From assembly GCA_964658305.1 (NCBI GenBank), contig OZ210885.1, positions 25,358,001 through 25,422,000 of the forward strand: a stretch of 64,000 nt of DNA, given 5' to 3'. Source of the stretch: Leptogorgia sarmentosa (lineage: Eukaryota). How positions within the stretch are numbered: the stretch's first letter is position 1; each line of letters begins with the position of its first letter. Below the pieces are notes generated by a model. The model was not told the DNA's origin and did not search any database. It saw nothing but the letters and a program-made list of their open reading frames with translations. The translations under genes were made by a program, and so were the position numbers. This document shows, one piece after another, positions 1 to 64,000 of the stretch.

Positions 1-501
1 CAGGACTTAATCAATTCCCTAAATACGTTTGTATGCCTTCTCTATAATAATGAAGTCTCAACACATGAGATGATGAATGCAGATACAATCCTATTCAAAT
101 CTGGCAAATGCTCAGATGAGACACTTCCACCAAACTTTGACAGCCTACAGAAGCATATAGAGAGGGCAAATTTCCAAGCATATATATGGAACCGGTGTTT
201 GTCTGCAAATCTTGACCTTCCACTTTCCGAAAATAATGGATGGCTGGTTTCAAATGATCAACTACAAATTTCGTGGATGACAAAGCCAGATGCCCCTGAT
301 TCACTTCTAGAGTTGGTCCAGTGTAAGTGCAAAACTGGCTGTGAAACAATGCAATGCTCCTGCCTTAAGTCGGGGCTGAAATGAACAGATTTCTGCCAGT
401 CTGTATCCTGCCACAATGGTAAAGAAGATGATTCAGATGAAGATGATGATGAATTAAGCGACAGTTGTTGCCATATTAATGAGGAAGAAGATGATGACTG
501 A
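1..501 (+). pseudogene. C-terminus of an Academ-type protein (Cys-rich CXC/TCR-like finger, acidic tail)
   Basis: ORF 70-384 ends CKCKTGCETMQCSCLKSGLK*. The TGA at 382-384 sits where a Cys is expected, and the frame continues TDFCQSVSCHNG plus a D/E-rich tail to 501. Confidence 0.65.
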
Positions 502-1634
502 TAAAAAATTGGAAAGGGATAAAGGTAAGCTATAATTGAAAATACTAATGGCTAATGTTAATCCAATTATTTAAAAACATGGCCATTGTAGGTAGCAGAT
601 AACAGCATGAACAAACAGCAATAGTCGCACTCACTACCTAAATGTTAAAAGACATTTGACATTTCAAGTAAAGGCCCTTAATTAATTCCTGACAAACACT
701 ACTAATTCCCGACGAAGGGCCTTCAACCTTTAATCTGTTTTATTGTTTAAGTAGTGAGTGAGAATATTGCTGTTTGTTAAATCCACTTATTTGAGTATCA
801 TCGGTTGGTGTACTGCAATTTTACAGTTTTCAAGGATACCCAAGTCCAACGTTCTACAACTACAGATTGGATGGATGGCTTTCTGAAGTTAAGAACAAAA
901 TGTTATATTCATACCATTTAATCTATACGAAGTTATGGTCTGGTCAAAACAGGTGAAACAGCCCATCATTAGATTCGACCACTCACAGTTCTGACTCACA
1001 ATCCGATATCCTTTCTTTCATATACTTTCTTTCAAATATTCCGCCAAAAACGGTCAAAACGGTTCGATAATTCGTAAATATAAATATTCCCACAAAACAA
1101 TTTTATCCGCCATATTTACTGTCTGCAACATAGTGCGCCACCGGTCTACGAGGAACTTTATGTAAACGACGATGTAGGCGGGCAAATTATGAAATAAACA
1201 GACAAAATGGCAGCATAACAGAAGGATTACTCAAAAACTGCAGGGTTTTGGACGTTAAAAAACTTTGACGATCAACTGAACACAATACACCTTATGGATA
1301 ATGACATCACAAGAATTGATTCCCGCAAGGAGTAGTCATCGGTTGACTTTACCAGTCAAACAAAGTGATACACAATCATTAATGGGGAAAGATAAATTAC
1401 TTTATACCGTATATTCTTATTACTCATTACATTTAATTAATTCTATTATTTTTTTCTAACATTACTAACCTTCAGCATACTTGTATCTCCACATAATACC
1501 CGAAACTCCTCTTCACTGGTGGCATGCAAAACCTTTGGGCATAAAATTGAAACATGTGAGGAAAAGACCAAAATGTATATGACAAACCAATTTTGGTGCA
1601 AGGTGCAGCTTGGCAGGGGAGGGGCATGGGTCTA
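1..1634 (+). mobile_element. 3' remnant of an Academ-like DNA transposon
   Basis: Carries the LPP..SLQKHIERANFQAYIW...GW...Cys-rich C-terminus typical of Academ proteins. A candidate terminus ...GGGGCATGGGTCTA ends at 1634 (Academ ends TAG..CTA). The other end lies outside the window. Confidence 0.55.
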
Positions 1635-2130
1635 TGTCCTCACTACGAGTGTTTTTCAGAGGCCGCAAAAGGTTTTAGAGGTTAGCAAAACTGCATTAAA
1701 TAAAACCAAAATGAAAATCAAGAGCAGCACAATTAAAGAATGTTTCAAAAAATCCCTCCTCTTGAAAATTTATAACAAGGGGTTTGTGATTGGCTTTAGG
1801 AAACAAAAATGATCATTGTGCATGACTTGTTCTTTAGAAAGTCGCATGTTCTAGACCGCACTCCGCAAAGTAGTTATTTATCCGCATTTTACAACATTTT
1901 GCAACGAAACTTCGGAATATTACTGATTTTGTGATGCTCTTTCAAGCTGTGATGAAATTTTTGTCTAGATCGAAGTTTTGTTTGTTAGGGAATAGGTCCA
2001 TTGGCTGTAGCACTTTACAATAACTCCTACAATTATGCAAAGTCCACCTTCACTGTAGTCAGTGGTAACTTTGTTCTGACATTTTGTGAACAAAATCTGA
2101 TAATTATGTATGATTAGCTACTAAATTTAC

Positions 2131-3555
2131 CTTTAGAATGCACTGCCTACTTTCAAAATCTGGCACATCCCAAGGATCACAGTGTGCCATTGCACTGACA
2201 ACATCACCTGTTGCCAGGTAATAGTAACAAGGTAATGACAAAAATGGAAAACCTGGTCCACCTTGAGCAATACTGTGGGCAATAATTTTTCCAACTATTT
2301 CTAAAAGGCCAGAAAAGACCATTTGTGGACTATGAGTTGGGCATTTCCTGTTATACTCTCCTACAAACATCATCTTCTCATTTACGAATATTGAGAATAG
2401 ATCTGTATAGAACTGTCTTAGCACGCCTCCACCATCTATTGCTGGCTGTTCATCAAATGTGACTCGTAAAGGCTGTTCTGGGTTAAATTCTGAATTCTTA
2501 TAGAAAGAAATGGCATCATTGAACAGATCATTAACATCAACAGTTAACTTTGCTGGTCTGGTCTTCATTCTCTCTTTCAGCTTTGGTAAGATTTCAGAAA
2601 GGCATGTTGGCGGCTTCTCAAGGTTTTCATCTTCAGCGGGCTCAAGCAGGCTATCAAGAGTAGAGTTAATATCACTTCCATGTCTCTGAAAAGCATGAGC
2701 AATTGTTTCTGCAGATGTACCAGGAAGCATTTCTTGTAACCAATCGTCAACAATGACATTGTTATTTGGTGGAATCTGCAAATGACCGACCTGGACTGGG
2801 CTACTATGATTGGCTAAGTCATGCATTTTGGTATGGTTGCTGTATGAAGGAGCCTGCTCTTGATCACATCTAGGCGATATTCTTTGGGATATTTGCACAT
2901 CTGGAGTACCTGTGATATTCACTCTTTCTACAGGTACTTCCTGCCTCTGTGTGGATGGTTCATCCGCAATAATTTCCAGGGCTTCACAGGGAACATTTAA
3001 ACGCACATACAACTTGCCTTGACCACACAGTTCTTTTACTTGCTTAAAACCCCATTTGTGAGTGGCTTTCACAACTGGCGTCACCACTCGATTTCTCTCC
3101 CGTTTTACAAAATCAAAAAGACCAGTTGTTATTGTTGGAAATTTCTGTTGTAGAATCTTTGAAATTTCCTTCAGTATATCTGCTTCAGAATACGATGTAC
3201 CAAGATCACAATAGCCTTTTAGTATAATCATGTCATCAACAAGTGAATAATCGGGAAGGTACAACATCGGTCATCAAATTCATCAGGTGGTGCATCAAGT
3301 AGGCACACTGATTTGATGACAACTTGGTTGGGCTTTGCTTTGGTTTTTGTCTTTTTAAAATGCCATGGATGGGATGGAGTGCTCCCTGGTCTTTTAGATG
3401 ACAATGTACTTGATGATGGAGTTGAACTTAGCAATGGACTAGATGTGTGAGGGTCTGTTGCAGACCACATGGAAGAGGTCATTCCAATTTCACGCCTGCC
3501 CTCATACTCACGACATGCTGAGGTTGTAGACCTTGATAGTAATAATGTTAGGTTC
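2131..3555 (-). pseudogene. HECT-type E3 ligase-like gene fragment (G2E3-like N-lobe, CUE/UBA-like domain)
   Basis: ORFs 3228-3569 and 2104-3267 are joined by a frameshift. They show CUE-like LQEMLPGTSAETIAHAFQRHGSDINSTLDSLL and HECT N-lobe motifs LRVTFDEQPAIDGGGVLRQFY and GKIIAHSIAQGGPGFPFL. No C-lobe exon was found. Confidence 0.75.
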
Positions 3556-3726
3556 ATTGTGAGACACATGTGTTACTAGGTTTTTTCCAAAGTTTCATGT
3601 TACAAAGCTTAGCTTTACTGACGATCTTGTTCTCATATGTAAATAATGATTTAACCCAGTTATATGTTTGTAAATAATGTAATATTGTGATATGGTAAAT
3701 ACATGTATTAATTTTGCCCATGTCCT

Positions 3727-4391
3727 CATAGGTAGCCCAACGCACCCATGACATAACATCCAGTAGTATAATATGATAAGGTTGGCAATTAAACAATAAT
3801 ATGACTCGCTACCGCTTAAAACAAAGCGAAAAAATCAACCTTTTGCGAACAAACTTCGCTAAAAAATAGCAGCCACTACTTCTAGGATAGTATTACTAAA
3901 TATATACAACGTTTTTTGGCAACAAAACGTGTGAAAAAGTCGAAAAAATACGAAAAGTTTCTCTTAATTTGCCGTGTCTCGATGCTGGATGCCTGTTGCC
4001 GTGCAAAAATTGCCGTTTGAAATAACGAATACGCGATCCTATTGGTGGGCTATTTTGTCGGTTTACTCATAACCAATAGGATCGCGTATTCGTCATTTCA
4101 AACGGTAATTTTTGCATGGCAACAGGCATCCAGCATCGAGACACGGCAAATTAAGAGAAACTTTTTGTATTTTTTCGACTTTTTCACACGTTTTGTTGCC
4201 AAAAAACGTTGTACATATTTAGTAATATTATCCTAGAATTAGGGGCTGCTATTTTTTAGCGAAGTTTGTTCGCAAGAGGTTGATTTTTTCGCCTTGTTTT
4301 AAGCGGTAGCGAGTCATATTATTGTTTACTTGCCAACCTTATCATATTACACTACTGAATGTTACGTCATGCGTGCGTTGGGCTACCTATG
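3727..4391. mobile_element. Fold-back MITE, probably P superfamily
   Basis: Near-perfect 665-bp palindrome with ends CATAGGTAGCCCAACGCAC...GTGCGTTGGGCTACCTATG. 7-bp TSD ATGTCCT at 3720-3726 and 4392-4398. Confidence 0.85.
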
Positions 4392-5675
4392 ATGTCCTGT
4401 GAGGGTTGTTTGCATCGAGGGGCAAATTATTCTGAAAATCTTTGTACACTTCACCAAATATAAAAAAAATCTTTGGAACAATCCCTACATCTTACTAAAT
4501 CCCAGTGTAGTAACCAAACTACTACAAGATGCCCCCAATCAGAAATACACAACCAATAAAAAGCTCTATACTTTAATTTGTTATCGACTTGTCCGTTTTC
4601 TAAATAACGAACAATTATAAATAATAAATTCTACGTATCCTAAGTATAAATCCTAAATATAAACACTAACTAAATACAAACTTCTTACCTCACATTGAGG
4701 GAATTGCTCTCACTAATATATTGCACAGGTTATTCTCCATCCTCAAGTAGACCAAAATTCGCCGTTATATTATTTACTCTTGAGCCTGCACACTGCAGCT
4801 CCTACTAATCATGAATATAACATAAATTGTAATTTGGGCTCTACACCCAGAATCACAAGAAATCTCTAAAAGTTGCATAAAAGACCAATAAAATCCTCAA
4901 AATTATTGCAATATTGAGAAATCCCATGAAATTTAAACATTTAAATCATGCGTCAAAATGCCCTTCGTTGATTTACTTTATTTTAAAAATAATTCGACAG
5001 ATATATGTCACAAAAGAATATTTCGAAAACATCAGCTGAAAAAATCCCCAAATCCCTTAAATTTGGGGGAAAAATCCAGAATAATTGTTAAAAATTGCCT
5101 GCCTGGATTTTATCTCTCGGTTTTCATGCAGCATGCTCAAATTTCCCACTTACTGGTAATAAATTTTCATTTAGTATCTCATCTATGCTACAAATAAAAT
5201 GAACTTACTACACTAATCGTACTATAAACGCAACACATTGGAGTACACAAGCGTGCCCTTTGGCCGCGTGCCCTTCCCATAGCAATTTTCACAAAATATA
5301 TCAACACACACAAAATATAAACGCATGCACAAAATATAAACGCACGCACAAAATATAAACGCACCCACGCCTCCTTGGAGAATCCATCAACCGTGTGCTC
5401 ATCGATCAAGCCGTCAACATGTGGTACGCATTGTTGAATCGACAGTTTAATTACGGCAGTTTTGATACATTTTACTGATAGAAACCGTGATGTTCTGTAC
5501 CAGATGTGGAAAAAAGTCTATTGATGGCGCTTTGTTCTGCCACAAATGAGGTACGCATTTGATGTTCTCCATTTCGAGCCGAACAAGTGGTGTACACGAG
5601 GCAACAACTACCACTTCGTCAACCATGCCAAGAAGACTGCCAGTCGCCCTTCAGTTACACCAGTCAATTATAATA

Positions 5676-6261
5676 CAGGGTGTCTCAAAAAAAAGGTAAT
5701 CGAACTTTGGCATGCCATTGTGCGTTTATTACTGGGTGTACGAACGTGATTTTTGCATGGTCATAAAGATCAAGGTCTTAGCAGTTGAATGACATATTTC
5801 TTGTACGATATGGAAGAAAATCAGGCAAATGCGAGCGTGTTGAAAAATCTCAGTGAAAAACGCATTCTTTCACCTCTGTGCCTAATTAAAGCAGTGCATA
5901 ACAAAAGAAAAATGCAATTCATCACGAATGTGTCATGGTAAGAAAGATTTTATCAGGATTATTAATAATTATGCATAATCAGGTCGATTGTTGAAGGGAA
6001 GGTCGTCATCTTCGAGTCCCAGAGGGAGTTAATTTTGAATAAGTTTAGCTGCAATTCTCAGAGGTGAAAGAATGCGTTTTTCACCGAGATTTTTCAACAC
6101 GCTCGCATTTGCCTGATTTTCTTCCATATCGTACAAGAAATATGTCATTCAACTGCCAAGACCTTGATCTTTATGACCATGCAAAAATCACGTTCGTACA
6201 CCCAGTAATTAACGCACAATGGCATGCCAAAGTTGGATTACCTTTTTTTTGAGACACCCTG
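5676..6261. mobile_element. Tc1/mariner-type MITE
   Basis: ~200-bp TIRs starting CAGGGTGTCTCAAAAAAAAGGTAATC, flanked by TA on both sides. Confidence 0.9.
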
Positions 6262-7486
6262 TACATCTGCGCCAAAGGTATTGGCAGCTGTAACTGGACC
6301 GTCAATACTAACATTCACTGATTTCTAACGATGTAAGGAAAGCAATAGAAGAAGCCAGTTTCAACCGAAGCCTGGTAGGAAACGACGGTAAAAATTAAAA
6401 TTGGCATCATAACCTACCGCCCTGAACATGGGGAATTAAAAGTTAGCAGAGGCTCTTCGACCAACCATACGGTCATTGTACCTCCTTCGTTTGGGACCAA
6501 TGAACTTATTCAGAAGGCAGTCAAAAAACACAGCCGGTTCAACAACAAATTGTCCGACCGACCCCAGGAATACCACCTCTTGTACCCAGATAAGACAAGG
6601 GTGGGTAAACTGCCAGGCACAGACCAGGATTTTACACTTGCACGGTTCAAAGAAGAACTCAGAAAGCCTTACGACAGGATCACATTAATATCATGCTATC
6701 TCACTTTTGTAGATTGTCGTTACAGTTTAAATTAGTATTGGAATGTAAATATTTATATTTGCATAATTTTCATGTCACTGACTCACCTTGCTATGAGATC
6801 TCGAGTCCTATGCATAATGGAGCATGTGGTTAGCCTGCATAGCGGGCGTTAGGCAGGTGCTCGAAGGGCGGGCTAAATATGAATTTTTCGAAATTTTCAT
6901 CCAAGTGGATACAGTAACACTGTGACACCGACCGAACAGCATGACACGAGTTCTTGAATGAATATTTTTGTCGAAGTTGAATGAATATTTTTGTTGAATA
7001 TGAATAAAACTTGAATGAATATTTTTGTTGAATATGAATAAATTTGTTAAAGTTGAACGAATATTGTTGTTGAATTTTGAAACAAATCGCTAACCATACC
7101 CCTTTGTTTACGATTTATTTGAAACAATAAATATCATTATAGAAATTTACAATTTGGATAATTTTTTTAGCTGGACATCTTAATATCCTCGTGAATATCT
7201 GTAGTAGCTTATGTTATATGTTACGGTGGCTCACAACACACAAAATATCAGAATAACACTAACAAATTAATAATAAAGCACACACAATAGGTAAACACAC
7301 ACACAATATGTAAACTCACACACAAAATATAAATACACACCTGCAAAAACTGAAAATACACACACAAAATATGAATGAAATATAAACAAATAATGCACAG
7401 GTTCTTGATATGCATGATATACAATGAAATAATGAAATTAGTAAAAGCTCTGATTTGACACTATTAAAACACTACACACGACATAC

Positions 7487-8162
7487 CTGAAAAGAATTCA
7501 CGCCTTGGCCCACCATCATCAATGGCAGGCTCTCTGATAAACACAACTGTTAACTTGTTTTGTGGAGAAAACCATGAGCACCTGGTACGCTTATTAAAAT
7601 AATCATCCAGCACACTCTTTCTTTGGACATATAATCGGTTCACTGACGTGCCAAGCTTTCCTTGAAGCCCAATTATAACATTACAACATGTTGTCACCTT
7701 TTTCTGGGTTTTCATTTTCCACAGCAAGCACTGACATTGCTTCGGAAGGTTCTTGTTCAATGCTATCATTGGAATATATGATGTCTGACATGAGGTTTAC
7801 ATAGTGCTGTTCAGAACCAGTCCACAATGATTCAGCACACATATCAGCATGCTCTTCAATCTCATGATTTGCAAACTTTTCATGACATGTGGGGCAGGAT
7901 ATACTTTTCATGACATGTGGGGCAGGATATACTTTTCATGACATGTGGGGCAGGATATCCTTTGGGATGCTGGAATTGTAGGTTGTGTTGACTCAACAGG
8001 TGTGGTCATCATGTTAACAGAAGAAATAGCATCGCTCTCTTCTCTGGTCGACACTGTGTTTGAAGACAGATGATGCATTGTGGTATTCATGATGGTACTG
8101 TCATCATCAGAATAATTTTCTTCACTCCACGTCTGTGTCTTCTGCCTCTGCAGAATTATCAT
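7487..8162 (-). pseudogene. Fragment of another HECT-type ligase gene with a UBZ-like zinc finger
   Basis: ISCPTCHEKFANHEIEEHADMC (C-x2-C-x11-H-x3-C) and KLTVVFIREPAIDDGGPRREFFS. Frameshifted, partly by a 28-bp unit repeated three times (7877-7958). Confidence 0.7.
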
Positions 8163-8825
8163 CTGAGTTAGTTTGGCTGAGCCTTGTAATTGCGCTCACG
8201 AGGTTGGACAAGCTCTGAAGATATCTACGAGCAGCCATATTTACATATTACAATCAAGGCGCACTTTCGCCAAATTTCTCGCGCCCTTCTCCCGCCAAAC
8301 TGTAAATTCGATAATACCGGGAAAAAATGTCGGTTTATATTTGGGAATCAGTTTCATCAGTGCATATATTAACGAAATAATCGTTTATATTTGAGACAAA
8401 TTGATTTATATTTACGGAGGTACTGTCATATATATTTTCACATTTGCTTTATATATTCTGAAAATATTTCTTTCATATAAGAAATCTCTTCATTTTTTTC
8501 AATTGATTTATATATAGTCGGCATTTCTTTAGTATATTTGTGTTGCTGTTTATATTTTTAGAGTTTCGTACAAATTACTTTATATGTTTCATATATGGGT
8601 GCTAATTAATTTTGTCCATCTTCACGCGTCATACTATGCCTTCATCATCCCAACATGAACCAGATTCTGCAATGTAAGACTATAACTACTACTTACAAGT
8701 CTCTTGACTACAGCAATACAAAACTGCATGCACAAACCGTAATTCTGGACTTGCTAATCTTGTTATATTTGTATATTTTTGCTGAATAGGTTTAACCAAA
8801 GCAGCATTCTTGACAAGGATAACTA

Positions 8826-10413
8826 AACTGTGTTTCTCACTTTATTGCAGATCATAATATTACATAAAGTACATAATACTTCAATAATAATAAACCGCAA
8901 AAGTTTGAAATTTTGCACACTGAAAGAGTACTCCTAAGTAGGTAAGCTATCAAAATATTTTGCAAATATATACTATATTTCTAAAGTAATAGAGATTTAT
9001 GTATTTGTTAGCTATTTTCACTGTTTCTCGCTTTATTGCAGGTTTGTGAAAATGCCCAAAAATCGACGTTTGACTGCAACTGAAAGGCAAAGGGTTGTAG
9101 CTGGCCTTGCAGAAGGATTTAGCCAAGGAACTGGGAAGGGATAAGAGAACCTTGGTTTCTTTTGTGGAGAAGCCCAACACTGCACCAAGGAAAGATAAGG
9201 GTACGAGAAGGAGCATTACCCCTCGTGATATGCGAAAAATACGCAGACAGATCATTAGGGAACCAAATGGCACTAGCGCCTCCATTTTCGCGAAAGCTGG
9301 CGTTGTTCCGATGTCCAGAAAGACCAGATGCAGTGTCTTGAATGAGATGGCCAGGAACGTGAAGCCCATTTCCAGGCCTCCCTTGAACAAAACGCATAAG
9401 GAAAAACGCATTGCGTGGGCAGAAAAGTACATGAAAACGGACTTCCAACAGGTTCTATTCACAGATGAAGCTAGAGCCACACTTGATGGTCCGGATGGAT
9501 GGGCTAAAGTTTGGAGTCCTACCGGAGCTGCTATCCCACATCGCGTTCGTCGTCAACAAGGTGGCGGGGGAGTTATGTTTTGGGCGGATATCATGGGTGA
9601 TAAATTAGTTGGACCTTTCCGAGTGCCAGAGGGTGTGAAACTCACCAGCCAAGCATACATATCGTTCTTGGATGAGCATTTGTCACCCTGGTTGGACGAC
9701 CTGCCTTTGCTTCGTCTACGTCAACTGATTTTTATGCACGACAATGCTCCCTCTCATGCAGCAAAGGCTACGACTTCCTTCCTCGCATCTCTGGGCATCA
9801 AGGGAGAGACTCTCATGACTTGGCCGCCTTGTTCTCCTGACTTAAACCCTATTGAGCAGCTCTGGTCAATTTTAAAGAGGGAGGTTTATGAAGGAGGACA
9901 ACAATTTACATCAAAAGATGCCCTCTGGAATAAAATTGTTTATGTGGCAAGTAGAATAACACCTTCCCAAATCAAAACATTGACTTCATCTGTTGATCGG
10001 AGACTGCAGAGGGTAATTTCAAGAAATGGGAGTTTTGTTGATAAATGATTTCCTTTAAATGGAAACATTTTGTGGTGCATATCTGGTGAATTCTTCCTTA
10101 CATTTCATTGATGTCATATTGTTACTTATGATTTAAATTATTAAAATAATTCACCCTGCTAAGTTGAATTATGGTTTTATTACCTATGAACTGTATTTTC
10201 ACAAATCTGCAATAGAGCGAGAAACAGTGAAAATGGCTAACAAATACATAAATGTCTATTACTTTAGAAATATAGTATATATTTGCAAAATATTTTGATA
10301 GCTTACCTACTTAGTAGTACTCTTTCAAGTGTGCAAAATTTCAAACTTGTGCGGTTTTTATTATTGAAGTAATTAATAATATTATGATCTGCAATAAAGC
10401 GAGAAACACAGTT
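8826..10413 (+). mobile_element. Tc1-like transposon, DD37E (TRT-like), IR/DR-type long TIRs
   Basis: TA at 8824-8825 and 10414-10415. TIRs of ~210-225 bp (8826-9050, ~10200-10413) each carry an outer and an inner copy of TGTTTCTC(A/G)CTTTATTGCAG. Confidence 0.92.
9052..10048 (+). pseudogene. DD37E Tc1 transposase with one N-terminal frameshift
   Basis: FTDEARATLDGPDGW, RRQQGGGGVMFW and HDNAPSH...WPPCSPDLNPIE, with 37 residues between the second D and E. The ATG at 9052 (MPKNRRLTATERQRVVAGLAEG) is out of frame with ORF 9107-10048. Confidence 0.88.
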
Positions 10414-11458
10414 TAGGTTGATATAGGTTGTACATTGCATATACATATCTGGGTTGAATATAATGTTTATGTTTCTAATGTTTGACGAAGTGAGTGAATT
10501 TTCAATTGTCAACTTGTACTGTACATATTATTTAGATCATATGTCAGCATCTTGGTAGAATCTGACGAGGATGATTTAATTGAACCACCCAACCTGTTTT
10601 TGCAAACAGAAGAAAGGGATGCAAGGTTAAATATTAATTTCTCTCCTTTAGCATAAGTAAATATTAATGCTTAATAATTTATATATGTGTATACACTTGC
10701 CACATGCCAAGACCTGTCCAGAGTATGAAAATATAGCAGCTATGTTGCATAATACTAATAAAGATTTCACTGAAAGAACCTGATTACTAATTATATTTTC
10801 AGTGAGGCTGACTATGATACTGAAGGAAGAAGAAACCTAATAAATGTTCGACAAAGCCATTGCTGGAAGGATGCACTCAATAAATTGTCAAGGCCAGATT
10901 TCATTTCTGAAAGGAATTTAAGTGTTAAATTTGCAGATACCATGGGTGCTTCAGAATTGGCTGTTGATGTAGGTGGACCAACACTCAAATTTCTACGGCT
11001 CTCTGTTAAAGACATGTACTGTACCTCTGGTATGTTTGGCGGTTTAGACAAGCAGCTTGGTTTGGTCCCAAACTCGGAAGGTAATAATATAGCAGCTGTT
11101 GTTAAAGAAATTATACACAGCACTCATCCTTAGACATCCAGTTTTGTTACATATGTTGGTGGCAGTATATAGTATGTAGTACATCACACGAGGCAGATAA
11201 TTGCATCAGCTACCCCCTTGATATATTGCACAGTATTTATTGTCCATTTTCCATCACTTGTCAAATTTATTAATTCCTGCAACAATTTATTTCAAGCTCA
11301 TTCAAAGAGGCACTACTTTATGGCTGGTAAATTATTAGCTATATCACTGTGCAATGGAGGAGTTACAGGAAACTGCCTATCAAAGGCTGTTTTCCAATAC
11401 TTAGTGGATGGTGAAGAAACAGGCATTGTCAATGCAACAGTCGATGAAGTCCCTGACT

Positions 11459-14400
11459 CAGTGGCGGCGCCAGGGTGTTAAAAGTGGGGAGGACTTATTG
11501 ACCGCCGAAGGCGGGAGATTCCTCTAGGGGGTCTGGGGGCATGTACCCTCGGAAAATTTTGAAATGTACAGTCTCTGAAATGCGTTTTAGGGGGTAATAT
11601 TTCCACCGTTTTGGGGGGTAATATTATATTTAGGTCAAAATGTTATTAAGTATACCAAACACATGTTTTTTATGACTACAAATCACTTAAATACAAGTCA
11701 CTTACAAAATATATACAATAAAAAAATATGCAAAAACTAATTGTTGTTCAATGTCATTGATAAACACAAAAGTCAAGTTTATACTGAAGATTTGTCACAG
11801 TGCCACGTCAAGGCAACTTGAAGTCAGCATAATTATTATATAGTTATGGTGTATATAAATCCAAGCTACTTACAAGAGCAGCTTACAAGGTTTTGCAAGC
11901 TTAAATATTTCCACTAATTTGCTAAGTTTCACATTGTTGGCTAGATCTCGTTCGCTGCTAATCTGGACAAGATCCTCAAGTCTATCTATCTGGTGACATA
12001 GCCGCTCGTAAATAATTGTTAATTATTTTGACCTTGCTGTGTGTGCGCTTGCATGATGCCACTGTCACAGGCAAGGTAGCGACAATCTTGATGATCTCAA
12101 ACAAGTGAGGATATAGTTGATGCAGATCATCTTTGCTGAAAACTTCGAGCAAGGTGGGCAAGCAGGTCCAAGTGGGTGACTTTGTATTTGACCCTTTGTC
12201 TTTCGCTTCCTTCTCCTCACTAAGGTATTTCTCGTATGCAATCTTCCAATCATTGCATTTCTTCGAATTTGAAAACAGCATAAATTGTTGTGTAACAAGA
12301 TCACTGCTAAGCTTGTAGAATTTAGCAATTTTCTGAACGTCGGTGACATTTTCTTCTTTAAGCTTTCGTGGGTGGAATGTTGCTGCAAGGTTCATCATTT
12401 CGCATGCTTGCTCGGAAAATCGTTTATTCAGCTCACTTAAGATCTTGTCCAAGAATGGAAAGTAAAGCTCTCGTCCAAAACACTCGAGTTCTGATTCATC
12501 ATCTGGTCGGTTGCATCATATAGTTGGCATATCTAGAAGGCTTTGGCCATCAGCAAGACGAGTAGGAAGTGTTCGGCGACGCTTCGACTGCAAAGCTGTT
12601 GGGTTGGATTCGCTGAAACTATCATCAAGCCCTTCGATTCCGCATTTTTCTGACAACGAATTAGCTTCGGCTAACAATTGGTCGAACTGTTCATCACTGC
12701 GAAGAGATGTCGTCGCTGCTTTCAAATCTTGAATGGCAGTAACTCCCGAGGTGAGATCCATGTCTGCTCTCTGCAAATATTCTGATGCATGTGTGCTAAG
12801 AGAAAAGCATTTCTCTAAGACGATGCATGCAGCTAAAAATCTAAATGGAGTTAAACGTGCAAGTAATCCAATTGCAACACTGTCGTTGTTTTGTTCAGCC
12901 TGTTCCTTAAACATTGATAACAGTGCTGGATAGACGTTTATCACAACCTTCAAGTTGTCAGTGCGTGCAGTCCACCTTGTATCAGAGAATGAGTGCAAAG
13001 CGGTCTTGCCAGACGTAATGTCATTCGCTTTCAAATGGTTCTCGTATATTTTGTGGCTTTTGGGTGACCTTCCATGTACCGATAAATGTCACCGATCGTT
13101 TCGAAGATTGCTTTGACTGATTGAACTGTTTCCACACTATGTTGAAGGACAAGGTTTAGTTTATGCGCAAAGCAATGAAAATAAATAGAAAACTCAGCTC
13201 CAGCTTCAGTTAAATGTCGTTGAGCACCTTCGTCCTTTCCAGACATATTTGTGGCACCGTCAAAACCTTTGCCAATAAGATCCTTAAGAGAAAGTTTGAG
13301 GTCTTTCATTATATCAACGATCACCTCAGCCAAAGATTTCCCCGTTAGACTAGACACTCTCACTAGCCTAATGCACCTCTCATTTATCTTGAAATCCACC
13401 ACATACCGCAGTATGACTGACATGAAGGCCTTTTTGTGAGATGTAACCTCGTCACATTGAATGGAGAAATACTTTGCAGAACGTATTTCATTGCAAATTA
13501 ATTCAGTAATGAGGTTGCTTAGGATACTCATCATCTCATTCTGACTTACATGCGAGAAATACGAGACATTCTCGGGATGCGTGTCCATCCACTTTTTCAA
13601 TGGTTCATGATACTTCGACAGAAATTCAAGCTCTTCAAGAAAATTCCCTTTGTTTTTGGAATCACTTGACTCGTCATGGCCACGAAAAGAACCGTTCTGC
13701 TTGGCCAAATGTCGAACAATGTCAAAAACCGTTTCAACGATATGTCGGTTTTCAAACCTCTCCTGTTCCTTTCTTCCTCTTACTTCCTCCGCTTCCTTGT
13801 TCAGCTGGACGTCGATTGGTGTTGCTGTTTTGAAACACTGCATACGTTCTGCAGAGAGTGCATGCATGCATGATTTGGAATGCTTGCAAAGCTTTCCTTT
13901 TTCTCCAGTGGCATTCTTCCAGTTCCTGAAACCAGTCTTCGTAAAGGCATCATCCGAACTGCCAACTATAAGAATAGGGTTATTTCCATTTTGAAATTGA
14001 GAATTGTGGCTTGCATGGTAATATTACCCTGTGCTATGAAAGTATTAAATGTCCATCAAAATGCTTTGGGAATACTGTATGCGCTTCTAATGATTTCAAA
14101 ATACTTACGCTGTTACGTAAGGAATACAGTATCAAGTAAACGTGCAGCCTTGTCGAATATGATCTCGTCCGGCATGTATCACAAATGTGACGCATGCAAT
14201 GAAAATGAAACACGCAATGAAAAAGAAACACGCAATGAAAATCATACAACATGCAATGAAAAACAAAGTCGAACTGAAATTTCAAACTTCAGAACGTAGG
14301 TAATATGGGGCAAAACGAGACACTTAAGGCATTAGGCATGTAACAGGCATAAAACCCCAATGAAGCATCTCTAGATGTCTTTTTCATATTTGGCATGTTG

Positions 14401-16160
14401 AATAGACTCAAGTTAACCATCTCACTGCAAAACACGTATGTAGAGTAATTATTGTAGCATTTATGCCCGAAGAACTATGGGAAGTCAATGTCTCATTTTA
14501 CCCCAAAGACGTGGGGCAAAATGAGACAGATGTGGAATAAACTAAAACTATTTACAAACTTACAAATTACTTTATCTACAGTACTTAAGAAACCTAAAAG
14601 TATATTTTAAAAGGTTCATAAAATGCTTAGTGAAGCTAAAAGGTTGAATAATTGTCATGTACAGAAGTCACAAGTTGCACACTTGAGAAATAATATGGTG
14701 TGGAAGTTTGAACAGAGAATACAGCCAATACACTGCATTTAACAACCTTCCAGCAATAAACAGTGTTAGTATAATTTCATCAGTAAATAATGTCTTTCGA
14801 GCATTCTGATTGGTTCCTTCACCAGTAAATATGAGGCATTATTTACTGGTTGAGACTGAGAAGTAAATAATGCTTTCAAAATGGCTTCCAACAGTCATTA
14901 AAAAATTATGTTCAAATCAAATTGTATTTGTACTGACGAAATTATACTAAAACAATTATTTACCTCAGTGTCGGTGAACGTGGTGGATATTTACCTTGAC
15001 GCTTCGCGTCTCAGTAAATATCCACCACTATTCACCGCCACTTCGGTTAATAATTGTTAAATAATTAAACCCCCTTAATAAGTATCACACAGAATCGAGC
15101 ATATACTGGTAAGGGAATTGGTTTGTATCGTTTTGCCCCACGGGACTGGGGTGATTTCAAACGCCAAAATGTCAAAATATTAGATCCACATGGAAAAAAT
15201 ACAGTCATATTATGAAAGGCCACGTGTTAGTGTATACAAAACAAATGGGGCTTATTCCTTAGCTGCGGCGTTTTAGACAGAGTAAAAAACTATCGAAATG
15301 TGCTGAATATTTATAGTAACATACCCCAATTTAGCGATGTCGCTTTCCGGTCCATGTAGAAAAATTTCGATTGTTTTCGCTATAAAGCGGCCACAACTCT
15401 CAAACATATTATTTCACTTCGAGGAAGGTTTGTTTGTGAGCCTGCAGTGCTTTTGAATGAAGGAAGGCGGTAATACACCGAGGAATAACGATTATGCAAA
15501 TCTGTCTGACATTTAGCAATATCGATGCCTGTATTATGTACGTTTTTTCTGAGCTACGATAGATTAATCAGCGCAAACCAGAGGCAGAAAATTCCATTCA
15601 CGTTATCAATCATCTTGGCTTTGAAGTTAATCTTATAAAGGTCATGCCAGGTCACGCATTCCAACATATTATACGCATAACAGATATACAAATAAAGACT
15701 TAAATTAACTACGTATACAGGTGTACTATTAAGAATACTTTCTCGTTTCATTTCAAGCTTGCGGACCTGACGTCTTACCCAATTAAAACTAAAATATACA
15801 AATATTGAAATATAACGTACAGTACATTCTTACCAAGTGAACCAAAGCATCTGCAGGAGAAACAAAAGGCAGCGTCTTTAGACATAGAATATTCCAGCCA
15901 GTTGAATTCGTCGTACCATTTCTTTTGAAATTTAAACTTTCTCCCTGATATTTCAGATTGCGGAAAATCTGAGATGGGTCTTACCGGTCCAGATTCGACA
16001 ATGAAGGTTCTATTTGCCTCACATACAATTTCACTTGATGGATCTCGTCCTTCAAACATTTTTCTCTTCACGACGAGTGACACTGGTTATCGCGCGAGCT
16101 TTGCATTGATTAACACATTCAATTCCGCATCACACATGCGATTACGCGCAAATATTAGTT
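11459..16160 (-). mobile_element. hAT transposon remnant (ZMYM1/DUF4371-like transposase); 5' end not found
   Basis: Terminus CAGTGGCGGCGCCAGG at 11459 interrupts a HECT exon. TTF-type finger FQKKWYDEFNWLEYSMSKDAAFCFSC (15775-16083), FRGHDE..GNF, CDEVT, FDGATNMSG, HCFAHKLNL, SDTRWTAR and a hATC dimerisation motif TLPVTVASCKRTHSKVK. Several frameshifts. Confidence 0.85.
14951..15058. repeat. Imperfect hairpin repeat (resembles non-autonomous Crypton-like repeats)
   Basis: GGTGAACGTGGTGGATATTTAC ... GTAAATATCCACCACTATTCACC, bounded by AACAATTATT / AATAATTGTT. The family label is tentative. Confidence 0.55.
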
Positions 16161-16304
16161 AATATTTAATTTTATAAACATGCGCATACATTAAACTGCC
16201 TATTATCCCCATACTGTGCTATTGTCAAAATTAATCCTTTAATAACCTACTATATCCCCGAGTGTTGGACTGTTGTCACAAACGTATTTGTATTTTGCTT
16301 CTAG

Positions 16305-17161
16305 CTTGCAAATTCTGATGACAACACATTTCCAGAAGCATTGCAAGGTGTATCATTGTATTTGGACCAGTGTGGGTATTCCAGGAGACAAGCATTGCAG
16401 AACAAAGAGCACATGGTTGAGACCGAGACAAAATATCAGTTAACAAGACAATACGGCAGAGGCATATGGTTAATGGCTTGCCTGTTCAATATGTGTTTTA
16501 CCTCAGATGTTGTTTCGATCCGGAGTGTATTCATCCAGTGTGCCAGAGTTGTGAGTCTGTCGATGACGTTTGGTATCCAAGTGGACCCCCCCTTGATTTT
16601 TTCCCTACACCCAGACCCGATCGAGAGCGCCCGTTCGGCAACCTCAGCTGCAAAGACTGCGATGGATTTTGTGCAGGCCACTATTTGAAACGAGACAAAC
16701 TTGAGAGTTCTGTTAACATTCCTTTCGAAACAACACCCCCTTCACAAGTGCTACTAAAAGTGTTCCAGGAAAGTAATGGTTTCCCCAGTGAAGACGTAAT
16801 TGCGACAACTGCAAGCAATGTTTTGCTTAAACCAGAAGAAGTCAGAATGTGGTTTAAACATCTCGAAGTCGTGCAAAATAACAGAAAGGAAGGAGCCAAG
16901 AAAGCTGCCGCTACAAGAAGGAGAAAATTTCAACCTGGAAAAGTTGATGACACTGCAAGCAAACAGCCATTGAGAGACTCTGATGGCGACGAACTGTGCA
17001 ATTCATGTGGCACATTTAATCCTTCTGAACTGCAAGATAATGACGACGACGGCTTTGGCTGGATAGCTTGCAGTAACTGCTTATTTTGGTACCATCAAAT
17101 CTGTGCTGGTTTACCGCGAATTCCAATATTTTGGTCATGTGACAGTTGCAAGAGTACATAG
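16305..17161 (+). pseudogene. C-terminal fragment of an uncharacterised, probably transposon-encoded protein with Cys-rich, homeodomain-like and PHD-finger segments
   Basis: ORF 16466-17161: YVFYLRCCFDPECIHPVC, FPSEDVIATTASNVLLKPEEVRMWFKH (homeodomain-like), and CNSC...WIACSNCLFWYHQIC...WSCDSC (PHD). Confidence 0.55.
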
Positions 17162-17774
17162 ACTATAGTTGTCAGAAACCACTATTGTTTATATTTAGGT
17201 TTTATATTTTTTACAAGTTATATTGTTTGTTGATTGTTGGGAGTGAGAAGGCATGTAGATCATTCAAAAATAAAAAATCATATTGTCTTGTTAACTGATA
17301 TTTTGTATTGATTAACATCAAATAGTTTTAATATACCCAAACATATCTCTTCTGTTGTGTTGATTGTGATGCAAAGTGTGGCAAATCCTGATTATGTTAG
17401 GTGCGTAAATTGCACACTTGGATGGTATATTTTCAGTGATTTTATTTGTGCCCCAGGGTTGGGGAATTTTCTGTGATTTGGTTGACTTTCCAAGCCCCAG
17501 TGTCGGGCATTTGAGCATTTCTGATGGTAGAAATTCAAATCCCCCACGTATGCCCGGCCTCCCCCCCTCGGGGTTAACATTGATACCTGCATAAAGAAAG
17601 CAGTTGTGGGAGACAATCTCCATAGCTTGATGGAAAAAGGTAAGACTCACTAATGGACACTTCCCATCATAGACAAACTGGATTTGGTGTAAAAAATGAG
17701 TCGATAATTGGAATTGGCCATTTACTTTTATCTTATTTTCAATTAGATTACAATGTATAAATTTTATGACAATT

Positions 17775-19714
17775 TTATGAATATAAAGTTGTAAAGCAAC
17801 CTTTCTTGATTGCAACAGCAGCAATAGCTGAGGGTATAAGTTTGTGAGATTTGGCCACCACGAAATCATGATCAGGTAAAGTGATGCAATACTCCATGTG
17901 TATGAGCAATGGTGCCTGTTTTTTAGCTGCTGTTATTCCTATCGCTACTCTGCATTTGTCGTCCTGTGACTGAAATGTCACTTCTTTAGGTCCAAGAATG
18001 GAAGCAATCTGCTCGATATTGTTTATTGTAGCTTTTGCAAAGGCTGAATCTGGATGTGCTTTATGTGGACTATTATCTGGTCGAGCTAATTTGACAAGTG
18101 CTGTCGTTACACAACGCTTCCCTTCTGTCGTGGTAGAGTCTCTGGGTAACAGCTGCAGATAAAGAGCACTTCTTGAAAGTGAAATTCCCAGCTCTGTTTG
18201 CAAGTAGTTATGCAGATCATCAAGTGTTTTGATTGTTCTGATCATTTCCGACTTTCTTCGGTCATCTGCTGCAGAGCCTGCCAAAGCACAATATCGGTGG
18301 TAATGCTTTCTATGAGAATGTTATTATCAGTTACAGTTGGTCGTCCAACTTCGTTCACACATTTCCTTCTCTCACGAAATTTTTGTTGGTTTTCTTGATT
18401 CTTTTTAACCTTTCCTAACTTTTTTTCGTACTTCTCTATCGACAGTTTATCATCTTTTCCAAGACCCAGATTTCTTTGTTTATATAAACCATTGACAACT
18501 GATTGTAGATCTTCTATTTGAGTTTTCAAACTATCTTGTTTTGGTGTTGAAAAGACTGCTTGCAACTTAGTTGTCGGGATGTTTTTAGCAGTTGATTGTG
18601 TATTTGTAATCAAGCAACAAATTTCAGACTGTTGTGGTTTATCTTTTACAGCAATAGGTTCATTTGTGTTATCTTTTGACGTAACATGAGGCGATGAAGC
18701 CTTTTAAAAGGTAAAATAAAATAACATGAATGAACGTCTGTCAGAAGAGTGTTTCATGTAAATTTTCCATCCAATAAATCTTTTAAAGATTAAAGACGGC
18801 TAAACATTCATCCCTTTCCTTTGACCGAAATGACATTAGTGTAGCTTTTTGTTTGAGCTCCACTGATTTCCATTCTTTTAGTTTAGTGTGAACTGCAGAA
18901 GATATGTCTTCAGAATTCTTTTTCAGACTCTTCCACACTTTGTTAATGTTTTGCTGAGCTGTTTGTTTGCGTTTGGATGGAAATGCTGCATAGTAACCCA
19001 CACAAAGTTTTAGGGGCTGTTTACATGAGCCCGGTTTGCCAGGACGAGACGTTAGCCGGGCTGAAAGTTAAGAAGCGAAATTTGACGGCAAAACGCCCTC
19101 AGGTGTAATTTTATCACAAACTCTCAATTCATGCTTTATTGGACAAATCTTTTACTAAAATCAACTTTATCAAGGGTAATGACATAGGGAAAAACGTATT
19201 ATGCAGAAAAATATTCATTTCTACAATTGTTTTCATGTTAAATGAGGTTTTTATGCTAGCTCAGCTACCCGGGCTGATGTCTTTACATGGAAAAAATTCA
19301 TCCCGGTTGACCGGGCGCCCCGTTTGAGTCAAGTGAGATCCCACCAGAGCGGGCTACCCCGGTTTGCATGTAAAGTCGAATTGTTTTTAATAAGAAATTA
19401 GTATGAAGCCGGGCGCCTCGTTGAAGCGGGCCAGCCCGGCAAGCCGGGCTCATGCAAACAGCCCCTTAAATATAGTTTTTCTTTCTCACTCACCATATTT
19501 AATTAAATAGTGCGGTCGCAATATTTGTGTAAATACCCAATACTTCATGTAGGTACATATATAATGCACTCTGTACGGTACTGGAAGTGGGGGGGGTTAC
19601 ATTATTGTTACATAATAGCCTGAGGGGGGTGTGGCAATTAATGACATGTGATTACCATGGGGGCAGGGGGGTTACAAAAGGCCTAAAAAATGATTGTAAT
19701 TGTTGAACAGCCCC
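17775..19714 (-). mobile_element. Zator transposon 5' half with decayed transposase
   Basis: GSAADDRR, LSRSALYLQLLPR, QSQDDKCRVAIGITAAKKQAPLL and LPDHDFVVAKSHKLIPS. Terminus GGGGCTGTTCA (minus strand) at 19714. The N-terminus MVSEKEKLYLKLCVGYY is restored in frame when the MITE at 19013-19465 is removed. Confidence 0.8.
19013..19465. mobile_element. PIF/Harbinger-type MITE
   Basis: TIR GGGGCTGTTTACATGAGCCCGG / CCGGGCTCATGCAAACAGCCCC with a 3-bp TSD TTA (19010-19012, 19466-19468). Confidence 0.88.
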
Positions 19715-20196
19715 TTGCTTATGCTTTTTTCTGTCACCTAGTGAGCATACGTAAAAAAAACACAGATTTTTCGACCTGTGGCATTAGCAACAAGGCATTT
19801 TTTAAGGATTTTTCAGTCGTGGGCCCAATGGATAAAAGGGCCCATGTTCCAAATCGTGATGATGTGATGAGACATCAATTTTATTACAATTTCTCAGAAT
19901 ATTGGTAGATTCTCTATCTTATAATCACACTAGCCCAAATTTTAAAAGTATTTTACAGTTTTAAATATATACCAAATCATGTTTACAAAGGGGGCCGTTT
20001 CAAAATGATATCAACCCAAAATAAACAGATGGTCTTGCAAGCACAAGGTGACATTTTTATCAACAAGTAAAACAAGAGGAGTCCTGAATAATTCTTTAAA
20101 ATTTTCCAAGTACAATCCTCAATAATGCTTAAAACAGCAATTGTAATACGTTGACATTGACAAGTTAGACACACCCCCAATTGTCTAGACGTCACA

Positions 20197-21878
20197 TGTC
20201 ATCACGTTTATATTTGGGAAATATATTCATTGTAAGTTTAACGTTAATGGCGTAACACTGTTTATTACATGGTGTCAGGAGAAACGACAATCATGGAACA
20301 TATGAAGCCTATGGGTCTGCTAAAAATGGACAGAAATGTGGCAGAAAACTGGAAGAAATGGAAACAACGCTGGAATCTTTACGCGAAAGCCAGTGGTGCC
20401 AACGAAAAAGACGAAGAGATTCAGTGTGCAATTTTCCTTCATACAATCGGAGAAGAAGCATTGGAAGTCTATGATACTTTCACCTTTACTGAAACTGAAC
20501 AGGATAAGATCGAACCGCTCATCCAGAAATTTGAAAGCTACTGCACACCAAGGAAAACACGACATACGAACGATATATATTTAACACATGCGTACAAAAC
20601 GGAAGAAAACTCGATGCATTTATACTTGACCTTCGCAACAAAGCAAAGACCTGTGAGTTTGAATCACTACAAGACAGCTTAATTAAAGATAGAATCGTTT
20701 GTGGAATCGACAGCAACAGCATCCGAGAGCGTTTGCTCCGCGACAACGACCTCACGTTAGAAAGGGCGATTCGCATCGTTAGAGCCGCAGAAACAAGCAA
20801 GACCCAAGTACAAAAGTTAAATAATCCTTCGCTCGAAGTAGAATCACTTCACAAGAATTCTGAAAGAACCTCTCGCAGTAAATACCAGAAGGAAGAAACG
20901 AAACCAAATAGAAATGTCAGCAAAACACACCCTTGTTCACGATGTGGCTCACATCATGCACCAAAACAATGCCCAGCATTTGGACAAACATGTCGCAAGT
21001 GTCACGGAAATAATCATTTCGCCAAAATGTGCCGCTCGAAAAACCTCAACACTCAAATGTCAGAAACACACGTACACAAAGTTCGAACAGAAGAACCTAC
21101 CGATAATTCTAGTACAGAGGAAGACGAATTGTTTCTCGGGGAAATTACGACAACCACGGCCAAAAATGTATTAATTACCAACCTCAGGGTTAACGGCAAA
21201 AATGTAAATTTCAAAATAGACACTGGCGCTCAGTGCAATGTGCTACCTGAAGAAATTTTCAACAGAATTAAGCAGAAACCACAACTAATCGCTACTGGGA
21301 CAAAACTAACAGAATATGGAGGAGCGCAGGTTCCCGTGAAAGGGAAATGCGTTTTAGAAATCGAGCAAACTGCCAACCGGAAAACGGAAGTCGAGTTTTT
21401 TGTTGTCAAGGCTCGCAACGCCAAAGCACTGATTGGGTTACAAACATGTCAGAATCTTGAATTAATTAGCATAAATCAAATCAGTGAAATCCAGGAAAAG
21501 AACGCAGACATCATCGAGGAGTACAAAGTTGTATTCACTGGTTTGGGTCTCGTCGAAGGAGAATATCACATCGAGTTACAAGAAAATGCCAAAGCAAAGA
21601 TTCAACCACCGCGAAAAGTACCATTAAGTCTGAAACCAAAACTGGAAGAAACACTTGATAATCTTACAAAATCAGGAGTTATCAGCAAATTGGATCGACC
21701 TACCGATTGGGTGAATAGTCTCGTAATCGTATAAAAGAAAGATGGATCACTGAGACTGTGTTTAGACCCGAAAGACCTTAACTCAATAAAAAGAGGACAT
21801 TACAAAGCACCATCCGCTGAATCCATCTCAAATCACCTGAGTGGAAAGAAAGTTTTCACCGTAATTGACATGTCCAAC
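20197..21878 (+). mobile_element. Ty3/Gypsy LTR retrotransposon, 3'-truncated (gag, protease, start of RT)
   Basis: ...TTACA followed by PBS-like TGGTGTCAGGAG at 20270. Gag NWKKWKQRW, Zn knuckles CSRCGSHH / CRKCHGNNHFAKMC, protease FKIDTGAQCNV, RT start PTDWVNSLVIV*KKDGSLRLCLDP. The LTR start coordinate is uncertain. Confidence 0.85.
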
Positions 21879-22130
21879 TAGTAAATTAGTAACTAGTAAA
21901 ATAGTAAAGTAGTATTGTAGTATTGTAGTAAAATAGTAAAGTTGCAGTATTGTAGTAAAATAGTAAAGTAGTAGTATTGTAGTATTGTAAAATAGTAAAG
22001 TAGTAGTATTGTAGTAAAATAGTAAAGTAGTAGTATTGTAGTAAAATAGTAAAGTGGTAGTATATATTATTAAAATAGTAAATTAGTAAAATAGTAAATT
22101 AGTAACTAGTGAAATAGTAAATTAGTATTG
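21878..22130. repeat. Low-complexity tandem repeat (TAGTAAAA / TAGTATTG variants)
   Basis: Directly visible; begins where the Gypsy RT breaks off. Confidence 0.9.
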
Positions 22131-22221
22131 TTAAACTGACAAATTAAGATTCAACTTTTATGGTCAACTATAGCCTGCGTGGTGTGGTGTTAGGACTAGT
22201 TTATCTAGCATTTATTATAAG

Positions 22222-22351
22222 TAATAGCATGGTTTGAGGGAGATTAGTGATTAAATGGTCCCGTAACCCGAGGTAGGTTTGTGGAATTCCACAAAGCTAC
22301 CGAGGGTAAGGGACCATTTAATCATTAATCTCCTGAAAAGCCATGCTATTA
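22222..22351. repeat. 130-bp imperfect palindrome
   Basis: TAATAGCATGG...TGATTAAATGGTCCC...GTGGAATTCCAC...GGGACCATTTAATCA...CCATGCTATTA. Confidence 0.8.
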
Positions 22352-22792
22352 GTTTGTAATAGCATAGTTGACCGGGTTTGTTTTGTTTTTACTGGGTCAA
22401 TTACCAAGTGTTTTGTTGTTGTGTAGAATGTAATTACATGAAGTTGGGTAAATGCGGCATTGATGTCGTAAAAGCCTGTTCCCGAGGTCTGAAATTCGAT
22501 TTGCGACAGCCGAGCAGATGGAGGCCATCGTCTTTGAAGAGCCAACAGGCCATGAGGACACAATTGTGTATCTGTACCAATACCTCAACGAACTGGAGAA
22601 ATACGATTAAGGTATTGCAGTATAACTGTACTAAAAGTTCGCGTTTTCAATAGTCAAACTAGGTCCTAACAGTGTATTAAGATTAGGTGAAATAGTCATG
22701 GAAAATAACAAAAACGCATTTATTTGCAATTGGAGATACACTACATCACTGATGAGTATTTGTTCAATAATATGAACATTTCTGTTATGTAG

Positions 22793-23034
22793 GCAAACCT
22801 TCCATGACTGACCTTTGCTGTTTTTGGACAGCCATGAACAATTTACCACCCCGGAATGGTACTCTGCAGGTGAAATTCCAAGAGGATAACAGCCCTTTGC
22901 CTGTTGCTGAAACTTGTTTTTTTGCTATATCCCTCCCAACAGTCCATGAATCGTATGATGATTTCAAGAAATTTATGGACTTAGCTCTCACTCATGGTTC
23001 TCTGTGCATACATACATCATTCATAATTAGCTGA
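22793..23034 (+). pseudogene. Isolated terminal exon of a HECT ligase (C-lobe with catalytic Cys)
   Basis: DLCCFWTA...LPVAETCFFAISLPTVHESYDDFKKFMDLAL, collinear with 58099-58325. The AG acceptor at 22791-22792 has the same position and phase as in that copy. Confidence 0.8.
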
Positions 23035-23558
23035 GTGGTTAATAATTCAACTGCATTTGCACTATATAATATGGTTTTGTTATTTGCATCCAGTTTTAAC
23101 ATTTGGATGGACACGCCATCATTTCTGTACCATACTTATAAACTAGGAATATTCTTTGTCAACATCTAACAGTAACTTTGTTCTGGTTGCTTGGTCTTAG
23201 AGTTTGTGATTTATAAGATTTCAAAACAATTCAAACAAAATGCAGTAATAAATTTGTCGTGTTTCCACAAACAAAACCTATTATATTTTATCACCATGCA
23301 AACATACAAAGAACTTAATTCAAACAAACACAAGATTTCATTTTGTTTACATTGGAAGCCCTCAAGATTTGACTTGACCGCCTCTTTAAAAATAAGCCTG
23401 CACATAAATTCTGCACATAAAGATTATAAAGATTATACAATAATCCTGTTTATTGCATCCTGTTCATTTCGTTATGGCTTTTCCACCTTAATTAAATGAT
23501 GAATATTTATAATGAATATTTATATTAATATTAATGTTTATATTAATTCAATTCAAAT

Positions 23559-23898
23559 TTTATGTTAGCGTGCTATAAGGACCGAAGTTCGAAAAGGCCA
23601 CTGGGACAGAAGCACATGGAATATTTAGTTTTGGTTTATGCATGGTTCGTCGAAGAATATAGGTTAAATGTTAATGTTATTTAGTCTTGAACGCTCATGG
23701 GACGGTGAAAATTCGTTCGGAACAGATGTGAGTTAAGTCAGTCTCTTTCAAATGTTTTTATACCAATAATTTTGCATGCTACATAATTAACAATCCGTAT
23801 ATTTGTATTACAGTTTCAGATTGTTTGCTTAATAAATACTGAAATTCCAAGCGTTTTCCTGTCTACTCATCTATGACACTTCTAACCACATCGGTCCA
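23559..23898 (+). repeat. BEL 5' LTR (first ~23 bp missing)
   Basis: Matches 29079-29418; I see one mismatch (23597 G vs 29117 C). Confidence 0.93.
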
Positions 23899-23970
23899 CT
23901 ATCTGAAAATCTTTGTTGGTGTTTAATGCAACTCGCTGAATGTGGTTTGAAGCTGTGTGTACTGTAAACA

Positions 23971-26900
23971 ATGGAAAATGTGGATAAAGTCAAGAATGTG
24001 CGACGAGCAGCTAAAGGTACATTGACGAGGGCGATTAATGCATATAAGGAGTTGATAAGTTCTGGCCGTCCAGTGAATGAAGTTAATGAAGTGTTTCAAG
24101 GTTTGAAAGGTGCTTATAAAGCTCTGGAGGTCAAGCATGACGAGTATACAATGTTGTTAGATGATACGGACTTTGATGAAGCAGAAGAATGGATGCAAGC
24201 CTGCAGTCGTGAGTATACAAGTTGTTCTATGATGTTTAATGATTATGTGAATGCCAATGTTACTAAGAATGAGGAGCACGATGTTTTGGAACAGTCCGAA
24301 GTTAATAATGAAGAAACGAATGAGGACAGTGAGAACCATGAAATTCAGGGTCACAGTGAAGAGTCCGATACACCCGAGGAAGAACTAAACATTAGCAATG
24401 TATCAAAGAGTGCCAAATCGCCCAGCCCCTTTTCATTAAAGCATGAAAAGCCGAAGTTGCCAAAGTTCGATGGTGATGTGAGGCAATACTTTATCTTCAA
24501 GTCAGATTTTCAGCATGCTGTAGAAGCTCACTACACTGAAAGGGACACACTCACAATTCTTCGGTCGTGTCTCGGTGCACAGCCTGCCAAACTAATTGAG
24601 GGAATAAGCTCAGATTTGAAAACAGCATGGAAATACCTTGACCAAAACTATGGCAATCCAAGAGTAGTCTCAGACACGGTTACATCAGACTTAGAAAAGT
24701 TCAAAGCTTTGGGTATCGGTGAAGATGATCGCTTCTGTAATTTGGTGAACTTAGTTCGAAGATCCTACAACATCCTGAAGGAGGTCAAGAGAAAGCAAGA
24801 TATTGACAACACCCATGTCATTTCCCTCATAGAAAGAAAAATGACGGTGGATGATCTACGAGTATGGGCCCGGCACCTCAACAGCCAAAAGCTTGAACCA
24901 TCGATGGAGAATTTGCTGGAATGGATGGAGGAGGAGATGGCAGCACGAATTCTTTCCGGAGCTGCAATCAGAAAGAGTGGCTCAACTCGGCCAAAGGTGA
25001 ACGCTTTTGGCTCAAGGGATCCAAATTTTGGGGACACCAGGTCCAAAAGGTGTTATGTTTGCCAAGAAGACCATTATGTGGATGGATGCAAAAGGTTTAT
25101 AGAGATGAACCCCAGCGAAAGATGGAAAATTGTTAAGGAAAGAAGAGCATGTTTCTCTTGTTTGAAGAGAAGCAAGGATCATACGGTTGCTAACTGTACT
25201 CGAAAGAAGGAATGCAGTCAGACCGATACAAATGGTGTCTCATGTAAGAAGTACCACCACAAGCTCCTACACAGCAACAACGTTGAAGAACGACCATCTT
25301 CTCGCGTCCATTTCACCCAAGAAAATAGCAGTACCACCATATTGCCAATGGTAACCGGTTTCGTCAGCGGAAAGCACGGTGGTTTATCGGAAGCTAGCGT
25401 ATTCTACGACAGTGGTGCACAGATAAGTATGATCCGGAGATCATATGCAGAGTCGTTGGCGTTAGAAAGCAAGCCCATTAGTATCGTGATTACCAAGGTC
25501 GGAGGAACGGAGGAAGAGTTGACGACAAAGCTGTACAAGGTACCCGTACATAATTGCGAAGGTAAACGAGTCCAAGTCGTACAAGCTGTTGGTATAGAAC
25601 AGATTTCCGAGGATAGTCCTATTGAAAACGTAGATGCGATCTCAAGAACCCTAGATATTCCAGTTGATGCAGTCAAATGTAAGGCTGGTCCGGTAGATCT
25701 CCTAATTGGTGTAAACTATCCTCAATTCCATGCAGAAACAGAATCAATGGGAGTTTCGTCACCAGCATGTAAATGTCCGCAAGTTAAAATGTCGTTGCAA
25801 GAACAACGGGAATTGAAGATGATCGAGGAGTCGTGCGAACTCGCAGGAAAAAGATGGATCATGAACTATCCCTGGAAGAAGAACCCCGAACAATTGCCCA
25901 ACAATTACTCTCAAGTTCTAAAGAAATTGGAAAGCACGGAACGACGTCTGAACAAAGTACCTGAGCATGCCAAAAATTATGACGCACAAATGAAAGAAAT
26001 GGAAGATCGAAAGTTTTCACGAAAGGTGACCAAAGAAGAAATTGCGGAATGGAACAAGCCCGTCCATTATGTGTCTCATCATGCCGTAGTGCGACCAGAA
26101 AAAAAATCTACCCCAGTACGTATCGTTTTTAATAGTTCTGCAGCGTTCAAAGGCCACTGTTTGAATGATTATTGGTACAAGGGTCCGGACTTGCTCAACA
26201 GCCTGTTTGGTGTCATACTACGATTTCGGGAGAATGCAGTCGCTGTCGCAGGGGATATAGCGAAAATGTACCACATGGTTTCCATCCCACCCACCGACCA
26301 ACATGTCCACAGATTTCTTTTGCGGAATCTCGAAACGGAACGCGAGCCAGACACATACGTGAAAACAGTCCTCACATTCGGAGACCGACCTTCTCCTGCC
26401 ATGGCCACCGTTGCCTTGCGGAAAACTGCTGAGCTGAAGGAAGAAACAAAGCCGAAAGCTGCCAACGCCATCAAGAACAACACGTACGTCGATGACATCT
26501 GTGATTCTCAAACAGTGTCGAAGCAGCAAAGAAACTGACGAGCGATATTGACGAAGTGCTTGATGCCGGCGGATTTCATATCAAAGAGTGGATCTCGAAC
26601 GCACCGCTGAACGACGAAAGGCAGAAAGAAGAAGTAGTGCTTGGCCGGGATCCAGTAGAAGAAACCCAGAAGGTTCTTGGAACAGTCTGGCATCCTCAAG
26701 AAGACAAATTCTCATTCAAAGTGAACCTGGGAGACACGGATGGCACGAAGTTGACGAAGCGTATGATCCTGAGTAAGCTGTCTGGAATATTTGATCCTAT
26801 TGGAGGTGGAGTTGCTGTTCTAATCAAGTCGAAGATAGCAATGCAAGAGCTGTGGCAGCGAGGTTTAGGTAGGGATGACGACGTCCCATCAGATATTAGA

Positions 26901-29015
26901 ATGAAATGGACGGCATTGTTCAATGAAATGTCTGCATTAAATCAAGTCCAATTCGAACGATGTCTGACACCACTGAATGTAGCAAGCGATCCATGGTTAG
27001 TCATATTTTGCGATGCGTCTCGGTTAGCGTTTGGTGCTTGTGCGTATATCAGGTGGCAACTCAACAACGGGGAATTCAGTGTTAGATTCGTGGCAGATAA
27101 ATCTCGCGTGGCGCCGCTGAAAGAGCTCACGATTCCTCGACTCGAATTACAGTCTGCCGTTTTAGCAAGTCGTTTAGCCAAAACCATTCTCGAAGAAACA
27201 CGTCTGAAGATTGTACGAACTATCTTCTTCTCGGACAGTCGTGTCGTAATTGCATGGATCCAGGGTCAGCCGAGATCTTACAAGCCTTTCGTGTCCTGTC
27301 GAATAAGTGAGATTCAGTCAAATTCGGATCCAGGCGACTGGTTTCATTGTCCTACAAAAGCCAATGTGGCAGATGACTTGACTAAAGGTATCTCAGCGAG
27401 TGAAGTTAATGGCAGATAGTTTAACGGACCAGAGTTCCTACGGCTACCCGAAGATCAATGGCCTACAGAAACTGGTTTACCTGACAAAAAAGAAGTAGAA
27501 AGAGAAAGAAGACAAGTCCAAATTGCATGCCCTGTCGCTGTCTGTAGTCCAGTGTTGGATGTCAAAAGAATCTCGACGTGGAAACGAGTAATAAGAGTTA
27601 CGAGTTATGTCAGAAGATTTGTCCAGAATTTGCAGATCAAGTGTACTCGAAGCGAGGAAAATCGCCAGCCAGAACGAGGCCCCCTCACTCGGCAAGAACT
27701 GGAGTCGGGGGAAGAATACTGGATAAAGCAGATGCAGTCAAGCATCCTAACAAGATTAAAAAAGGGTGATTTCAAAGCTCTTTCCCCCTACACTGACGAC
27801 AAAGGTATTCTAAGAGTTGGAGGTCGCGTCGACACATCACTGGTATCTTATGACAACAGAAACCCTGCGCTCCTACCATATGGTCACTACCTGTCCACCC
27901 TCATCGTACGTGACGTCCATGACGTTAGTCATTCAGGCATTGTGGCGACAATCGCGAAAGTCTGTGTAAAGTATTGGATACTCAAGGCACACAAGATTGC
28001 TAAGGTTATCAAACAACGATGCGTCAAGTGTCGAAGAATTGCAGCCAAAGCTGAAACCCAACTTATGGCTGTGTTCCCACCATGCCGTTTACAGCCACAT
28101 ACGCCGCCGTTCCTGTATTCTTCAATGGACTACTTTGGACCCATCAAAGTGAAAGTGGGCAGAAATAAAACTGTTAAACACTATGGTGTAGTATTCACAT
28201 GTCTAAACACCAGAGCGATTCATTGTGAACTTGCAGTCGATGCCAGCGCAATGGAGCTTCTACAAGTCCTGAGAAGATTCTTTTCGTATCGTGGCTTTCC
28301 GAAACTTCTTCTGTCTGATAATGGTACGCAAATGGTGGGAGCGGATAACGAACTGAAACTCATGATTCAAGGATGGGACGAAAGACAGCTAAAGGAATTT
28401 TGCGCAAACCGTCAGATTGAATGGAAGTTCATCACTCCCTTAGCTCCGCATCAGAACGGATGCTCCGAAGCAATGGTAAAGAGTATAAAGTACGCTCTGA
28501 AGAAAGCAATTGGCGACGCCGTACTAACACCGTTTGAGTTGTATACATGCCTATTTGAAGTCACGAACTTAGTCAATCAATGGCCAATAGGAAGAGTGCC
28601 AACAGATCCGGACGATGGAAGCTACCTGTGTCCAAACGATATCCTGTTGGGCAGAGCCACTAATACTATCCCTCAAGGCCTGTTCAGAGAAACCCGAAAC
28701 CCGCGCCACCGCTTTGAGTTTTGCCAGAAAATTGTTGATGCCTTTTGGAAGAAATGGTCGAGGGATGTTTTGCCACAGCTTACCCCAAGGAGAAAATGGA
28801 ACACCCAGCGTCGAAATGTGAAGGTTAACGACTTCGTTATTGTGTCAGACTCAAACGCCGTACGGGGCAAATGGAACACCGGAAGGATCGTAGAAGTTTT
28901 CCCAGGAGATGACAACTTAGTGAGAAATGTGAAAGTGAGAACGGCTACGGGAACCTACAGCCGCCCAATCAGCAAGATCTGTGTCATTTACCCGGCAGAA
29001 GGCTATGACGATTGA
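23971..29015 (+). pseudogene. BEL/Pao gag-pol polyprotein, broken into three ORFs
   Basis: LPKFDGD (DUF1759-like), three Cys/His knuckles, YDSGAQ protease, GDIAKMY..TYVDD RT, FCDAS..TIPRLEL Pao RNase H, and MDYFGP..SDNGTQ..NGCSE integrase. Frameshift near 26520, TAG at 27417-27419 and another frameshift before 27552. Confidence 0.92.
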
Positions 29016-29055
29016 CAATGTAGATAAATGGGAATTCTCCCATTGTGGCGGGGAA

Positions 29056-29418
29056 TGGTTTAATGTAAATAGTTGTACTTTATGTTAGCGTGCTATAAGG
29101 ACCGAAGTTCGAAAAGCCCACTGGGACAGAAGCACATGGAATATTTAGTTTTGGTTTATGCATGGTTCGTCGAAGAATATAGGTTAAATGTTAATGTTAT
29201 TTAGTCTTGAACGCTCATGGGACGGTGAAAATTCGTTCGGAACAGATGTGAGTTAAGTCAGTCTCTTTCAAATGTTTTTATACCAATAATTTTGCATGCT
29301 ACATAATTAACAATCCGTATATTTGTATTACAGTTTCAGATTGTTTGCTTAATAAATACTGAAATTCCAAGCGTTTTCCTGTCTACTCATCTATGACACT
29401 TCTAACCACATCGGTCCA
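29056..29418 (+). repeat. BEL 3' LTR
   Basis: TGG...CCA ends, follows GGCGGGGAA, and matches the 5' LTR. Confidence 0.9.
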
Positions 29419-31478
29419 TCTGACTTTGGTTGCACCTGATAACAATTAACCCTATGGTACAAGAATTTTAGTGCTAAATACACTGATAATCTAAATATCT
29501 ACTGTAGCCAAAGTCTGTTGATATAATTTGAATTATTTCCCAAATTATTTTTGTTCTGTATCAATTGTATTTGGATGTAATTAATTTTCATATCTAAAAA
29601 TACCTTATCAGTTTATGGTTTCCATCAATATGCCACAAACTTAGGGGGCTGTGAACTTTATATTTTCTCCTCCTTACAGCTTTGGCCCAACGGTCCATCA
29701 TACCAATGGGATCAGTCCTTATTAATGAATCCCTTATCCTGTCATGTTGCACCCGATGTCCTTTGCCCATAAGAAAGCCCTTTGTCAAGCGAATGCCAAG
29801 TTAGGATTCCTATTCTGTGCTTCCCTTACAAGTAGATCAAGCTGCTCATTACTAATGATGCTATAAGTAGCTGTAAAATTCAAGGGGGAAAATATATAAA
29901 TTATGGAAAAAACATAAATTAATTAGTGAAAATTATAGCAATAATTTGTGTGTAAAATATTTTAAAAACTAGGGAAACAATGCATTAAATTATAACAAAA
30001 TATTAAAATGGATAGTTGGTGTACATCATCACTGATATACAGTGACATAGTTGTGTTGTGTGCCATTTTCCACATATAATTGTGATATAATATTATGTAC
30101 TGGTACTTTAGCACATGTAGATTTATTAATCTACAGAACTGGACGAATAGACAATATTTTGTGGAAAATGGTTTATACATAACTTACCAGTAACACTTAA
30201 GCCAAATGATTGCATCCTACGTTCCAATGTTCTTTTGCCAACCCCCAACATGTTGCTCATTTCATTCACATTAAAAGCCTGCTCCAACAAAAAGTTTACT
30301 TGCTCTTCATTTATATCAAACGAAGGTTTTCCATGCCTGCCAGTATATATTTTTCTCTTTTTCTTTATATATATTTTTTCTGGAGGCAGGGGCGGATCAA
30401 GCTTGCGCGGGGCCCCTGGCACAAAGGTCACTGGGGCACTTGGCTGATTCCCCCCCCCCCCCGAAAAAGACTATGCATATAAAGATATCAGAGAAATTTT
30501 ATAACCAAAATAGTACTATTTACAAACAACGTTTCTGCAAAATATTTTACAAAAAAGGAACTTTTCGAGCCTTTGCAGAAGCAAAATCATTTGCCAGCTT
30601 TGAGAAGTCAAGCGAACGTAAAATGTCCGATTTCATACTCATCCGTGATAGAGCACTTAAGCGTGTTTGTCCCATCGTGCTACACGAAACGCTCTTTACG
30701 CGTTTTAGTTTCGAGAACGAGCGCTCCCCTGTGCAATTACTGACCGTCATGGTGAGATAGATCCTGAACGCAATTTCCACATTCGTGAAGGTTTCACTTA
30801 ATTCATTATTTTTGAGATTGAGGAACATCAATAGTTCAATGGACCTCTTCTTGTCTTCTTTTTACTTGACTCTGTGACGATTTCTATCGTCGACGTGGGA
30901 GTTACCGTCCCTAATTACACGAGACAGTAAAATGAAATATATCACAATAAACATAAAAGTTTAATACTATAACTACCTAAGTATAAATTAAATTGTCTAC
31001 AGTCGTTTCAACAAACCCGAGTTCACAGAGTGTACATCTTCTTTCTTCGGCTAGCCACAATACTTGCTTCCACGCGTAGTTTCTAACCCGAGACTCCTTG
31101 TTCAACGACAACCGTCAGGATTTCCTTCAGTAATTCTATTCAATTTCCAATTAATGGCCTCAGCAACTTTAACCTGGGCCAAGTTGGATAAATAACCCCG
31201 TCGCTTCTCTACTCCGACTTGTAATATAGTCTTCTCAATCTCTTTCGACAACGCCTTCAAGATTTCGTTCAGTAGTTTTACTCAGGGTTCGAGGTTAATT
31301 ACCTCAGCGACTATTTACGCTTCGTCACCTTTACTCAGTAATAACAACTTTACTTTTATTATTAGTCTTCTCGAGAGGAGTTACACTCTAACACTGCGTG
31401 ACCGAGTGTAAAGCATTTTATGTCTAAACTACATGATTAAATACACAGAACAACTATTAGGAGGCGGGCATCTCGTGT

Positions 31479-32735
31479 TTATGCCCGCCTTCTTCGACGC
31501 ACCAAGAAAGCTGAGTCGTGCTGCAAAGTATTTTTATTGTCACTTAAACAAATATACATCAACAATATCCAATTATCATGGAGGGCCTTCGATACTGACA
31601 ATAGGGAGTGCAAGTTATCTTTTACATAACCGTCCTTGGCTTTGTCCAATTTCCATCTCCCGTGACGTTTAAACAGGCGATCCCTAACGCCAGCGTTCGC
31701 TGCAGCCGTCGCACCACCGCTCCTTAGGCTATGTAGGCCGATATTCTTTACTGGATAACCAAGAGATGTAAAAGCTGCAAGAACTATCTCTCTGGCTCGA
31801 GAGTAAGAAAGCCCTGTGGAACGTAAAACGTACTTCTTTTTGGATTTACAGAAGTAAACCGACCTGAATAATGGTGCTGTAGAACTCAAGTCTATACTCG
31901 CTCCTTTAACATATCGAGACAGAATCGAAAAAGGACACGCCACATCCTTGGTTTCTGCCATCAGGACTGTATTCCCATGGTGATAAATGTCAGTCTTACT
32001 TTGCGTTATGCTCAAGGCGACAAAACGCTCGCCCTCAGCCGAAACGAAATTAACGTCGCAGCAACGCAAACTTGCCAGCTCATTAAAACGTAAGAATGCA
32101 TAGAAACCCACCACAAACAGTGCTGCAAGTCGCAGATCGGAAAGATTCGAATTTTCTGTCGCGTACTTTTCGCAAAGCTCGGTAAGCATCTGCAGGGTTA
32201 TTGGATCCTTCTTCCGAATTGGCTTTGCGAGTTTCCTTTTCGCAGCCTCCAACAAATTTCTTACGAACCCGGATCCGCACGGATTTGGGAACCCGTACAT
32301 GCTGTGTGCCCAATTTATACTGTAAAATGCGCTTTCCAGTTTTGAATAGGGACTGTTATTCTCAAGAAGATATTCTAGGTACAATCCTACGGTGCTTGAG
32401 TTTGCTGGTAACGCCGTTAACTGCCTGTATCTGGCTGTCCAAGTCTTAAACATCCCGAACCCTCTGGAATACTTAACGGTGCTGGGAACTTTAGCCTCAA
32501 TCAACCGCTTGGTCATATTGGCGGCAAGACACTGCAAATTTGCATCACACACATTTTTTGTCACGCTTGAAAGAAAAATTTTCCCCTGTAAATTTAAAAA
32601 TAAAAGAACAGTAAGCACGGCATTCAAAAGCTTAATCACGCTGGCAAATGAGCCTGTGCGTCTACAGCAAAATGAGCACTGGACTATTAAATTCGTCAGA
32701 ACCAAATAAGGACAACTTGTTGAGTCCGTGCTCAA
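31479..32735 (-). CDS. Tyrosine recombinase (true start probably near 32590-32520)
   Basis: Catalytic set present: FLRFNE (R), QSKTD (K), LHSLRSGGAT (HxxR), HGRW, DGY (Y). Confidence 0.9.
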   Translation of the reverse strand: MSTDSTSCPYLVLTNLIVQCSFCCRRTGSFASVIKLLNAVLTVLLFLNLQGKIFLSSVTKNVCDANLQCLAANMTKRLIEAKVPSTVKYSRGFGMFKTWTARYRQLTALPANSSTVGLYLEYLLENNSPYSKLESAFYSINWAHSMYGFPNPCGSGFVRNLLEAAKRKLAKPIRKKDPITLQMLTELCEKYATENSNLSDLRLAALFVVGFYAFLRFNELASLRCCDVNFVSAEGERFVALSITQSKTDIYHHGNTVLMAETKDVACPFSILSRYVKGASIDLSSTAPLFRSVYFCKSKKKYVLRSTGLSYSRAREIVLAAFTSLGYPVKNIGLHSLRSGGATAAANAGVRDRLFKRHGRWKLDKAKDGYVKDNLHSLLSVSKALHDNWILLMYICLSDNKNTLQHDSAFLVRRRRRA

Positions 32736-34551
32736 ACACGTCCTTCCCGTCTTCTATATAAACATAGTCTGCTACGAAATCCCGAAAATTCCCGTCGCTG
32801 GTGGTAAGAAAAGGCCAAAATACGGCTGAAGGCCAGAATGGTACAGTCAACATGGCACGACACCCGGAGAAGCAAACATGCTTCACAGCCTTTGGGATTA
32901 ATTTTATGGGAGGAACCAGCCAACAAAATTCACCAAACCAGTTATAAGCAAAACAGTCAGTCCCTAATGAAAAAGGGGTAAACCATTTTGAATAAAATCT
33001 CCTTGTTTTGGCATTCTGACCGCTAGCGAGACAATCGATCGAACAGATGCCCCACTGGGCCTGAGCTAATTGGAAGTATTTTCCTTTAACGCACCAGTCG
33101 TCAGGATCTATGATCTTACTAAGATAATCCGCTGTGTCGTTAAGATCCCGTGGGATCCATTCAATATCAACCTCAATGTTATTATCTTTAGCGTGATAAA
33201 AAATATCCAGCGCGAGCTGATGCAAAGGTAATTTCATGCTGCCCGAATTAACGATCGACACAACAGCTTGGTTGTCGGTATACCATTTCACGCTATGGTT
33301 TCGTAAACTGGGAGCAAGGCTCCTTAACGCGTCTCTAATACACAACAGTTCTCTCCAGGTGGAGCTTTGTTTCCTTTCCAACTCATTCCAATTCCTGTGA
33401 AAAACTGGGGCATCGTCTAGGGATATAAATGCGGCGCAACCTGTGTCGCTTGCATCTGAGCACATGACCCGTGTGAATAAGGAGGGTGTCGGTTGTAGGG
33501 CACGAGAGTTTAGTTTTCCAGCAGAATTTTCCCAGAATGTGAGTTCCCTAATCGATTCCGCATTTAATGTCAAAAACGAATCCCAACTGCGTCTGGAATT
33601 AATCTGGGCATGGAGGGATCTGGTCATAAGTTTGCATGTCACACCAAACACCGTTAAGTTCGAGATAATTAAGCCCGTCACTGAAGCCAGCTGCCTGGCT
33701 TTCACCCTCCGCAGGGCTAGCGTTTTCGTAACAGTCTCTGACACTTTGAGGATTTTACTCAGGGGAACTGAAAGGGTCTGCAATTTTAAATTCCAGTCTA
33801 AACCAAGCCAAGTTAAACATTGAGTGGGAATCCAATTACACTTCTCTACACTGGCGACAAAGCCACTACTTTCGATATCGGCTCTCACACGGGATGCTTG
33901 CGTCAAACAAGACGAAAACGACTGCGAAGCGCCTAAACCGTCATCCAAATACACTACTATTTTGTATGCCATAGCTCGCCAGTGCCTAACCAATGGTCTC
34001 ACCACTTTGGTAAAAATGTAAGGAGCAGTGGCTAAGCCGAAAGGCAATACGGTGAATTTGTAATATTTGATGCCGCTTTTCACCTCCCATGAAAAACCTA
34101 AGAACTGCTGATCAGCCGGGAAAATATCGATATGATGATAAGCTGACTTAATGTCAAATGAAAACAAAAAATTTTGTTGGCTGTCTTGTAATGTAGTTAT
34201 CATTTCCTGTACCCCCTCGAATCGAAACTTAATTTTTTTCAGGAAACTGTTTGGGTAACGAAGATCTAAAATCAGCCTCTTCTTGCCGGATGACTGAATG
34301 GCGACCGATAAGGGGTTCACCACCGTGGGTGGTGACGAGCACTGCGCAATCGCTCCGGCTATAAATAGGTCTCTTACCGCGCTGTCCACAAACACACGAT
34401 TTTCAAAGGCTGATCTATTATTCCGAAAACACATCTGTGGTGGCGTAGTAAGGAGAGGAATGATATACCCTCTCGAAATGGTATCAACGACGAACTGGGA
34501 GGCGCCAATGTCCTTCCAGAACTGTACATGAGCGCGTAATCGCCCTTTCAC
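32662..34551 (-). CDS. Reverse transcriptase / RNase H / adenine-methyltransferase-like polyprotein
   Basis: RLILDLR, FDIKSAYHH, LPFGLATAP, YLDD; SDASDTG, STWREL, YTDNQ, ADYLS; C-terminal IDCLAS..NAK..RFYS..DCF..NW..WLVPP..VPFWPS. Uninterrupted 629-aa ORF. Confidence 0.93.
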   Translation of the reverse strand: MKGRLRAHVQFWKDIGASQFVVDTISRGYIIPLLTTPPQMCFRNNRSAFENRVFVDSAVRDLFIAGAIAQCSSPPTVVNPLSVAIQSSGKKRLILDLRYPNSFLKKIKFRFEGVQEMITTLQDSQQNFLFSFDIKSAYHHIDIFPADQQFLGFSWEVKSGIKYYKFTVLPFGLATAPYIFTKVVRPLVRHWRAMAYKIVVYLDDGLGASQSFSSCLTQASRVRADIESSGFVASVEKCNWIPTQCLTWLGLDWNLKLQTLSVPLSKILKVSETVTKTLALRRVKARQLASVTGLIISNLTVFGVTCKLMTRSLHAQINSRRSWDSFLTLNAESIRELTFWENSAGKLNSRALQPTPSLFTRVMCSDASDTGCAAFISLDDAPVFHRNWNELERKQSSTWRELLCIRDALRSLAPSLRNHSVKWYTDNQAVVSIVNSGSMKLPLHQLALDIFYHAKDNNIEVDIEWIPRDLNDTADYLSKIIDPDDWCVKGKYFQLAQAQWGICSIDCLASGQNAKTRRFYSKWFTPFSLGTDCFAYNWFGEFCWLVPPIKLIPKAVKHVCFSGCRAMLTVPFWPSAVFWPFLTTSDGNFRDFVADYVYIEDGKDVFEHGLNKLSLFGSDEFNSPVLILL

Positions 34552-34639
34552 GCTTGGGCACTCTGAGCTCTCTACATATGAGAGTAAGAGCTTTCTATAG
34601 CATGCTCGGCAGTCTCTACGTTATCAGATAAAACACACA

Positions 34640-35358
34640 AATTTGAATACTTATCTTCAGTCATCCTGGTGGCCGCAGCTATATGCTTCGGATTCATAGA
34701 GAAATCAGTTCTGCGAGGCAGGTGTGCACGAACTGCCGTGTGTCGCTACCCCGTCTGTTGGAGCAGATAGCTGAACTGGCCCGGTGGCCGTTCAAACCAC
34801 AGCTGAAGCATTTGCTCTTAACTTCTTTTCGTCATCTGAATCCTCTGCGAGGTCATCGGACTGATATTCGTCTACGGCTGACCAGCCTGCAGGGCTTTTG
34901 TCGGCAAATCTGATCAGCTTGTTTCTCTTCTCTACCAGCGACTTCTGCGTTTCTATCTCTTTTGTTGCTGCTGCCAAATCCCCTTTCAATATGTGCTTCA
35001 GTGTCGACTCCAAGCTGTCTATAGCCCCAACGTTGAATTCGTACTGTATCTTATTTCCCCTGAATTTGAAGGAACTGGCGGCTTTCGATTCCGTTTTCAG
35101 CTTCTTTATCCGAGAGGCGTTCGCATCATCTTTTTCTTCGATGCTACGCTTGAAACTGGCCAACTTGCGATCCAGTTTGCTGTCGAGAATCTGAGCGAAA
35201 TGCTCAAACAACTGTTCAGCATTGCCGCTTGCCGTCGCCATCGTATGTGAGGCAGCGGGTATTGGCTGACTGGTGATTTGGGCAGAAGCAGAGCTAGGAG
35301 TTGCGACCTCACTATCGCTCGCTAAAAGGAAACTTTCTTGGTCTAAATCCAACGCCAT
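34640..35358 (-). pseudogene. gag-like ORF1 of the DIRS-like element
   Basis: FKFRGNKIQYEFN, RNKLIRFADKSPAGWSAVDEYQSDDLAEDSDDEKKL, followed after a frameshift by the knuckle CFSCGLNGHRASSAIC. Confidence 0.8.
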
Positions 35359-38321
35359 GCAAGTAAAAAAATTCAACCGCTTGAGTTGAGGAGATGCCTT
35401 CGAATGCTGAAAATCACTTACCACACCCTTAAATACTTGCGTATTGTCCCTTATAATCCTCTCCTATTGTTCCTTTACAATGCCATACATGCACAGGCAT
35501 TCGACCATTACGTACCGCCACAAAATACATTTGTATTCAGCTTTATCGCTCCCAACGATACCCAACTCCCCCTTCGATATAACTTAATTCTTATTCAAAC
35601 TTTGTGACCTCTTCTTTCTTTACTTATCTGGTCTCACACCGTCTCTTCGAACCCCGTGCTCGGCTTATATATCCCACCATTAACATACTAATTATCATAT
35701 AACCTATTACATTATTATTAACCTACTAATTATCATATAATCTATCACATTATTAACATAATAATAATACAGCTATTTTTTCCATCACACGTTCTCACCA
35801 AAGATCATATTACAACTGTAATTGATCACATGCTGAAAAAAAAACCCAACAATGCACATGCACTAGCCACACCCCCAAACCGGTCGGAGAGGAGCAACCA
35901 GACGAAAATTCCCCTAGGCAGGGAAGGTTCCAGCACCTCAAAACTGGACTCTATTCACTTCTGCTTAACGCATCTGCATCCACATTCTTTTCCCCTGCCT
36001 TATGCTCATACTCTATCTCGTACTCCTGAAGAGTTAAACTCCATCGCAGCAACTTACGATTTTTATTTTTTTCTTGGTTTAGCCAAACCAGAGGGTTATG
36101 ATCCGTTTGCAATTTAAACTTTCTACCAAAAAGGTAATAACGGAAGGTTTCCACAGCCTGGACAATTGCCAAACATTCTTTCTCAACCGTTGCTAAATTT
36201 AACTCCCGTGGTTGTAATTTTCTACTTGCAAATGCAATGGGATTTTCTTCATTAATCTCATCTAACTGAGTCAAAATCGCCCCCATACCATACCCCGACG
36301 CATCCGTTTTTACAATAAACTCACGTTCCCAACAAGGAGGCCGCAAAACTGGAGGAGATGTTAATTTTTTTTTAATTGGGAAAAAGCATTTTGTGCTCGA
36401 TTGGTCCAGACCACTCTAGTGGGTTCGGATTTTTTAGTTAAATCAGTAAGAGGTGCGGCAATATCCGCAAAATTTCGAATAAAGCGACGATAATATCCGG
36501 CCAGACCAAGAAATGAACGAACTTGTTTCTTCGTTTGAGGCCTCGGAAATTGTAATATCGTTTCAATAAGTGCCTCTCTAGGGGTGACGGTACCTCCCCC
36601 TACCCTATATCCGATAAAATCTACCACAGACATAGCAATTTTGCATTTTGACAGCTTTGCGGATAATCGTGCTTGCCGTAGCCTACCAAACACTTGCCGC
36701 AGATGATTTAAATGCTGCTCAAAAGTTGTTGAGGTGTCAATTTCCACATCATCGATGTAGGCATCCACAAAAGACTTTAACCTATTTAACACTTTATGTT
36801 TCATCATACGTTGAAAGGTTGCTGGCGCAGTTTTCATACCAAAAGGCATAACAGTAAATTCAAATAACCCCTGGGAAGTTATAAAAGCAGATTTCGGGAT
36901 AGAATTCTCATTTAACGGGATTTGCCAATACCCCTTAGTTATATCCAAGGTCGATATATACCTAGCTTGGGCTACTTTTTCTAACATTTGATCCACACAA
37001 GGAATTGGATATGCATTGGAGAGGCTTCCAGCATTTGTAGGCCCTTTCCCACATGCCCCGCCAGCGTCACGAACCGTATTTGTTGTTCGCGCGCAAGGCA
37101 TACTTGCTGCACTTGCACGTCTAGATATTTAACACATACTCATAGCGGAGCTGGGCCTGCTACACAGGCTAATAGATCAATCACCCGCGACCGTCACAAC
37201 ACTAACAAAATTGGCTTCGGGAAGCGCGGGGCCCCTCAAAGCGCGGGGCCCCTGGCACCTGCCCATACTGCCCCCCCCCTTGATCCGGCACTGTCTGGAG
37301 GCATTAAAACGTAGCTTGCATTGATGTAATGCCTGGTAGGCCGTGTCTACCAACTCAAATGTCCTGTCATCGATACCAACATTGACAAAATATCTCCTAA
37401 GTATGTCAAGCCTTAACGTTATGCCCCCAAAACAATCTGGGTCATTTAAAGAATCTAACCTGTATATTAGGTCTTCAACAGTGTTTAAGGCAGTAACTAG
37501 ATCAGCAGTTTCAATCGGTCCTACTGTATCCCCTCCCGACACCATATTTGTCTATCATTGAGGAGACGGCATTGGAGGTCTGGACATGAATGAATTTGGC
37601 AGGGGGTTGTCTTGTGTTAGCTTAATTCATATTGGCGGAGATTTGACGCTATCGTTGAACTCCGCCAATATTCAACATGTGATGATTTTTTTTTCAACAT
37701 ATTTTTAACGTTGAAGTTGCGATGGGTGCAAAATTCGCGGCATGTTCAATGCCGGTTTAACTTCAATGTCGAAAGCACATAGGTACTAAATGTCCTATTT
37801 TACTTCAATGTCGAAAATATGTTGAATGTTCTGCATGTTCAGTGTCAGATTTATCTTTTGCGAATGATGATCGACCAGAGGCCAAAAAACGAAGGAAGAA
37901 ATGGGTCGATTTTGTTCGAAGAAGGCGATTAAACTTTGAACCGTCTGCCTCTTCAAAGATATGTTCCAGGCATTTTAATGCAGGAGATTTTACTCGGCGT
38001 TTCAGTGTTCGCTTGACTTGGCGATAAAGCGAAATTGAAAGCCATACTAAAGAGCGACGAATTCGGGATTTGTGTATATCCAACCATTTCTTTGCCAGAT
38101 TGCCAGGAAACGAAACTTTTGTCCGCAAGGGAAAAACGTCATTCTGTAAGTATTGAATTTAGTTATTATTTTGTTTTACTGTTCTCGATAATCGCTGTTA
38201 CCACTTTAGTAAACAGTTGAGAGCGTGAAAATACGTATAAGTTTAAAATACAAGTTTGTAATGCGTAGGAATTGTTAAATCTTTGACAGGTACTAACGGC
38301 GAAACGATCGAAAAGCGACCA

Positions 38322-38471
38322 GCCTTCAACACCAGCAGCTGAAAGAGATGAGCCGTCAACATCAGCAGCTGAAAGAGATGAGCCGTCAACATCAGCTGAA
38401 AGAGATGAGCCGTCAACATCAGCTGAAAGAGATGAGCCTTCAACATCAGCTGAAAGAGATGAGCCTTCAGC
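38322..38471 (+). repeat. 27-30-bp coding minisatellite (AERDEPSTS, about 5 copies) in the Kolobok protein
   Basis: Repeated GCTGAAAGAGATGAGCC(G/T)TCAACATCA. Confidence 0.85.
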
Positions 38472-39214
38472 ATTGGTTGATGTTGAACTGACGGTAAGTG
38501 ACTCAGCAGCAGAAACCTGTATCCAGGCAGGCAGCAGCAGGCCTGAATATGGTTGAAACTGATTATAGCAAATCATATATCATAACACTTGGAAAATGGA
38601 CAGTTCGGTCTTAATATGACCCTTACAACATCATGGGAAAAGATTGTCTTCAAGCGACTTGATATTTATTCAATACTATTATGTTATTTTAGACAAGCAA
38701 ACATGAAAACATTAGAGAAGCTTGGTGTCAAACTGCACCAATGATATGCAAAAACTGCACAAAGCTAAGTTCAGAGCTGGTTCGGTTGAAGAAGATTATT
38801 TGTTTCTACCAATCTAAATTAAATGGTAAGTCACCTGATTCAAATCAATGCACTAATATTGTAATATTCCCAGTATTGCACAGTGAGGTATTGTATATCA
38901 ATACTGGAGCTGTGAGTATTATGTGTATTTTTTATACTTCATAGACGATGATGATGTTGGTGATGATGATGATACTGATGCTGATGTTGGTGATGATGGT
39001 GATAAAGGCAGCATGAGTGCAAGCTCTAGTGATATCGATAAAGATGATAACTACAGTGAAGATGATAACAACGATTATGATTCTCTTCCATTTGATGCGT
39101 TGTCTCAAACTGAAACGGAAGAAGAACCATTAGATGATCAATCAAGTGAATTGGAGCCAGAGGATGAAAATATTACATATGGTAAAAGGTATGTAAACAG
39201 TAATTTCTATTATA

Positions 39215-40024
39215 CAGGGTGTCTCAAAAAAAACGCAATCCTACGTTCAAATGCAATTTTCATAACGAAAAGAAATAGAAAATAGGCTATATTTACCACC
39301 GTTAGAAAGCTCTATCATTCCGCTTTCTTAAGACTGCTTGTTTGTTAAATTTGAGTTGGAAATGAGCGAGTAATGTTATTTTTAGTATGTGTGATTGGAC
39401 AATTTAAAATTTGAGATAGCTTGAATTTTATTAAAAATTTAACTTAGTTGGTTACAATCATTCGACGTGGCCGGCATTTCTCAGCACACACAAATCACTT
39501 CGACGTTGCATTTCCCGTGCAACTCTTCTTATTAGTTCATGATTTCCATGTAAAGCATCTGCTTCAAGCTGTATCTGCCGGTATTTACGTACGTTACGCC
39601 AAACGGTCGTCGAATTTGGGACTTGTTGATCCGGGAAAGCTATTCGAAACAATCTTAAAACTTCCTGAATACTTTTTGTTACCAAGTAACCTTCAACAAT
39701 AAAGTTCTTTCTGCTGTAGTGAGCTGTAGCATGATGCCTAAGACTTTAAAATTATTTCGCGAAAATATTTCAAACAAAATATTCGCATGTAACGATAACG
39801 TCCCCTTCGGAATTAAGAACGTCGAATTTGAAGCATCTAAAAATGACTGCTTGCAGTAAATCACTTATTTTGAAGTCCTAAATGGCCTAAAAAGTCACAA
39901 TCGACCACTTATTGAGTAGAAAAACGATGGGGCTAAAACATGAACTAAAAGTTAAGACATGGAAATCTATATTATTTTGGTTATAAAGCCTTAAACTTGG
40001 ATTGCGCTTTTTTTATACACCCTG
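39215..40024 (-). mobile_element. Internally deleted mariner-like element
   Basis: TIR CAGGGTGTCTCAAAAAAAACGCAATCC / GGATTGCGCTTTTTTTATACACCCTG with TA flanks. An N-terminal HTH remnant (SIQEVLRLFRIAFPDQQVPNSTTVWRNVRKYR) is fused to a C-terminal remnant (MQRRSDLCVLRNAGHVE). Confidence 0.85.
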
Positions 40025-43000
40025 TATAAAAGTATATTAAATACCATGCAACAAACCTTGGAGTGACTGTAATCATACTACCCATCATGCTTGGACAAAT
40101 CCTTGCAGGTTATTAAAAGCTTAGAAACTTTGTTGTTATAGAGTATTTTGTAATGATGGAAACCTAAGAGAAGAACCAAAATTTGTTGTGTTCTTATCAC
40201 AACTGTTGCTGTTGTTCCGAGTTTGTGCATCATGTAAAAGTACTGACATTTTGGTTGAAGTGAAGGAATTCGGTACAATGGTCCAAGTCGAAACAACATG
40301 CAATGATGAAAGATGTCTGCAGCACCATAATGTTTGGAAACGTCAACCGCTAATGCCAGGAACTTTAACTTCTGCAGGAAATCTTCTGTTGTCCTTTGCA
40401 ATCTTAGTTGCAGGTGGATCTGCTAGCAAGGTTATTAGGATATTCCAAGCACATGGGATTGGGCTGTATATCCTTGCCTACATTTTTTCGTCATCAACGT
40501 GTAAGTTCTGAACACGAGAAATATATTAACTTATCAAAATCAAGTCAGGGTGGTAACCAGACCTTATATTAAATTTTCATTGCCACTTTTTTGATTGTAG
40601 ATTGTATTTCTACTAATTAGAAATTAAATTGATAGCATGGACCACAGTTGTGGAACTTGCCATAAGTATGTAATAGAATTGACTAATCTCTGTTACAGGC
40701 ATATCTTAGCTGTTTGTCACTTTAACACCAATCTGCATAGAGATGAGCGAAGAACAGAATCTGGCGGTATTCAAGTGAAAGTAGTATACCCAAAATTCAA
40801 AAATGGGGAAGCCACTGTGAGAAATCTCCGGGTTCTTCCAAATTTTGGTAAGATTTTCACATTTATGTGCTACTGCTTGTGGAAATATAATGAGAGGAAC
40901 CATTTTGGAAAAGTTAGTTATTGGGTTGTTCCAGAAAAGATTCATACTCCCCCATCCAAAAATTGTTTCTGATAAAATATAGTAAATGTATTGGGACATC
41001 TGAAGGGGGTAGATGGTTTAACTTCCTATTTCCTCTGTAGGGGTAAGACAGATGTTTTCTGAAATGACCCATTTCTGTTGTATCCATGCTCCATTACTGG
41101 ATGCAGTTGGAAACATAATTCATGCATGATGACATTTCAGATTATGTTGAAGAAATTTTCAACGTTATGCTTAATGCGGATGAAGAGAAGCTTGATGCTG
41201 CACACCATGCATTGGTAAAGATGATGCCAGCTCCAATGAACACAATGCTGGAAAAGCAACCAAAGGAGGAGGCAATTCAAAAAGCCATAACAAAACCTGG
41301 ATGAAGAAAAGACAAACCGACCCAAAACCTGGATGAAGTGTTATGCAGTGTGGCACAGATCCAACTTCTTCCATGACAAGTTCTGCCTTTAACGCTTCTA
41401 AACAGCCTTCAATTTCTTGACAGCATTGTGCCTCGTTTTCGTTCACTAAGAGATCCACCTTGCAGTTTTCACATGTACACCTAAACAAAACAAGAATGAT
41501 CGTGAAGTAATATGCGTAAACACTATTATATCGCATCTTGGTATACACACATTTGACTATGATTTGACCTACCAATCTGATACGTGCACTTCCCCAATTA
41601 AGCGAGTTACAAGCAGTTGTCTTCTCTCCTCTTCTCACTTCATTGTATTTGGCAATCCACACAGCATTTGCAATCGGTTTGTCTTGGTACGGTTGCAAGC
41701 TTTGCCATTGTTCTTCGCTTCGTGTTGGACTGTCTGTGGGAGGCTGCGCTGCATCATCTTCAACTTCCATTACATAATCGAATACTGAAAACCTATCCGA
41801 GTCTAGTTGGCTGTCAAAATTATCGGAAAAACTTGACGACATCTTCTCACAGGAACTTTAACCAAAAAGTCTATGTTCAACGAGGTTCGAGTGCTATTTT
41901 GCCTCAAACGCTTTGTTTTCTTATAGCATCTATACTTTTAATATTTGATGTGTTCTCCTTTTTACGTCACTTCCGTCGGTAATGTCAATTAGTTACCAGT
42001 ACTTTGTACTAATGGAAAATTGAAAAAATTACCAACTTTGAGGTCTGAAAAGTACAGGAAGATTGAATTTTCGTATCAAATATATTGCAAATGTTCTTAA
42101 AATCACCTGAACTACATAAATAAGTCATTTCCCTGACCCTGATATAGGCACTTTAATACTTTGTTTATTATTCTTCAAATGTATAACTAGAAATACATAT
42201 ATGCAGCAACCCCTCGCCTTACTAACCAAATAATGCAACTATATTTTTGGAACATGAAGTACTTTAAAGCTGCCTGAGGTTGTTGTCTTGACAACACAAA
42301 CGGAAATTCATATTTCTGTATTTTTTTGAAAACCGTCAAAATATCAGCTTTTATTGGCATTTTTTTTAAGTTGGTGAACCATTTGTTATCCGTACGTTAT
42401 TAGGACCAAGATAAACTTGAATTTATTGTGAAATACTGCATTTATTTTCATGAAACGGTCAGTCTTTGATATGAGTTTCCCGGCCAATGTTCCTCGTTTT
42501 AGGGTAAAATTTGTAAATATTTTGTGAAGCTTTGCATTTAAAAACATAAACTTATACTCTGGAATTGAACCGTATGCGGCTACGGCCGGCGACCTTTCAT
42601 ACAAATAGTAAATATAGGCAAAACAAAAGTTCACTGCCAACAATATATTGACGAACTTATTGGTCCTGTGTTTCAATCTGTGGTCGTTTCTTCCCCTTTC
42701 TCAGCGTTTTATATCTTCTGAGAAGGCTTTTCAAGTCTTACACCGTAGATATTGTCTTTGTTTTCGCCTTTCCAAAAGCCTTAAAGCTTTAAAAAGCTTC
42801 GGCTCTTCATGATAGTCCGCCATATTTTTGAAATCAGTGGTGACCACCCTTCGACAATGACCCGAAATGGCGGCCAAATTGAGCAACTTTGGACTCCGCT
42901 ATGCTGAATTATTACCCTCGCCCTGGGCTGTAACGCCTGGCGCTGTGGCTTACCTCAACCTTGATAATTCCGCATATCACAAAAATTTCATCCAATAATT

Positions 43001-43199
43001 GTTAAGAATTACAATCAAACTTCAACTTAAGGTAAGTCTCGTTTAATTTTTAAATTTTTCCAAGCCAAACCTTTCAAAAATAAGCCAAATTCGAGTTATT
43101 TGTATAGGAAATTACACGCTTCGAGAAGTATTAATGAAAAATTGCACGCGTGTGAAGCACTTGCTGTATTTCGCCAAACACACGTGCAATTTTTCATTG

Positions 43200-43651
43200 G
43201 GTCTGTTTATACTGGAGACAGATAATTCATCTGGACGAACTTAGGTGATTTTCTTTAGTGCGTCTGTTAATTCGTCTGCTTGTAAATGCAGACAACAGAC
43301 GAATTAAGCGGCCAGACGAACTTAACAGTTAGTTCGTCTCAGAAGACGAACTTAAGCTGTAAGTTCGTCCAGACAGATAATTCGTCCGCTAGTATAAACA
43401 AAATACAGACGGACTTAGTTGGACAATCTGAGACCACATAACAAAGGCAGTTTTTCATGTAAGAGCAGATTTCGCCATTTTGAATTTACCCGCGAAAATA
43501 ACTCGTCCCATGACTAAAGCATACCTTTCTCTCGGTCAAAGGTAAATTTGTCCAACTAGTTCGTCCAACAGTATACAGACAAATTAACAGACGCACTGAA
43601 AAATTCACCTAAGTTCGTCCAGACGAATTATCCGTCTAGTATAAACAGGGC
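43200..43651. mobile_element. Harbinger-like MITE inserted into an older hairpin repeat
   Basis: TIR CTGTTTATACT..GACAGATAATTCATCTGGACGAACTTAGGTGA versus its reverse complement at ~43600-43651. The flanks (43105-43197, 43655-43685) rejoin into a palindrome. Confidence 0.7.
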
Positions 43652-44868
43652 TAATAATACTTCGAGAACAAGTGTAATTTCGTATTAATATCATTATACA
43701 CATTCACTAAACTTTTTTGTCCAAAGTTGACAATAAATGACAAAAAAACACAAGAATTTTAGGGTTGATTTAAGCGTTTATTTATTTGTTTTTATAATGT
43801 ATCGCGGGCTTGAAACTGTGCAATTAAGTTTAATTTGCACACCTGTGCAATTAATGTTTAATTTGACAGTTGTTGAAGCTTTTATAGCCAATCAGCGTCC
43901 CGGAAATTGACAACAATTATATTAGCCTTAAAAAAAGCCAAACTGGCAACCCTGCTTTTAACACTGGTGTCACTGTGCCACCACCAAGCCGTATTCGACT
44001 AGGAGGGCATGGCTGCAGCACTAACCATTTATTTAACTCAATCATTTTGTTGACCAGCAAGGATAAAGGACAAAAGCGTGATGAAACAGTTTGCATAAAA
44101 AAGAACATTGCAAAAATCGACTTTATCATAAATCTAGTTTTCTGGGAGAGAATTTTGTTGTGTACCAACTCTGCATCACAGGAACTGCAATCGAAAAGTG
44201 TCGACTCAGTGCCGATTCCAGACTTTCATCCATTAGTTTGTCAGAACTAAAGTATTTGCAAAATTCATTGTTGCATCATGGGGCAATCCCATTGGGTTTG
44301 AGAAATGATATAATGGTTGTGTAAAACAATTCTTCAACGAATTGACTTCCAATTCTAGGATTGAGGATTCAGAAAGAGCTTTCAAAATAAACATATTTTA
44401 CAAAACCATTGATGTTGCTGTAACACAAATTGGTCTGTTGGTTACACAGCACCGTATTTTGAACTACTTTTACAGTTAGAGCACGCCGATACCGTATATG
44501 AATTTGAGAAATTTATTATTCGATCTACAAATGTAATCATTACATTTATATGTTTAGTAAAAGTCTATTAAGTGATACGATAAGATGAGTCTAAACTCTA
44601 AAGTACTTACTTCTTGGCGAGCTCTAAAGCTTCTCGCAACTAAATTAACAACAACCATAAACCTTTCTTGTTTGTTCCTTGTGGTTCGCACATTAATCTG
44701 AATAGTTTTGCATACTAATTGCTTACTGAATAATTTGCATGCTAATTAATGTCAACACAAATAGAAGTGTGTTTTAAAGGATGCAAATGGTCGCAGAGAA
44801 ATTTGATTTTCTATTTCCAATAAATTTTGTCAAACTGGATGCCATTTAACCATTTAAATCACTTTATT

Positions 44869-45197
44869 CATAGGCGTACGAGCCGGGGGGGGGGGGGCTG
44901 GGGGGGGGCTGCAGCCCCCCCAGATTGGATTCAATGGACAATTTTCGGGCAATATATTTAAATATTTTGGTTTTTCGGGCAATATATTTAAACAAATTAA
45001 ATATAACAATATATTTCATACGAAAACAACTTTATTTGGACGAATTCTTCGGAAAAAAAAGTTGGCAAGGGGGGGGAGGGGGAGGAGGAGAGAGAGAGGA
45101 GGTGGAAGATATTTTCGAAAAAATTATGAGGCGGGTTGAAAAAATTTTCGGGCAAATTGTTCAGCCCCACCAAATAAAATGGTCCCGTACACCTATG
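44869..45197. mobile_element. Small MITE with hAT-like ends
   Basis: CATAGGCGTACG ... CGTACACCTATG termini and G-rich subterminal tracts; no clean TSD. Confidence 0.55.
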
Positions 45198-45199
45198 AG

Positions 45200-45750
45200 T
45201 ATTTATTGAACTAAGTCCAAAAGGTAGGTACAACAGGAAACCCCAATTACTGTACCCCCAATCAGCTACTAATATAAAATACATTCTACAATTAAATAAA
45301 ATTAGGCTATGTTACAGTATTTAAAAGACTATGAAATTGATACAAAGGATAAAAGGAAGGAATCAGTTACAACAGTTCGGCTTTTTAAGCAAAAGGCATG
45401 CCGATCTACATTTTATACAAATCGTCTTCCATGTTCTGTAGTCATCAACATCATAAATAACCCTTAAGGCATCTTTGTAGTAAATAATTAATTTGGTTTT
45501 AAAACCAAGAAGTGTCATACCTTCAAGTGTAAATTCACATGGTAAAATGTTCCACAGTTTTGCTGCTCTTACAAAATAGCTAGTTTGGTAATTTGTGGTT
45601 CTACATTTGCTAATTGTTAACTGCCTATCACTGTTCTTACTGTTGCGTGTACGTTTTACTGCCGCCGGAATTAAAGTCGCCACCTCAAACATAGTATTCT
45701 TTGGAGGCATAATCTCAACAATGTAATAGACCTTATTCTGTTGCAATTAA
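45200..45750 (-). mobile_element. 3' end of a LINE (CR1/L2 group)
   Basis: ORF 45363-45746: CRTTNYQTSYFVRAAKLWNILP...FKTKL...YDVDDYRTWKTICIKC, followed by a short 3' UTR with AATAAA. Confidence 0.7.
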
Positions 45751-45964
45751 TATGTAAGTGGAGATTCCGATTCTGTAGACACAAGTCGTAAATCCAGCCT
45801 ATTTTAGTATTTTTAGTGGAGCAAAGGGGGGCCGCTACGCCCCTGACTACACTTGTAAAATTGTCGCTTTGTCCTTCGTAAAATAGGCAAGTGCTTTGGA
45901 GGAATTAAAGATTAAAGTGCCCTCAGCACAGTGAAATGTTTTGGGTTTCTTTTAGCCATAGGTA

Positions 45965-46545
45965 AATAAGTAGTTTCAAGCTGCTGCAGTAAGAGTTGAA
46001 ATCAAGAGTGTTTTCCTTGCTTTATTGCTTTTGTTTACTCTCCTGCTCAATGCTCGTAATCTTGCTGTGAGAAGCCAGCTTTGTTGTCTATTCTCAATTG
46101 TATACATTCAACAAAACATTTGAGAAAAATACAGTAATATTAAGGTAACTAAGTTAGTTATTTAGGGTTTATTAAATTTGCACAATTTTTTTATTGTAAA
46201 TCATGGAAGAAATTATGTTAAATCTTTGGGTATATAAAATCTAACATATAATAATAAACATATAATAATATATAATATAATAATATAACATATAATAATA
46301 AAGTATATATGTAATTGACTAATTTCAAAAACTTTATTCAAAATGCTTTAATATGGAGGGTGAACCAGTCACTTCATTATGTAAATAGTAAAATGACAAG
46401 ATTCAGAAAAAGTGGACAAACAAAGCTGGCTTCTCACAGCAAGATTATGAGCATTTAGCATTGAGCAGGAGAGTAAACAAAAGCAATAAACCAAGGAAAA
46501 CTTGATCTCAACTTTTGCTGTACTGCAACAGCTTGAAACCACTTA
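45965..46545. repeat. Degenerate inverted-repeat element
   Basis: TTTATTGCTTTTGTTTACTCTCCTGCTCAATGCT..AATCTTGCTGTGAGAAGCCAGCTTTGTT is mirrored at 46415-46545. Confidence 0.75.
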
Positions 46546-49500
46546 GGAGCACGGAGATCGCTAGATCAATAAGATTTAGAAAATAAGATTTCTGTGAGAA
46601 GACTGGGAACGAGTATGTTGAAATCTTAGGAAATCTGTCACGAAGAGTTACGAACACTGAGCTATTATTAATCTGGAGATCAGACACTCCACTGAAAGGT
46701 GTCGCCAAAAACATGGCGGATTTTAAGTCACACGTCCCCTATTCTCATGATGGTAATTACTGACCACAGTTGAAGTGTGTGCAGGTGCCATTTCCAACCC
46801 CCCCTGGATTTTACTGTTTGTTACTATATAAATATATATACTGCAGTGTTGTTTTGTTATTTTTTCAAAGAATTGAGATAAAGTATTAAAATTCTCTTAC
46901 ATCTCAAAAATATATTGTTGTATTTGTTGATGTACGGGTCTATAAATACAGAATGCGATTGATTAAAGAGGACAGAAATGGAGCTTACTGCTTGCCTGAC
47001 GGCCACCACTGAGCTATAAGAAGACGTTGTTTCAAGACGAAGTTGTTGTTTTATTGTAATAACCACTGATATCACCACTAAGTTTTGTATCTGTATGTAT
47101 TGCAATTTCATGTATATTCTATCGATGAAATTATTCAAAAATAAGTGCAGCATGTCAATATGAAGTGAAATGTATATATTTATAATGGTCTTGCTTGAAA
47201 AAGGTAATGCCACTATTTGATTGAACATTCAAGGAACAATTGCCTTTTAGATGCTTGATCTAGAATGTTTGATATCTGCATTTTATGCAATTCATATGTC
47301 ATTTTTATTTGCATTGAAGAATAATATTTTATCAAAAAATGTCCAAGATAATGATATAATATTTCAGGATATACAATAATATATTCACATTCAAATCACA
47401 ACAAAATTATTTTTTATTTTAAAACACATACAACACAAGTATGAGTAAACAAGTTGCTCAACCAATTCTATGGATGTCAATCCCCATTTGCTCAGCACCT
47501 AATTTTGCTGGCATATTGACTTTGATTAGCCAGCACAACTAAGAAATAAATACTTATGGAATTGTGTTCACTTTCTAGTTTAATTTGATGCTTTCAACTT
47601 CAAAATCAATGTGAAATGGTCCAGTTATGTGGCAAATGTGATTGCACTCATCAATTTGCATTCAAGAGAATTAGATATGCATAGAATTGATTGAGACAAA
47701 ATAAATATATTAATACATTAGTAATCAGATTAAATTTTAACTTACTTATTTATTATTTCCTTATTTATTATTTCAGCTACTGAACATTGGAGAACAAATT
47801 ATTAAAAACTATGTACAACAACTATTAACAAATGAATTAATTATATTAATTAGTTATTTAAAACAATATTATTGTTGAAGAAATCATTATTAAAACTTAG
47901 TTATTATTAAAAACAATGTCATGGCACCCATGCCAGTGGTGCACTGAACCTTGCTTCCTCCCATCTTTTTGGGGGCATGTGAATCTTGTATGGCCTTGCT
48001 TGCCACATGACCAGCATAGCATTCGTGTTTAATATTAATCAACAATAAATGTACTGTACATGTTTCACGAACAGTGTAATTGTAAAAATCTGGGGAAAAT
48101 AACCTCAAGTTTCACCCATGCAAGATTCCTACTGTGATGGCAGAAACTTTGATATTGTAAACTGGCCTTAAGAGACTGTTGTAAATAAATTTAAGCATAC
48201 ATACGACCTTTAACAAAACCTGTCTTAGCAGAAAAACATCTCGAACGATGTATAAGATAAATATATAATAAAATTTCCTTACCAGTGTGACGACAGTTCT
48301 TTGTTGTCAAAGGAGTTGTGACATCCGTAAACATAGCAAAAACGCGGCATGTTGATAATCAACAAAATTCAACGAAATATTGTTTTGAATTAAAAACTTT
48401 GACATGATGTTAGCTGGTATTTTAGTATTTTATTTTCAGACAGGGGAGTGAGAAAACTGCTCACTTTCGGCAATGTTATTTGGTCAGTGGTTAGTCCCCT
48501 GAAATAGGGGACTTACTACGTCATAATGACGTAAATTTGGCTAAAATCCGCCATGTTTTTGGCGACACTATTTTGTACGGCGTGGTATTACGACCTGATC
48601 TCCAGATATATTAAGTATAGCTCAGTGGTTACGAACAACAGTCGAACATTTCGAGTCAGCAACTAAGTGATCAAAGGAGTGTGCTTGGTCATTAAATAGA
48701 ACAGTATAATATAAAAAAACAGGATAAACTGCTGTTCAGATCATTATTTTGAAGAATTGAAGGTAACGACACTGAACATTTTTATTATTTTAAAATAAAT
48801 ATCTTATATCTACGACTGAAAATCTGAAACAACATTATTATGCTACAAAATAATATACATTCAATAGAATTCTGGTTAATTTCTGGTTAATTTCTATTTC
48901 CATGTTATACCCATTAGGCCATTACTGAGTACTGACATTGCACTGTACCTAAAATACTATGTAATACAAACTCTGATGTTACATGTAAAGCTAGGCTCTG
49001 TGTACCACTGTACCATTCGATTGGAAAAAACTCTGCTTTGCTTTAAATTTTGTTGTGATCAAATCGAACTTTAAGGCACTAAATGGCTTTTAAACATACA
49101 TATATAGGTTTTATATCTAGCTCTCCACACTTAGTCTACCAACTTGCCAACAAAAATGGCATGGCTTTACTTGAAACATCAAATTTTATACATATACTTT
49201 GCTATGGCAAATAAGCCACAGTCCACAAATCCTGCTTGCTTCTGGCAGCACCTGAGTTTGACTTCCAACAGACAGGCTTTGGCAAGTGTCTTGTACATGT
49301 ACACTAACTGTTGACTCAGGGGAGATGTCATGCCAGGATGTAGGGAGTCATAGACGATTGCTGATTGTCCATGTGACTGAGAAACAAGCCAGTGTCCTGG
49401 AAGGTTATGGATCTGGATGATATTCGATGGATAAGGTGCCTGGTGAGTCTGTAGCCATTTTGTTTGATACTATTAAAGTATCTAACAAGCTGTTGACATG

Positions 49501-52500
49501 GGGGAATTGTTTTTCAAAAGAATTTGTGCTGCATTGATGTGGTTGTCATTCAATAATTTCCCTTCAGCAAGATCAGCTTTAACATCTAACGCACTCGAAC
49601 AATCGCATGCAATATGTTTTTTGGAGGGTGTAGCTCTGTTGGAGAGGGGTCAGGCTGCTTCGTTTTCTCGTCCAGCCGGGTTCCGATGAACTCCATTCTG
49701 CGCAGCTGTGTTCTAGGTAGGAGATCCTTTAAGCCATCCCAGCATCCCGACTTGACTCACCTCAATGATGCCGAGAATTCACCTCTCCATAAAAACAGAG
49801 CTACCGTCACACCATAGGTGGAGACGAACATACGTATGACTGGCCGAAAAACAATACCAGAAATTCTTACCTGATCAACCAGCCACTTGTGGCACATAGC
49901 AAGCAAACACCAACCACTTACCGAATTACCAGCAAACTCTGACACCAATGTAGACTAATCACCCAGACTAGCCAGGGAGCACACCCGACAAGCGGGTGCG
50001 GCAATCTACACAACAAATACACGAGCAGACCGAGCTGGTACAACATGACAGACTACAACTAGCCCCCTAACACCCGGGACACAAGATAACGACACATAGA
50101 ACAGACAGGCACGGCACTGCACAGTACGGCACAAACAATACTACAGGACAACACGCAAGGACAAGCAGACGAACAATAACAAGTCTGGGATCGGGTGCGT
50201 ACCGGGCCCCATCGGCAGGCAGCCGAGTAGCTGTGACAAGACCCCCCGGCAAGCATCCAGAGACAGTGGTCGTCCTGCATGCAGCAAGCAAGCTGCAACG
50301 ACATGCGACCACCAGAGTTCGGCAGCGCCTGCAACTCTAACAGCCAACCCGTGCAGACAAGCAGCCTGGCGACACCGGCAAGCAGCCGGGCAATTTCCAG
50401 CAAGCAGCTGGCGCAACCCAAAAAAAAAAACCCCTAAGGCCTACTACCCACCACCCTCAGGGCTGGGAGGGAGGGGAGAACTCAAACGCACGGTGTGAGC
50501 AGCAATAAGCAACTGAGCCCCGCACACGCAACTCTAACCAGCATACAAGACCTCCCTTCTGATAGGCCTAAACGCCTGCCTACGCAGCCGCATATGTGCA
50601 TAATTACATATCATTACCAACCCACAACAACTCGTGCTTGATGTTAATTAATTTTATTGCATAAACACATTTAACATCTAACGCACTCGAACAATCGCAT
50701 GCAATATGTTTTTTGGAGGGTGTAGCTCTGTTGGAAAGGGGTCAGGCTGCTTCGTTTTCTCGTCAAGCCGGGTTTTGATGAACTCCATTCTGCGCAGCTG
50801 TGTTCTAGGTAGGAGATCCTTTAAGCCATCCCAGCATCCCGCCTAGACTCACCTCAATGATGCCGAGAATTCACCTCCCCAATGCCATCCTCCAGCGAAG
50901 CTGGAGAAAGACCTCACACTATGTGCCACGCCGTCTGGAGAATAACTTGGGGCGGAGTCTGGAGCGGACAGCGCGGAGTGAAGGACGTTCATCAACCGAT
51001 TGGTGACAGGAATACGTGTTAACGCCGGCGACGATCGAGAGCGGCGGATGCCACGAAAAGTCTGGCCAATCTGGTAGCCCCGCGGGTGGGATCTGGAGCT
51101 CCAAAGTCAATGTGCCATGAACGAACTGCAGCAATATAAGATGAAACCGACGATGGAGCTAAGTTCCGCGATTGGGCCAGCCAAGTCGCAAATAACATTA
51201 ATAACCACTCAGAGGACAGGAAATACGGCAAGGATAACGACAAACAAAACTGGAAGTAGGCACATTGACCAGCAGCATACACACGACGAGTGGAGGGCGC
51301 TAGACCCTGGGCCAAAAAGCCAAAACACTGGTCAATTAATAGGGTGGTACCTGACTCGATAATAGCGACGGAAGGATTGAGAGAGGGAGTTGATCGGACT
51401 GAGGAGCCATACGACGGAACTCCTGTAGGCGCAAACAAGACAAGGCATCAGCAGCAGAATTATCTCGGCCAGGGGTGTGGGCAGCTGTGAACACGAAATT
51501 ATGGTGGCAGGCCTGAAGCGTGAGCAACCGCAACAAATGCATAACGTCTGGCGACCGGGACGTGCCAGGATTCAGCACACTCACAACGGCCATATTATCA
51601 CAGAAAAACTGCACGCGAAGGCGAAACCACACAGGCCCCCACAAATGCGCTGCGACGACGATGGGGACTAATTCCAGGAAAGCAATGGACATGTGTGAGG
51701 GGAGAAAAAACCATGAGCTGCTAAACCAGTGAGTGCGCCAGAAGGCACCAAAACCGCACGAACCGGATGCGTCGGATGACACAACCAAATCAGGTAAGGG
51801 GGTAACCGAGGGAGACAGGAAAAAGGACAACCCATTCCACTCTTGGAAGAATGACAGCCACCAATGCAGATCCCGCCGAAATTCCGCATTTAAACGAATG
51901 GGGTGGTCGCGATGACAAAAACAGCACAACAAATCAATCATGCGGAGGAACGTACGCCCAGGAATAACAACGTGACAGGCATGATGCAGGGACCCAATCA
52001 AGGACTCCAAGTCACACCGAGAGCACGTCTTCTTTCGAGACCAAGATTGGAGCAGTCTGAGGATACGATCCACTTTATCCCGCGGCAACAGCGCGAACTG
52101 CTGCACCGAATCCCACTCAATACCAAGAAAATACTAACACCGAGGATGGACCTTCACACTTTTGCAAATGCAACGGCAGCCCATTGGGTGAATTGGCGGG
52201 CCCCATTGTCAAGAAATCGTCCAAGTAATGGAACAACGGGCTGACGGCATAATTATGCACCAAGATCCAGTCGACGGCGTCAGCCACTGAATTGAAAATA
52301 AACCTGCCATACGCTGTTCCAATAACTCGGTAGAGAGATACGCGTCCACTACGTCCGGGTGATCCGATGCCGATCGCATATTGGACGACCGCGAACGTAA
52401 CGAAACCCGACCAGGCTCCCAACCAACCCGGAACCCATACCAAATCCTGTCCAAAACATAGTGCTTTTTTGCCGGACGATACGCCTCCAATTCGCGAGTA

Positions 52501-54326
52501 AATTCCGCTAGAACCAGAGGGGTTACAGTAGCAACAGGAGAGTTGATGTCCTGAGGACTACGGCCTAAACAAACAAAACAATAGCGAAAACACAACATGG
52601 CCCCCATCCCATGTGAATGCATGCAGTAATTACCATAACACTGAGCACAGTGCCGTAACGAAAACATGTAATCTAAGACATTATACGTATGCAACAACTG
52701 TACAGTACCCAGCAGGTACAAAGTTATGAAACACACTAGTCCCAGGCATTAACAATGCCCGTAACACACAGTGTCCCCCGCGACCCCAATAACATGCACG
52801 GGCCTGAAGCCCCTAATGTTGAACACTCGAATTAAGAGCATGTAACTCTTTTTCTTTTTGTACATGTGCCCGCAATAGCGGTCCCAGACGTCGCAAGCAA
52901 ACCCGTCCCAATGCAGGCCTAACAGTCACGTGGACGAGGGAAGGGGGCTGTCGATGGAGGAGGACCGACTGGCCCTGTTGGAGCAAGGAGGGGACCAGCA
53001 GGCGCACCCGATGACTGGATAGGGCAATGAATATGACGATGACCGGTGCGACACCGAGGCACATCGCAGACATGAAGATACCGACACACGGCACGAGACG
53101 CTACGCACCAGCCTAAGTTCCACGAACGACAGATCGTGGTGCCAAACTGGGCCCCAGCACTCTCGCGGGAAAGAGGTCCTGACGACGTTGGCACTACCCG
53201 GGATGTGGAGGCCGTGTGGAAGTTGTACAACTCCACATGCATGCCGGACCAGTCGACAACACGGCGCGCCGCGGCGTCACGGCGTCACGGCGAAATACCT
53301 CATCGTAGTTGTACCAGGCTAAACCGCCAAACTGCGAGTGCGTGCGTAAAATTAGCAGCTGGTATCGAATCAGGTCAGCTGCCCGATGTGGCGCATACGT
53401 AACCATGACAAGCATATAAATAGCAAACGCTTGTAACCACTGAGCAATATCAGTCAAACGTCGCGGCGGCTTGGGAGCTGTGGAAACCACAACCTGCCCA
53501 TCAACGCAGATCAAGGGGGAGGTCAACCGAACTTCCGAGGGCTTCGCTAGCAAGGTAGCCAAGTCAATATACTGACCCGATACAATGTTTGACACCATCT
53601 TATCCGGGATGGGCAAAAACCCAGGGCCAACCACAAACGAAGCAGGCTGCGAACGCGCCGAAGGCAACAACATACCTGGTACAGGAACCCCAGCAGCAAG
53701 GGGATTGATCAATGGGTTGGCCAGCGGCGACGGGTCACGAGAGCAGCCCTGACTGGGTGCCAACAACAGCGACGAGGGCAACCCCGGAGCAGCCTGGAGT
53801 CTTGCAACTGACGCCAACTCTCGACCGCGAGCCTGCACCTGGGCACAGCATTAGCATGTGCTTGGGCAGACGCCTGCAACATCGCTTGGGCCTGAAGGGT
53901 AGCCTGCGCCTGAGCCCGTTCTTGAGCCATCGCCTCCTGGAGGATGGGATCTTGGCAAGTGGACGCCTGCTGAAGGATGGTATTTTCTGGCAGAGCAGGC
54001 ATCGTGACATGAGAGGAAACTGGGGGGAAACAAAATGGCGGCAGAACTGCGGACAACGAAGACGAAAAAGAAGGCCTCAAATTCAACACATTTGGCAGGC
54101 TTATCGCCGAAGTTGCAATGGGAGGCACTCCACCAGACGTAGGCCAAGGATTCGGCGGCTGATAGGGGATCGGCAGCCACGTATGCGATTCTAAACTCCG
54201 ACCAGACGACGGCCCTGAAGTAGCCGTAAGGGACGAAGACCACGCACTAGAAGCGGTAGAACTCGATGGCACTAACACAGGGAGCGGCGACGTAGAAACA
54301 GCAGCCATACTGGACGGCGAAAGCGC

Positions 54327-54674
54327 TATGACGTTATATATCCGCCAAAATTCAAGTTCTTATTTGACATGCCAGTTTTTGTATTTTACATAATGGTCAA
54401 AATATTTATATTCGACATTTAACATTTTTTAATTCGACATTCGACATTTTTAAATTCGACATTCAACTTTCTTAAATTCGACATTCAACTTTCTTAAATT
54501 CGACATTCAACTTTTTTAAATTCGACATTCAACATTTTTTGAATTCGACATTCAACTTTCTTAAATTCGACATTCAACATTTTTAAATTCGACATTCAAC
54601 TATCTTAAATTCGACATTCAACATTCGAAAATCCAACCGCAATCCAATTCTAACTATGTAACGCTGGCTCAAAT
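54327..54674 (+). repeat. Left TIR with ~22-bp tandem subrepeats (AAATTCGACATTCAACTTTCTT)
   Basis: Reverse complement of 63221-63583. Confidence 0.95.
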
Positions 54675-54788
54675 TGAGACGGAGGGCAGGCCACTGGGGC
54701 AGGCTAACAAGAGCGTGGCTACACTGAAACCACAAAATTATACTATTATTTTTTTGATATTAGAAAGCAATGTTAAATTGAATACAAA

Positions 54789-57373
54789 ATGGAAAGTGCA
54801 GCGTATTTAAGAGATATAATATTTGATGTTATCAATGCAATCGAGGTGTTCGAAAATTCTGGAGCCCGTTCATCAGATTTGCAACGTTCAATCACGAAAT
54901 TAGATTATGTTCAACGAATGGCAGTTAACCTGGAAATGGATGAATCCATTATTTCATTGATTGGACAGGCATACAGAATGCTTGAACAAATAGACGACAA
55001 CGATTCAATCCAAAATACGTACAGAGCGTCTTTGAATGAAGGGCAACAACGCGGGAGGCCTTCATATAATATAAGTGAAGAACAGCTCTCATTCTTGCTT
55101 GAGAAGGGATTTCAAGTGAAGGATATAAGTGCTATTCTCGGAGTGAGTAGTCGTACTGTTGACAGGCGTATGTCAGCTTTTGGATTAAGTGTGTCAGGTA
55201 CATAACATAAGGCTATTATTTTGTCAAGTAAGATTATATACAAAATACAAATTAAGATTAACTCAAACCAAGATTTGAAAGATAAAATTTACATGTCCTT
55301 GCACCTCCCCCCCCCCCCCCCCAGGACTTACACCCCTGTCCATCGTTCAAAATCCAATGGTTCACAGAGGTTAACCCAATTAAACCACCATGTCCCCAAA
55401 TGCACCCTACTTCGTATTTTTAGACAAGTCCTCAAGAGGAAAGTCTTGTGTTTCAAGGGGTTAAACACTTGGTAGTTACTCAGTAATAGTGACTTTTTAA
55501 CATGATAGTGAGTAACATGATCCAGTACCTGCTTTTCTTCATGACATACCGTAAATGTTAATTATTAAGAAGTGTATTTCAATATTAATAATTAAAAAGG
55601 GATGTACAGTACCATTGGTGATGAACGACTAGATGAACTTGTAGCCACTGCTACAATGCAACATCCAGCATGGGGGATAAGAATGGTGAAAGGTTACCTA
55701 ACAAGCATGGGGATAAGAGTCCAGTGGAATCGGGTAAGGCGGTCATTGCTACGCACAGATCCTGTTGGTCTAATGCAGAGATGGACAAGAATGATCAAAA
55801 GAAGAGAATACCGAGTAAAGTATCCACTATCTTTGTGGCACATTGATGGCCATCACAAGTTGATAAGGTAAATTATTATTTATATTTTGTATACAAATTA
55901 GAGTACAATTACATTCCCACAAGCCAAACTAACTAGTTCAAGACCCCGTTAATTGGTAGGTAGTGTGCTTATGTTCCCCACTTTATATTTATACTCTAGC
56001 TAATTGTCAGACAATTTTGTATGTCAATGTGGAAGGCTTGTTCACATACTGAATTACAAATGTTAATATGCATATTCATTGTTTTACTTATTTACTTTGA
56101 ACACTTTCTACTATGTTACTAGGTGGCGAATTGTGACCCATGGGGCCATAGATGGATACTCTAGACTTCCAGTGTATCTCAAAGCATCTAGCAATAATAA
56201 AGCAGAGACGGTCTTTCAATGTTTTCAGCAAGCTGTTCGTGAATACGGATTACCATCTAGGGTTAGGTCAGACAAAGGTGGGGAAAATGTACAAGTTTCT
56301 GCCTACATGCTCAACCAACGAGGTACTGGTAGAGGAAGCATGATAACAGGTGATTTTTTTCATGTTATTGCAGCAGAGTATTTTTCTGAAAAGGGTTCTT
56401 CACTTATTCTCATTAACGCATCAACTTGGATTGCATTGCCATTGCGCCGCATGTGCGCAATTGTCAAAGAAGGTTTTGCAACTTGATATGTTAAATGGCA
56501 ATGTGTGTTTATTGACCTCACATGATACTTGTTAAGGGGAATATTTTGTGCATTAAATGTGGTAAAAAAAAATGGTTATAGATATTTCTAACATAAAGTA
56601 TGCACAGGTACCAGATAGATATTTATTAAGCAACACACTGTGGTTTTAGTTATGAGATGGCATGTATTGTAACTATTAGAAATAAATTGTTAGATAGTTA
56701 TTCTAAGGTACATTTAATAAGAACATGTTCTTACTGTTGCAGGAAAGAGTACACATAATCAACATATAGAACGGTTATGGCGTGATGTATTTGGTGGATG
56801 CATTAGCTTTTTTTATGACTTGTTCTATCATTTGGAAAACCAGCTCACATTGGATCCAAATGAAGAAGCTCATTTATGGTGCCTCCACTACGTATTCCTG
56901 GATATAATTAACCAACACCTTAGGAATTGGCAAAATGCTTATATATATCACCCATTAAGTTCTGAGAATAATAGAACCCCAATGCAACTATGGGTGCAAG
57001 GTCTCCATCAAGCAAGAGGATCTGGTCGTGCTGAAGATATGGATTTTCAGGTGAGGATTGATGCTCATTTTTAGGTAATATCAGTAAAATTATTATTTCC
57101 ATGTACAAACTAAATGCCACATAAGTATATTTTTTATGTATTTTGTAAAATTTGATTCGCATGTTAATACTGTAGAGTGATCCCAATTATTATGGTGTTG
57201 ACTGGGCTGGACCAGTTCCTGAAACTGAACCTGATACCGTGGAAGTTCCAGATACGCATTGCCCCTTTACCAATGAACAACTTAGACAGTTGCCACAAAC
57301 AAATGGTATTACATATCTTGATGGTATGCAAATTTATGAACAAATACTTGCTATGTTACCATTGATGTATTAA
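54789..57373 (+). CDS. IS3/integrase-type DDE transposase, 5 exons, ~469 aa
   Basis: Exons 54789-55197, 55600-55867, 56123-56349, 56743-57050 and 57176-57373, all GT-AG, 1410 nt, no stops. HTH ISAILGVSSRTVDRRM; triad WHID, RVRSD, STHNQHIERLWRDV (D-34-E). Confidence 0.92.
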
Positions 57374-57630
57374 ATTGCAAATATGAAATATTGTAAACAA
57401 ATAGGGTCATCTTACAAAACTTTAACTTGTAACTACTGTAAGAAAGAGCAAGCTCTCATAAGGTTAAAGTGCACCTGACCCCAACATTTTTAGTTGTCTT
57501 AAGGCCTGTTCATGTGATCCAATTTTGTCAAATTCAATTGTGTTGGGTCCAATAATTAATCGCATGAACACCCTTATATTTTGTCGGATCCACTATTTTT
57601 GTTCCAGTGAACGTGCAAGGAAATTTACCT

Positions 57631-57830
57631 TTACAGCAGTTTCACGTGATTTGCGACCCCCATCATAAACGTTCGCTGATGTAATGTTTGTTTTTGACAT
57701 GCGGCATCAACTGATGTAATATAAAGTGTTAGTTGGTAGCCCTGCACCAATGTCAAAAACAAACATTACTTCAGCGAACTTTTGTGAACTTTTGTGTTGG
57801 GGGGTCGCGAATCACGTGAAACTGCTGTAA
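57631..57830. repeat. Inverted repeat / MITE between the convergent 3' ends
   Basis: TTACAGCAGTTTCACGTGATTTGCGACCCCC ... GGGGGTCGCGAATCACGTGAAACTGCTGTAA. Confidence 0.8.
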
Positions 57831-58098
57831 GGGTGTTCATTACCACACTTTAACATAAATAAAACTTTTGACACCTATGGAACTAAAACGGAGCTCCAAT
57901 TAGAATATGGCAATTCCAGGTGCTAATATTTGCAGGTTACTGTTGAGGGCGTTGAACTAGTGTTACAACATTTCTAAGGACAAGTGATATTTTGCTATCA
58001 TGTTTCTCAATCATCCAACTGAACAAAACATCAAAAAACTAGTCTGTTACTTGACAGAACGTTTAACAAAAATAGAATTCAAAGGCACAGATCTGATT

Positions 58099-61000
58099 CT
58101 ATGAGAATTCGAACCCTTTTCCTCCGTACATGAGGGCGATATCCATATACTTTCTGAAATCTTCATATTTCTGGTATCTAGTTGGAATTGTAATACCCAT
58201 GAAGCAGGTTTCTGCCATTGGCAGCTTGCACTCTGCATCAAATTTGGCCAATAGAAGCTCGTTATTATATCCAAGTGAAGTTCCTGCTGTCCAAAAACTG
58301 ACCAGGTCAACCAACTTGGTACAACCTAAAAAATATTAAACAGAATAAATTGTGGAAAGATGAGGAGGGACACTAACATGTTGGTGAGGTATATGTAAGG
58401 TGTCATGGAATAGTTAACAAAAAATCAATTGTCAGTTTGCTTTACCTGTTGCTCTAAGCTCTATTTCTTTAATGCAGCTAACAAGAAATTCAGCTGTCCT
58501 CTTGTTTTCTTCACGTGCTTCTTTATTTTCAAACACCAGTACGTCCAATACTGTTGTTGCAAGAATATTTCTCTCATCATCGGTAGGGAACACTACGTTC
58601 TTTAGTAACAGCACTCGCTTAAGAAATGATGTTAAAGAAACCTCTTCCATACCTGTAGGACATTCAATTTATTAAATTAATTAAGAATATATCGCAAGTA
58701 CATGAATAGGGAATAAACTTACTGTACACACAATTTCCACGAAAAATTTTGCTTTTATTTCTTTATTAACATCGTTTTTACATTCTTGTTTGGCTTGTCA
58801 GGCATAAAATATATTCCTACAATTAAGAGAAAAACAAAAAAATATATACCTTTTGCCAACTCTTCTAACTCATGTCGCCTTTTGTCAAGGACATGATACA
58901 TCATAAGGCTGTCGATAGTGATCTTCCTTTCGGAATTCAACTCATCCGGATCCAAACCAGCTTCCAACAAGTACGGTTCTAACGCGCTTTTCAACTCAGC
59001 ATCAACTGCTTTGTCAATTGGCAAGCTATCCAACTATATTAGATAAAAACGGTTGTATAATCATAACTTATAGCTAATCACAACTTATAGCTAATCACAC
59101 ACCAAATCAACCTGTATTAGACTTAATAAAATTTATATTATTTTAAAAAAGAAGTGGAGCATTTATTACCGTTGCTATCATATTTCTCAGCTCTAGGTCA
59201 GGCAAATCTTCAAGGGTAAGAGGTAATGACTGTGTCTCTGCTGCACTCTTGTCAGTTGCCATGTAACACTTTACTGCCGGTGATACACCATGCAAACCAG
59301 GACCACCGTGAAGTATTGAGTGTCCTAGCATTTTTCCAAGAGCTTTAAACATACCGGTTAATCTTAAAGACTGATTATGGACAGGGACGCGATGATCCTT
59401 TTGGCCTTCGAAAAATAATATTTTTTTAGAACCTGATGAAGACACGCCCTCATCTAAAATGTTCATGGCGATCGATAGATATTCTCGAACTGGTCCACTA
59501 CCAACCGCGTCTTCTTCAAAGCGAACTTTCACACCAACTCTTAAATTTGTTTTTGGGTTCTTGTAAACGCCGATCACCTCCTTCTCTAGTTCGTCAATTC
59601 CATCAAGCCTGCTGACAAATATTCTTTGCTGAGGTTTGTCCTGGATTATATTTTCCTTTCTAAATAGCTCTAAAGCAGCTTTAGGAGAATCGATTTCAGT
59701 GACGTCTTCAAAGGGAGAACGAAGTAACTGATCATCATTGACATTGTTTGACCATTCATCATCTACATTAATTACATCTAGTAAAAGAATAAACAAAACA
59801 AAAAGTGAAGTCATTATATATTCAGTGTATATTTTGTTTGCTCTCAATAATTTCTTACGGTTAGCTTAACGGTAGTGCAACCCCTAACAGCAAGAATTTG
59901 GCTCTGTTCTGAAATTATACCGGCATCATGTGTATACGGAGTATGTGATGGATTGTTTTGATTATAAATTTTCCAGATGATAATATTTATTAATCTAACA
60001 TGATTCATTAAATGAGTATTTAACAGCTGCATCATTCAAGATTGCAACTTCAGCAGATAAAATTGGAACCTATTGAGATGTAATTGTTTTACAAAGATTT
60101 ACATACAACTTACACCTTGCTCATATACTTACGTCTTACCTGGTAAAAGATTTTCAACAGCTTCTGCAACATCTCCATTTGCAGAAGACAATGCATTCTG
60201 GATATCTCTAGTAGTTGCATCAGGTACAATCTCTTGTATTATGGTTTCTGACAAACTAAATAAACATATTCAACAAACCATAAGACATACTGTACCAATA
60301 ATTATAATACCTAAAACAGTCTCAGGGCACTACAATATTATGCCGCATTACTTAAGTCTGCATTTTCCATTTAAACAGATTTCAAAAGATATTACAGTAC
60401 TTATAATGGCAATGAGGACGTACCAATTTGCATACAGTACGAACACCATTGTCTGACCACCTTGTAAAGAGTTAAGAAATAAACTTTGTGATCTTAAAGA
60501 AAAAGTCTATAATGTTATTGTGCGTACCTATCATGTCTTGTACTTTCTTCAACGGTAGTTTGTCTTTGCTATACGACTCAGAAGAAATATCAAATATAAA
60601 GTTGAGTTTTAAATTATACATAGCGTCTATGAGTATATAACACATCTCTCATAGCTCAACCTCGTACCCATGCCACAGAGTAAATAATAGATACAGAGGT
60701 CGAACTAACCGTTGTAAACACTGCGGAAGATTACATTTTCATGTACCCACCTTTTTTAAACGCCAACGGTAAAAAAATACACCATACGCATCCCAGGCAT
60801 GACATATCAGTTGTCAATATACTATATATGTTTTTTTTAGGATCAGTTGTCAATATACTATATATGTTTTTTTTAGGAAAACATATATAGTATATTGACA
60901 ACTGATACGTCATGCCTGGGATGCCTATGGTTACGCGAGCAGTTTCATCCAATGGGATGCATGCATTTAGTAACTTGCCGAGCATGCACACGAAAAAAGT

Positions 61001-63192
61001 GGGTACAATAGTTCGACCTGTGTATCAATCTCGTTCCCCGAGCCTGCGATCATTGGGAAGGAAACGAAGGCTCTGGGATAATCCGTTTCAGGAAGGAATC
61101 TGATTGGTCGTTGGAATGGCATGCGTAATTCAAATCGACATACAATTTTCTGTATGTCTGATTCGGATTATCCCAGAGCCTTCGTTTCCTTTCCCAAGGA
61201 TCGCAGGCTCGGGGAATGAGATTGTCTCTGTATCTATTATTTACTCTGTGCCCAGGCTCTTCGCTCTTGTGGAGTAACCTGGGTTTCTCAAAGCTACAGT
61301 ATAAAGAACAGGTTGCAATAGTATACGCGATTTGAATATGACTGTTATTTTTAGAAAACAAGTTGTTACTTCTTCATTATTTTTTTATGAATCATGTCCA
61401 AGCTTTAAACAATATCAGTAGTACACTGCAAACCATGAAGCATGTGTGTACACCAATTTTCTAACTAATATGACAGTATCATACCTTATTAGAACCTCCA
61501 GTATTATGAGTTTCTGTATGCTCCCTTATGCTGCTAAAGGGAATTTCAGCATTGCAAACAAAGCACTTCAGAACAGGTTCAGTAACCTTTAATTAAAAAT
61601 GTAATTTCAGTTTTAGTTCACAATCCGCATGGTGAGCAATGTCAGCCTTAAAGAATTTTATCTGGTTATATCTATTAAGTTGCAAGACACTCCCCTTCAT
61701 GTATAAAATCGTTTAGCAGTACTTATGCTATGTAAGTACATTGACATTTAATTGTGGGTGCAATGAGATGTAACAGGTTAATATGTATTATGGTAATTGA
61801 TGATCCGATAACAGTGGACTTAGCCAGCACTTGAAATATACCCTTCCAAAGGGTGTCAAAATAATGAGACTTGACACTTCCAGAAAATTATCGAGAACAG
61901 ACATTATGATATTTTTAAACATTTTGTATCCTCAATTAGAGTGCACATAGCAACAGGTTCCATTGCTTCAATCTATTATAAGTTTTTAGCTGATAAAGTC
62001 ATTGAAAAGTTACAAAACACAGGATTTTTATCTGTCTAGTTTTACAAATACCCATCCAACAAGCTGGTGGACAGACCTCTGGCTATGCCCATGTCATATA
62101 CAGAACTATGAAGTAAGAATATTGTTATTAAATGTATAGAAAAATGAAATACCTGACTTGAGTCATGAGCACCTAAATGACCTTGTTCATTTTCTTCAAC
62201 ATTTTCAGCTGTTAATCCCAAAGGTATATCTCTCTGCACTGGCCGTAAATACACCTTCGCTTGACCACACAAAGCTTTAAGTCTGCCAGCTGTGTGTGGC
62301 CCATTTACCACATGGAAACCACCATCCAATCCACCACCCCTTTGGTAAAGAAGGAAATCGAACCCTCCTACCTCTGAAAGTTGTGGATAGTTTTCCACAA
62401 TTGTATCATAGATAGGTTCCCCATTGTCAATTAATGCAATGGATTTGTCACCAAGGCATGCGTTTGATAGGTCCGTTCTTTCCTTTATATTCTGTGGTGG
62501 CCGTTCTGCATCTTTTGATGCAAGGCAAACAAATTTTATAGTACATGTCTGTGCTTTCTTCCTTTTCAATTGTCTGGATTTGGAACTAGATGAACTTGAT
62601 CGTTTTCCAAAATTGAACAACCTGCGTTGTTCAGCAATTACCGATACATTGTGATTTTGTGAACGTAAGTTAGAGGAAGTGCCACTTGTTAAGGGAGTTG
62701 AAACTCCCACTTGTTGTGGGGTCTGAATAGGAGACTGTACAGGCACAGGCATTACTTGTTGAACATTTGGGGCAGGAGAACCTACGGAAAAGAAATTAGC
62801 AAAAAAAGTTAACAAAAAAAATAAACATATTCTATTTTATTTTCATATATGTTTTATTTTCACTATATAGTGAATTCTTTGTATGTGAACATTCAGGCTG
62901 TATTTACCCTTATTTAGTCCCTTATATTCATTCACAATCGCGAACCAGAAAAGTGTTAGATATTCAGTTAGTTTCAAAATGTAAAGGATTTGTTTTACAT
63001 AACGGACTTGACATGGTCTTTCAAGATTCAAATATATTGATTGATATAATCAGAATAGTGCATTATACAAATACAATACATAATAAACTCACCACTATTC
63101 TGAGACTGTTCCCAGTTCGAAATTCGATTCGCAAGCATGTATAGCGTGTCTTTGACTTCGTTCATTTCTGCAGCACGTCGATTGGATGCCAT
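58099..63192 (-). CDS. HECT-type E3 ubiquitin ligase (G2E3-like HECT), 9 exons, ~737 aa
   Basis: Exons 63192-63093, 62781-62153, 61586-61485, 60568-60528, 60255-60140, 59777-59170, 59033-58850, 58652-58446 and 58325-58099: GT-AG, phase-compatible, 2214 nt, no stops. CFVC-x11-H-x3-H finger, CUE-like IQEIVPDATTRDIQNALSSANGDVAEAVENLL, VRFEEDAVGSGPVREYL, GKMLGHSILHGGPG, FWTA, LPMAETCF. The small exons are manual predictions. Confidence 0.85.
61026..61224. mobile_element. Short MITE in a HECT-gene intron
   Basis: ~60-bp TIR CAATCTCGTTCCCCGAGCCTGCGATC / GATCGCAGGCTCGGGGAATGAGATTG. Confidence 0.85.
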
Positions 63193-63220
63193 TACCGCAA
63201 ATTTGCAAACACGTGCGTCT

Positions 63221-63583
63221 ATTTGAGCCAGCGTTACATAGTTAGAATTGGATTGCGGTTGGATTTTCGAATGTTGAATTTCGAATTCAAAAAAGTTGAA
63301 CGTCGAATTTAAGATAGTTGAATGTCGAATTTAAAAATGTTGAATGTCGAATTTAAGAAAGTTGAATGTCGAATTCAAAAAATGTTGAATGTCGAATTTA
63401 AAAAAGTTGAATGTCGAATTTAAGAAAGTTGAATGTCGAATTTAAAAATGTCGAATTTAAGAAAGTTGAATGTCGAATTAAAAAATGTTAAATGTCGAAT
63501 ATAAATATATTGACCATTATGTAAAATACAAAAACTGGGATGTCAAATAAGAACTTGAATTTTGGCGGATATATAACGTCATA
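63221..63583 (-). repeat. Right TIR of the IS3EU-like element
   Basis: Reverse complement of 54327-54674, with a slightly different subrepeat array. Confidence 0.95.
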
Positions 63584-64000
63584 AAGCACCAAGTCAGCCC
63601 CAGAAGGACCCACACTCGTTGTCGAAAGCGAAGATGAAGCCGGAGACAAATCATCGCTCGTAACCGGAGGAAACGAAAAATCCGTGCCCGGGAGACTTGC
63701 TAGGCTGTTATTGGTAAGCCGAGGCATAGATAACAACGAGCACAGTACCCTTAAGATACCAGACACTCAAGCAACAAAAAAAAAATTTTTTTAACAGTTC
63801 CAGACAAACCCAAGAAAGAGAACTCAAACGCACCGTGTGAGCAGCAATAAGCAACTGAGCCCCGCACACGCAACTCTAACCAGCATACAAGACCTCCCTT
63901 CTGATAGGCATAAACGCCTGCCTACGCAGCCGCATATGTGCATAATTACATATCATTACCGACCCACAACAACTTGTGCTTGATGTTAATTAATTTTATT

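Follow-up and report, generated by a model that had tools for sequence, protein, structure and literature searches.

The region from 22793 to 37545 of the window (the whole 64-kb stretch of DNA that was analysed) is, in all probability, a decayed element of the IS3EU/GingerRoot type in which an integrase gene and a HECT gene likely belong together, the latter likely having encoded a functional ubiquitin ligase in the service of the element's transposition. The copy itself is dead, since its DDE core is deleted and its remaining exons contain frameshifts and one stop. The following features were distinguished in and around it, with an intact relative in the same window as reference.

22199-22444, no strand assigned: palindromic small insert (MITE-like), directly 5' of, or within, the penultimate HECT exon; self-inverted at 22219-22354
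~22443-22611, plus strand: recognisable part of the penultimate HECT exon; contains a stop codon (22608-22610) and, near 22470, a frameshift; followed by a donor of phase 1 at 22612
22793-23034, plus strand: HECT terminal exon (C-lobe, AETCF); acceptor ending at 22792
23035-23505, no strand assigned: spacer separating the convergent genes; an 89-nt insert occupies 23228-23316
23506-23558, no strand assigned: AT-rich stretch of 53 nt at the deletion break, not common to other family copies
23559-29418, plus strand: LTR retrotransposon (BEL/Pao) situated in intron 2 of the integrase; LTRs at 23559-23898 (5') and 29056-29418 (3')
29604-29870, minus strand: integrase exon 2; 267 nt versus 268 in the intact element, i.e., one frameshift
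30188-30378, minus strand: second piece of integrase exon 1, covering the HTH region, similar to the intact integrase
30387-37293, minus strand: hAT remnant splitting integrase exon 1; 8-bp target duplication 30379-30386 / 37294-37301
31381-35530: DIRS-like element inside the hAT remnant; joint 31380 to 35531 in contigs
37294-37545, minus strand: integrase exon 1, first piece; identity of 34% with the intact element (32 aa) and of 33% with L003/L004 (87 aa)
37600-38143, minus strand: subterminal repeats together with an unrelated one (~37856-38103); candidate end of the terminal repeat at 38143
54327-63583, no strand assigned: intact IS3EU-type element with long TIRs and TA..TA ends; integrase on the plus strand, convergent HECT gene on the minus strand

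As stated in the preliminary description, a HECT terminal exon on the plus strand (22793-23034) faces integrase exons on the minus strand (37545-29604), and both are real: the former scores 29.5 bits against Pfam HECT (E 7.8e-7, cut-off 23.9), the latter 26.8 bits against rva_4 (cut-off 26). The terminal exon shares 43.7% identity over 71 aa with its counterpart in the intact element. Its AETCF motif, described before as kept, is indeed present, and the Cys of this motif is presumably the catalytic one. In the alignment to AREL1 (6jx5), AETCF pairs with AHTCF (E 6.4e-4); by this alignment and the Pfam score, the decayed copy possesses a C-lobe with its cysteine. The penultimate HECT exon, which had been overlooked, is 47% identical to P0145 over 45 aa, while a direct alignment to the corresponding exon of the intact element was attempted and none was obtained. 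N-lobe exons matching this HECT copy are absent from its neighbourhood; an N-lobe is present in the intact element as well as in L004 and L009, and its loss is a property of the decayed copy, not of the family. The N-lobe exons at 10516-11458 were considered as the 5' half of the decayed gene and rejected with moderate confidence: they find no match in the clade that contains the terminal exon, and their sole similarity is a weak one to L039 (32%, E 1e-5).

Contigs of 4 of the 24 listed runs (X1, X2, X8, and X15) were aligned to the region. Runs were picked by the HECT stretch, and those containing it include some labelled coral metagenome. The stop at 22608-22610 is missing from the contigs of X1, X2, and X8, and the small palindromic insert is skipped, with joints from 22198 to 22445 in X1 and from 22214 to 22445 in X8. 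Similarly, family contigs align to 23503-23505 and bypass the 23228-23316 insert in the spacer. On the integrase side, contigs of X1, X8, and X15 contain exon 1 in frame and without the hAT, passing from 30357 to 37295 with 15 other letters between, and the frameshift of exon 2 is missing in X8 and X15.

Both integrase exons 1 and 2 of the decayed copy are frameshifted; aligned stretches of 51 and 65 aa are 54.9% and 61.5% identical to the intact integrase, respectively. Exon 2 ends in LWHIDGNHKLIR, which bears the first catalytic Asp, the only one surviving, as compared to all three motifs in the intact element. Exons 3-5 are absent, with no match in similarity searches. Exon 1 yielded weak HTH matches and no match to the integrase zinc-binding domain, in agreement with the IS3EU traits described in PMC10045372, among them the lack of an HHCC motif before the core and an HTH-like N-terminal region. 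Judged from its sequence, the integrase is of the IS3EU/GingerRoot type, a known superfamily: rva_4 is above its cut-off, and the motifs match Repbase IS3EU cores, a comparison made by eye and without a tree. The candidate terminal end at 38143 has its first base changed, and neither a left end nor a partner TIR was found.

In the preliminary description three intron positions and phases were reported as identical between the decayed and the intact copy. All three do match, namely the phase-1 donor after GLSV(S/T)G, the phase-2 donor within KLIR and the phase-1 acceptor situated 10 codons ahead of FWT, but as evidence they are weaker than supposed. Since 60 of the 80 best loci (out of 356 relatives) contain it, the KLIR donor is a superfamily-wide marker and says little on this particular pair. 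The intron after GLSV(S/T)G, found in 8 of 38 testable loci, is the more specific marker. Of 25 loci, 14 have an AG at the offset of the terminal-exon acceptor; several of these are from one family, and some are implausible as acceptors. L007, L008, and L005 are close relatives that lack integrase introns present in the copies of the window, L008 reading through exons 2-5; this suggests intron loss or processed copies.

The inserts probably landed in integrase exon 1 and intron 2. Gypsy RT/RNase H pieces are nested in the hAT as well; neither these nor the DIRS-like element appeared in the earlier account. With 339 of 340 nt in agreement between the BEL LTRs, and the initial 23 nt of the 3' LTR having no counterpart in the 5' LTR, both the insertion and the later deletion are presumably recent. 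This deletion, after the arrival of the BEL element, would have taken ~1.5 kb, including exons 3-5, which encode two of the three catalytic residues, together with the start of the BEL 5' LTR. The earlier attribution of both losses to a single event holds insofar as exons 3-5 and the 23 nt are gone and one deletion is the likeliest reading, short of proof. Due to the 53 AT-rich letters at 23506-23558, the exact left break is uncertain. An X1 contig covers 23457-23588, the break 23558/23559 included, without differences; X1 may be the sample that gave the window.

The HECT and integrase halves at 22793-37545 are likely one element, as far as the contigs allow this to be judged. In X8, whose contigs are from another organism, depth is 226-293 on the HECT side and 276-293 on the integrase side, with no contig on 30660-33449; X15 repeats this pattern at a depth of 5-8, contig depth in both runs not being equal to copy number. 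That both runs hold both halves at similar depth and with ~97-98% identity argues against two adjacent elements of one clade, situated in the same orientation and fused by a larger deletion. The same applies to a 2,352-nt contig of X8, which extends 1,509 nt to the left of 29420, in good agreement with the 1,579 (~1,580) nt expected from the proportions of the intact element. Such a fusion of neighbours is improbable in our view, even if tandem elements exist (L054), further HECT remnants occur in the window (2107-3270, 7467-7796, and 10516-11458), and no contig bridging 23505 to 29420 was present among the aligned run contigs. It is this missing bridge, along with the 53 unshared nt at the break, that keeps the reading as one element with one deletion short of proof. 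Even in case of two elements, both halves would represent one multi-copy family.

Whether integrase and HECT genes are paired beyond the window was addressed in metagenomes, where the best 80 of 356 stretches encoding an integrase relative were scanned and 37 loci offered at least 4 kb downstream. A convergent C-lobe was found in 27 of these 37 loci with a first profile and a convergent HECT part in 29 with refined profiles. Since many loci stem from few assemblies, counting was also done by families at 90% identity, giving a convergent HECT part in 14 of 16. No HECT part lies on the integrase's strand in any of the 37 loci, an upstream match was observed in one of the 27 loci with 4 kb upstream, and the control with reversed ORFs gave no HECT match. 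TIR pairs (TA..TA) were seen in 12 of the 30 loci tested for ends, and seven of these 30 show perfect 6-bp duplications, all different, which enclose a HECT part in every case (7/7, 2 families). The full HMMER scan gave 93 HECT matches, where a word-index search with the terminal exon gave nothing; after dropping two long repetitive ones, the Cys of the catalytic column is kept in 90 of 91. In six HECT comparisons, pN is 0.27-0.37 and pS 0.75-0.88. Enclosure by TIRs and duplications, retention of the Cys, and pN below pS imply that the HECT gene is mobilised together with the element and subject to purifying selection. Viral contigs yielded no locus, and no accession in the cluster look-up joined an integrase match to a HECT match; among named relatives of the integrase, the best comes from a sea anemone.

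These counts uphold the proposal that the two-gene architecture is ancestral to a family rather than a one-off capture; at the level of sequence, the convergent layout is supported as ancestral and the ligase as a long-standing partner instead of a chance passenger. The decayed copy is, with this census, one more witness of a HECT gene that moves in IS3EU elements and is maintained by selection. A neutral, catalytically dead passenger, comparable to the human G2E3 HECT or to the fragments in clubmoss GingerRoots, is very improbable. HECTs of the G2E3 class are very divergent and the human one is reported as non-functional (PMC3673628), GingerRoots capture host fragments (PMC6839031), and 8 of the 37 loci, including the TIR-bounded L053, are without a HECT part. 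Opposed to this are the 14 families that keep the HECT part, its fixed orientation, the nearly invariant Cys and a protein that is conserved despite saturated synonymous sites.

Integrase and HECT trees were compared for 19 of 21 families, two being left out for short C-lobes. Congruence between them, proposed earlier as a check, is partial. Integrase and C-lobe identities are weakly correlated (Mantel test, rho 0.25, p 0.007, for 19 families that are not independent; rho 0.53, p 0.024 for the decayed copy), and both decayed halves cluster with the intact element, L004, L006, L007, and L009, on tree branches that are unstarred (94/99 and 88/90). In contrast, L018, L054, L058, and L068 (4 of 19 rows) are placed differently in the two trees, which suggests that their HECT part was exchanged. 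L018 is 0.74 identical to the intact element in the integrase and 0.25 in the C-lobe, and its N-terminal domain matches that of the intact element with 61% over 113 aa. An internal module swap is likely in this case, the integrase and the N-terminal domain being near the intact element and the HECT lobes of another type.

In live copies, the DDE enzyme would cut at the TIRs and insert with a 6-bp stagger, which is assumed because of the family and the duplications in relatives. The second protein is predicted to combine an N-terminal ubiquitin-like fold with a HECT domain including the catalytic Cys. This ubiquitin-like fold is a prediction from a model of the L040 N-terminal domain (pLDDT 78.7, 16-row alignment), for which SAP18, Ras-binding, RAWUL, and PB1 domains were the fold matches, the best with E 0.005 and none below 0.001; an atlas search with the domain returned unnamed eukaryotic clusters only. 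The ligase would bind the transposase complex and ubiquitinate the transposase or proteins bound to it. That it acts on the element's own transposition complex is an attractive possibility to which we give a little less than an even chance. The contigs of the RNA run X15 retain intron sequence and hence lend no support to splicing or expression.

The main rival is a host silencing factor as target: again with one element, the ligase would target a host protein involved in the silencing or restriction of transposons instead of the element's own transposase. We regard this as rather unlikely, though chromatin-complex domains are among the top fold matches, the catalytic part is exchanged between lineages, as L018 illustrates, and host-directed enzymes are described in other transposons, i.e., TET/JBP in fungal IS3EU (PMC12730594) and deubiquitinases in Helitrons (PMC9741609). 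No host substrate is known, however, and the conservation of the L018 N-terminal domain alongside the integrase fits a tie to the transposase, although retention of both ends of an element would look alike. Preferring action on the own transposition complex, it is tempting to speculate that the IS3EU elements of animals represent an ancient system of two genes, in which a transposase is accompanied by its dedicated HECT ligase, the latter with a targeting domain of the ubiquitin-like type and a catalytic part swapped between lineages; we hold this generalisation to be possible yet doubtful. If true, a transposon lineage with an E3 of its own would be shown for the first time, and many of the divergent HECT genes found in multiple copies in corals, sponges, and other animals would be explained. 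Among the divergent HECT genes of marine animals that annotations assign to the host, many may be cargo of transposons. An active ligase would allow a direct test of transposon use of the ubiquitin system. For experiments, the intact element is the best copy of the window, its integrase being open (469 aa) and its 6-bp flanks matching at 5 of 6 positions. It is inserted in a DIRS-like element, within the gag-like ORF of the latter, and the N-terminal domain of its HECT protein has a 99% match to an 11-member protein cluster.

The window is repeat-rich animal DNA; the coral metagenome runs and the sea-anemone relative point to a cnidarian, likely a coral. The region 5523-11458 contains an end-like motif at 5523 (plus strand), a 118-aa ORF at 6379-6732, and the HECT N-lobe exons at 10516-11458, and is interrupted by a Tc1 (~8823-10416) and by a hAT starting at 11459; possibly it is a third element with another HECT type. 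HECT N-lobe remnants were also observed at 2107-3270 and at 7467-8195 (minus strand), the former being closest to L018 and having a weak CUE match (E 0.0017, below the cut-off). ORFs at 16305-17158 (plus strand) are probably part of another transposon; they show a stretch rich in cysteine, a weak match to a homeodomain, and a PHD-like finger at the C-terminus, each below its Pfam cut-off. Long near-perfect inverted-repeat elements, MITE-like and with arms of 328 nt and 205 nt, are located at 3719-4399 and 5669-6263.

TIRs with TA..TA ends and 6-bp duplications are published IS3EU/GingerRoot traits, and corals are among the reported hosts (PMC10045372, PMC6839031). In line with these descriptions, the enzyme is an integrase-like DDE enzyme, and TA..TA ends and 6-bp duplications occur in the intact and other relatives; by eye, the first-Asp motif of the decayed copy equals that of IS3EU-1_CVi_1p letter for letter (supplement of PMC10045372). 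The decayed copy differs in lacking the catalytic core and in having a single candidate end (38143). The superfamily is known, and the family-wide ligase gene was not found in print: neither HECT nor ubiquitin occurs as a word in the main texts of PMC10045372 and PMC6839031, a search of published papers found no HECT cargo in IS3EU, and two HECT surveys, including PMC3673628, mention no transposon in their accessible text. Repbase IS3EU entry names ending in _2p exist (supplement of PMC10045372), which suggests that some records list two proteins and that a HECT cargo is possibly annotated there.

The class IV HECTs G2E3 and GL-Metazoa (PMC3673628) are likewise very divergent animal HECT domains, likened here by description. 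Helitrons with VTD and OTU deubiquitinases, of which the VTDs were shown to be active (PMC9741609), and Zisuptons with an F-box (PMC12062965) are transposons that similarly contain ubiquitin-pathway domains. Unlike the present elements, they belong to other superfamilies and involve other enzyme classes, HECT being absent from the accessible text of both articles. In case of the fungal IS3EU families (PMC12730594), a second gene lies opposite to the transposase as well, between TAY..RTA ends and with 6-bp duplications; there, in an article whose accessible text is without HECT, the families contain alpha-kinase and TET/JBP genes, whereas the cargo here is a HECT ligase.

Follow-up and report, generated by a model that had tools for sequence, protein, structure and literature searches.

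The window analyzed here, a stretch of 64,000 bp of contig OZ210885.1 from Leptogorgia sarmentosa (positions 25,358,001 to 25,422,000, forward strand), carries a DNA transposon in which an IS3-like transposase gene faces a gene predicted to encode a HECT-type ubiquitin ligase. Judged from its sequence features the element belongs to IS3EU/GingerRoot, and the ligase is very probably a dedicated gene of the element. Such a role as dedicated second gene had been proposed in a preliminary description and is supported by a PF00632 match, by the presence of the pair at 29 of 48 related loci and by dN/dS values far below 1 between subfamilies.

Structure of the element

The element spans positions 54327 to 63583 of the window (9,257 bp), with the termini TATGAC and GTCATA. 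The terminal inverted repeats (TIRs) are 351 and 366 bp long and identical at 337 of 344 aligned bases. Within the left TIR a 22-bp subterminal repeat occurs in about 10 copies (54397-54625). The flanking target site duplications (TSDs) match in 5 of 6 bases with a single CG>CA change. Furthermore, a public contig from run X1 represents an empty site: it joins 54325 to 63589 and omits 9,263 bases (9,257 + 6). With 16 differences, this contig stems from a paralogous copy of the retroelement into which the element is inserted. The TIRs of ~350 bp, the TAT..ATA ends and the 6-bp TSD with one CpG-type change described previously are thereby confirmed.

Two palindromic regions were found by self-comparison. 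The one between the genes is putatively MITE-like. Contig depth over the inserts in the ligase-gene intron was 8,430 vs ~100 elsewhere (run X1).

Table 1. Features of the element (window positions)
Feature	Position	Strand	Basis or remarks
Left TSD AAGCGC	54321..54326	.	flank reading; empty-site joint
Left TIR, starts TATGAC	54327..54677	+	self-comparison
IS3EU transposase gene, 469 aa	54789..57373	+	spliced model; PF24764 (rva_4) on three exons, PF00665
Transposase exons	54789-55197, 55600-55867, 56123-56349, 56743-57050, 57176-57373	+	5 exons, all GT-AG
Palindromic insert between 3' ends of both genes, putatively MITE-like	57627..57834	.	self-comparison
HECT ligase gene (predicted), 737 aa	58099..63192	-	9-exon spliced model, convergent to transposase
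Ligase exons	63192-63093, 62781-62153, 61586-61485, 60576-60528 (or 60460-60424), 60247-60140, 59777-59170, 59033-58850, 58652-58446, 58325-58099	-	
HECT C-lobe exon, catalytic Cys703, C-terminal GFEFS	58099..58325	-	PF00632 E 1.9e-6, 28.2 bits (cut-off 23.9)
HECT N-lobe exons	58446..59777	-	56% to relative P0002; family profile
CUE-like ubiquitin-binding helix bundle	60140..60247	-	PF02845 E 5e-4, 20.1 bits, slightly below cut-off 21.1
Nested high-copy palindromic inserts, ligase-gene intron	60674..61250	.	self-comparison; contig depth
C2H2 finger, UBZ-like	61485..61586	-	weak: zf_C2HC_14 E 0.016, zf_UBZ E 0.16
Conserved 120-aa N-terminal domain, no Pfam name	62207..62566	-	common to TIR-bounded relatives
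Right TIR	63218..63583	-	self-comparison
Right TSD AAGCAC	63584..63589	.	flank reading

The two genes

Predicted exon models of both genes confirmed the earlier reading of two convergent, spliced and stop-free genes of 469 and 737 aa with a retained DDE triad. In the transposase the triad consists of D219 (55845), D276 (56271) and E311 (56769), and HTH matches were found by Pfam in exon 1. The protein is colinear with relative P0006 (76% over 454 aa, 2 gaps). An earlier model using the acceptor 55610 led to a frameshift and was dropped.

For the ligase, predicted junctions with a 49-nt micro-exon (60528-60576) give 737 aa without a stop, and an alternative 37-nt micro-exon (60424-60460), also with a predicted junction, fits equally well and gives 733 aa. 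The length of 737 aa includes a final codon which was added, together with TAG, at 58099-58104 to a model of 736 codons ending at 58105. A model lacking the micro-exon was dropped due to a frameshift.

The whole ligase matched family profile A4 at 4.6e-74 (positions 8-442 of 445). Profile A4 hit 74 PDB sequences at E<=0.001, with HECT ligases throughout among the 60 matches listed. The family profile spans both lobes of NEDD4/E6AP-type structures (best E 5e-29), and the catalytic column of A4 falls on the Cys of the HTC motif in WWP1. A bilobal C-terminal HECT domain of ~350 aa is thus recognized in the window ligase by the C-lobe Pfam match and A4 together; the N-lobe exons had no Pfam match in an exon-by-exon search. 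The catalytic Cys of the motif LPMAETCF, noted before, was borne out as Cys703 (codon 58204-58206), with PF00632 above its cut-off. Of the accessory domains named along with it, CUE fell just under the cut-off, and UBZ was weak and likewise under it.

The AlphaFold model of the N-terminal domain reached a pLDDT of 90.2. The structural matches listed were beta-grasp domains, the best being UFM1 (Z 7.1, rmsd 2.7, 82 aligned); Foldseek was without a match at E<=0.001. The predicted fold of the domain is of the beta-grasp (ubiquitin-like) type, extended by one additional helix. Searches with Pfam found no PHD/RING (zf-HC5HC2H) match in the ligase exons and detected no DNA- or histone-binding domain in the ligase.

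Recurrence of the gene pair

After 100 fetched loci had been set aside for their short flanks, the count rested on 48 related transposase loci followed by 2 kb or more of sequence. A convergent HECT gene was present at 29 of these and missing at 19, and the same scripted scan found no same-strand HECT within 6 kb at any of the 48. The C-lobe and N-lobe profiles were built from these very loci; when checked against Pfam, convergent C-lobe ORFs matched PF00632 at E<=0.01 in 24 of 35 cases and above the cut-off in 18 of 35. Comparison of the ORFs downstream of HECT-less loci found no common alternative second gene among them. Divergent or tandem gene arrangements were found as well.

A 6-bp TSD together with TIRs of the TAT..ATA type delimited 12 elements. 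Six (L008, L013, L016, L019, L061 and L083; 6.6-7.5 kb) carried both genes; among the short ones, three retained the HECT 3' end and three had none. In the reverse test on five assemblies, 13 of 26 HECT clusters had such a transposase at a distance of 8 kb or less and 13 did not; on large contigs it was 8 of 15 compared to 1.2 expected. Few hosts are represented, since many loci share one accession prefix. No relatives were found in the viral contigs searched. Because the same pair is present in many distantly related elements, the ligase is likely built-in and not a one-time pickup of a host gene.

Selection and co-inheritance

The catalytic-column Cys was conserved in 34 of 36 relatives. Among 12 pairs analyzed, seven had saturated dS (dN 0.19-0.57), two gave dN/dS of 0.06 and 0.23 and three near-identical pairs ranged from 0.6 to 1.4. 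These codon comparisons show purifying selection on the ligase between subfamilies.

Distances of transposase and HECT correlate (rho 0.39, p 0.0005; 28 dereplicated elements). Their trees have 6 of 25 splits in common vs 0.27 expected, only two of them with support >=0.9, and 19 are not shared. Physical linkage leads to such co-inheritance whichever the substrate. The median p-distance was higher for HECT (0.74) than for the transposase (0.56). The N-termini of the relatives vary (fn3, Neuralized, SAM, CARD-caspase), as read from proteins without genomic context, some of which may be gene-model fusions.

The element had been called intact, which holds for the open frames; the differences of this copy to sister contigs are however mostly non-synonymous (19 vs 4 synonymous). 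In the transposase an H replaces an R, invariant in the family alignment, two residues before E311, which raises doubt about present-day mobility. The three covering runs have a stop at 57363, where the frame of the window transposase stays open for 3 more codons. CG>CA/TG changes are present in the TSD and the coding sequence. With its mostly non-synonymous differences the window copy is drifting. The ratio of 19:4 and the values of the near-identical pairs suggest that selection acts on active lineages and not on inserted copies.

Putative substrate of the ligase

As main substrate we tentatively favor the element's own transposase, at a little less than an even chance, and place its complex narrowly before the silencing factors of the host. 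The transposase would bind the 22-bp subterminal repeats, cut the element ends and join these at a stagger of 6 bp. The ligase would receive ubiquitin from a host E2 on Cys703, hold ubiquitin by CUE and UBZ and find its substrate via the N-terminal beta-grasp region; the transposase marked in this way would be cleared from the product complex by host p97/proteasome or be limited in its level. UBX, a p97-binding domain, was matched in 2 of 52 long relatives, which speaks for this reading. So does the alpha-kinase of fungal TET+ IS3EU, a protein-modifying enzyme in the same slot (PMC12730594, available text). Against the own transposase, the faster divergence of HECT and the varied N-termini would rather fit changing host targets.

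The same observations, including the N-terminal modules swapped in relatives, would also fit a dedicated ligase that counteracts silencing or defence by degrading host repressors (piRNA pathway, DNA methylation, chromatin repressors). This is possible, although clearly short of an even chance. All evidence for a dedicated gene counts equally here, and the CG>CA/TG changes in the window copy are suggestive of methylation. In fungi, IS3EU elements have captured TET/JBP genes for which a role against methylation is proposed, a cargo that shuffles across superfamilies (PMC12730594, available text). HECT, by contrast, partly tracks its own transposase. A host target or target-binding motif was not found, and the N-terminal variety is subject to the reservation on gene models given above. 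Repair proteins commonly contain the ubiquitin readers UBZ and CUE, and both could serve a ligase that, through ubiquitylation of chromatin or repair proteins, brings in host DNA repair or diverts it at the excision or insertion site. Fungal IS3EU Styx is thought to need host repair for donor-site restoration (PMC10853768, available text). We nevertheless regard this as improbable, with both matches below the Pfam cut-offs and no DNA- or histone-binding domain detected.

A captured host ligase gene without benefit to the element is very improbable, and the sequence comparisons largely refute it. Fragments of host genes are indeed found in plant GingerRoot elements (PMC6839031, available text), sister copies drift neutrally and half of the HECT clusters (13 of 26) had no transposase nearby. 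However, slot and orientation are shared by elements whose transposases differ at a median of 56% of sites, the Cys persists in 34 of 36 relatives, and dS is saturated at a dN of 0.19-0.57. A frame kept over such distances is not expected of passive cargo.

With a complete E3 ligase retained by the element lineage in sponge-like, cnidarian and other hosts, a biochemical role that can be tested is at hand for the second, unnamed protein of IS3EU. It directly raises the question whether transposon ubiquitin is aimed at self or at host defences.

Relation to G2E3

Relatives of the ligase are annotated as 'G2/M phase-specific E3 ubiquitin-protein ligase-like', and in an Atlas structure search with relative P0002 the G2E3 cluster was the top named host ligase (975; NEDD4 556). 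The window ligase shares 21% identity with shark G2E3. The HECT domain of shark G2E3 shares 47-54% with stand-alone fish members, and under midpoint rooting of otherwise unrooted quick trees it nests among transposase-linked lineages. The zf-HC5HC2H domain was found in P0356 and P0383.

G2E3 is a GL-Metazoa class IV HECT ligase with PHD/RING fingers and a HECT domain reported as non-functional (PMC3673628, PMC2837046), and is reported to have arisen only after the chordate/echinoderm split (PMC2837046). It is treated there as a host gene, and 'transpos' is absent from the available text of both papers. It shares a highly divergent HECT with the element ligases, whereas the window ligase lacks the PHD. 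From these similarities it is possible, somewhat short of an even chance, that the G2E3-like HECT genes of coral, sponge, mollusc, hemichordate and fish (thousands) are largely IS3EU genes and that the vertebrate G2E3 HECT was domesticated from one. If true, a transposon-borne ubiquitin ligase was turned into a host cell-cycle gene, which offers a possible origin for the G2E3 HECT domain. Many calls of the above annotation may be transposon genes, and so may the expansions of the HECT family that have been claimed for marine animals and fish.

Comparison with known systems

IS3EU/GingerRoot elements are defined by TAY..RTA termini with TIRs (PMC10045372, available text), in agreement with TATGAC..GTCATA of the window element. 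Additionally, the 6-bp TSD (5/6 match; empty site), an IS3-like DDE core with upstream HTH and without HHCC, a first D (D219) inside the 100-300 aa range typical of the group and a second, convergent protein-coding gene (737 aa) were all found. By eye, the DDE motifs resemble IS3EU-1_CVi, IS3EU-1_SK and IS3EU-3_CGi in the supplement alignment of PMC10045372. The membership suggested initially is thus supported by the ends, the TSD, PF24764/PF00665 and the triad. The group has been reported from corals (PMC10045372, PMC6839031, available text). The TIRs of ~350 bp differ from those of plant GingerRoot (100-150 bp; PMC6839031, available text), and the ends read TATGA vs TATGG in relatives.

The ancestral IS3EU element is described as encoding two proteins (PMC10853768, available text). 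In fungal TET+ IS3EU an alpha-kinase gene lies opposite the transposase with a TET/JBP gene between, and in their clustering these anti-silencing genes do not follow the transposon superfamilies (PMC12730594, available text). These elements share with ours a transposase facing a protein-modifying enzyme, TAYGG..CCRTA ends and the 6-bp TSD, but the enzyme is an alpha-kinase instead of a beta-grasp-CUE-HECT ligase. 'HECT' and 'ubiquitin' were not found in the available text of PMC10045372, PMC6839031 and PMC12730594, nor HECT in the main text of the coelacanth paper PMC4255032. The two-protein layout is known already, while literature naming HECT as the second protein was not found, Repbase entries being outside the search.

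Zisupton/KDZ transposons carry SUMO-protease or F-box domains, and the phage Mu transpososome is cleared by ClpX. Both have other transposases, and the domains are fused or host-supplied without a separate complete E3 gene. They are nevertheless parallel cases of mobile elements under ubiquitin-like or proteolytic control of transposition.

Structure of the element and its insertion site

The main element is bounded by the termini TATGAC..GTCATA and flanked by AAGCGC on the left and AAGCAC on the right. Its TIRs of 351 and 366 bp are identical at 337 of 344 aligned bases and contain a subterminal 22-bp repeat. The element interrupts an ORF of a foreign repeat, which reads through in frame again once the element and one copy of the TSD are removed. 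A contig of the public sequencing run X1 joins position 54325 to 63589 and skips 9,263 bases. Paralogous copies thus contain the empty site, and the TSD measures 6 bp. The terminal sequences, the TIR identity and the empty-site contig confirm the TIRs, TAT..ATA ends and 6-bp TSD of the preliminary description, which as a whole described a real element correctly.

The host repeat is presumably a Ngaro-type tyrosine-recombinase retrotransposon, judged by its split direct repeats; a Pfam search of its ORF pieces gave no match. In run X1 the depth of its empty-site contig was about 4x that of the inserted element.

The window also contains a second element of this type in a decayed state. Its HECT C-lobe was matched by Pfam (E 7.8e-7) with the Cys retained, its transposase fragments were 57-61% identical to the main transposase, and an LTR retrotransposon, which we take to be BEL/Pao-like, is inserted between both parts. 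Beside the three further HECT relics no IS3EU transposase of the main element's family was detected. The 424-aa ORF of the DIRS-like retroelement looks like a tyrosine recombinase, and a Pfam search of it gave no match.

Mobile elements and relics identified in the window
Feature	Position	Strand	Remarks
G2E3-like HECT relic	2107-3270	-	CUE match
G2E3-like HECT relic	7467-7796	-	
G2E3-like HECT relic	10774-11478	+	
Tc1-like element and broken hAT-like transposase	8823-10416 and 11982-14023		Tc1-like: ~230-bp TIRs, 315-aa DDE_3 ORF
Decayed element of the same kind as the main element	22771-23031 with 29600-30332	+ and -	HECT C-lobe and transposase exon fragments, facing
LTR retrotransposon	23559-29418		340-bp LTRs, 99.7% identical; DUF1759, protease, rve and DUF5641 matches; ORF in pieces
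DIRS-like retroelement	31482-34620	-	652-aa RT/RNase H ORF overlapping 424-aa ORF
Host repeat	49578-64000		split direct repeats in A-B-A-B order; 63818-64000 = 50476-50658; 50670-50881 = 49578-49789
Main IS3EU/GingerRoot element	54327-63583		9,257 bp; transposase gene (+), ligase gene (-)

Transposase and ligase genes

The transposase gene consists of five exons with GT-AG introns and encodes 469 aa without stops. As described before, the DDE triad is kept (D219, D276 and E311). Three exons matched PF24764 and exon 1 matched HTH models; the octocoral protein P0006 is colinear with the transposase (76% over 454 aa).

The ligase gene contains nine exons. The 737 aa proposed earlier were obtained with a 49-nt micro-exon, and an alternative 37-nt micro-exon yields 733 aa. 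Of the domains initially suggested, HECT exceeded the Pfam cut-off in the last exon, and the CUE and UBZ matches fell below theirs. The N-lobe exons gave no match when searched exon by exon against Pfam. A profile of full-length relatives matched the complete ligase protein at 4.6e-74 and also aligned to solved NEDD4- and E6AP-type HECT domains in both lobes and at the catalytic Cys (for the catalytic mechanism see the available text of PMC9547173). At the N-terminus a domain of 120 aa without a name is common to related elements; its predicted fold (pLDDT 90) gave beta-grasp matches at middling scores (best Z 7.1). The nearest named proteins to the gene products were those of octocorals and stony corals, which makes an anthozoan the probable host.

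Half or more of the main element's words were present in at least 20 runs, which came from 6 studies and represented at least 4 organisms. In run X13 a single 6,210-bp contig covered both genes. Between 58090 and 60620 the 37 listed differences from sister contigs comprised 19 non-synonymous, 4 synonymous and 14 intronic ones. Since 19 and 4 differences fall on 1,078 non-synonymous and 299 synonymous sites, respectively, the differences of the window copy in the ligase region are neutral. Residue 309 of its transposase is H versus an R invariant in the family; H was also present in X1, not in X6 or X13. The copy is open-framed and at most a candidate for present activity.

Distribution of the gene pair

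According to the available text of the respective sources, IS3EU/GingerRoot is defined by TA..TA ends and a 6-bp TSD (PMC10045372), its ancestor encodes two proteins (PMC10853768), its structure and function are largely unexplored (PMC11934779) and coral elements are on record (PMC6839031). HECT is unmentioned in the accessible part of bioRxiv 10.1101/2021.09.26.461848. Our literature search on an IS3EU-HECT pairing found none; Repbase or the 2019 Kojima review may name the second protein. The main element is a member of a known superfamily, and the identity and generality of its second gene were not found in print.

With an alignment of 38 transposases 100 loci were fetched. A convergent HECT gene just beyond the transposase on the opposite strand was present at 29 of the 48 loci with at least 2 kb downstream, so that the refuting case named earlier, absence of the gene from most copies, was not observed at these loci; the scan patterns were biased to one of two IS3EU sub-lineages in the accessible supplement of PMC10045372, and the counts cover that one. 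The HECT profile was built from the same loci and Pfam was used as a separate check: PF00632 was matched by 24 of 35 C-lobe ORFs, 18 of them above the cut-off. Among the 28 loci with 5 kb of flank on each side, 15 were convergent, 4 were arranged otherwise and 9 were without a HECT gene. TAT..ATA TIRs and a 6-bp TSD bounded 12 loci, of which six (6.6-7.5 kb, from three assemblies) contained both genes, three (2.8-4.6 kb) the HECT end only and three (1.7-4.2 kb) none.

The reverse test was performed in five prokaryote-filed assemblies. A transposase lay within 8 kb of 13 of 26 HECT clusters (on large contigs 8 of 15, versus 1.2 expected), and a HECT within 8 kb of 11 of 19 transposase clusters. 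Some fetched unlinked HECT genes had the same beta-grasp-HECT architecture and no transposase within 20 kb. The introns suggest that several loci in prokaryote-filed records are host-animal contigs. The contigs L081-L100, which contain introns, look eukaryotic and reach 2.5 Mb, stand in bacterial- or archaeal-titled records and are likely host contamination.

Other arrangements of the two genes were divergent (L084, 2431-10969; L088, 3022-10531) or tandem (L139, 3039-15034; L097, 9896-14422). In a single case (L041, 2665-4475, minus strand) an AAA ATPase ORF (PF00004, E 6e-16) convergent with the transposase replaced the HECT. At the AT-rich, possibly fungal loci L024, L038 and L049, HECT-like ORFs of very high divergence lie upstream of the transposase, and Pfam gave no support for the one of these ORFs that was searched.

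Selection and co-inheritance

The catalytic Cys was present in 34 of 36 aligned C-lobes. From 12 pairs, compared in ORF-level alignments which may contain some intron codons, seven had saturated synonymous sites, two showed dN/dS of 0.06 and 0.23, well under 1 between subfamilies, and three near-identical pairs ranged from 0.6 to 1.4. Such a contrast is typical of genes that are under selection in transposition and decay once inserted.

Transposase and HECT distances correlated across 28 dereplicated elements (rho 0.39, p 0.0005). Both trees shared 6 of 25 splits versus 0.27 by chance, only two at high support. Linkage alone can explain these correlations and common splits, and some reassortment of both genes is evident.

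Relation to G2E3

G2E3-like HECTs are regarded as host genes in the available text of PMC3673628 and PMC2837046. Our HECT profile search against 50% clusters retrieved 9,223 proteins at E<=0.001, ordinary HECTs among them, and the relatives were mostly named 'G2/M phase-specific E3 ligase-like'. True G2E3 with PHD fingers accounted for seven among the 120 matches listed. These seven and one stand-alone fish HECT formed a clade inside a 99/99 clade, which under midpoint rooting without an outgroup falls among transposase-linked lineages. It is plausible from this placement that the G2E3 HECT is a domesticated transposon ligase; however, its identity to transposase-linked HECTs of only about 20-38% counts against domestication, and the members closest to G2E3 entered the comparison as proteins alone. 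The annotation of further HECT relatives (P0128-P0133, P0153, P0157, P0162, P0198) gives them an fn3, CARD-caspase, UBX, Neuralized or SAM region at the N-terminus; they may represent host exaptations or gene-model fusions.

Role of the ligase

The HECT ligase is very probably a dedicated gene of the element, as proposed initially: convergent at 29/48 loci, with the Cys in 34/36 C-lobes and low dN/dS between subfamilies. Its main substrate is a more tentative matter. The ligase might target host silencing factors, which we rank as a close second and consider possible; the HECT diverges faster than the transposase and its relatives differ at the N-terminus.

In first place, still short of an even chance, we would put the transposase complex of the element itself. 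Two reasons are the UBX found in 2 of 52 relatives and the partial agreement of the ligase with its own transposase; the TET/JBP cargo of fungi, in contrast, shuffles across transposon superfamilies according to the accessible text of PMC12730594. The same ranking draws on fungal IS3EU elements, which carry a kinase in the very slot where the main element has its HECT ligase.

Follow-up and report, generated by a model that had tools for sequence, protein, structure and literature searches.

Results

A nine-exon HECT ligase gene inside an intact transposon

The window (i.e., the whole 64,000-nucleotide stretch of Leptogorgia sarmentosa DNA that was analysed) contains a DNA transposon that harbors two genes: a HECT-type ligase gene of nine exons and 737 aa and, tail-to-tail with it, an intact DDE transposase. 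A second ligase copy is also present in the window. The features are as follows:

2104..3330, minus strand: second ligase copy, divergent and frameshifted, with partial beta-grasp domain, CUE and HECT N-lobe, no finger (22% identical to the model, E 9e-17)
54327..63583, no strand assigned: IS3EU/GingerRoot-type DNA transposon, 9,257 bp, TA..TA termini (from inverted repeats, flanks and empty site)
54327..54677, plus strand: left terminal inverted repeat (TIR) with internal tandem units, 90% to the right end over 373 columns
54789..57364, plus strand: DDE transposase, five predicted exons, open over 469 aa, D219/D276/E311 (from Pfam and reading frame)
58099..58325, minus strand: ligase exon 9, HECT C-lobe with Cys703 and a Phe four residues from the C-terminus (Pfam HECT)
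58446..58652, minus strand: ligase exon 8, end of HECT N-lobe
58850..59033, minus strand: ligase exon 7, HECT N-lobe
59170..59777, minus strand: ligase exon 6, acidic linker followed by the first part of the HECT N-lobe
60140..60255, minus strand: ligase exon 5, predicted CUE/UBA-fold domain
60528..60568, minus strand: ligase exon 4, 41-nt micro-exon needed for frame
61485..61586, minus strand: ligase exon 3, CxxC-x11-HxxxH zinc finger with an RNF125-C2HC-like face and no UBZ aspartate
62153..62781, minus strand: ligase exon 2, low-complexity linker, RxLF-type motif, basic NLS-like cluster and beta-grasp domain
62216..62557, minus strand: predicted beta-grasp (ubiquitin-like) domain within exon 2, aa 109-222, no Pfam model
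63093..63192, minus strand: ligase exon 1, putative N-terminal amphipathic helix pattern, kept in close relatives
63218..63583, minus strand: right TIR, from end-to-end comparison

The outermost 20 bases of the element are perfect inverted repeats, and the flanking 6-mers, representing the target-site duplication, agree at five of six positions (six of six in L049, a complete element from another locus). The element is intact and both of its frames are open; with an empty insertion site in run X4 and different flanks in run X8, it is insertion-polymorphic. The transposase matches Pfam rva_4 on two exons (E 5.7e-29 and 3.4e-31) and has an HTH on exon 1; the ligase start codon lies 26 bases inward of the right TIR. 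TA..TA termini with TIRs, a 6-bp duplication and an IS3/integrase-type DDE transposase without HHCC are shared with IS3EU/GingerRoot elements as described in passages of PMC10045372, from which the definition of the group was taken, and of PMC6839031. Unlike the published elements, however, the window element has repeats of ~350 bp (100-150 bp in GingerRoot) and carries a spliced HECT ligase. Neither "HECT" nor "ubiquitin" occurs in the searched text of these two papers, the IS3EU-HECT pairing was not found in any paper, and the structure and function of IS3EU are called "largely unexplored" in a 2025 paper (PMC11934779).

A preliminary description of this DNA had assigned a finger to one exon and a three-helix pattern to another, and both assignments hold: exon 3 has 102 nt, AG/GT ends and phase 0-0, and exon 5 has 116 nt and phase 2-1. 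Missing from that account was the micro-exon between them (phase 0-2), with which all nine exons form a single open frame. Direct joining of exon 3 to exon 5 breaks the frame, producing a stop at aa 289, and skipping both exons breaks it as well. Because 35 AG..GT candidates with the phases of exon 4 are listed, the window sequence alone could not pick this exon; a peptide homologous to it is found at the corresponding place in L001, an intron-free relative that is 62% identical. Since the segments for finger, micro-exon and CUE are all present in L001, relatives splice these exons in. Contigs from two runs presumed to be RNA have no splice joints and some span introns, and they are therefore uninformative on expression in this organism.

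The ligase is linked to the transposase across related elements

Transposase sequence was detected at 11 of 64 loci, invariably downstream and on the opposite strand (11/11), and it was present at all eight loci that had both a HECT match and at least 4.5 kb of downstream sequence. (One locus, L060, proved to be a phage and thus a false positive.) In a clade other than that of the window element, which is without a SAM domain, SAM matches are found N-terminally in the L049 transposase (Pfam E 8e-4) as well as in ligases L047 (E 3e-4) and L064 (E 1.5e-3), all of them below Pfam cut-offs. The transposase and ligase SAMs, which come from different elements, are 33% identical (pairwise E 1e-7); the SAM-like segment of the L049 ligase has no Pfam match. 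These related N-terminal domains hint that, in this clade, the ligase may dock on its own transposase.

Exon 2 encodes a predicted beta-grasp domain of an uncatalogued family

The compact segment that had been pointed out in exon 2 is present and was modelled with confidence (pLDDT 92.5) as a mixed five-strand sheet grasping a helix. By VIA structural alignment, 47 of 50 rows were ubiquitin-like domains as classed by their titles, with a best Z of 7.3, and a BFVD fold search likewise returned ubiquitin-like rows, all weak. Across the structure models, no Foldseek match had E <0.001 and the best Z values (7.3 and 7.5) fell below the tool's guide of Z 8. Among the top Foldseek rows obtained with the domain are the nuclear adaptors SAP18 and RING1B RAWUL; Z values against the named beta-grasp families (RA, PB1, UBX, RAWUL, FERM and ULD) were tied. 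The predicted five-strand fold resembles that of integral ubiquitin-like domains (TBK1/IKK ULD, RAWUL, SAP18, RA, FERM F0/F1 and UBX) at 5-15% identity, superposing on the TBK1 ULD with Z 7.3 and an rmsd of 2.4 A over 75 residues, but differs from them in having one more helix, inserted between strands 1 and 2, with FxCL, P, L and GLG residues that hardly vary.

The family comprises 1,108 clusters and is without a Pfam match: the domain of the window had none, and the matches for 114 members included no beta-grasp family. Searching PDB sequences with the profile of the domain, or with exons one at a time, returned nothing significant. The models thus support a beta-grasp (ubiquitin-like) fold of an uncatalogued family in exon 2. 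A beta-grasp fold does not by itself make a ubiquitin reader. The domain could also be dismissed as a conjugatable ubiquitin-like modifier: it is internal, has no terminal di-glycine and ends in an RPxQ motif. Ahead of it, a basic K[KR]x[KR] motif occurs in 57 of 99 homologues, versus 7.5% of random windows.

The zinc finger resembles UBZ in fold but lacks its ubiquitin-contacting residues

The finger was modelled as beta-beta-alpha, and its only finger-type Foldseek matches were to the RAD18 UBZ, on which 31 columns superposed with an rmsd of 2.1, at a probability of 0.77 and an E of about 1. With the combined finger-CUE model, the VIA-align rows spanned the CUE part only. Fold and ligand spacing are like those of UBZ3 (Pol eta), UBZ4 (RAD18) and UBZ2 (FAAP20), in keeping with the UBZ finger originally proposed. 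However, the residues through which UBZ domains contact ubiquitin, i.e., an Asp and the D-A-L and DxHxA motifs (PMC4267625; PMC3157352), are not conserved: among 53 relatives, a count that leaves out five locus matches without the full motif, an Asp at the second position past the first zinc His occurs once, in a register deduced from the spacing and from alignment with Pol eta, and D-A-L and DxHxA occur in none. The window copy and 11 of the 53 have Glu at this site, where P0004 and L001, which are 99% identical, differ (Glu versus Lys). The UBZ reading is therefore unsupported, and the finger probably does not read ubiquitin.

Pfam zf_UBZ matched 9 of 31 fingers, weakly, whereas zf_C2HC_14 matched 18 with better E-values (best E 9e-6); the window finger scored 16.2 bits against the latter, whose cut-off is 25. 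The spacing is that of the RNF125/RNF114 C2HC finger, in which an L-x2-[LM]-R face, formed in RNF125 by L109, M112 and R113, packs on the RING (PMC4944129). The positions in register with these residues are hydrophobic at H-6 and H-3 in 53/53 fingers and Arg/Lys at H-2 in 46/53, although the ligase has no RING and, in the window copy, the last zinc ligand is His.

A predicted CUE fold and a divergent HECT domain complete the ligase

Pfam CUE matched 7 of 10 copies (best E 2e-8), the window copy scoring 19.8 bits against a cut-off of 21.1. CUE/UBA domains are defined by a Pro loop and a di-leucine; as in Tollip, Cue2 and the EDD UBA, the predicted three-helix bundle has an invariant Pro after helix 1 and a di-leucine in helix 3. 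The typical CUE loop is MFP, whereas most copies here have IVP, ICP or MCP. A CUE/UBA fold in exon 5 is thereby supported by models and Pfam, and the domain is likely a ubiquitin binder; CUE/UBA folds are, however, also seen in proteins that do not bind ubiquitin, such as EF-Ts, NAC and SMARCAD1 CUE1. A SUMO-interacting-like motif after the CUE was discarded, having been seen in two of 12 proteins, both close kin, at a shuffle frequency of 0.12-0.15.

Pfam HECT matched exon 9 above its cut-off (E 3.2e-7), the catalytic Cys is kept in all ten C-lobes found, and the C-terminal position of the domain, Cys703 and the near-terminal Phe are those of a HECT E3. The N-lobe is very divergent, with HACE1 the best PDB HECT match (E about 1). 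By description, the ligase is like the class IV HECT ligases G2E3 and GL-Metazoa, with highly divergent HECT domains and an occurrence in invertebrate animals, but it is without the PHD/RING fingers of G2E3, whose human HECT is described as non-functional; transposons and CUE are not mentioned in that source (PMC3673628). Close relatives in octocorals are annotated as uncharacterised or UPL2-like. The echo of the exon-2 segment noted earlier in the second copy (2104-3267) is genuine, though weak: the family profile matches with E 0.1, and the first strand lies in a different frame. The CUE of that copy has a Pfam E of 0.0017.

Conservation and arrangement of the domains

Relative to L001, pN/pS was 0.16/0.79 for the finger, 0.25/0.57 for the CUE and 0.16/0.69 for the exon-2 domain; because linkers had a pN of 0.35-0.42, conservation of the three segments exceeds chance. 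Purifying selection on the ligase gene is shown, as judged from aligned codons: dN was 0.24 versus dS 1.74 over 640 codons.

The order beta-grasp, finger, HECT is fixed among relatives. A finger match was present at all 20 loci having both beta-grasp and HECT N-lobe (two fingers incomplete), and a CUE at six of the same 20, making it optional. A tree of 48 beta-grasp rows needs three changes to account for where a CUE is present, so that a single gain is not shown. An encoding of modules exon by exon, as first described, applies only in part: the beta-grasp domain shares exon 2 with long linkers, finger and beta-grasp lie in one reading frame at 11 of 37 loci, and the 2-1 phase of the CUE exon is asymmetric, so that classical symmetric exon shuffling is unsupported for the CUE. 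Similarly, the stack of ubiquitin-related modules ahead of HECT persists as beta-grasp and CUE folds, but as readers it is reduced to one likely ubiquitin binder, the CUE.

Discussion

We are highly confident in the domain architecture of beta-grasp, finger, CUE and HECT, and the ligase is probably catalytically active. Chances are about even that it serves the transposon as an accessory enzyme, working on the transposase complex within the nucleus; that the transposase itself is its target is plausible, though short of probable. In such a mechanism, docking on the transposase would fall to the N-terminal module of the ligase, which is a helix here and a SAM domain in another clade. The beta-grasp domain and finger together would offer a platform for protein binding, the CUE might keep ubiquitin in place on the E2, on the ligase itself or on the chain being built, and ubiquitination would time the removal or turnover of the transpososome. 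More broadly, and tentatively, invertebrate IS3EU/GingerRoot elements may be two-gene systems in which a HECT ligase docks on its own transposase via matched N-terminal modules (SAM-SAM or helix-helical bundle), with a platform of beta-grasp and C2HC-type finger and a ubiquitin switch of its own, and may be the source of many "G2E3-like" genes.

Other roles for the ligase have to be weighed. It could use its platform to capture a silencing or chromatin factor of the host for destruction, keeping the element expressed. Passages of PMC12730594 describe fungal IS3EU elements carrying TET/JBP dioxygenases proposed to permit escape from methylation silencing, and alpha-kinases opposite the transposase; such enzymes, thought to act on the host, also count against the preferred reading. 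The SAP18 and RAWUL matches, the NLS-like motif ahead of the beta-grasp domain and the size and diversity of its family agree with an anti-silencing role, which we nonetheless consider rather unlikely: the fold neighbours are generic beta-grasp domains that do not show function, and the related SAMs on both element proteins would be left unexplained.

In a reading that follows the preliminary description, a UBZ finger and the CUE would each bind ubiquitin and direct the ligase to chromatin or repair sites that bear it, e.g., the excision break. UBZ3 spacing, the RAD18 match, the weak zf_UBZ matches, the Glu at the UBZ Asp site and the supported CUE fold are compatible with this, but the lack of conserved contact residues, the Glu/Lys difference between near-identical copies, the better matches to zf_C2HC_14 and the sporadic CUE make it improbable, and nothing found pointed specifically to chromatin or repair targets. 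Least credible, in our view, is that the gene is a passenger or a catalytically dead scaffold, captured from a host and with no role in transposition: GingerRoot elements do carry gene fragments, according to PMC6839031, and the human G2E3 HECT offers a non-functional precedent, yet the low dN relative to dS, the retained catalytic Cys and an orientation that is constant across distant elements all argue otherwise.

The analysis provides a domain map for widespread, unannotated invertebrate "HECT" genes, which are shown to be transposon equipment, and defines a large beta-grasp family that is absent from Pfam. With an intact, polymorphic 9-kb element in which both frames are open, regulation of a transposase, or disarming of the host, by ubiquitination becomes directly testable.

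The ligase gene and its splicing

The ligase gene lies on the minus strand of a window of AT-rich animal DNA dense in repeats, and octocorals are the source of its nearest named proteins. The exons singled out in the preliminary description, encoding a zinc finger (exon 3, 61586-61485) and a CUE domain (exon 5, 60255-60140), are present with canonical splice ends; because the phase-0 end of exon 3 does not fit the phase-2 start of the CUE exon, joining them directly runs into a stop at residue 289. Addition of a 41-nt exon (60568-60528) gives nine exons and a single open frame of 737 aa, which terminates in a HECT C-lobe that includes Cys703. A related locus, L001 (a contig of 2,382 bp, 62% identical to the window ligase over 680 columns), is intron-free at seven of the eight ligase junctions, reads on into GT at the eighth donor position, and encodes the finger, micro-exon and CUE peptides. 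A further relative, the protein P0004, matches L001 at 98.9% identity through 269 residues and diverges where intron 3 would start, and we read the two as splice states of one relative; with all three peptides retained in L001, the exon skipping that would have spoken against these exons is not what is seen in this relative. Module order is identical in P0009, an annotated octocoral protein. The exons are real, with one added, and the interpretation placed on them was borne out in part.

Intron 3 contains palindromic, high-copy MITE-like inserts at 60781-60931 and 61026-61224, where contigs skip or stop, and a third palindrome (57627-57834) lies between the ligase and transposase genes. The window also holds:

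8823-10416, Tc1-type element; its inverted repeats are 232 bp long and its DDE_3 transposase frame is open
16421-18703, PHD-finger frame opposite fragments of an unclassified transposase-like frame
22798-23016 (+), third HECT remnant, a lone piece of C-lobe that keeps the Cys motif and shares 46% identity with the last ligase exon
23559-29418, BEL/Pao-type LTR element, young because its 340-bp repeats are 99.7% identical, with stops interrupting its reading frames
31479-35463 (-), DIRS-like element with reverse transcriptase and RNase H, adjoining a tyrosine-recombinase-like frame
50476-54326 and 63584-64000, multi-copy repeat into which the ligase-bearing element is inserted; its terminal segment is repeated at 50476-50658 and 63818-64000, and its frames, without a Pfam match, are presumably DIRS-like from their motifs

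A transposon that carries the ligase

Inverted repeats of ~350 bp, both starting with TA, delimit the element at 54327-63583; the flanking 6-mers match at five of six positions, and the plus strand contains an open transposase frame of 469 aa (Pfam rva_4). Inverted repeats starting with TA, 6-bp flanks and a transposase of this type are IS3EU/GingerRoot traits in passages of PMC10045372. The element moved recently, since one contig from sequencing run X4 fuses sequence of the two flanks, and in run X8 contigs place the left end beside other DNA. The C-terminal tail of the transposase (57176-57364, +), outside the Pfam model, conserves G-x-D-W-x-G-P and V-x-V-P, a candidate binding peptide.

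Transposase sequence occurs in 11 of 64 related loci, in every one downstream and on the opposite strand, and in all eight loci with a HECT match and at least 4.5 kb downstream. Five long loci match neither HECT nor transposase, and one further long locus was a phage false positive. Two relatives, L034 and L049, are bounded elements; the IS3EU transposase of L049, from a clade with SAM-bearing ligases, has a SAM-like domain at its N-terminus (7542-7811, -). An intact, conserved ligase gene travels together with the transposase. Neither this HECT cargo nor the beta-grasp domain is described among the IS3EU, GingerRoot and HECT/G2E3 literature matches listed; how new they are could depend on the PMC10045372 supplements and on Repbase entries. 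"HECT" and "ubiquitin" are absent from the searched text of PMC10045372, PMC12730594, PMC6839031 and PMC11934779, and "transpos" from that of PMC3673628, PMC2837046 and PMC11353290.

Domains upstream of HECT

Against L001, dN is 0.18 in the beta-grasp domain, 0.17 in the finger, 0.30 in CUE and 0.19 in HECT, compared with 0.48-0.61 in the linkers, at an overall dS of 1.74, which is close to saturation. The profile of the exon-2 domain matches 1,108 clusters at E ≤0.001; Cnidaria, Chordata and Mollusca are commonest among Atlas clusters, which together with the octocoral proteins makes a cnidarian host likely. The window's exon-2 domain has no Pfam match, the Pfam matches of 114 members include no beta-grasp family, and a PDB sequence search was blank. 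Its AlphaFold2 model (114 rows, pLDDT 92.5) has five strands, with an extra helix after strand 1. Foldseek returned nothing below E 0.001, its matches above that value being mostly SAP18, FERM F1, RA, RING1B RAWUL, USP7 UBL, PB1 and UBX, and VIA-align against 48,161 chains placed the TBK1 ULD first (Z 7.3, rmsd 2.4, 75 aligned), followed by Ufm1 (Z 7.2). Ubiquitin-like chains, classed by us from their titles, make up 47 of 50 VIA-align rows (2kk8, 2l1a and 7aor_av left unclassed), none reaching Z 8. Agreement among structure matches, without one strong match, supports the ubiquitin-like fold proposed earlier for exon 2. Because it is internal and lacks a di-glycine, the domain is neither a modifier nor a known ubiquitin reader and, by analogy, may be an interaction domain. 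In L050 (10001-12740) and L051, a partial beta-grasp domain plus finger, with no HECT match, also precedes a DDE-like transposase frame of another kind in the same orientation; this may reflect a nested insertion, or the element may be a second carrier.

Of the 45 loci with 800 nt downstream, 37 have the finger after the beta-grasp domain, as do all 20 with a HECT N-lobe; 17-48 linker residues separate the two (35 frames). In a model of the L001 segment, a disordered linker connects a beta-beta-alpha finger to three helices; RAD18 UBZ, a weak match, is the only finger-type Foldseek row. Pfam zf_C2HC_14 matches 18 of 31 fingers and zf_UBZ nine, the window finger falling below both cut-offs. Positions H-6 and H-3 are hydrophobic in 53/53 distinct fingers and H-2 is Arg or Lys in 46; H-3 is also a general core position of fingers. 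In an ungapped match the three line up with RNF125 L109, M112 and R113, which pack on the RING (passages of PMC4944129). A helix Asp of UBZs contacts ubiquitin, within D-A-L in FAAP20 and Pol eta (passages of PMC4267625) and as D221 in RAD18 (passages of PMC3157352). That Asp is found in one of the 53 fingers and full motifs in none, contrary to the earlier assignment as a UBZ reader; 11 of the 53, among them the finger of the window ligase, have Glu instead. Its most probable role is therefore in packing or in binding a partner.

For exon 5, Pfam CUE matches seven of ten homologous segments (best E 2e-8), and the CUE profile weakly recovers UBA domains of ubiquilin, USP28 and Dsk2. Tollip CUE is the top Foldseek row for this part of the model (probability 0.99, E 0.15) and VIA rows are mainly of UBA/CUE type, in support of the predicted three-helix CUE/UBA-like fold. 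A Pro and a di-leucine, which we take to be the ubiquitin patch, are conserved. The profile finds CUE in 6 of 20 loci, a count that divergent copies may escape.

Possible targets of the ligase

A basic cluster, found in 57 of 99 homologues but in 7.5% of random windows, would import the ligase into the nucleus, and HECT catalysis would run through Cys703. Of the readings considered, we favor one in which the ligase would dock on the element's own transposase as its target, tentative as that is, because SAM domains occur on both proteins in one clade (ligases L047 and L064, transposase L049; ligase and transposase SAM are related, at 33% identity) and, in window-type elements, the N-terminus shows a conserved helix pattern in the ligase and a helical region in the transposase. 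A host silencing factor ranks next and is a rather unlikely target. The reading in which finger and CUE both read ubiquitin ranks third: the predicted CUE fold would suit it, the rarity of the UBZ Asp counts against it, and we consider it improbable.

The element is a variant of a known transposon kind, to which the chief addition is an uncatalogued beta-grasp family.
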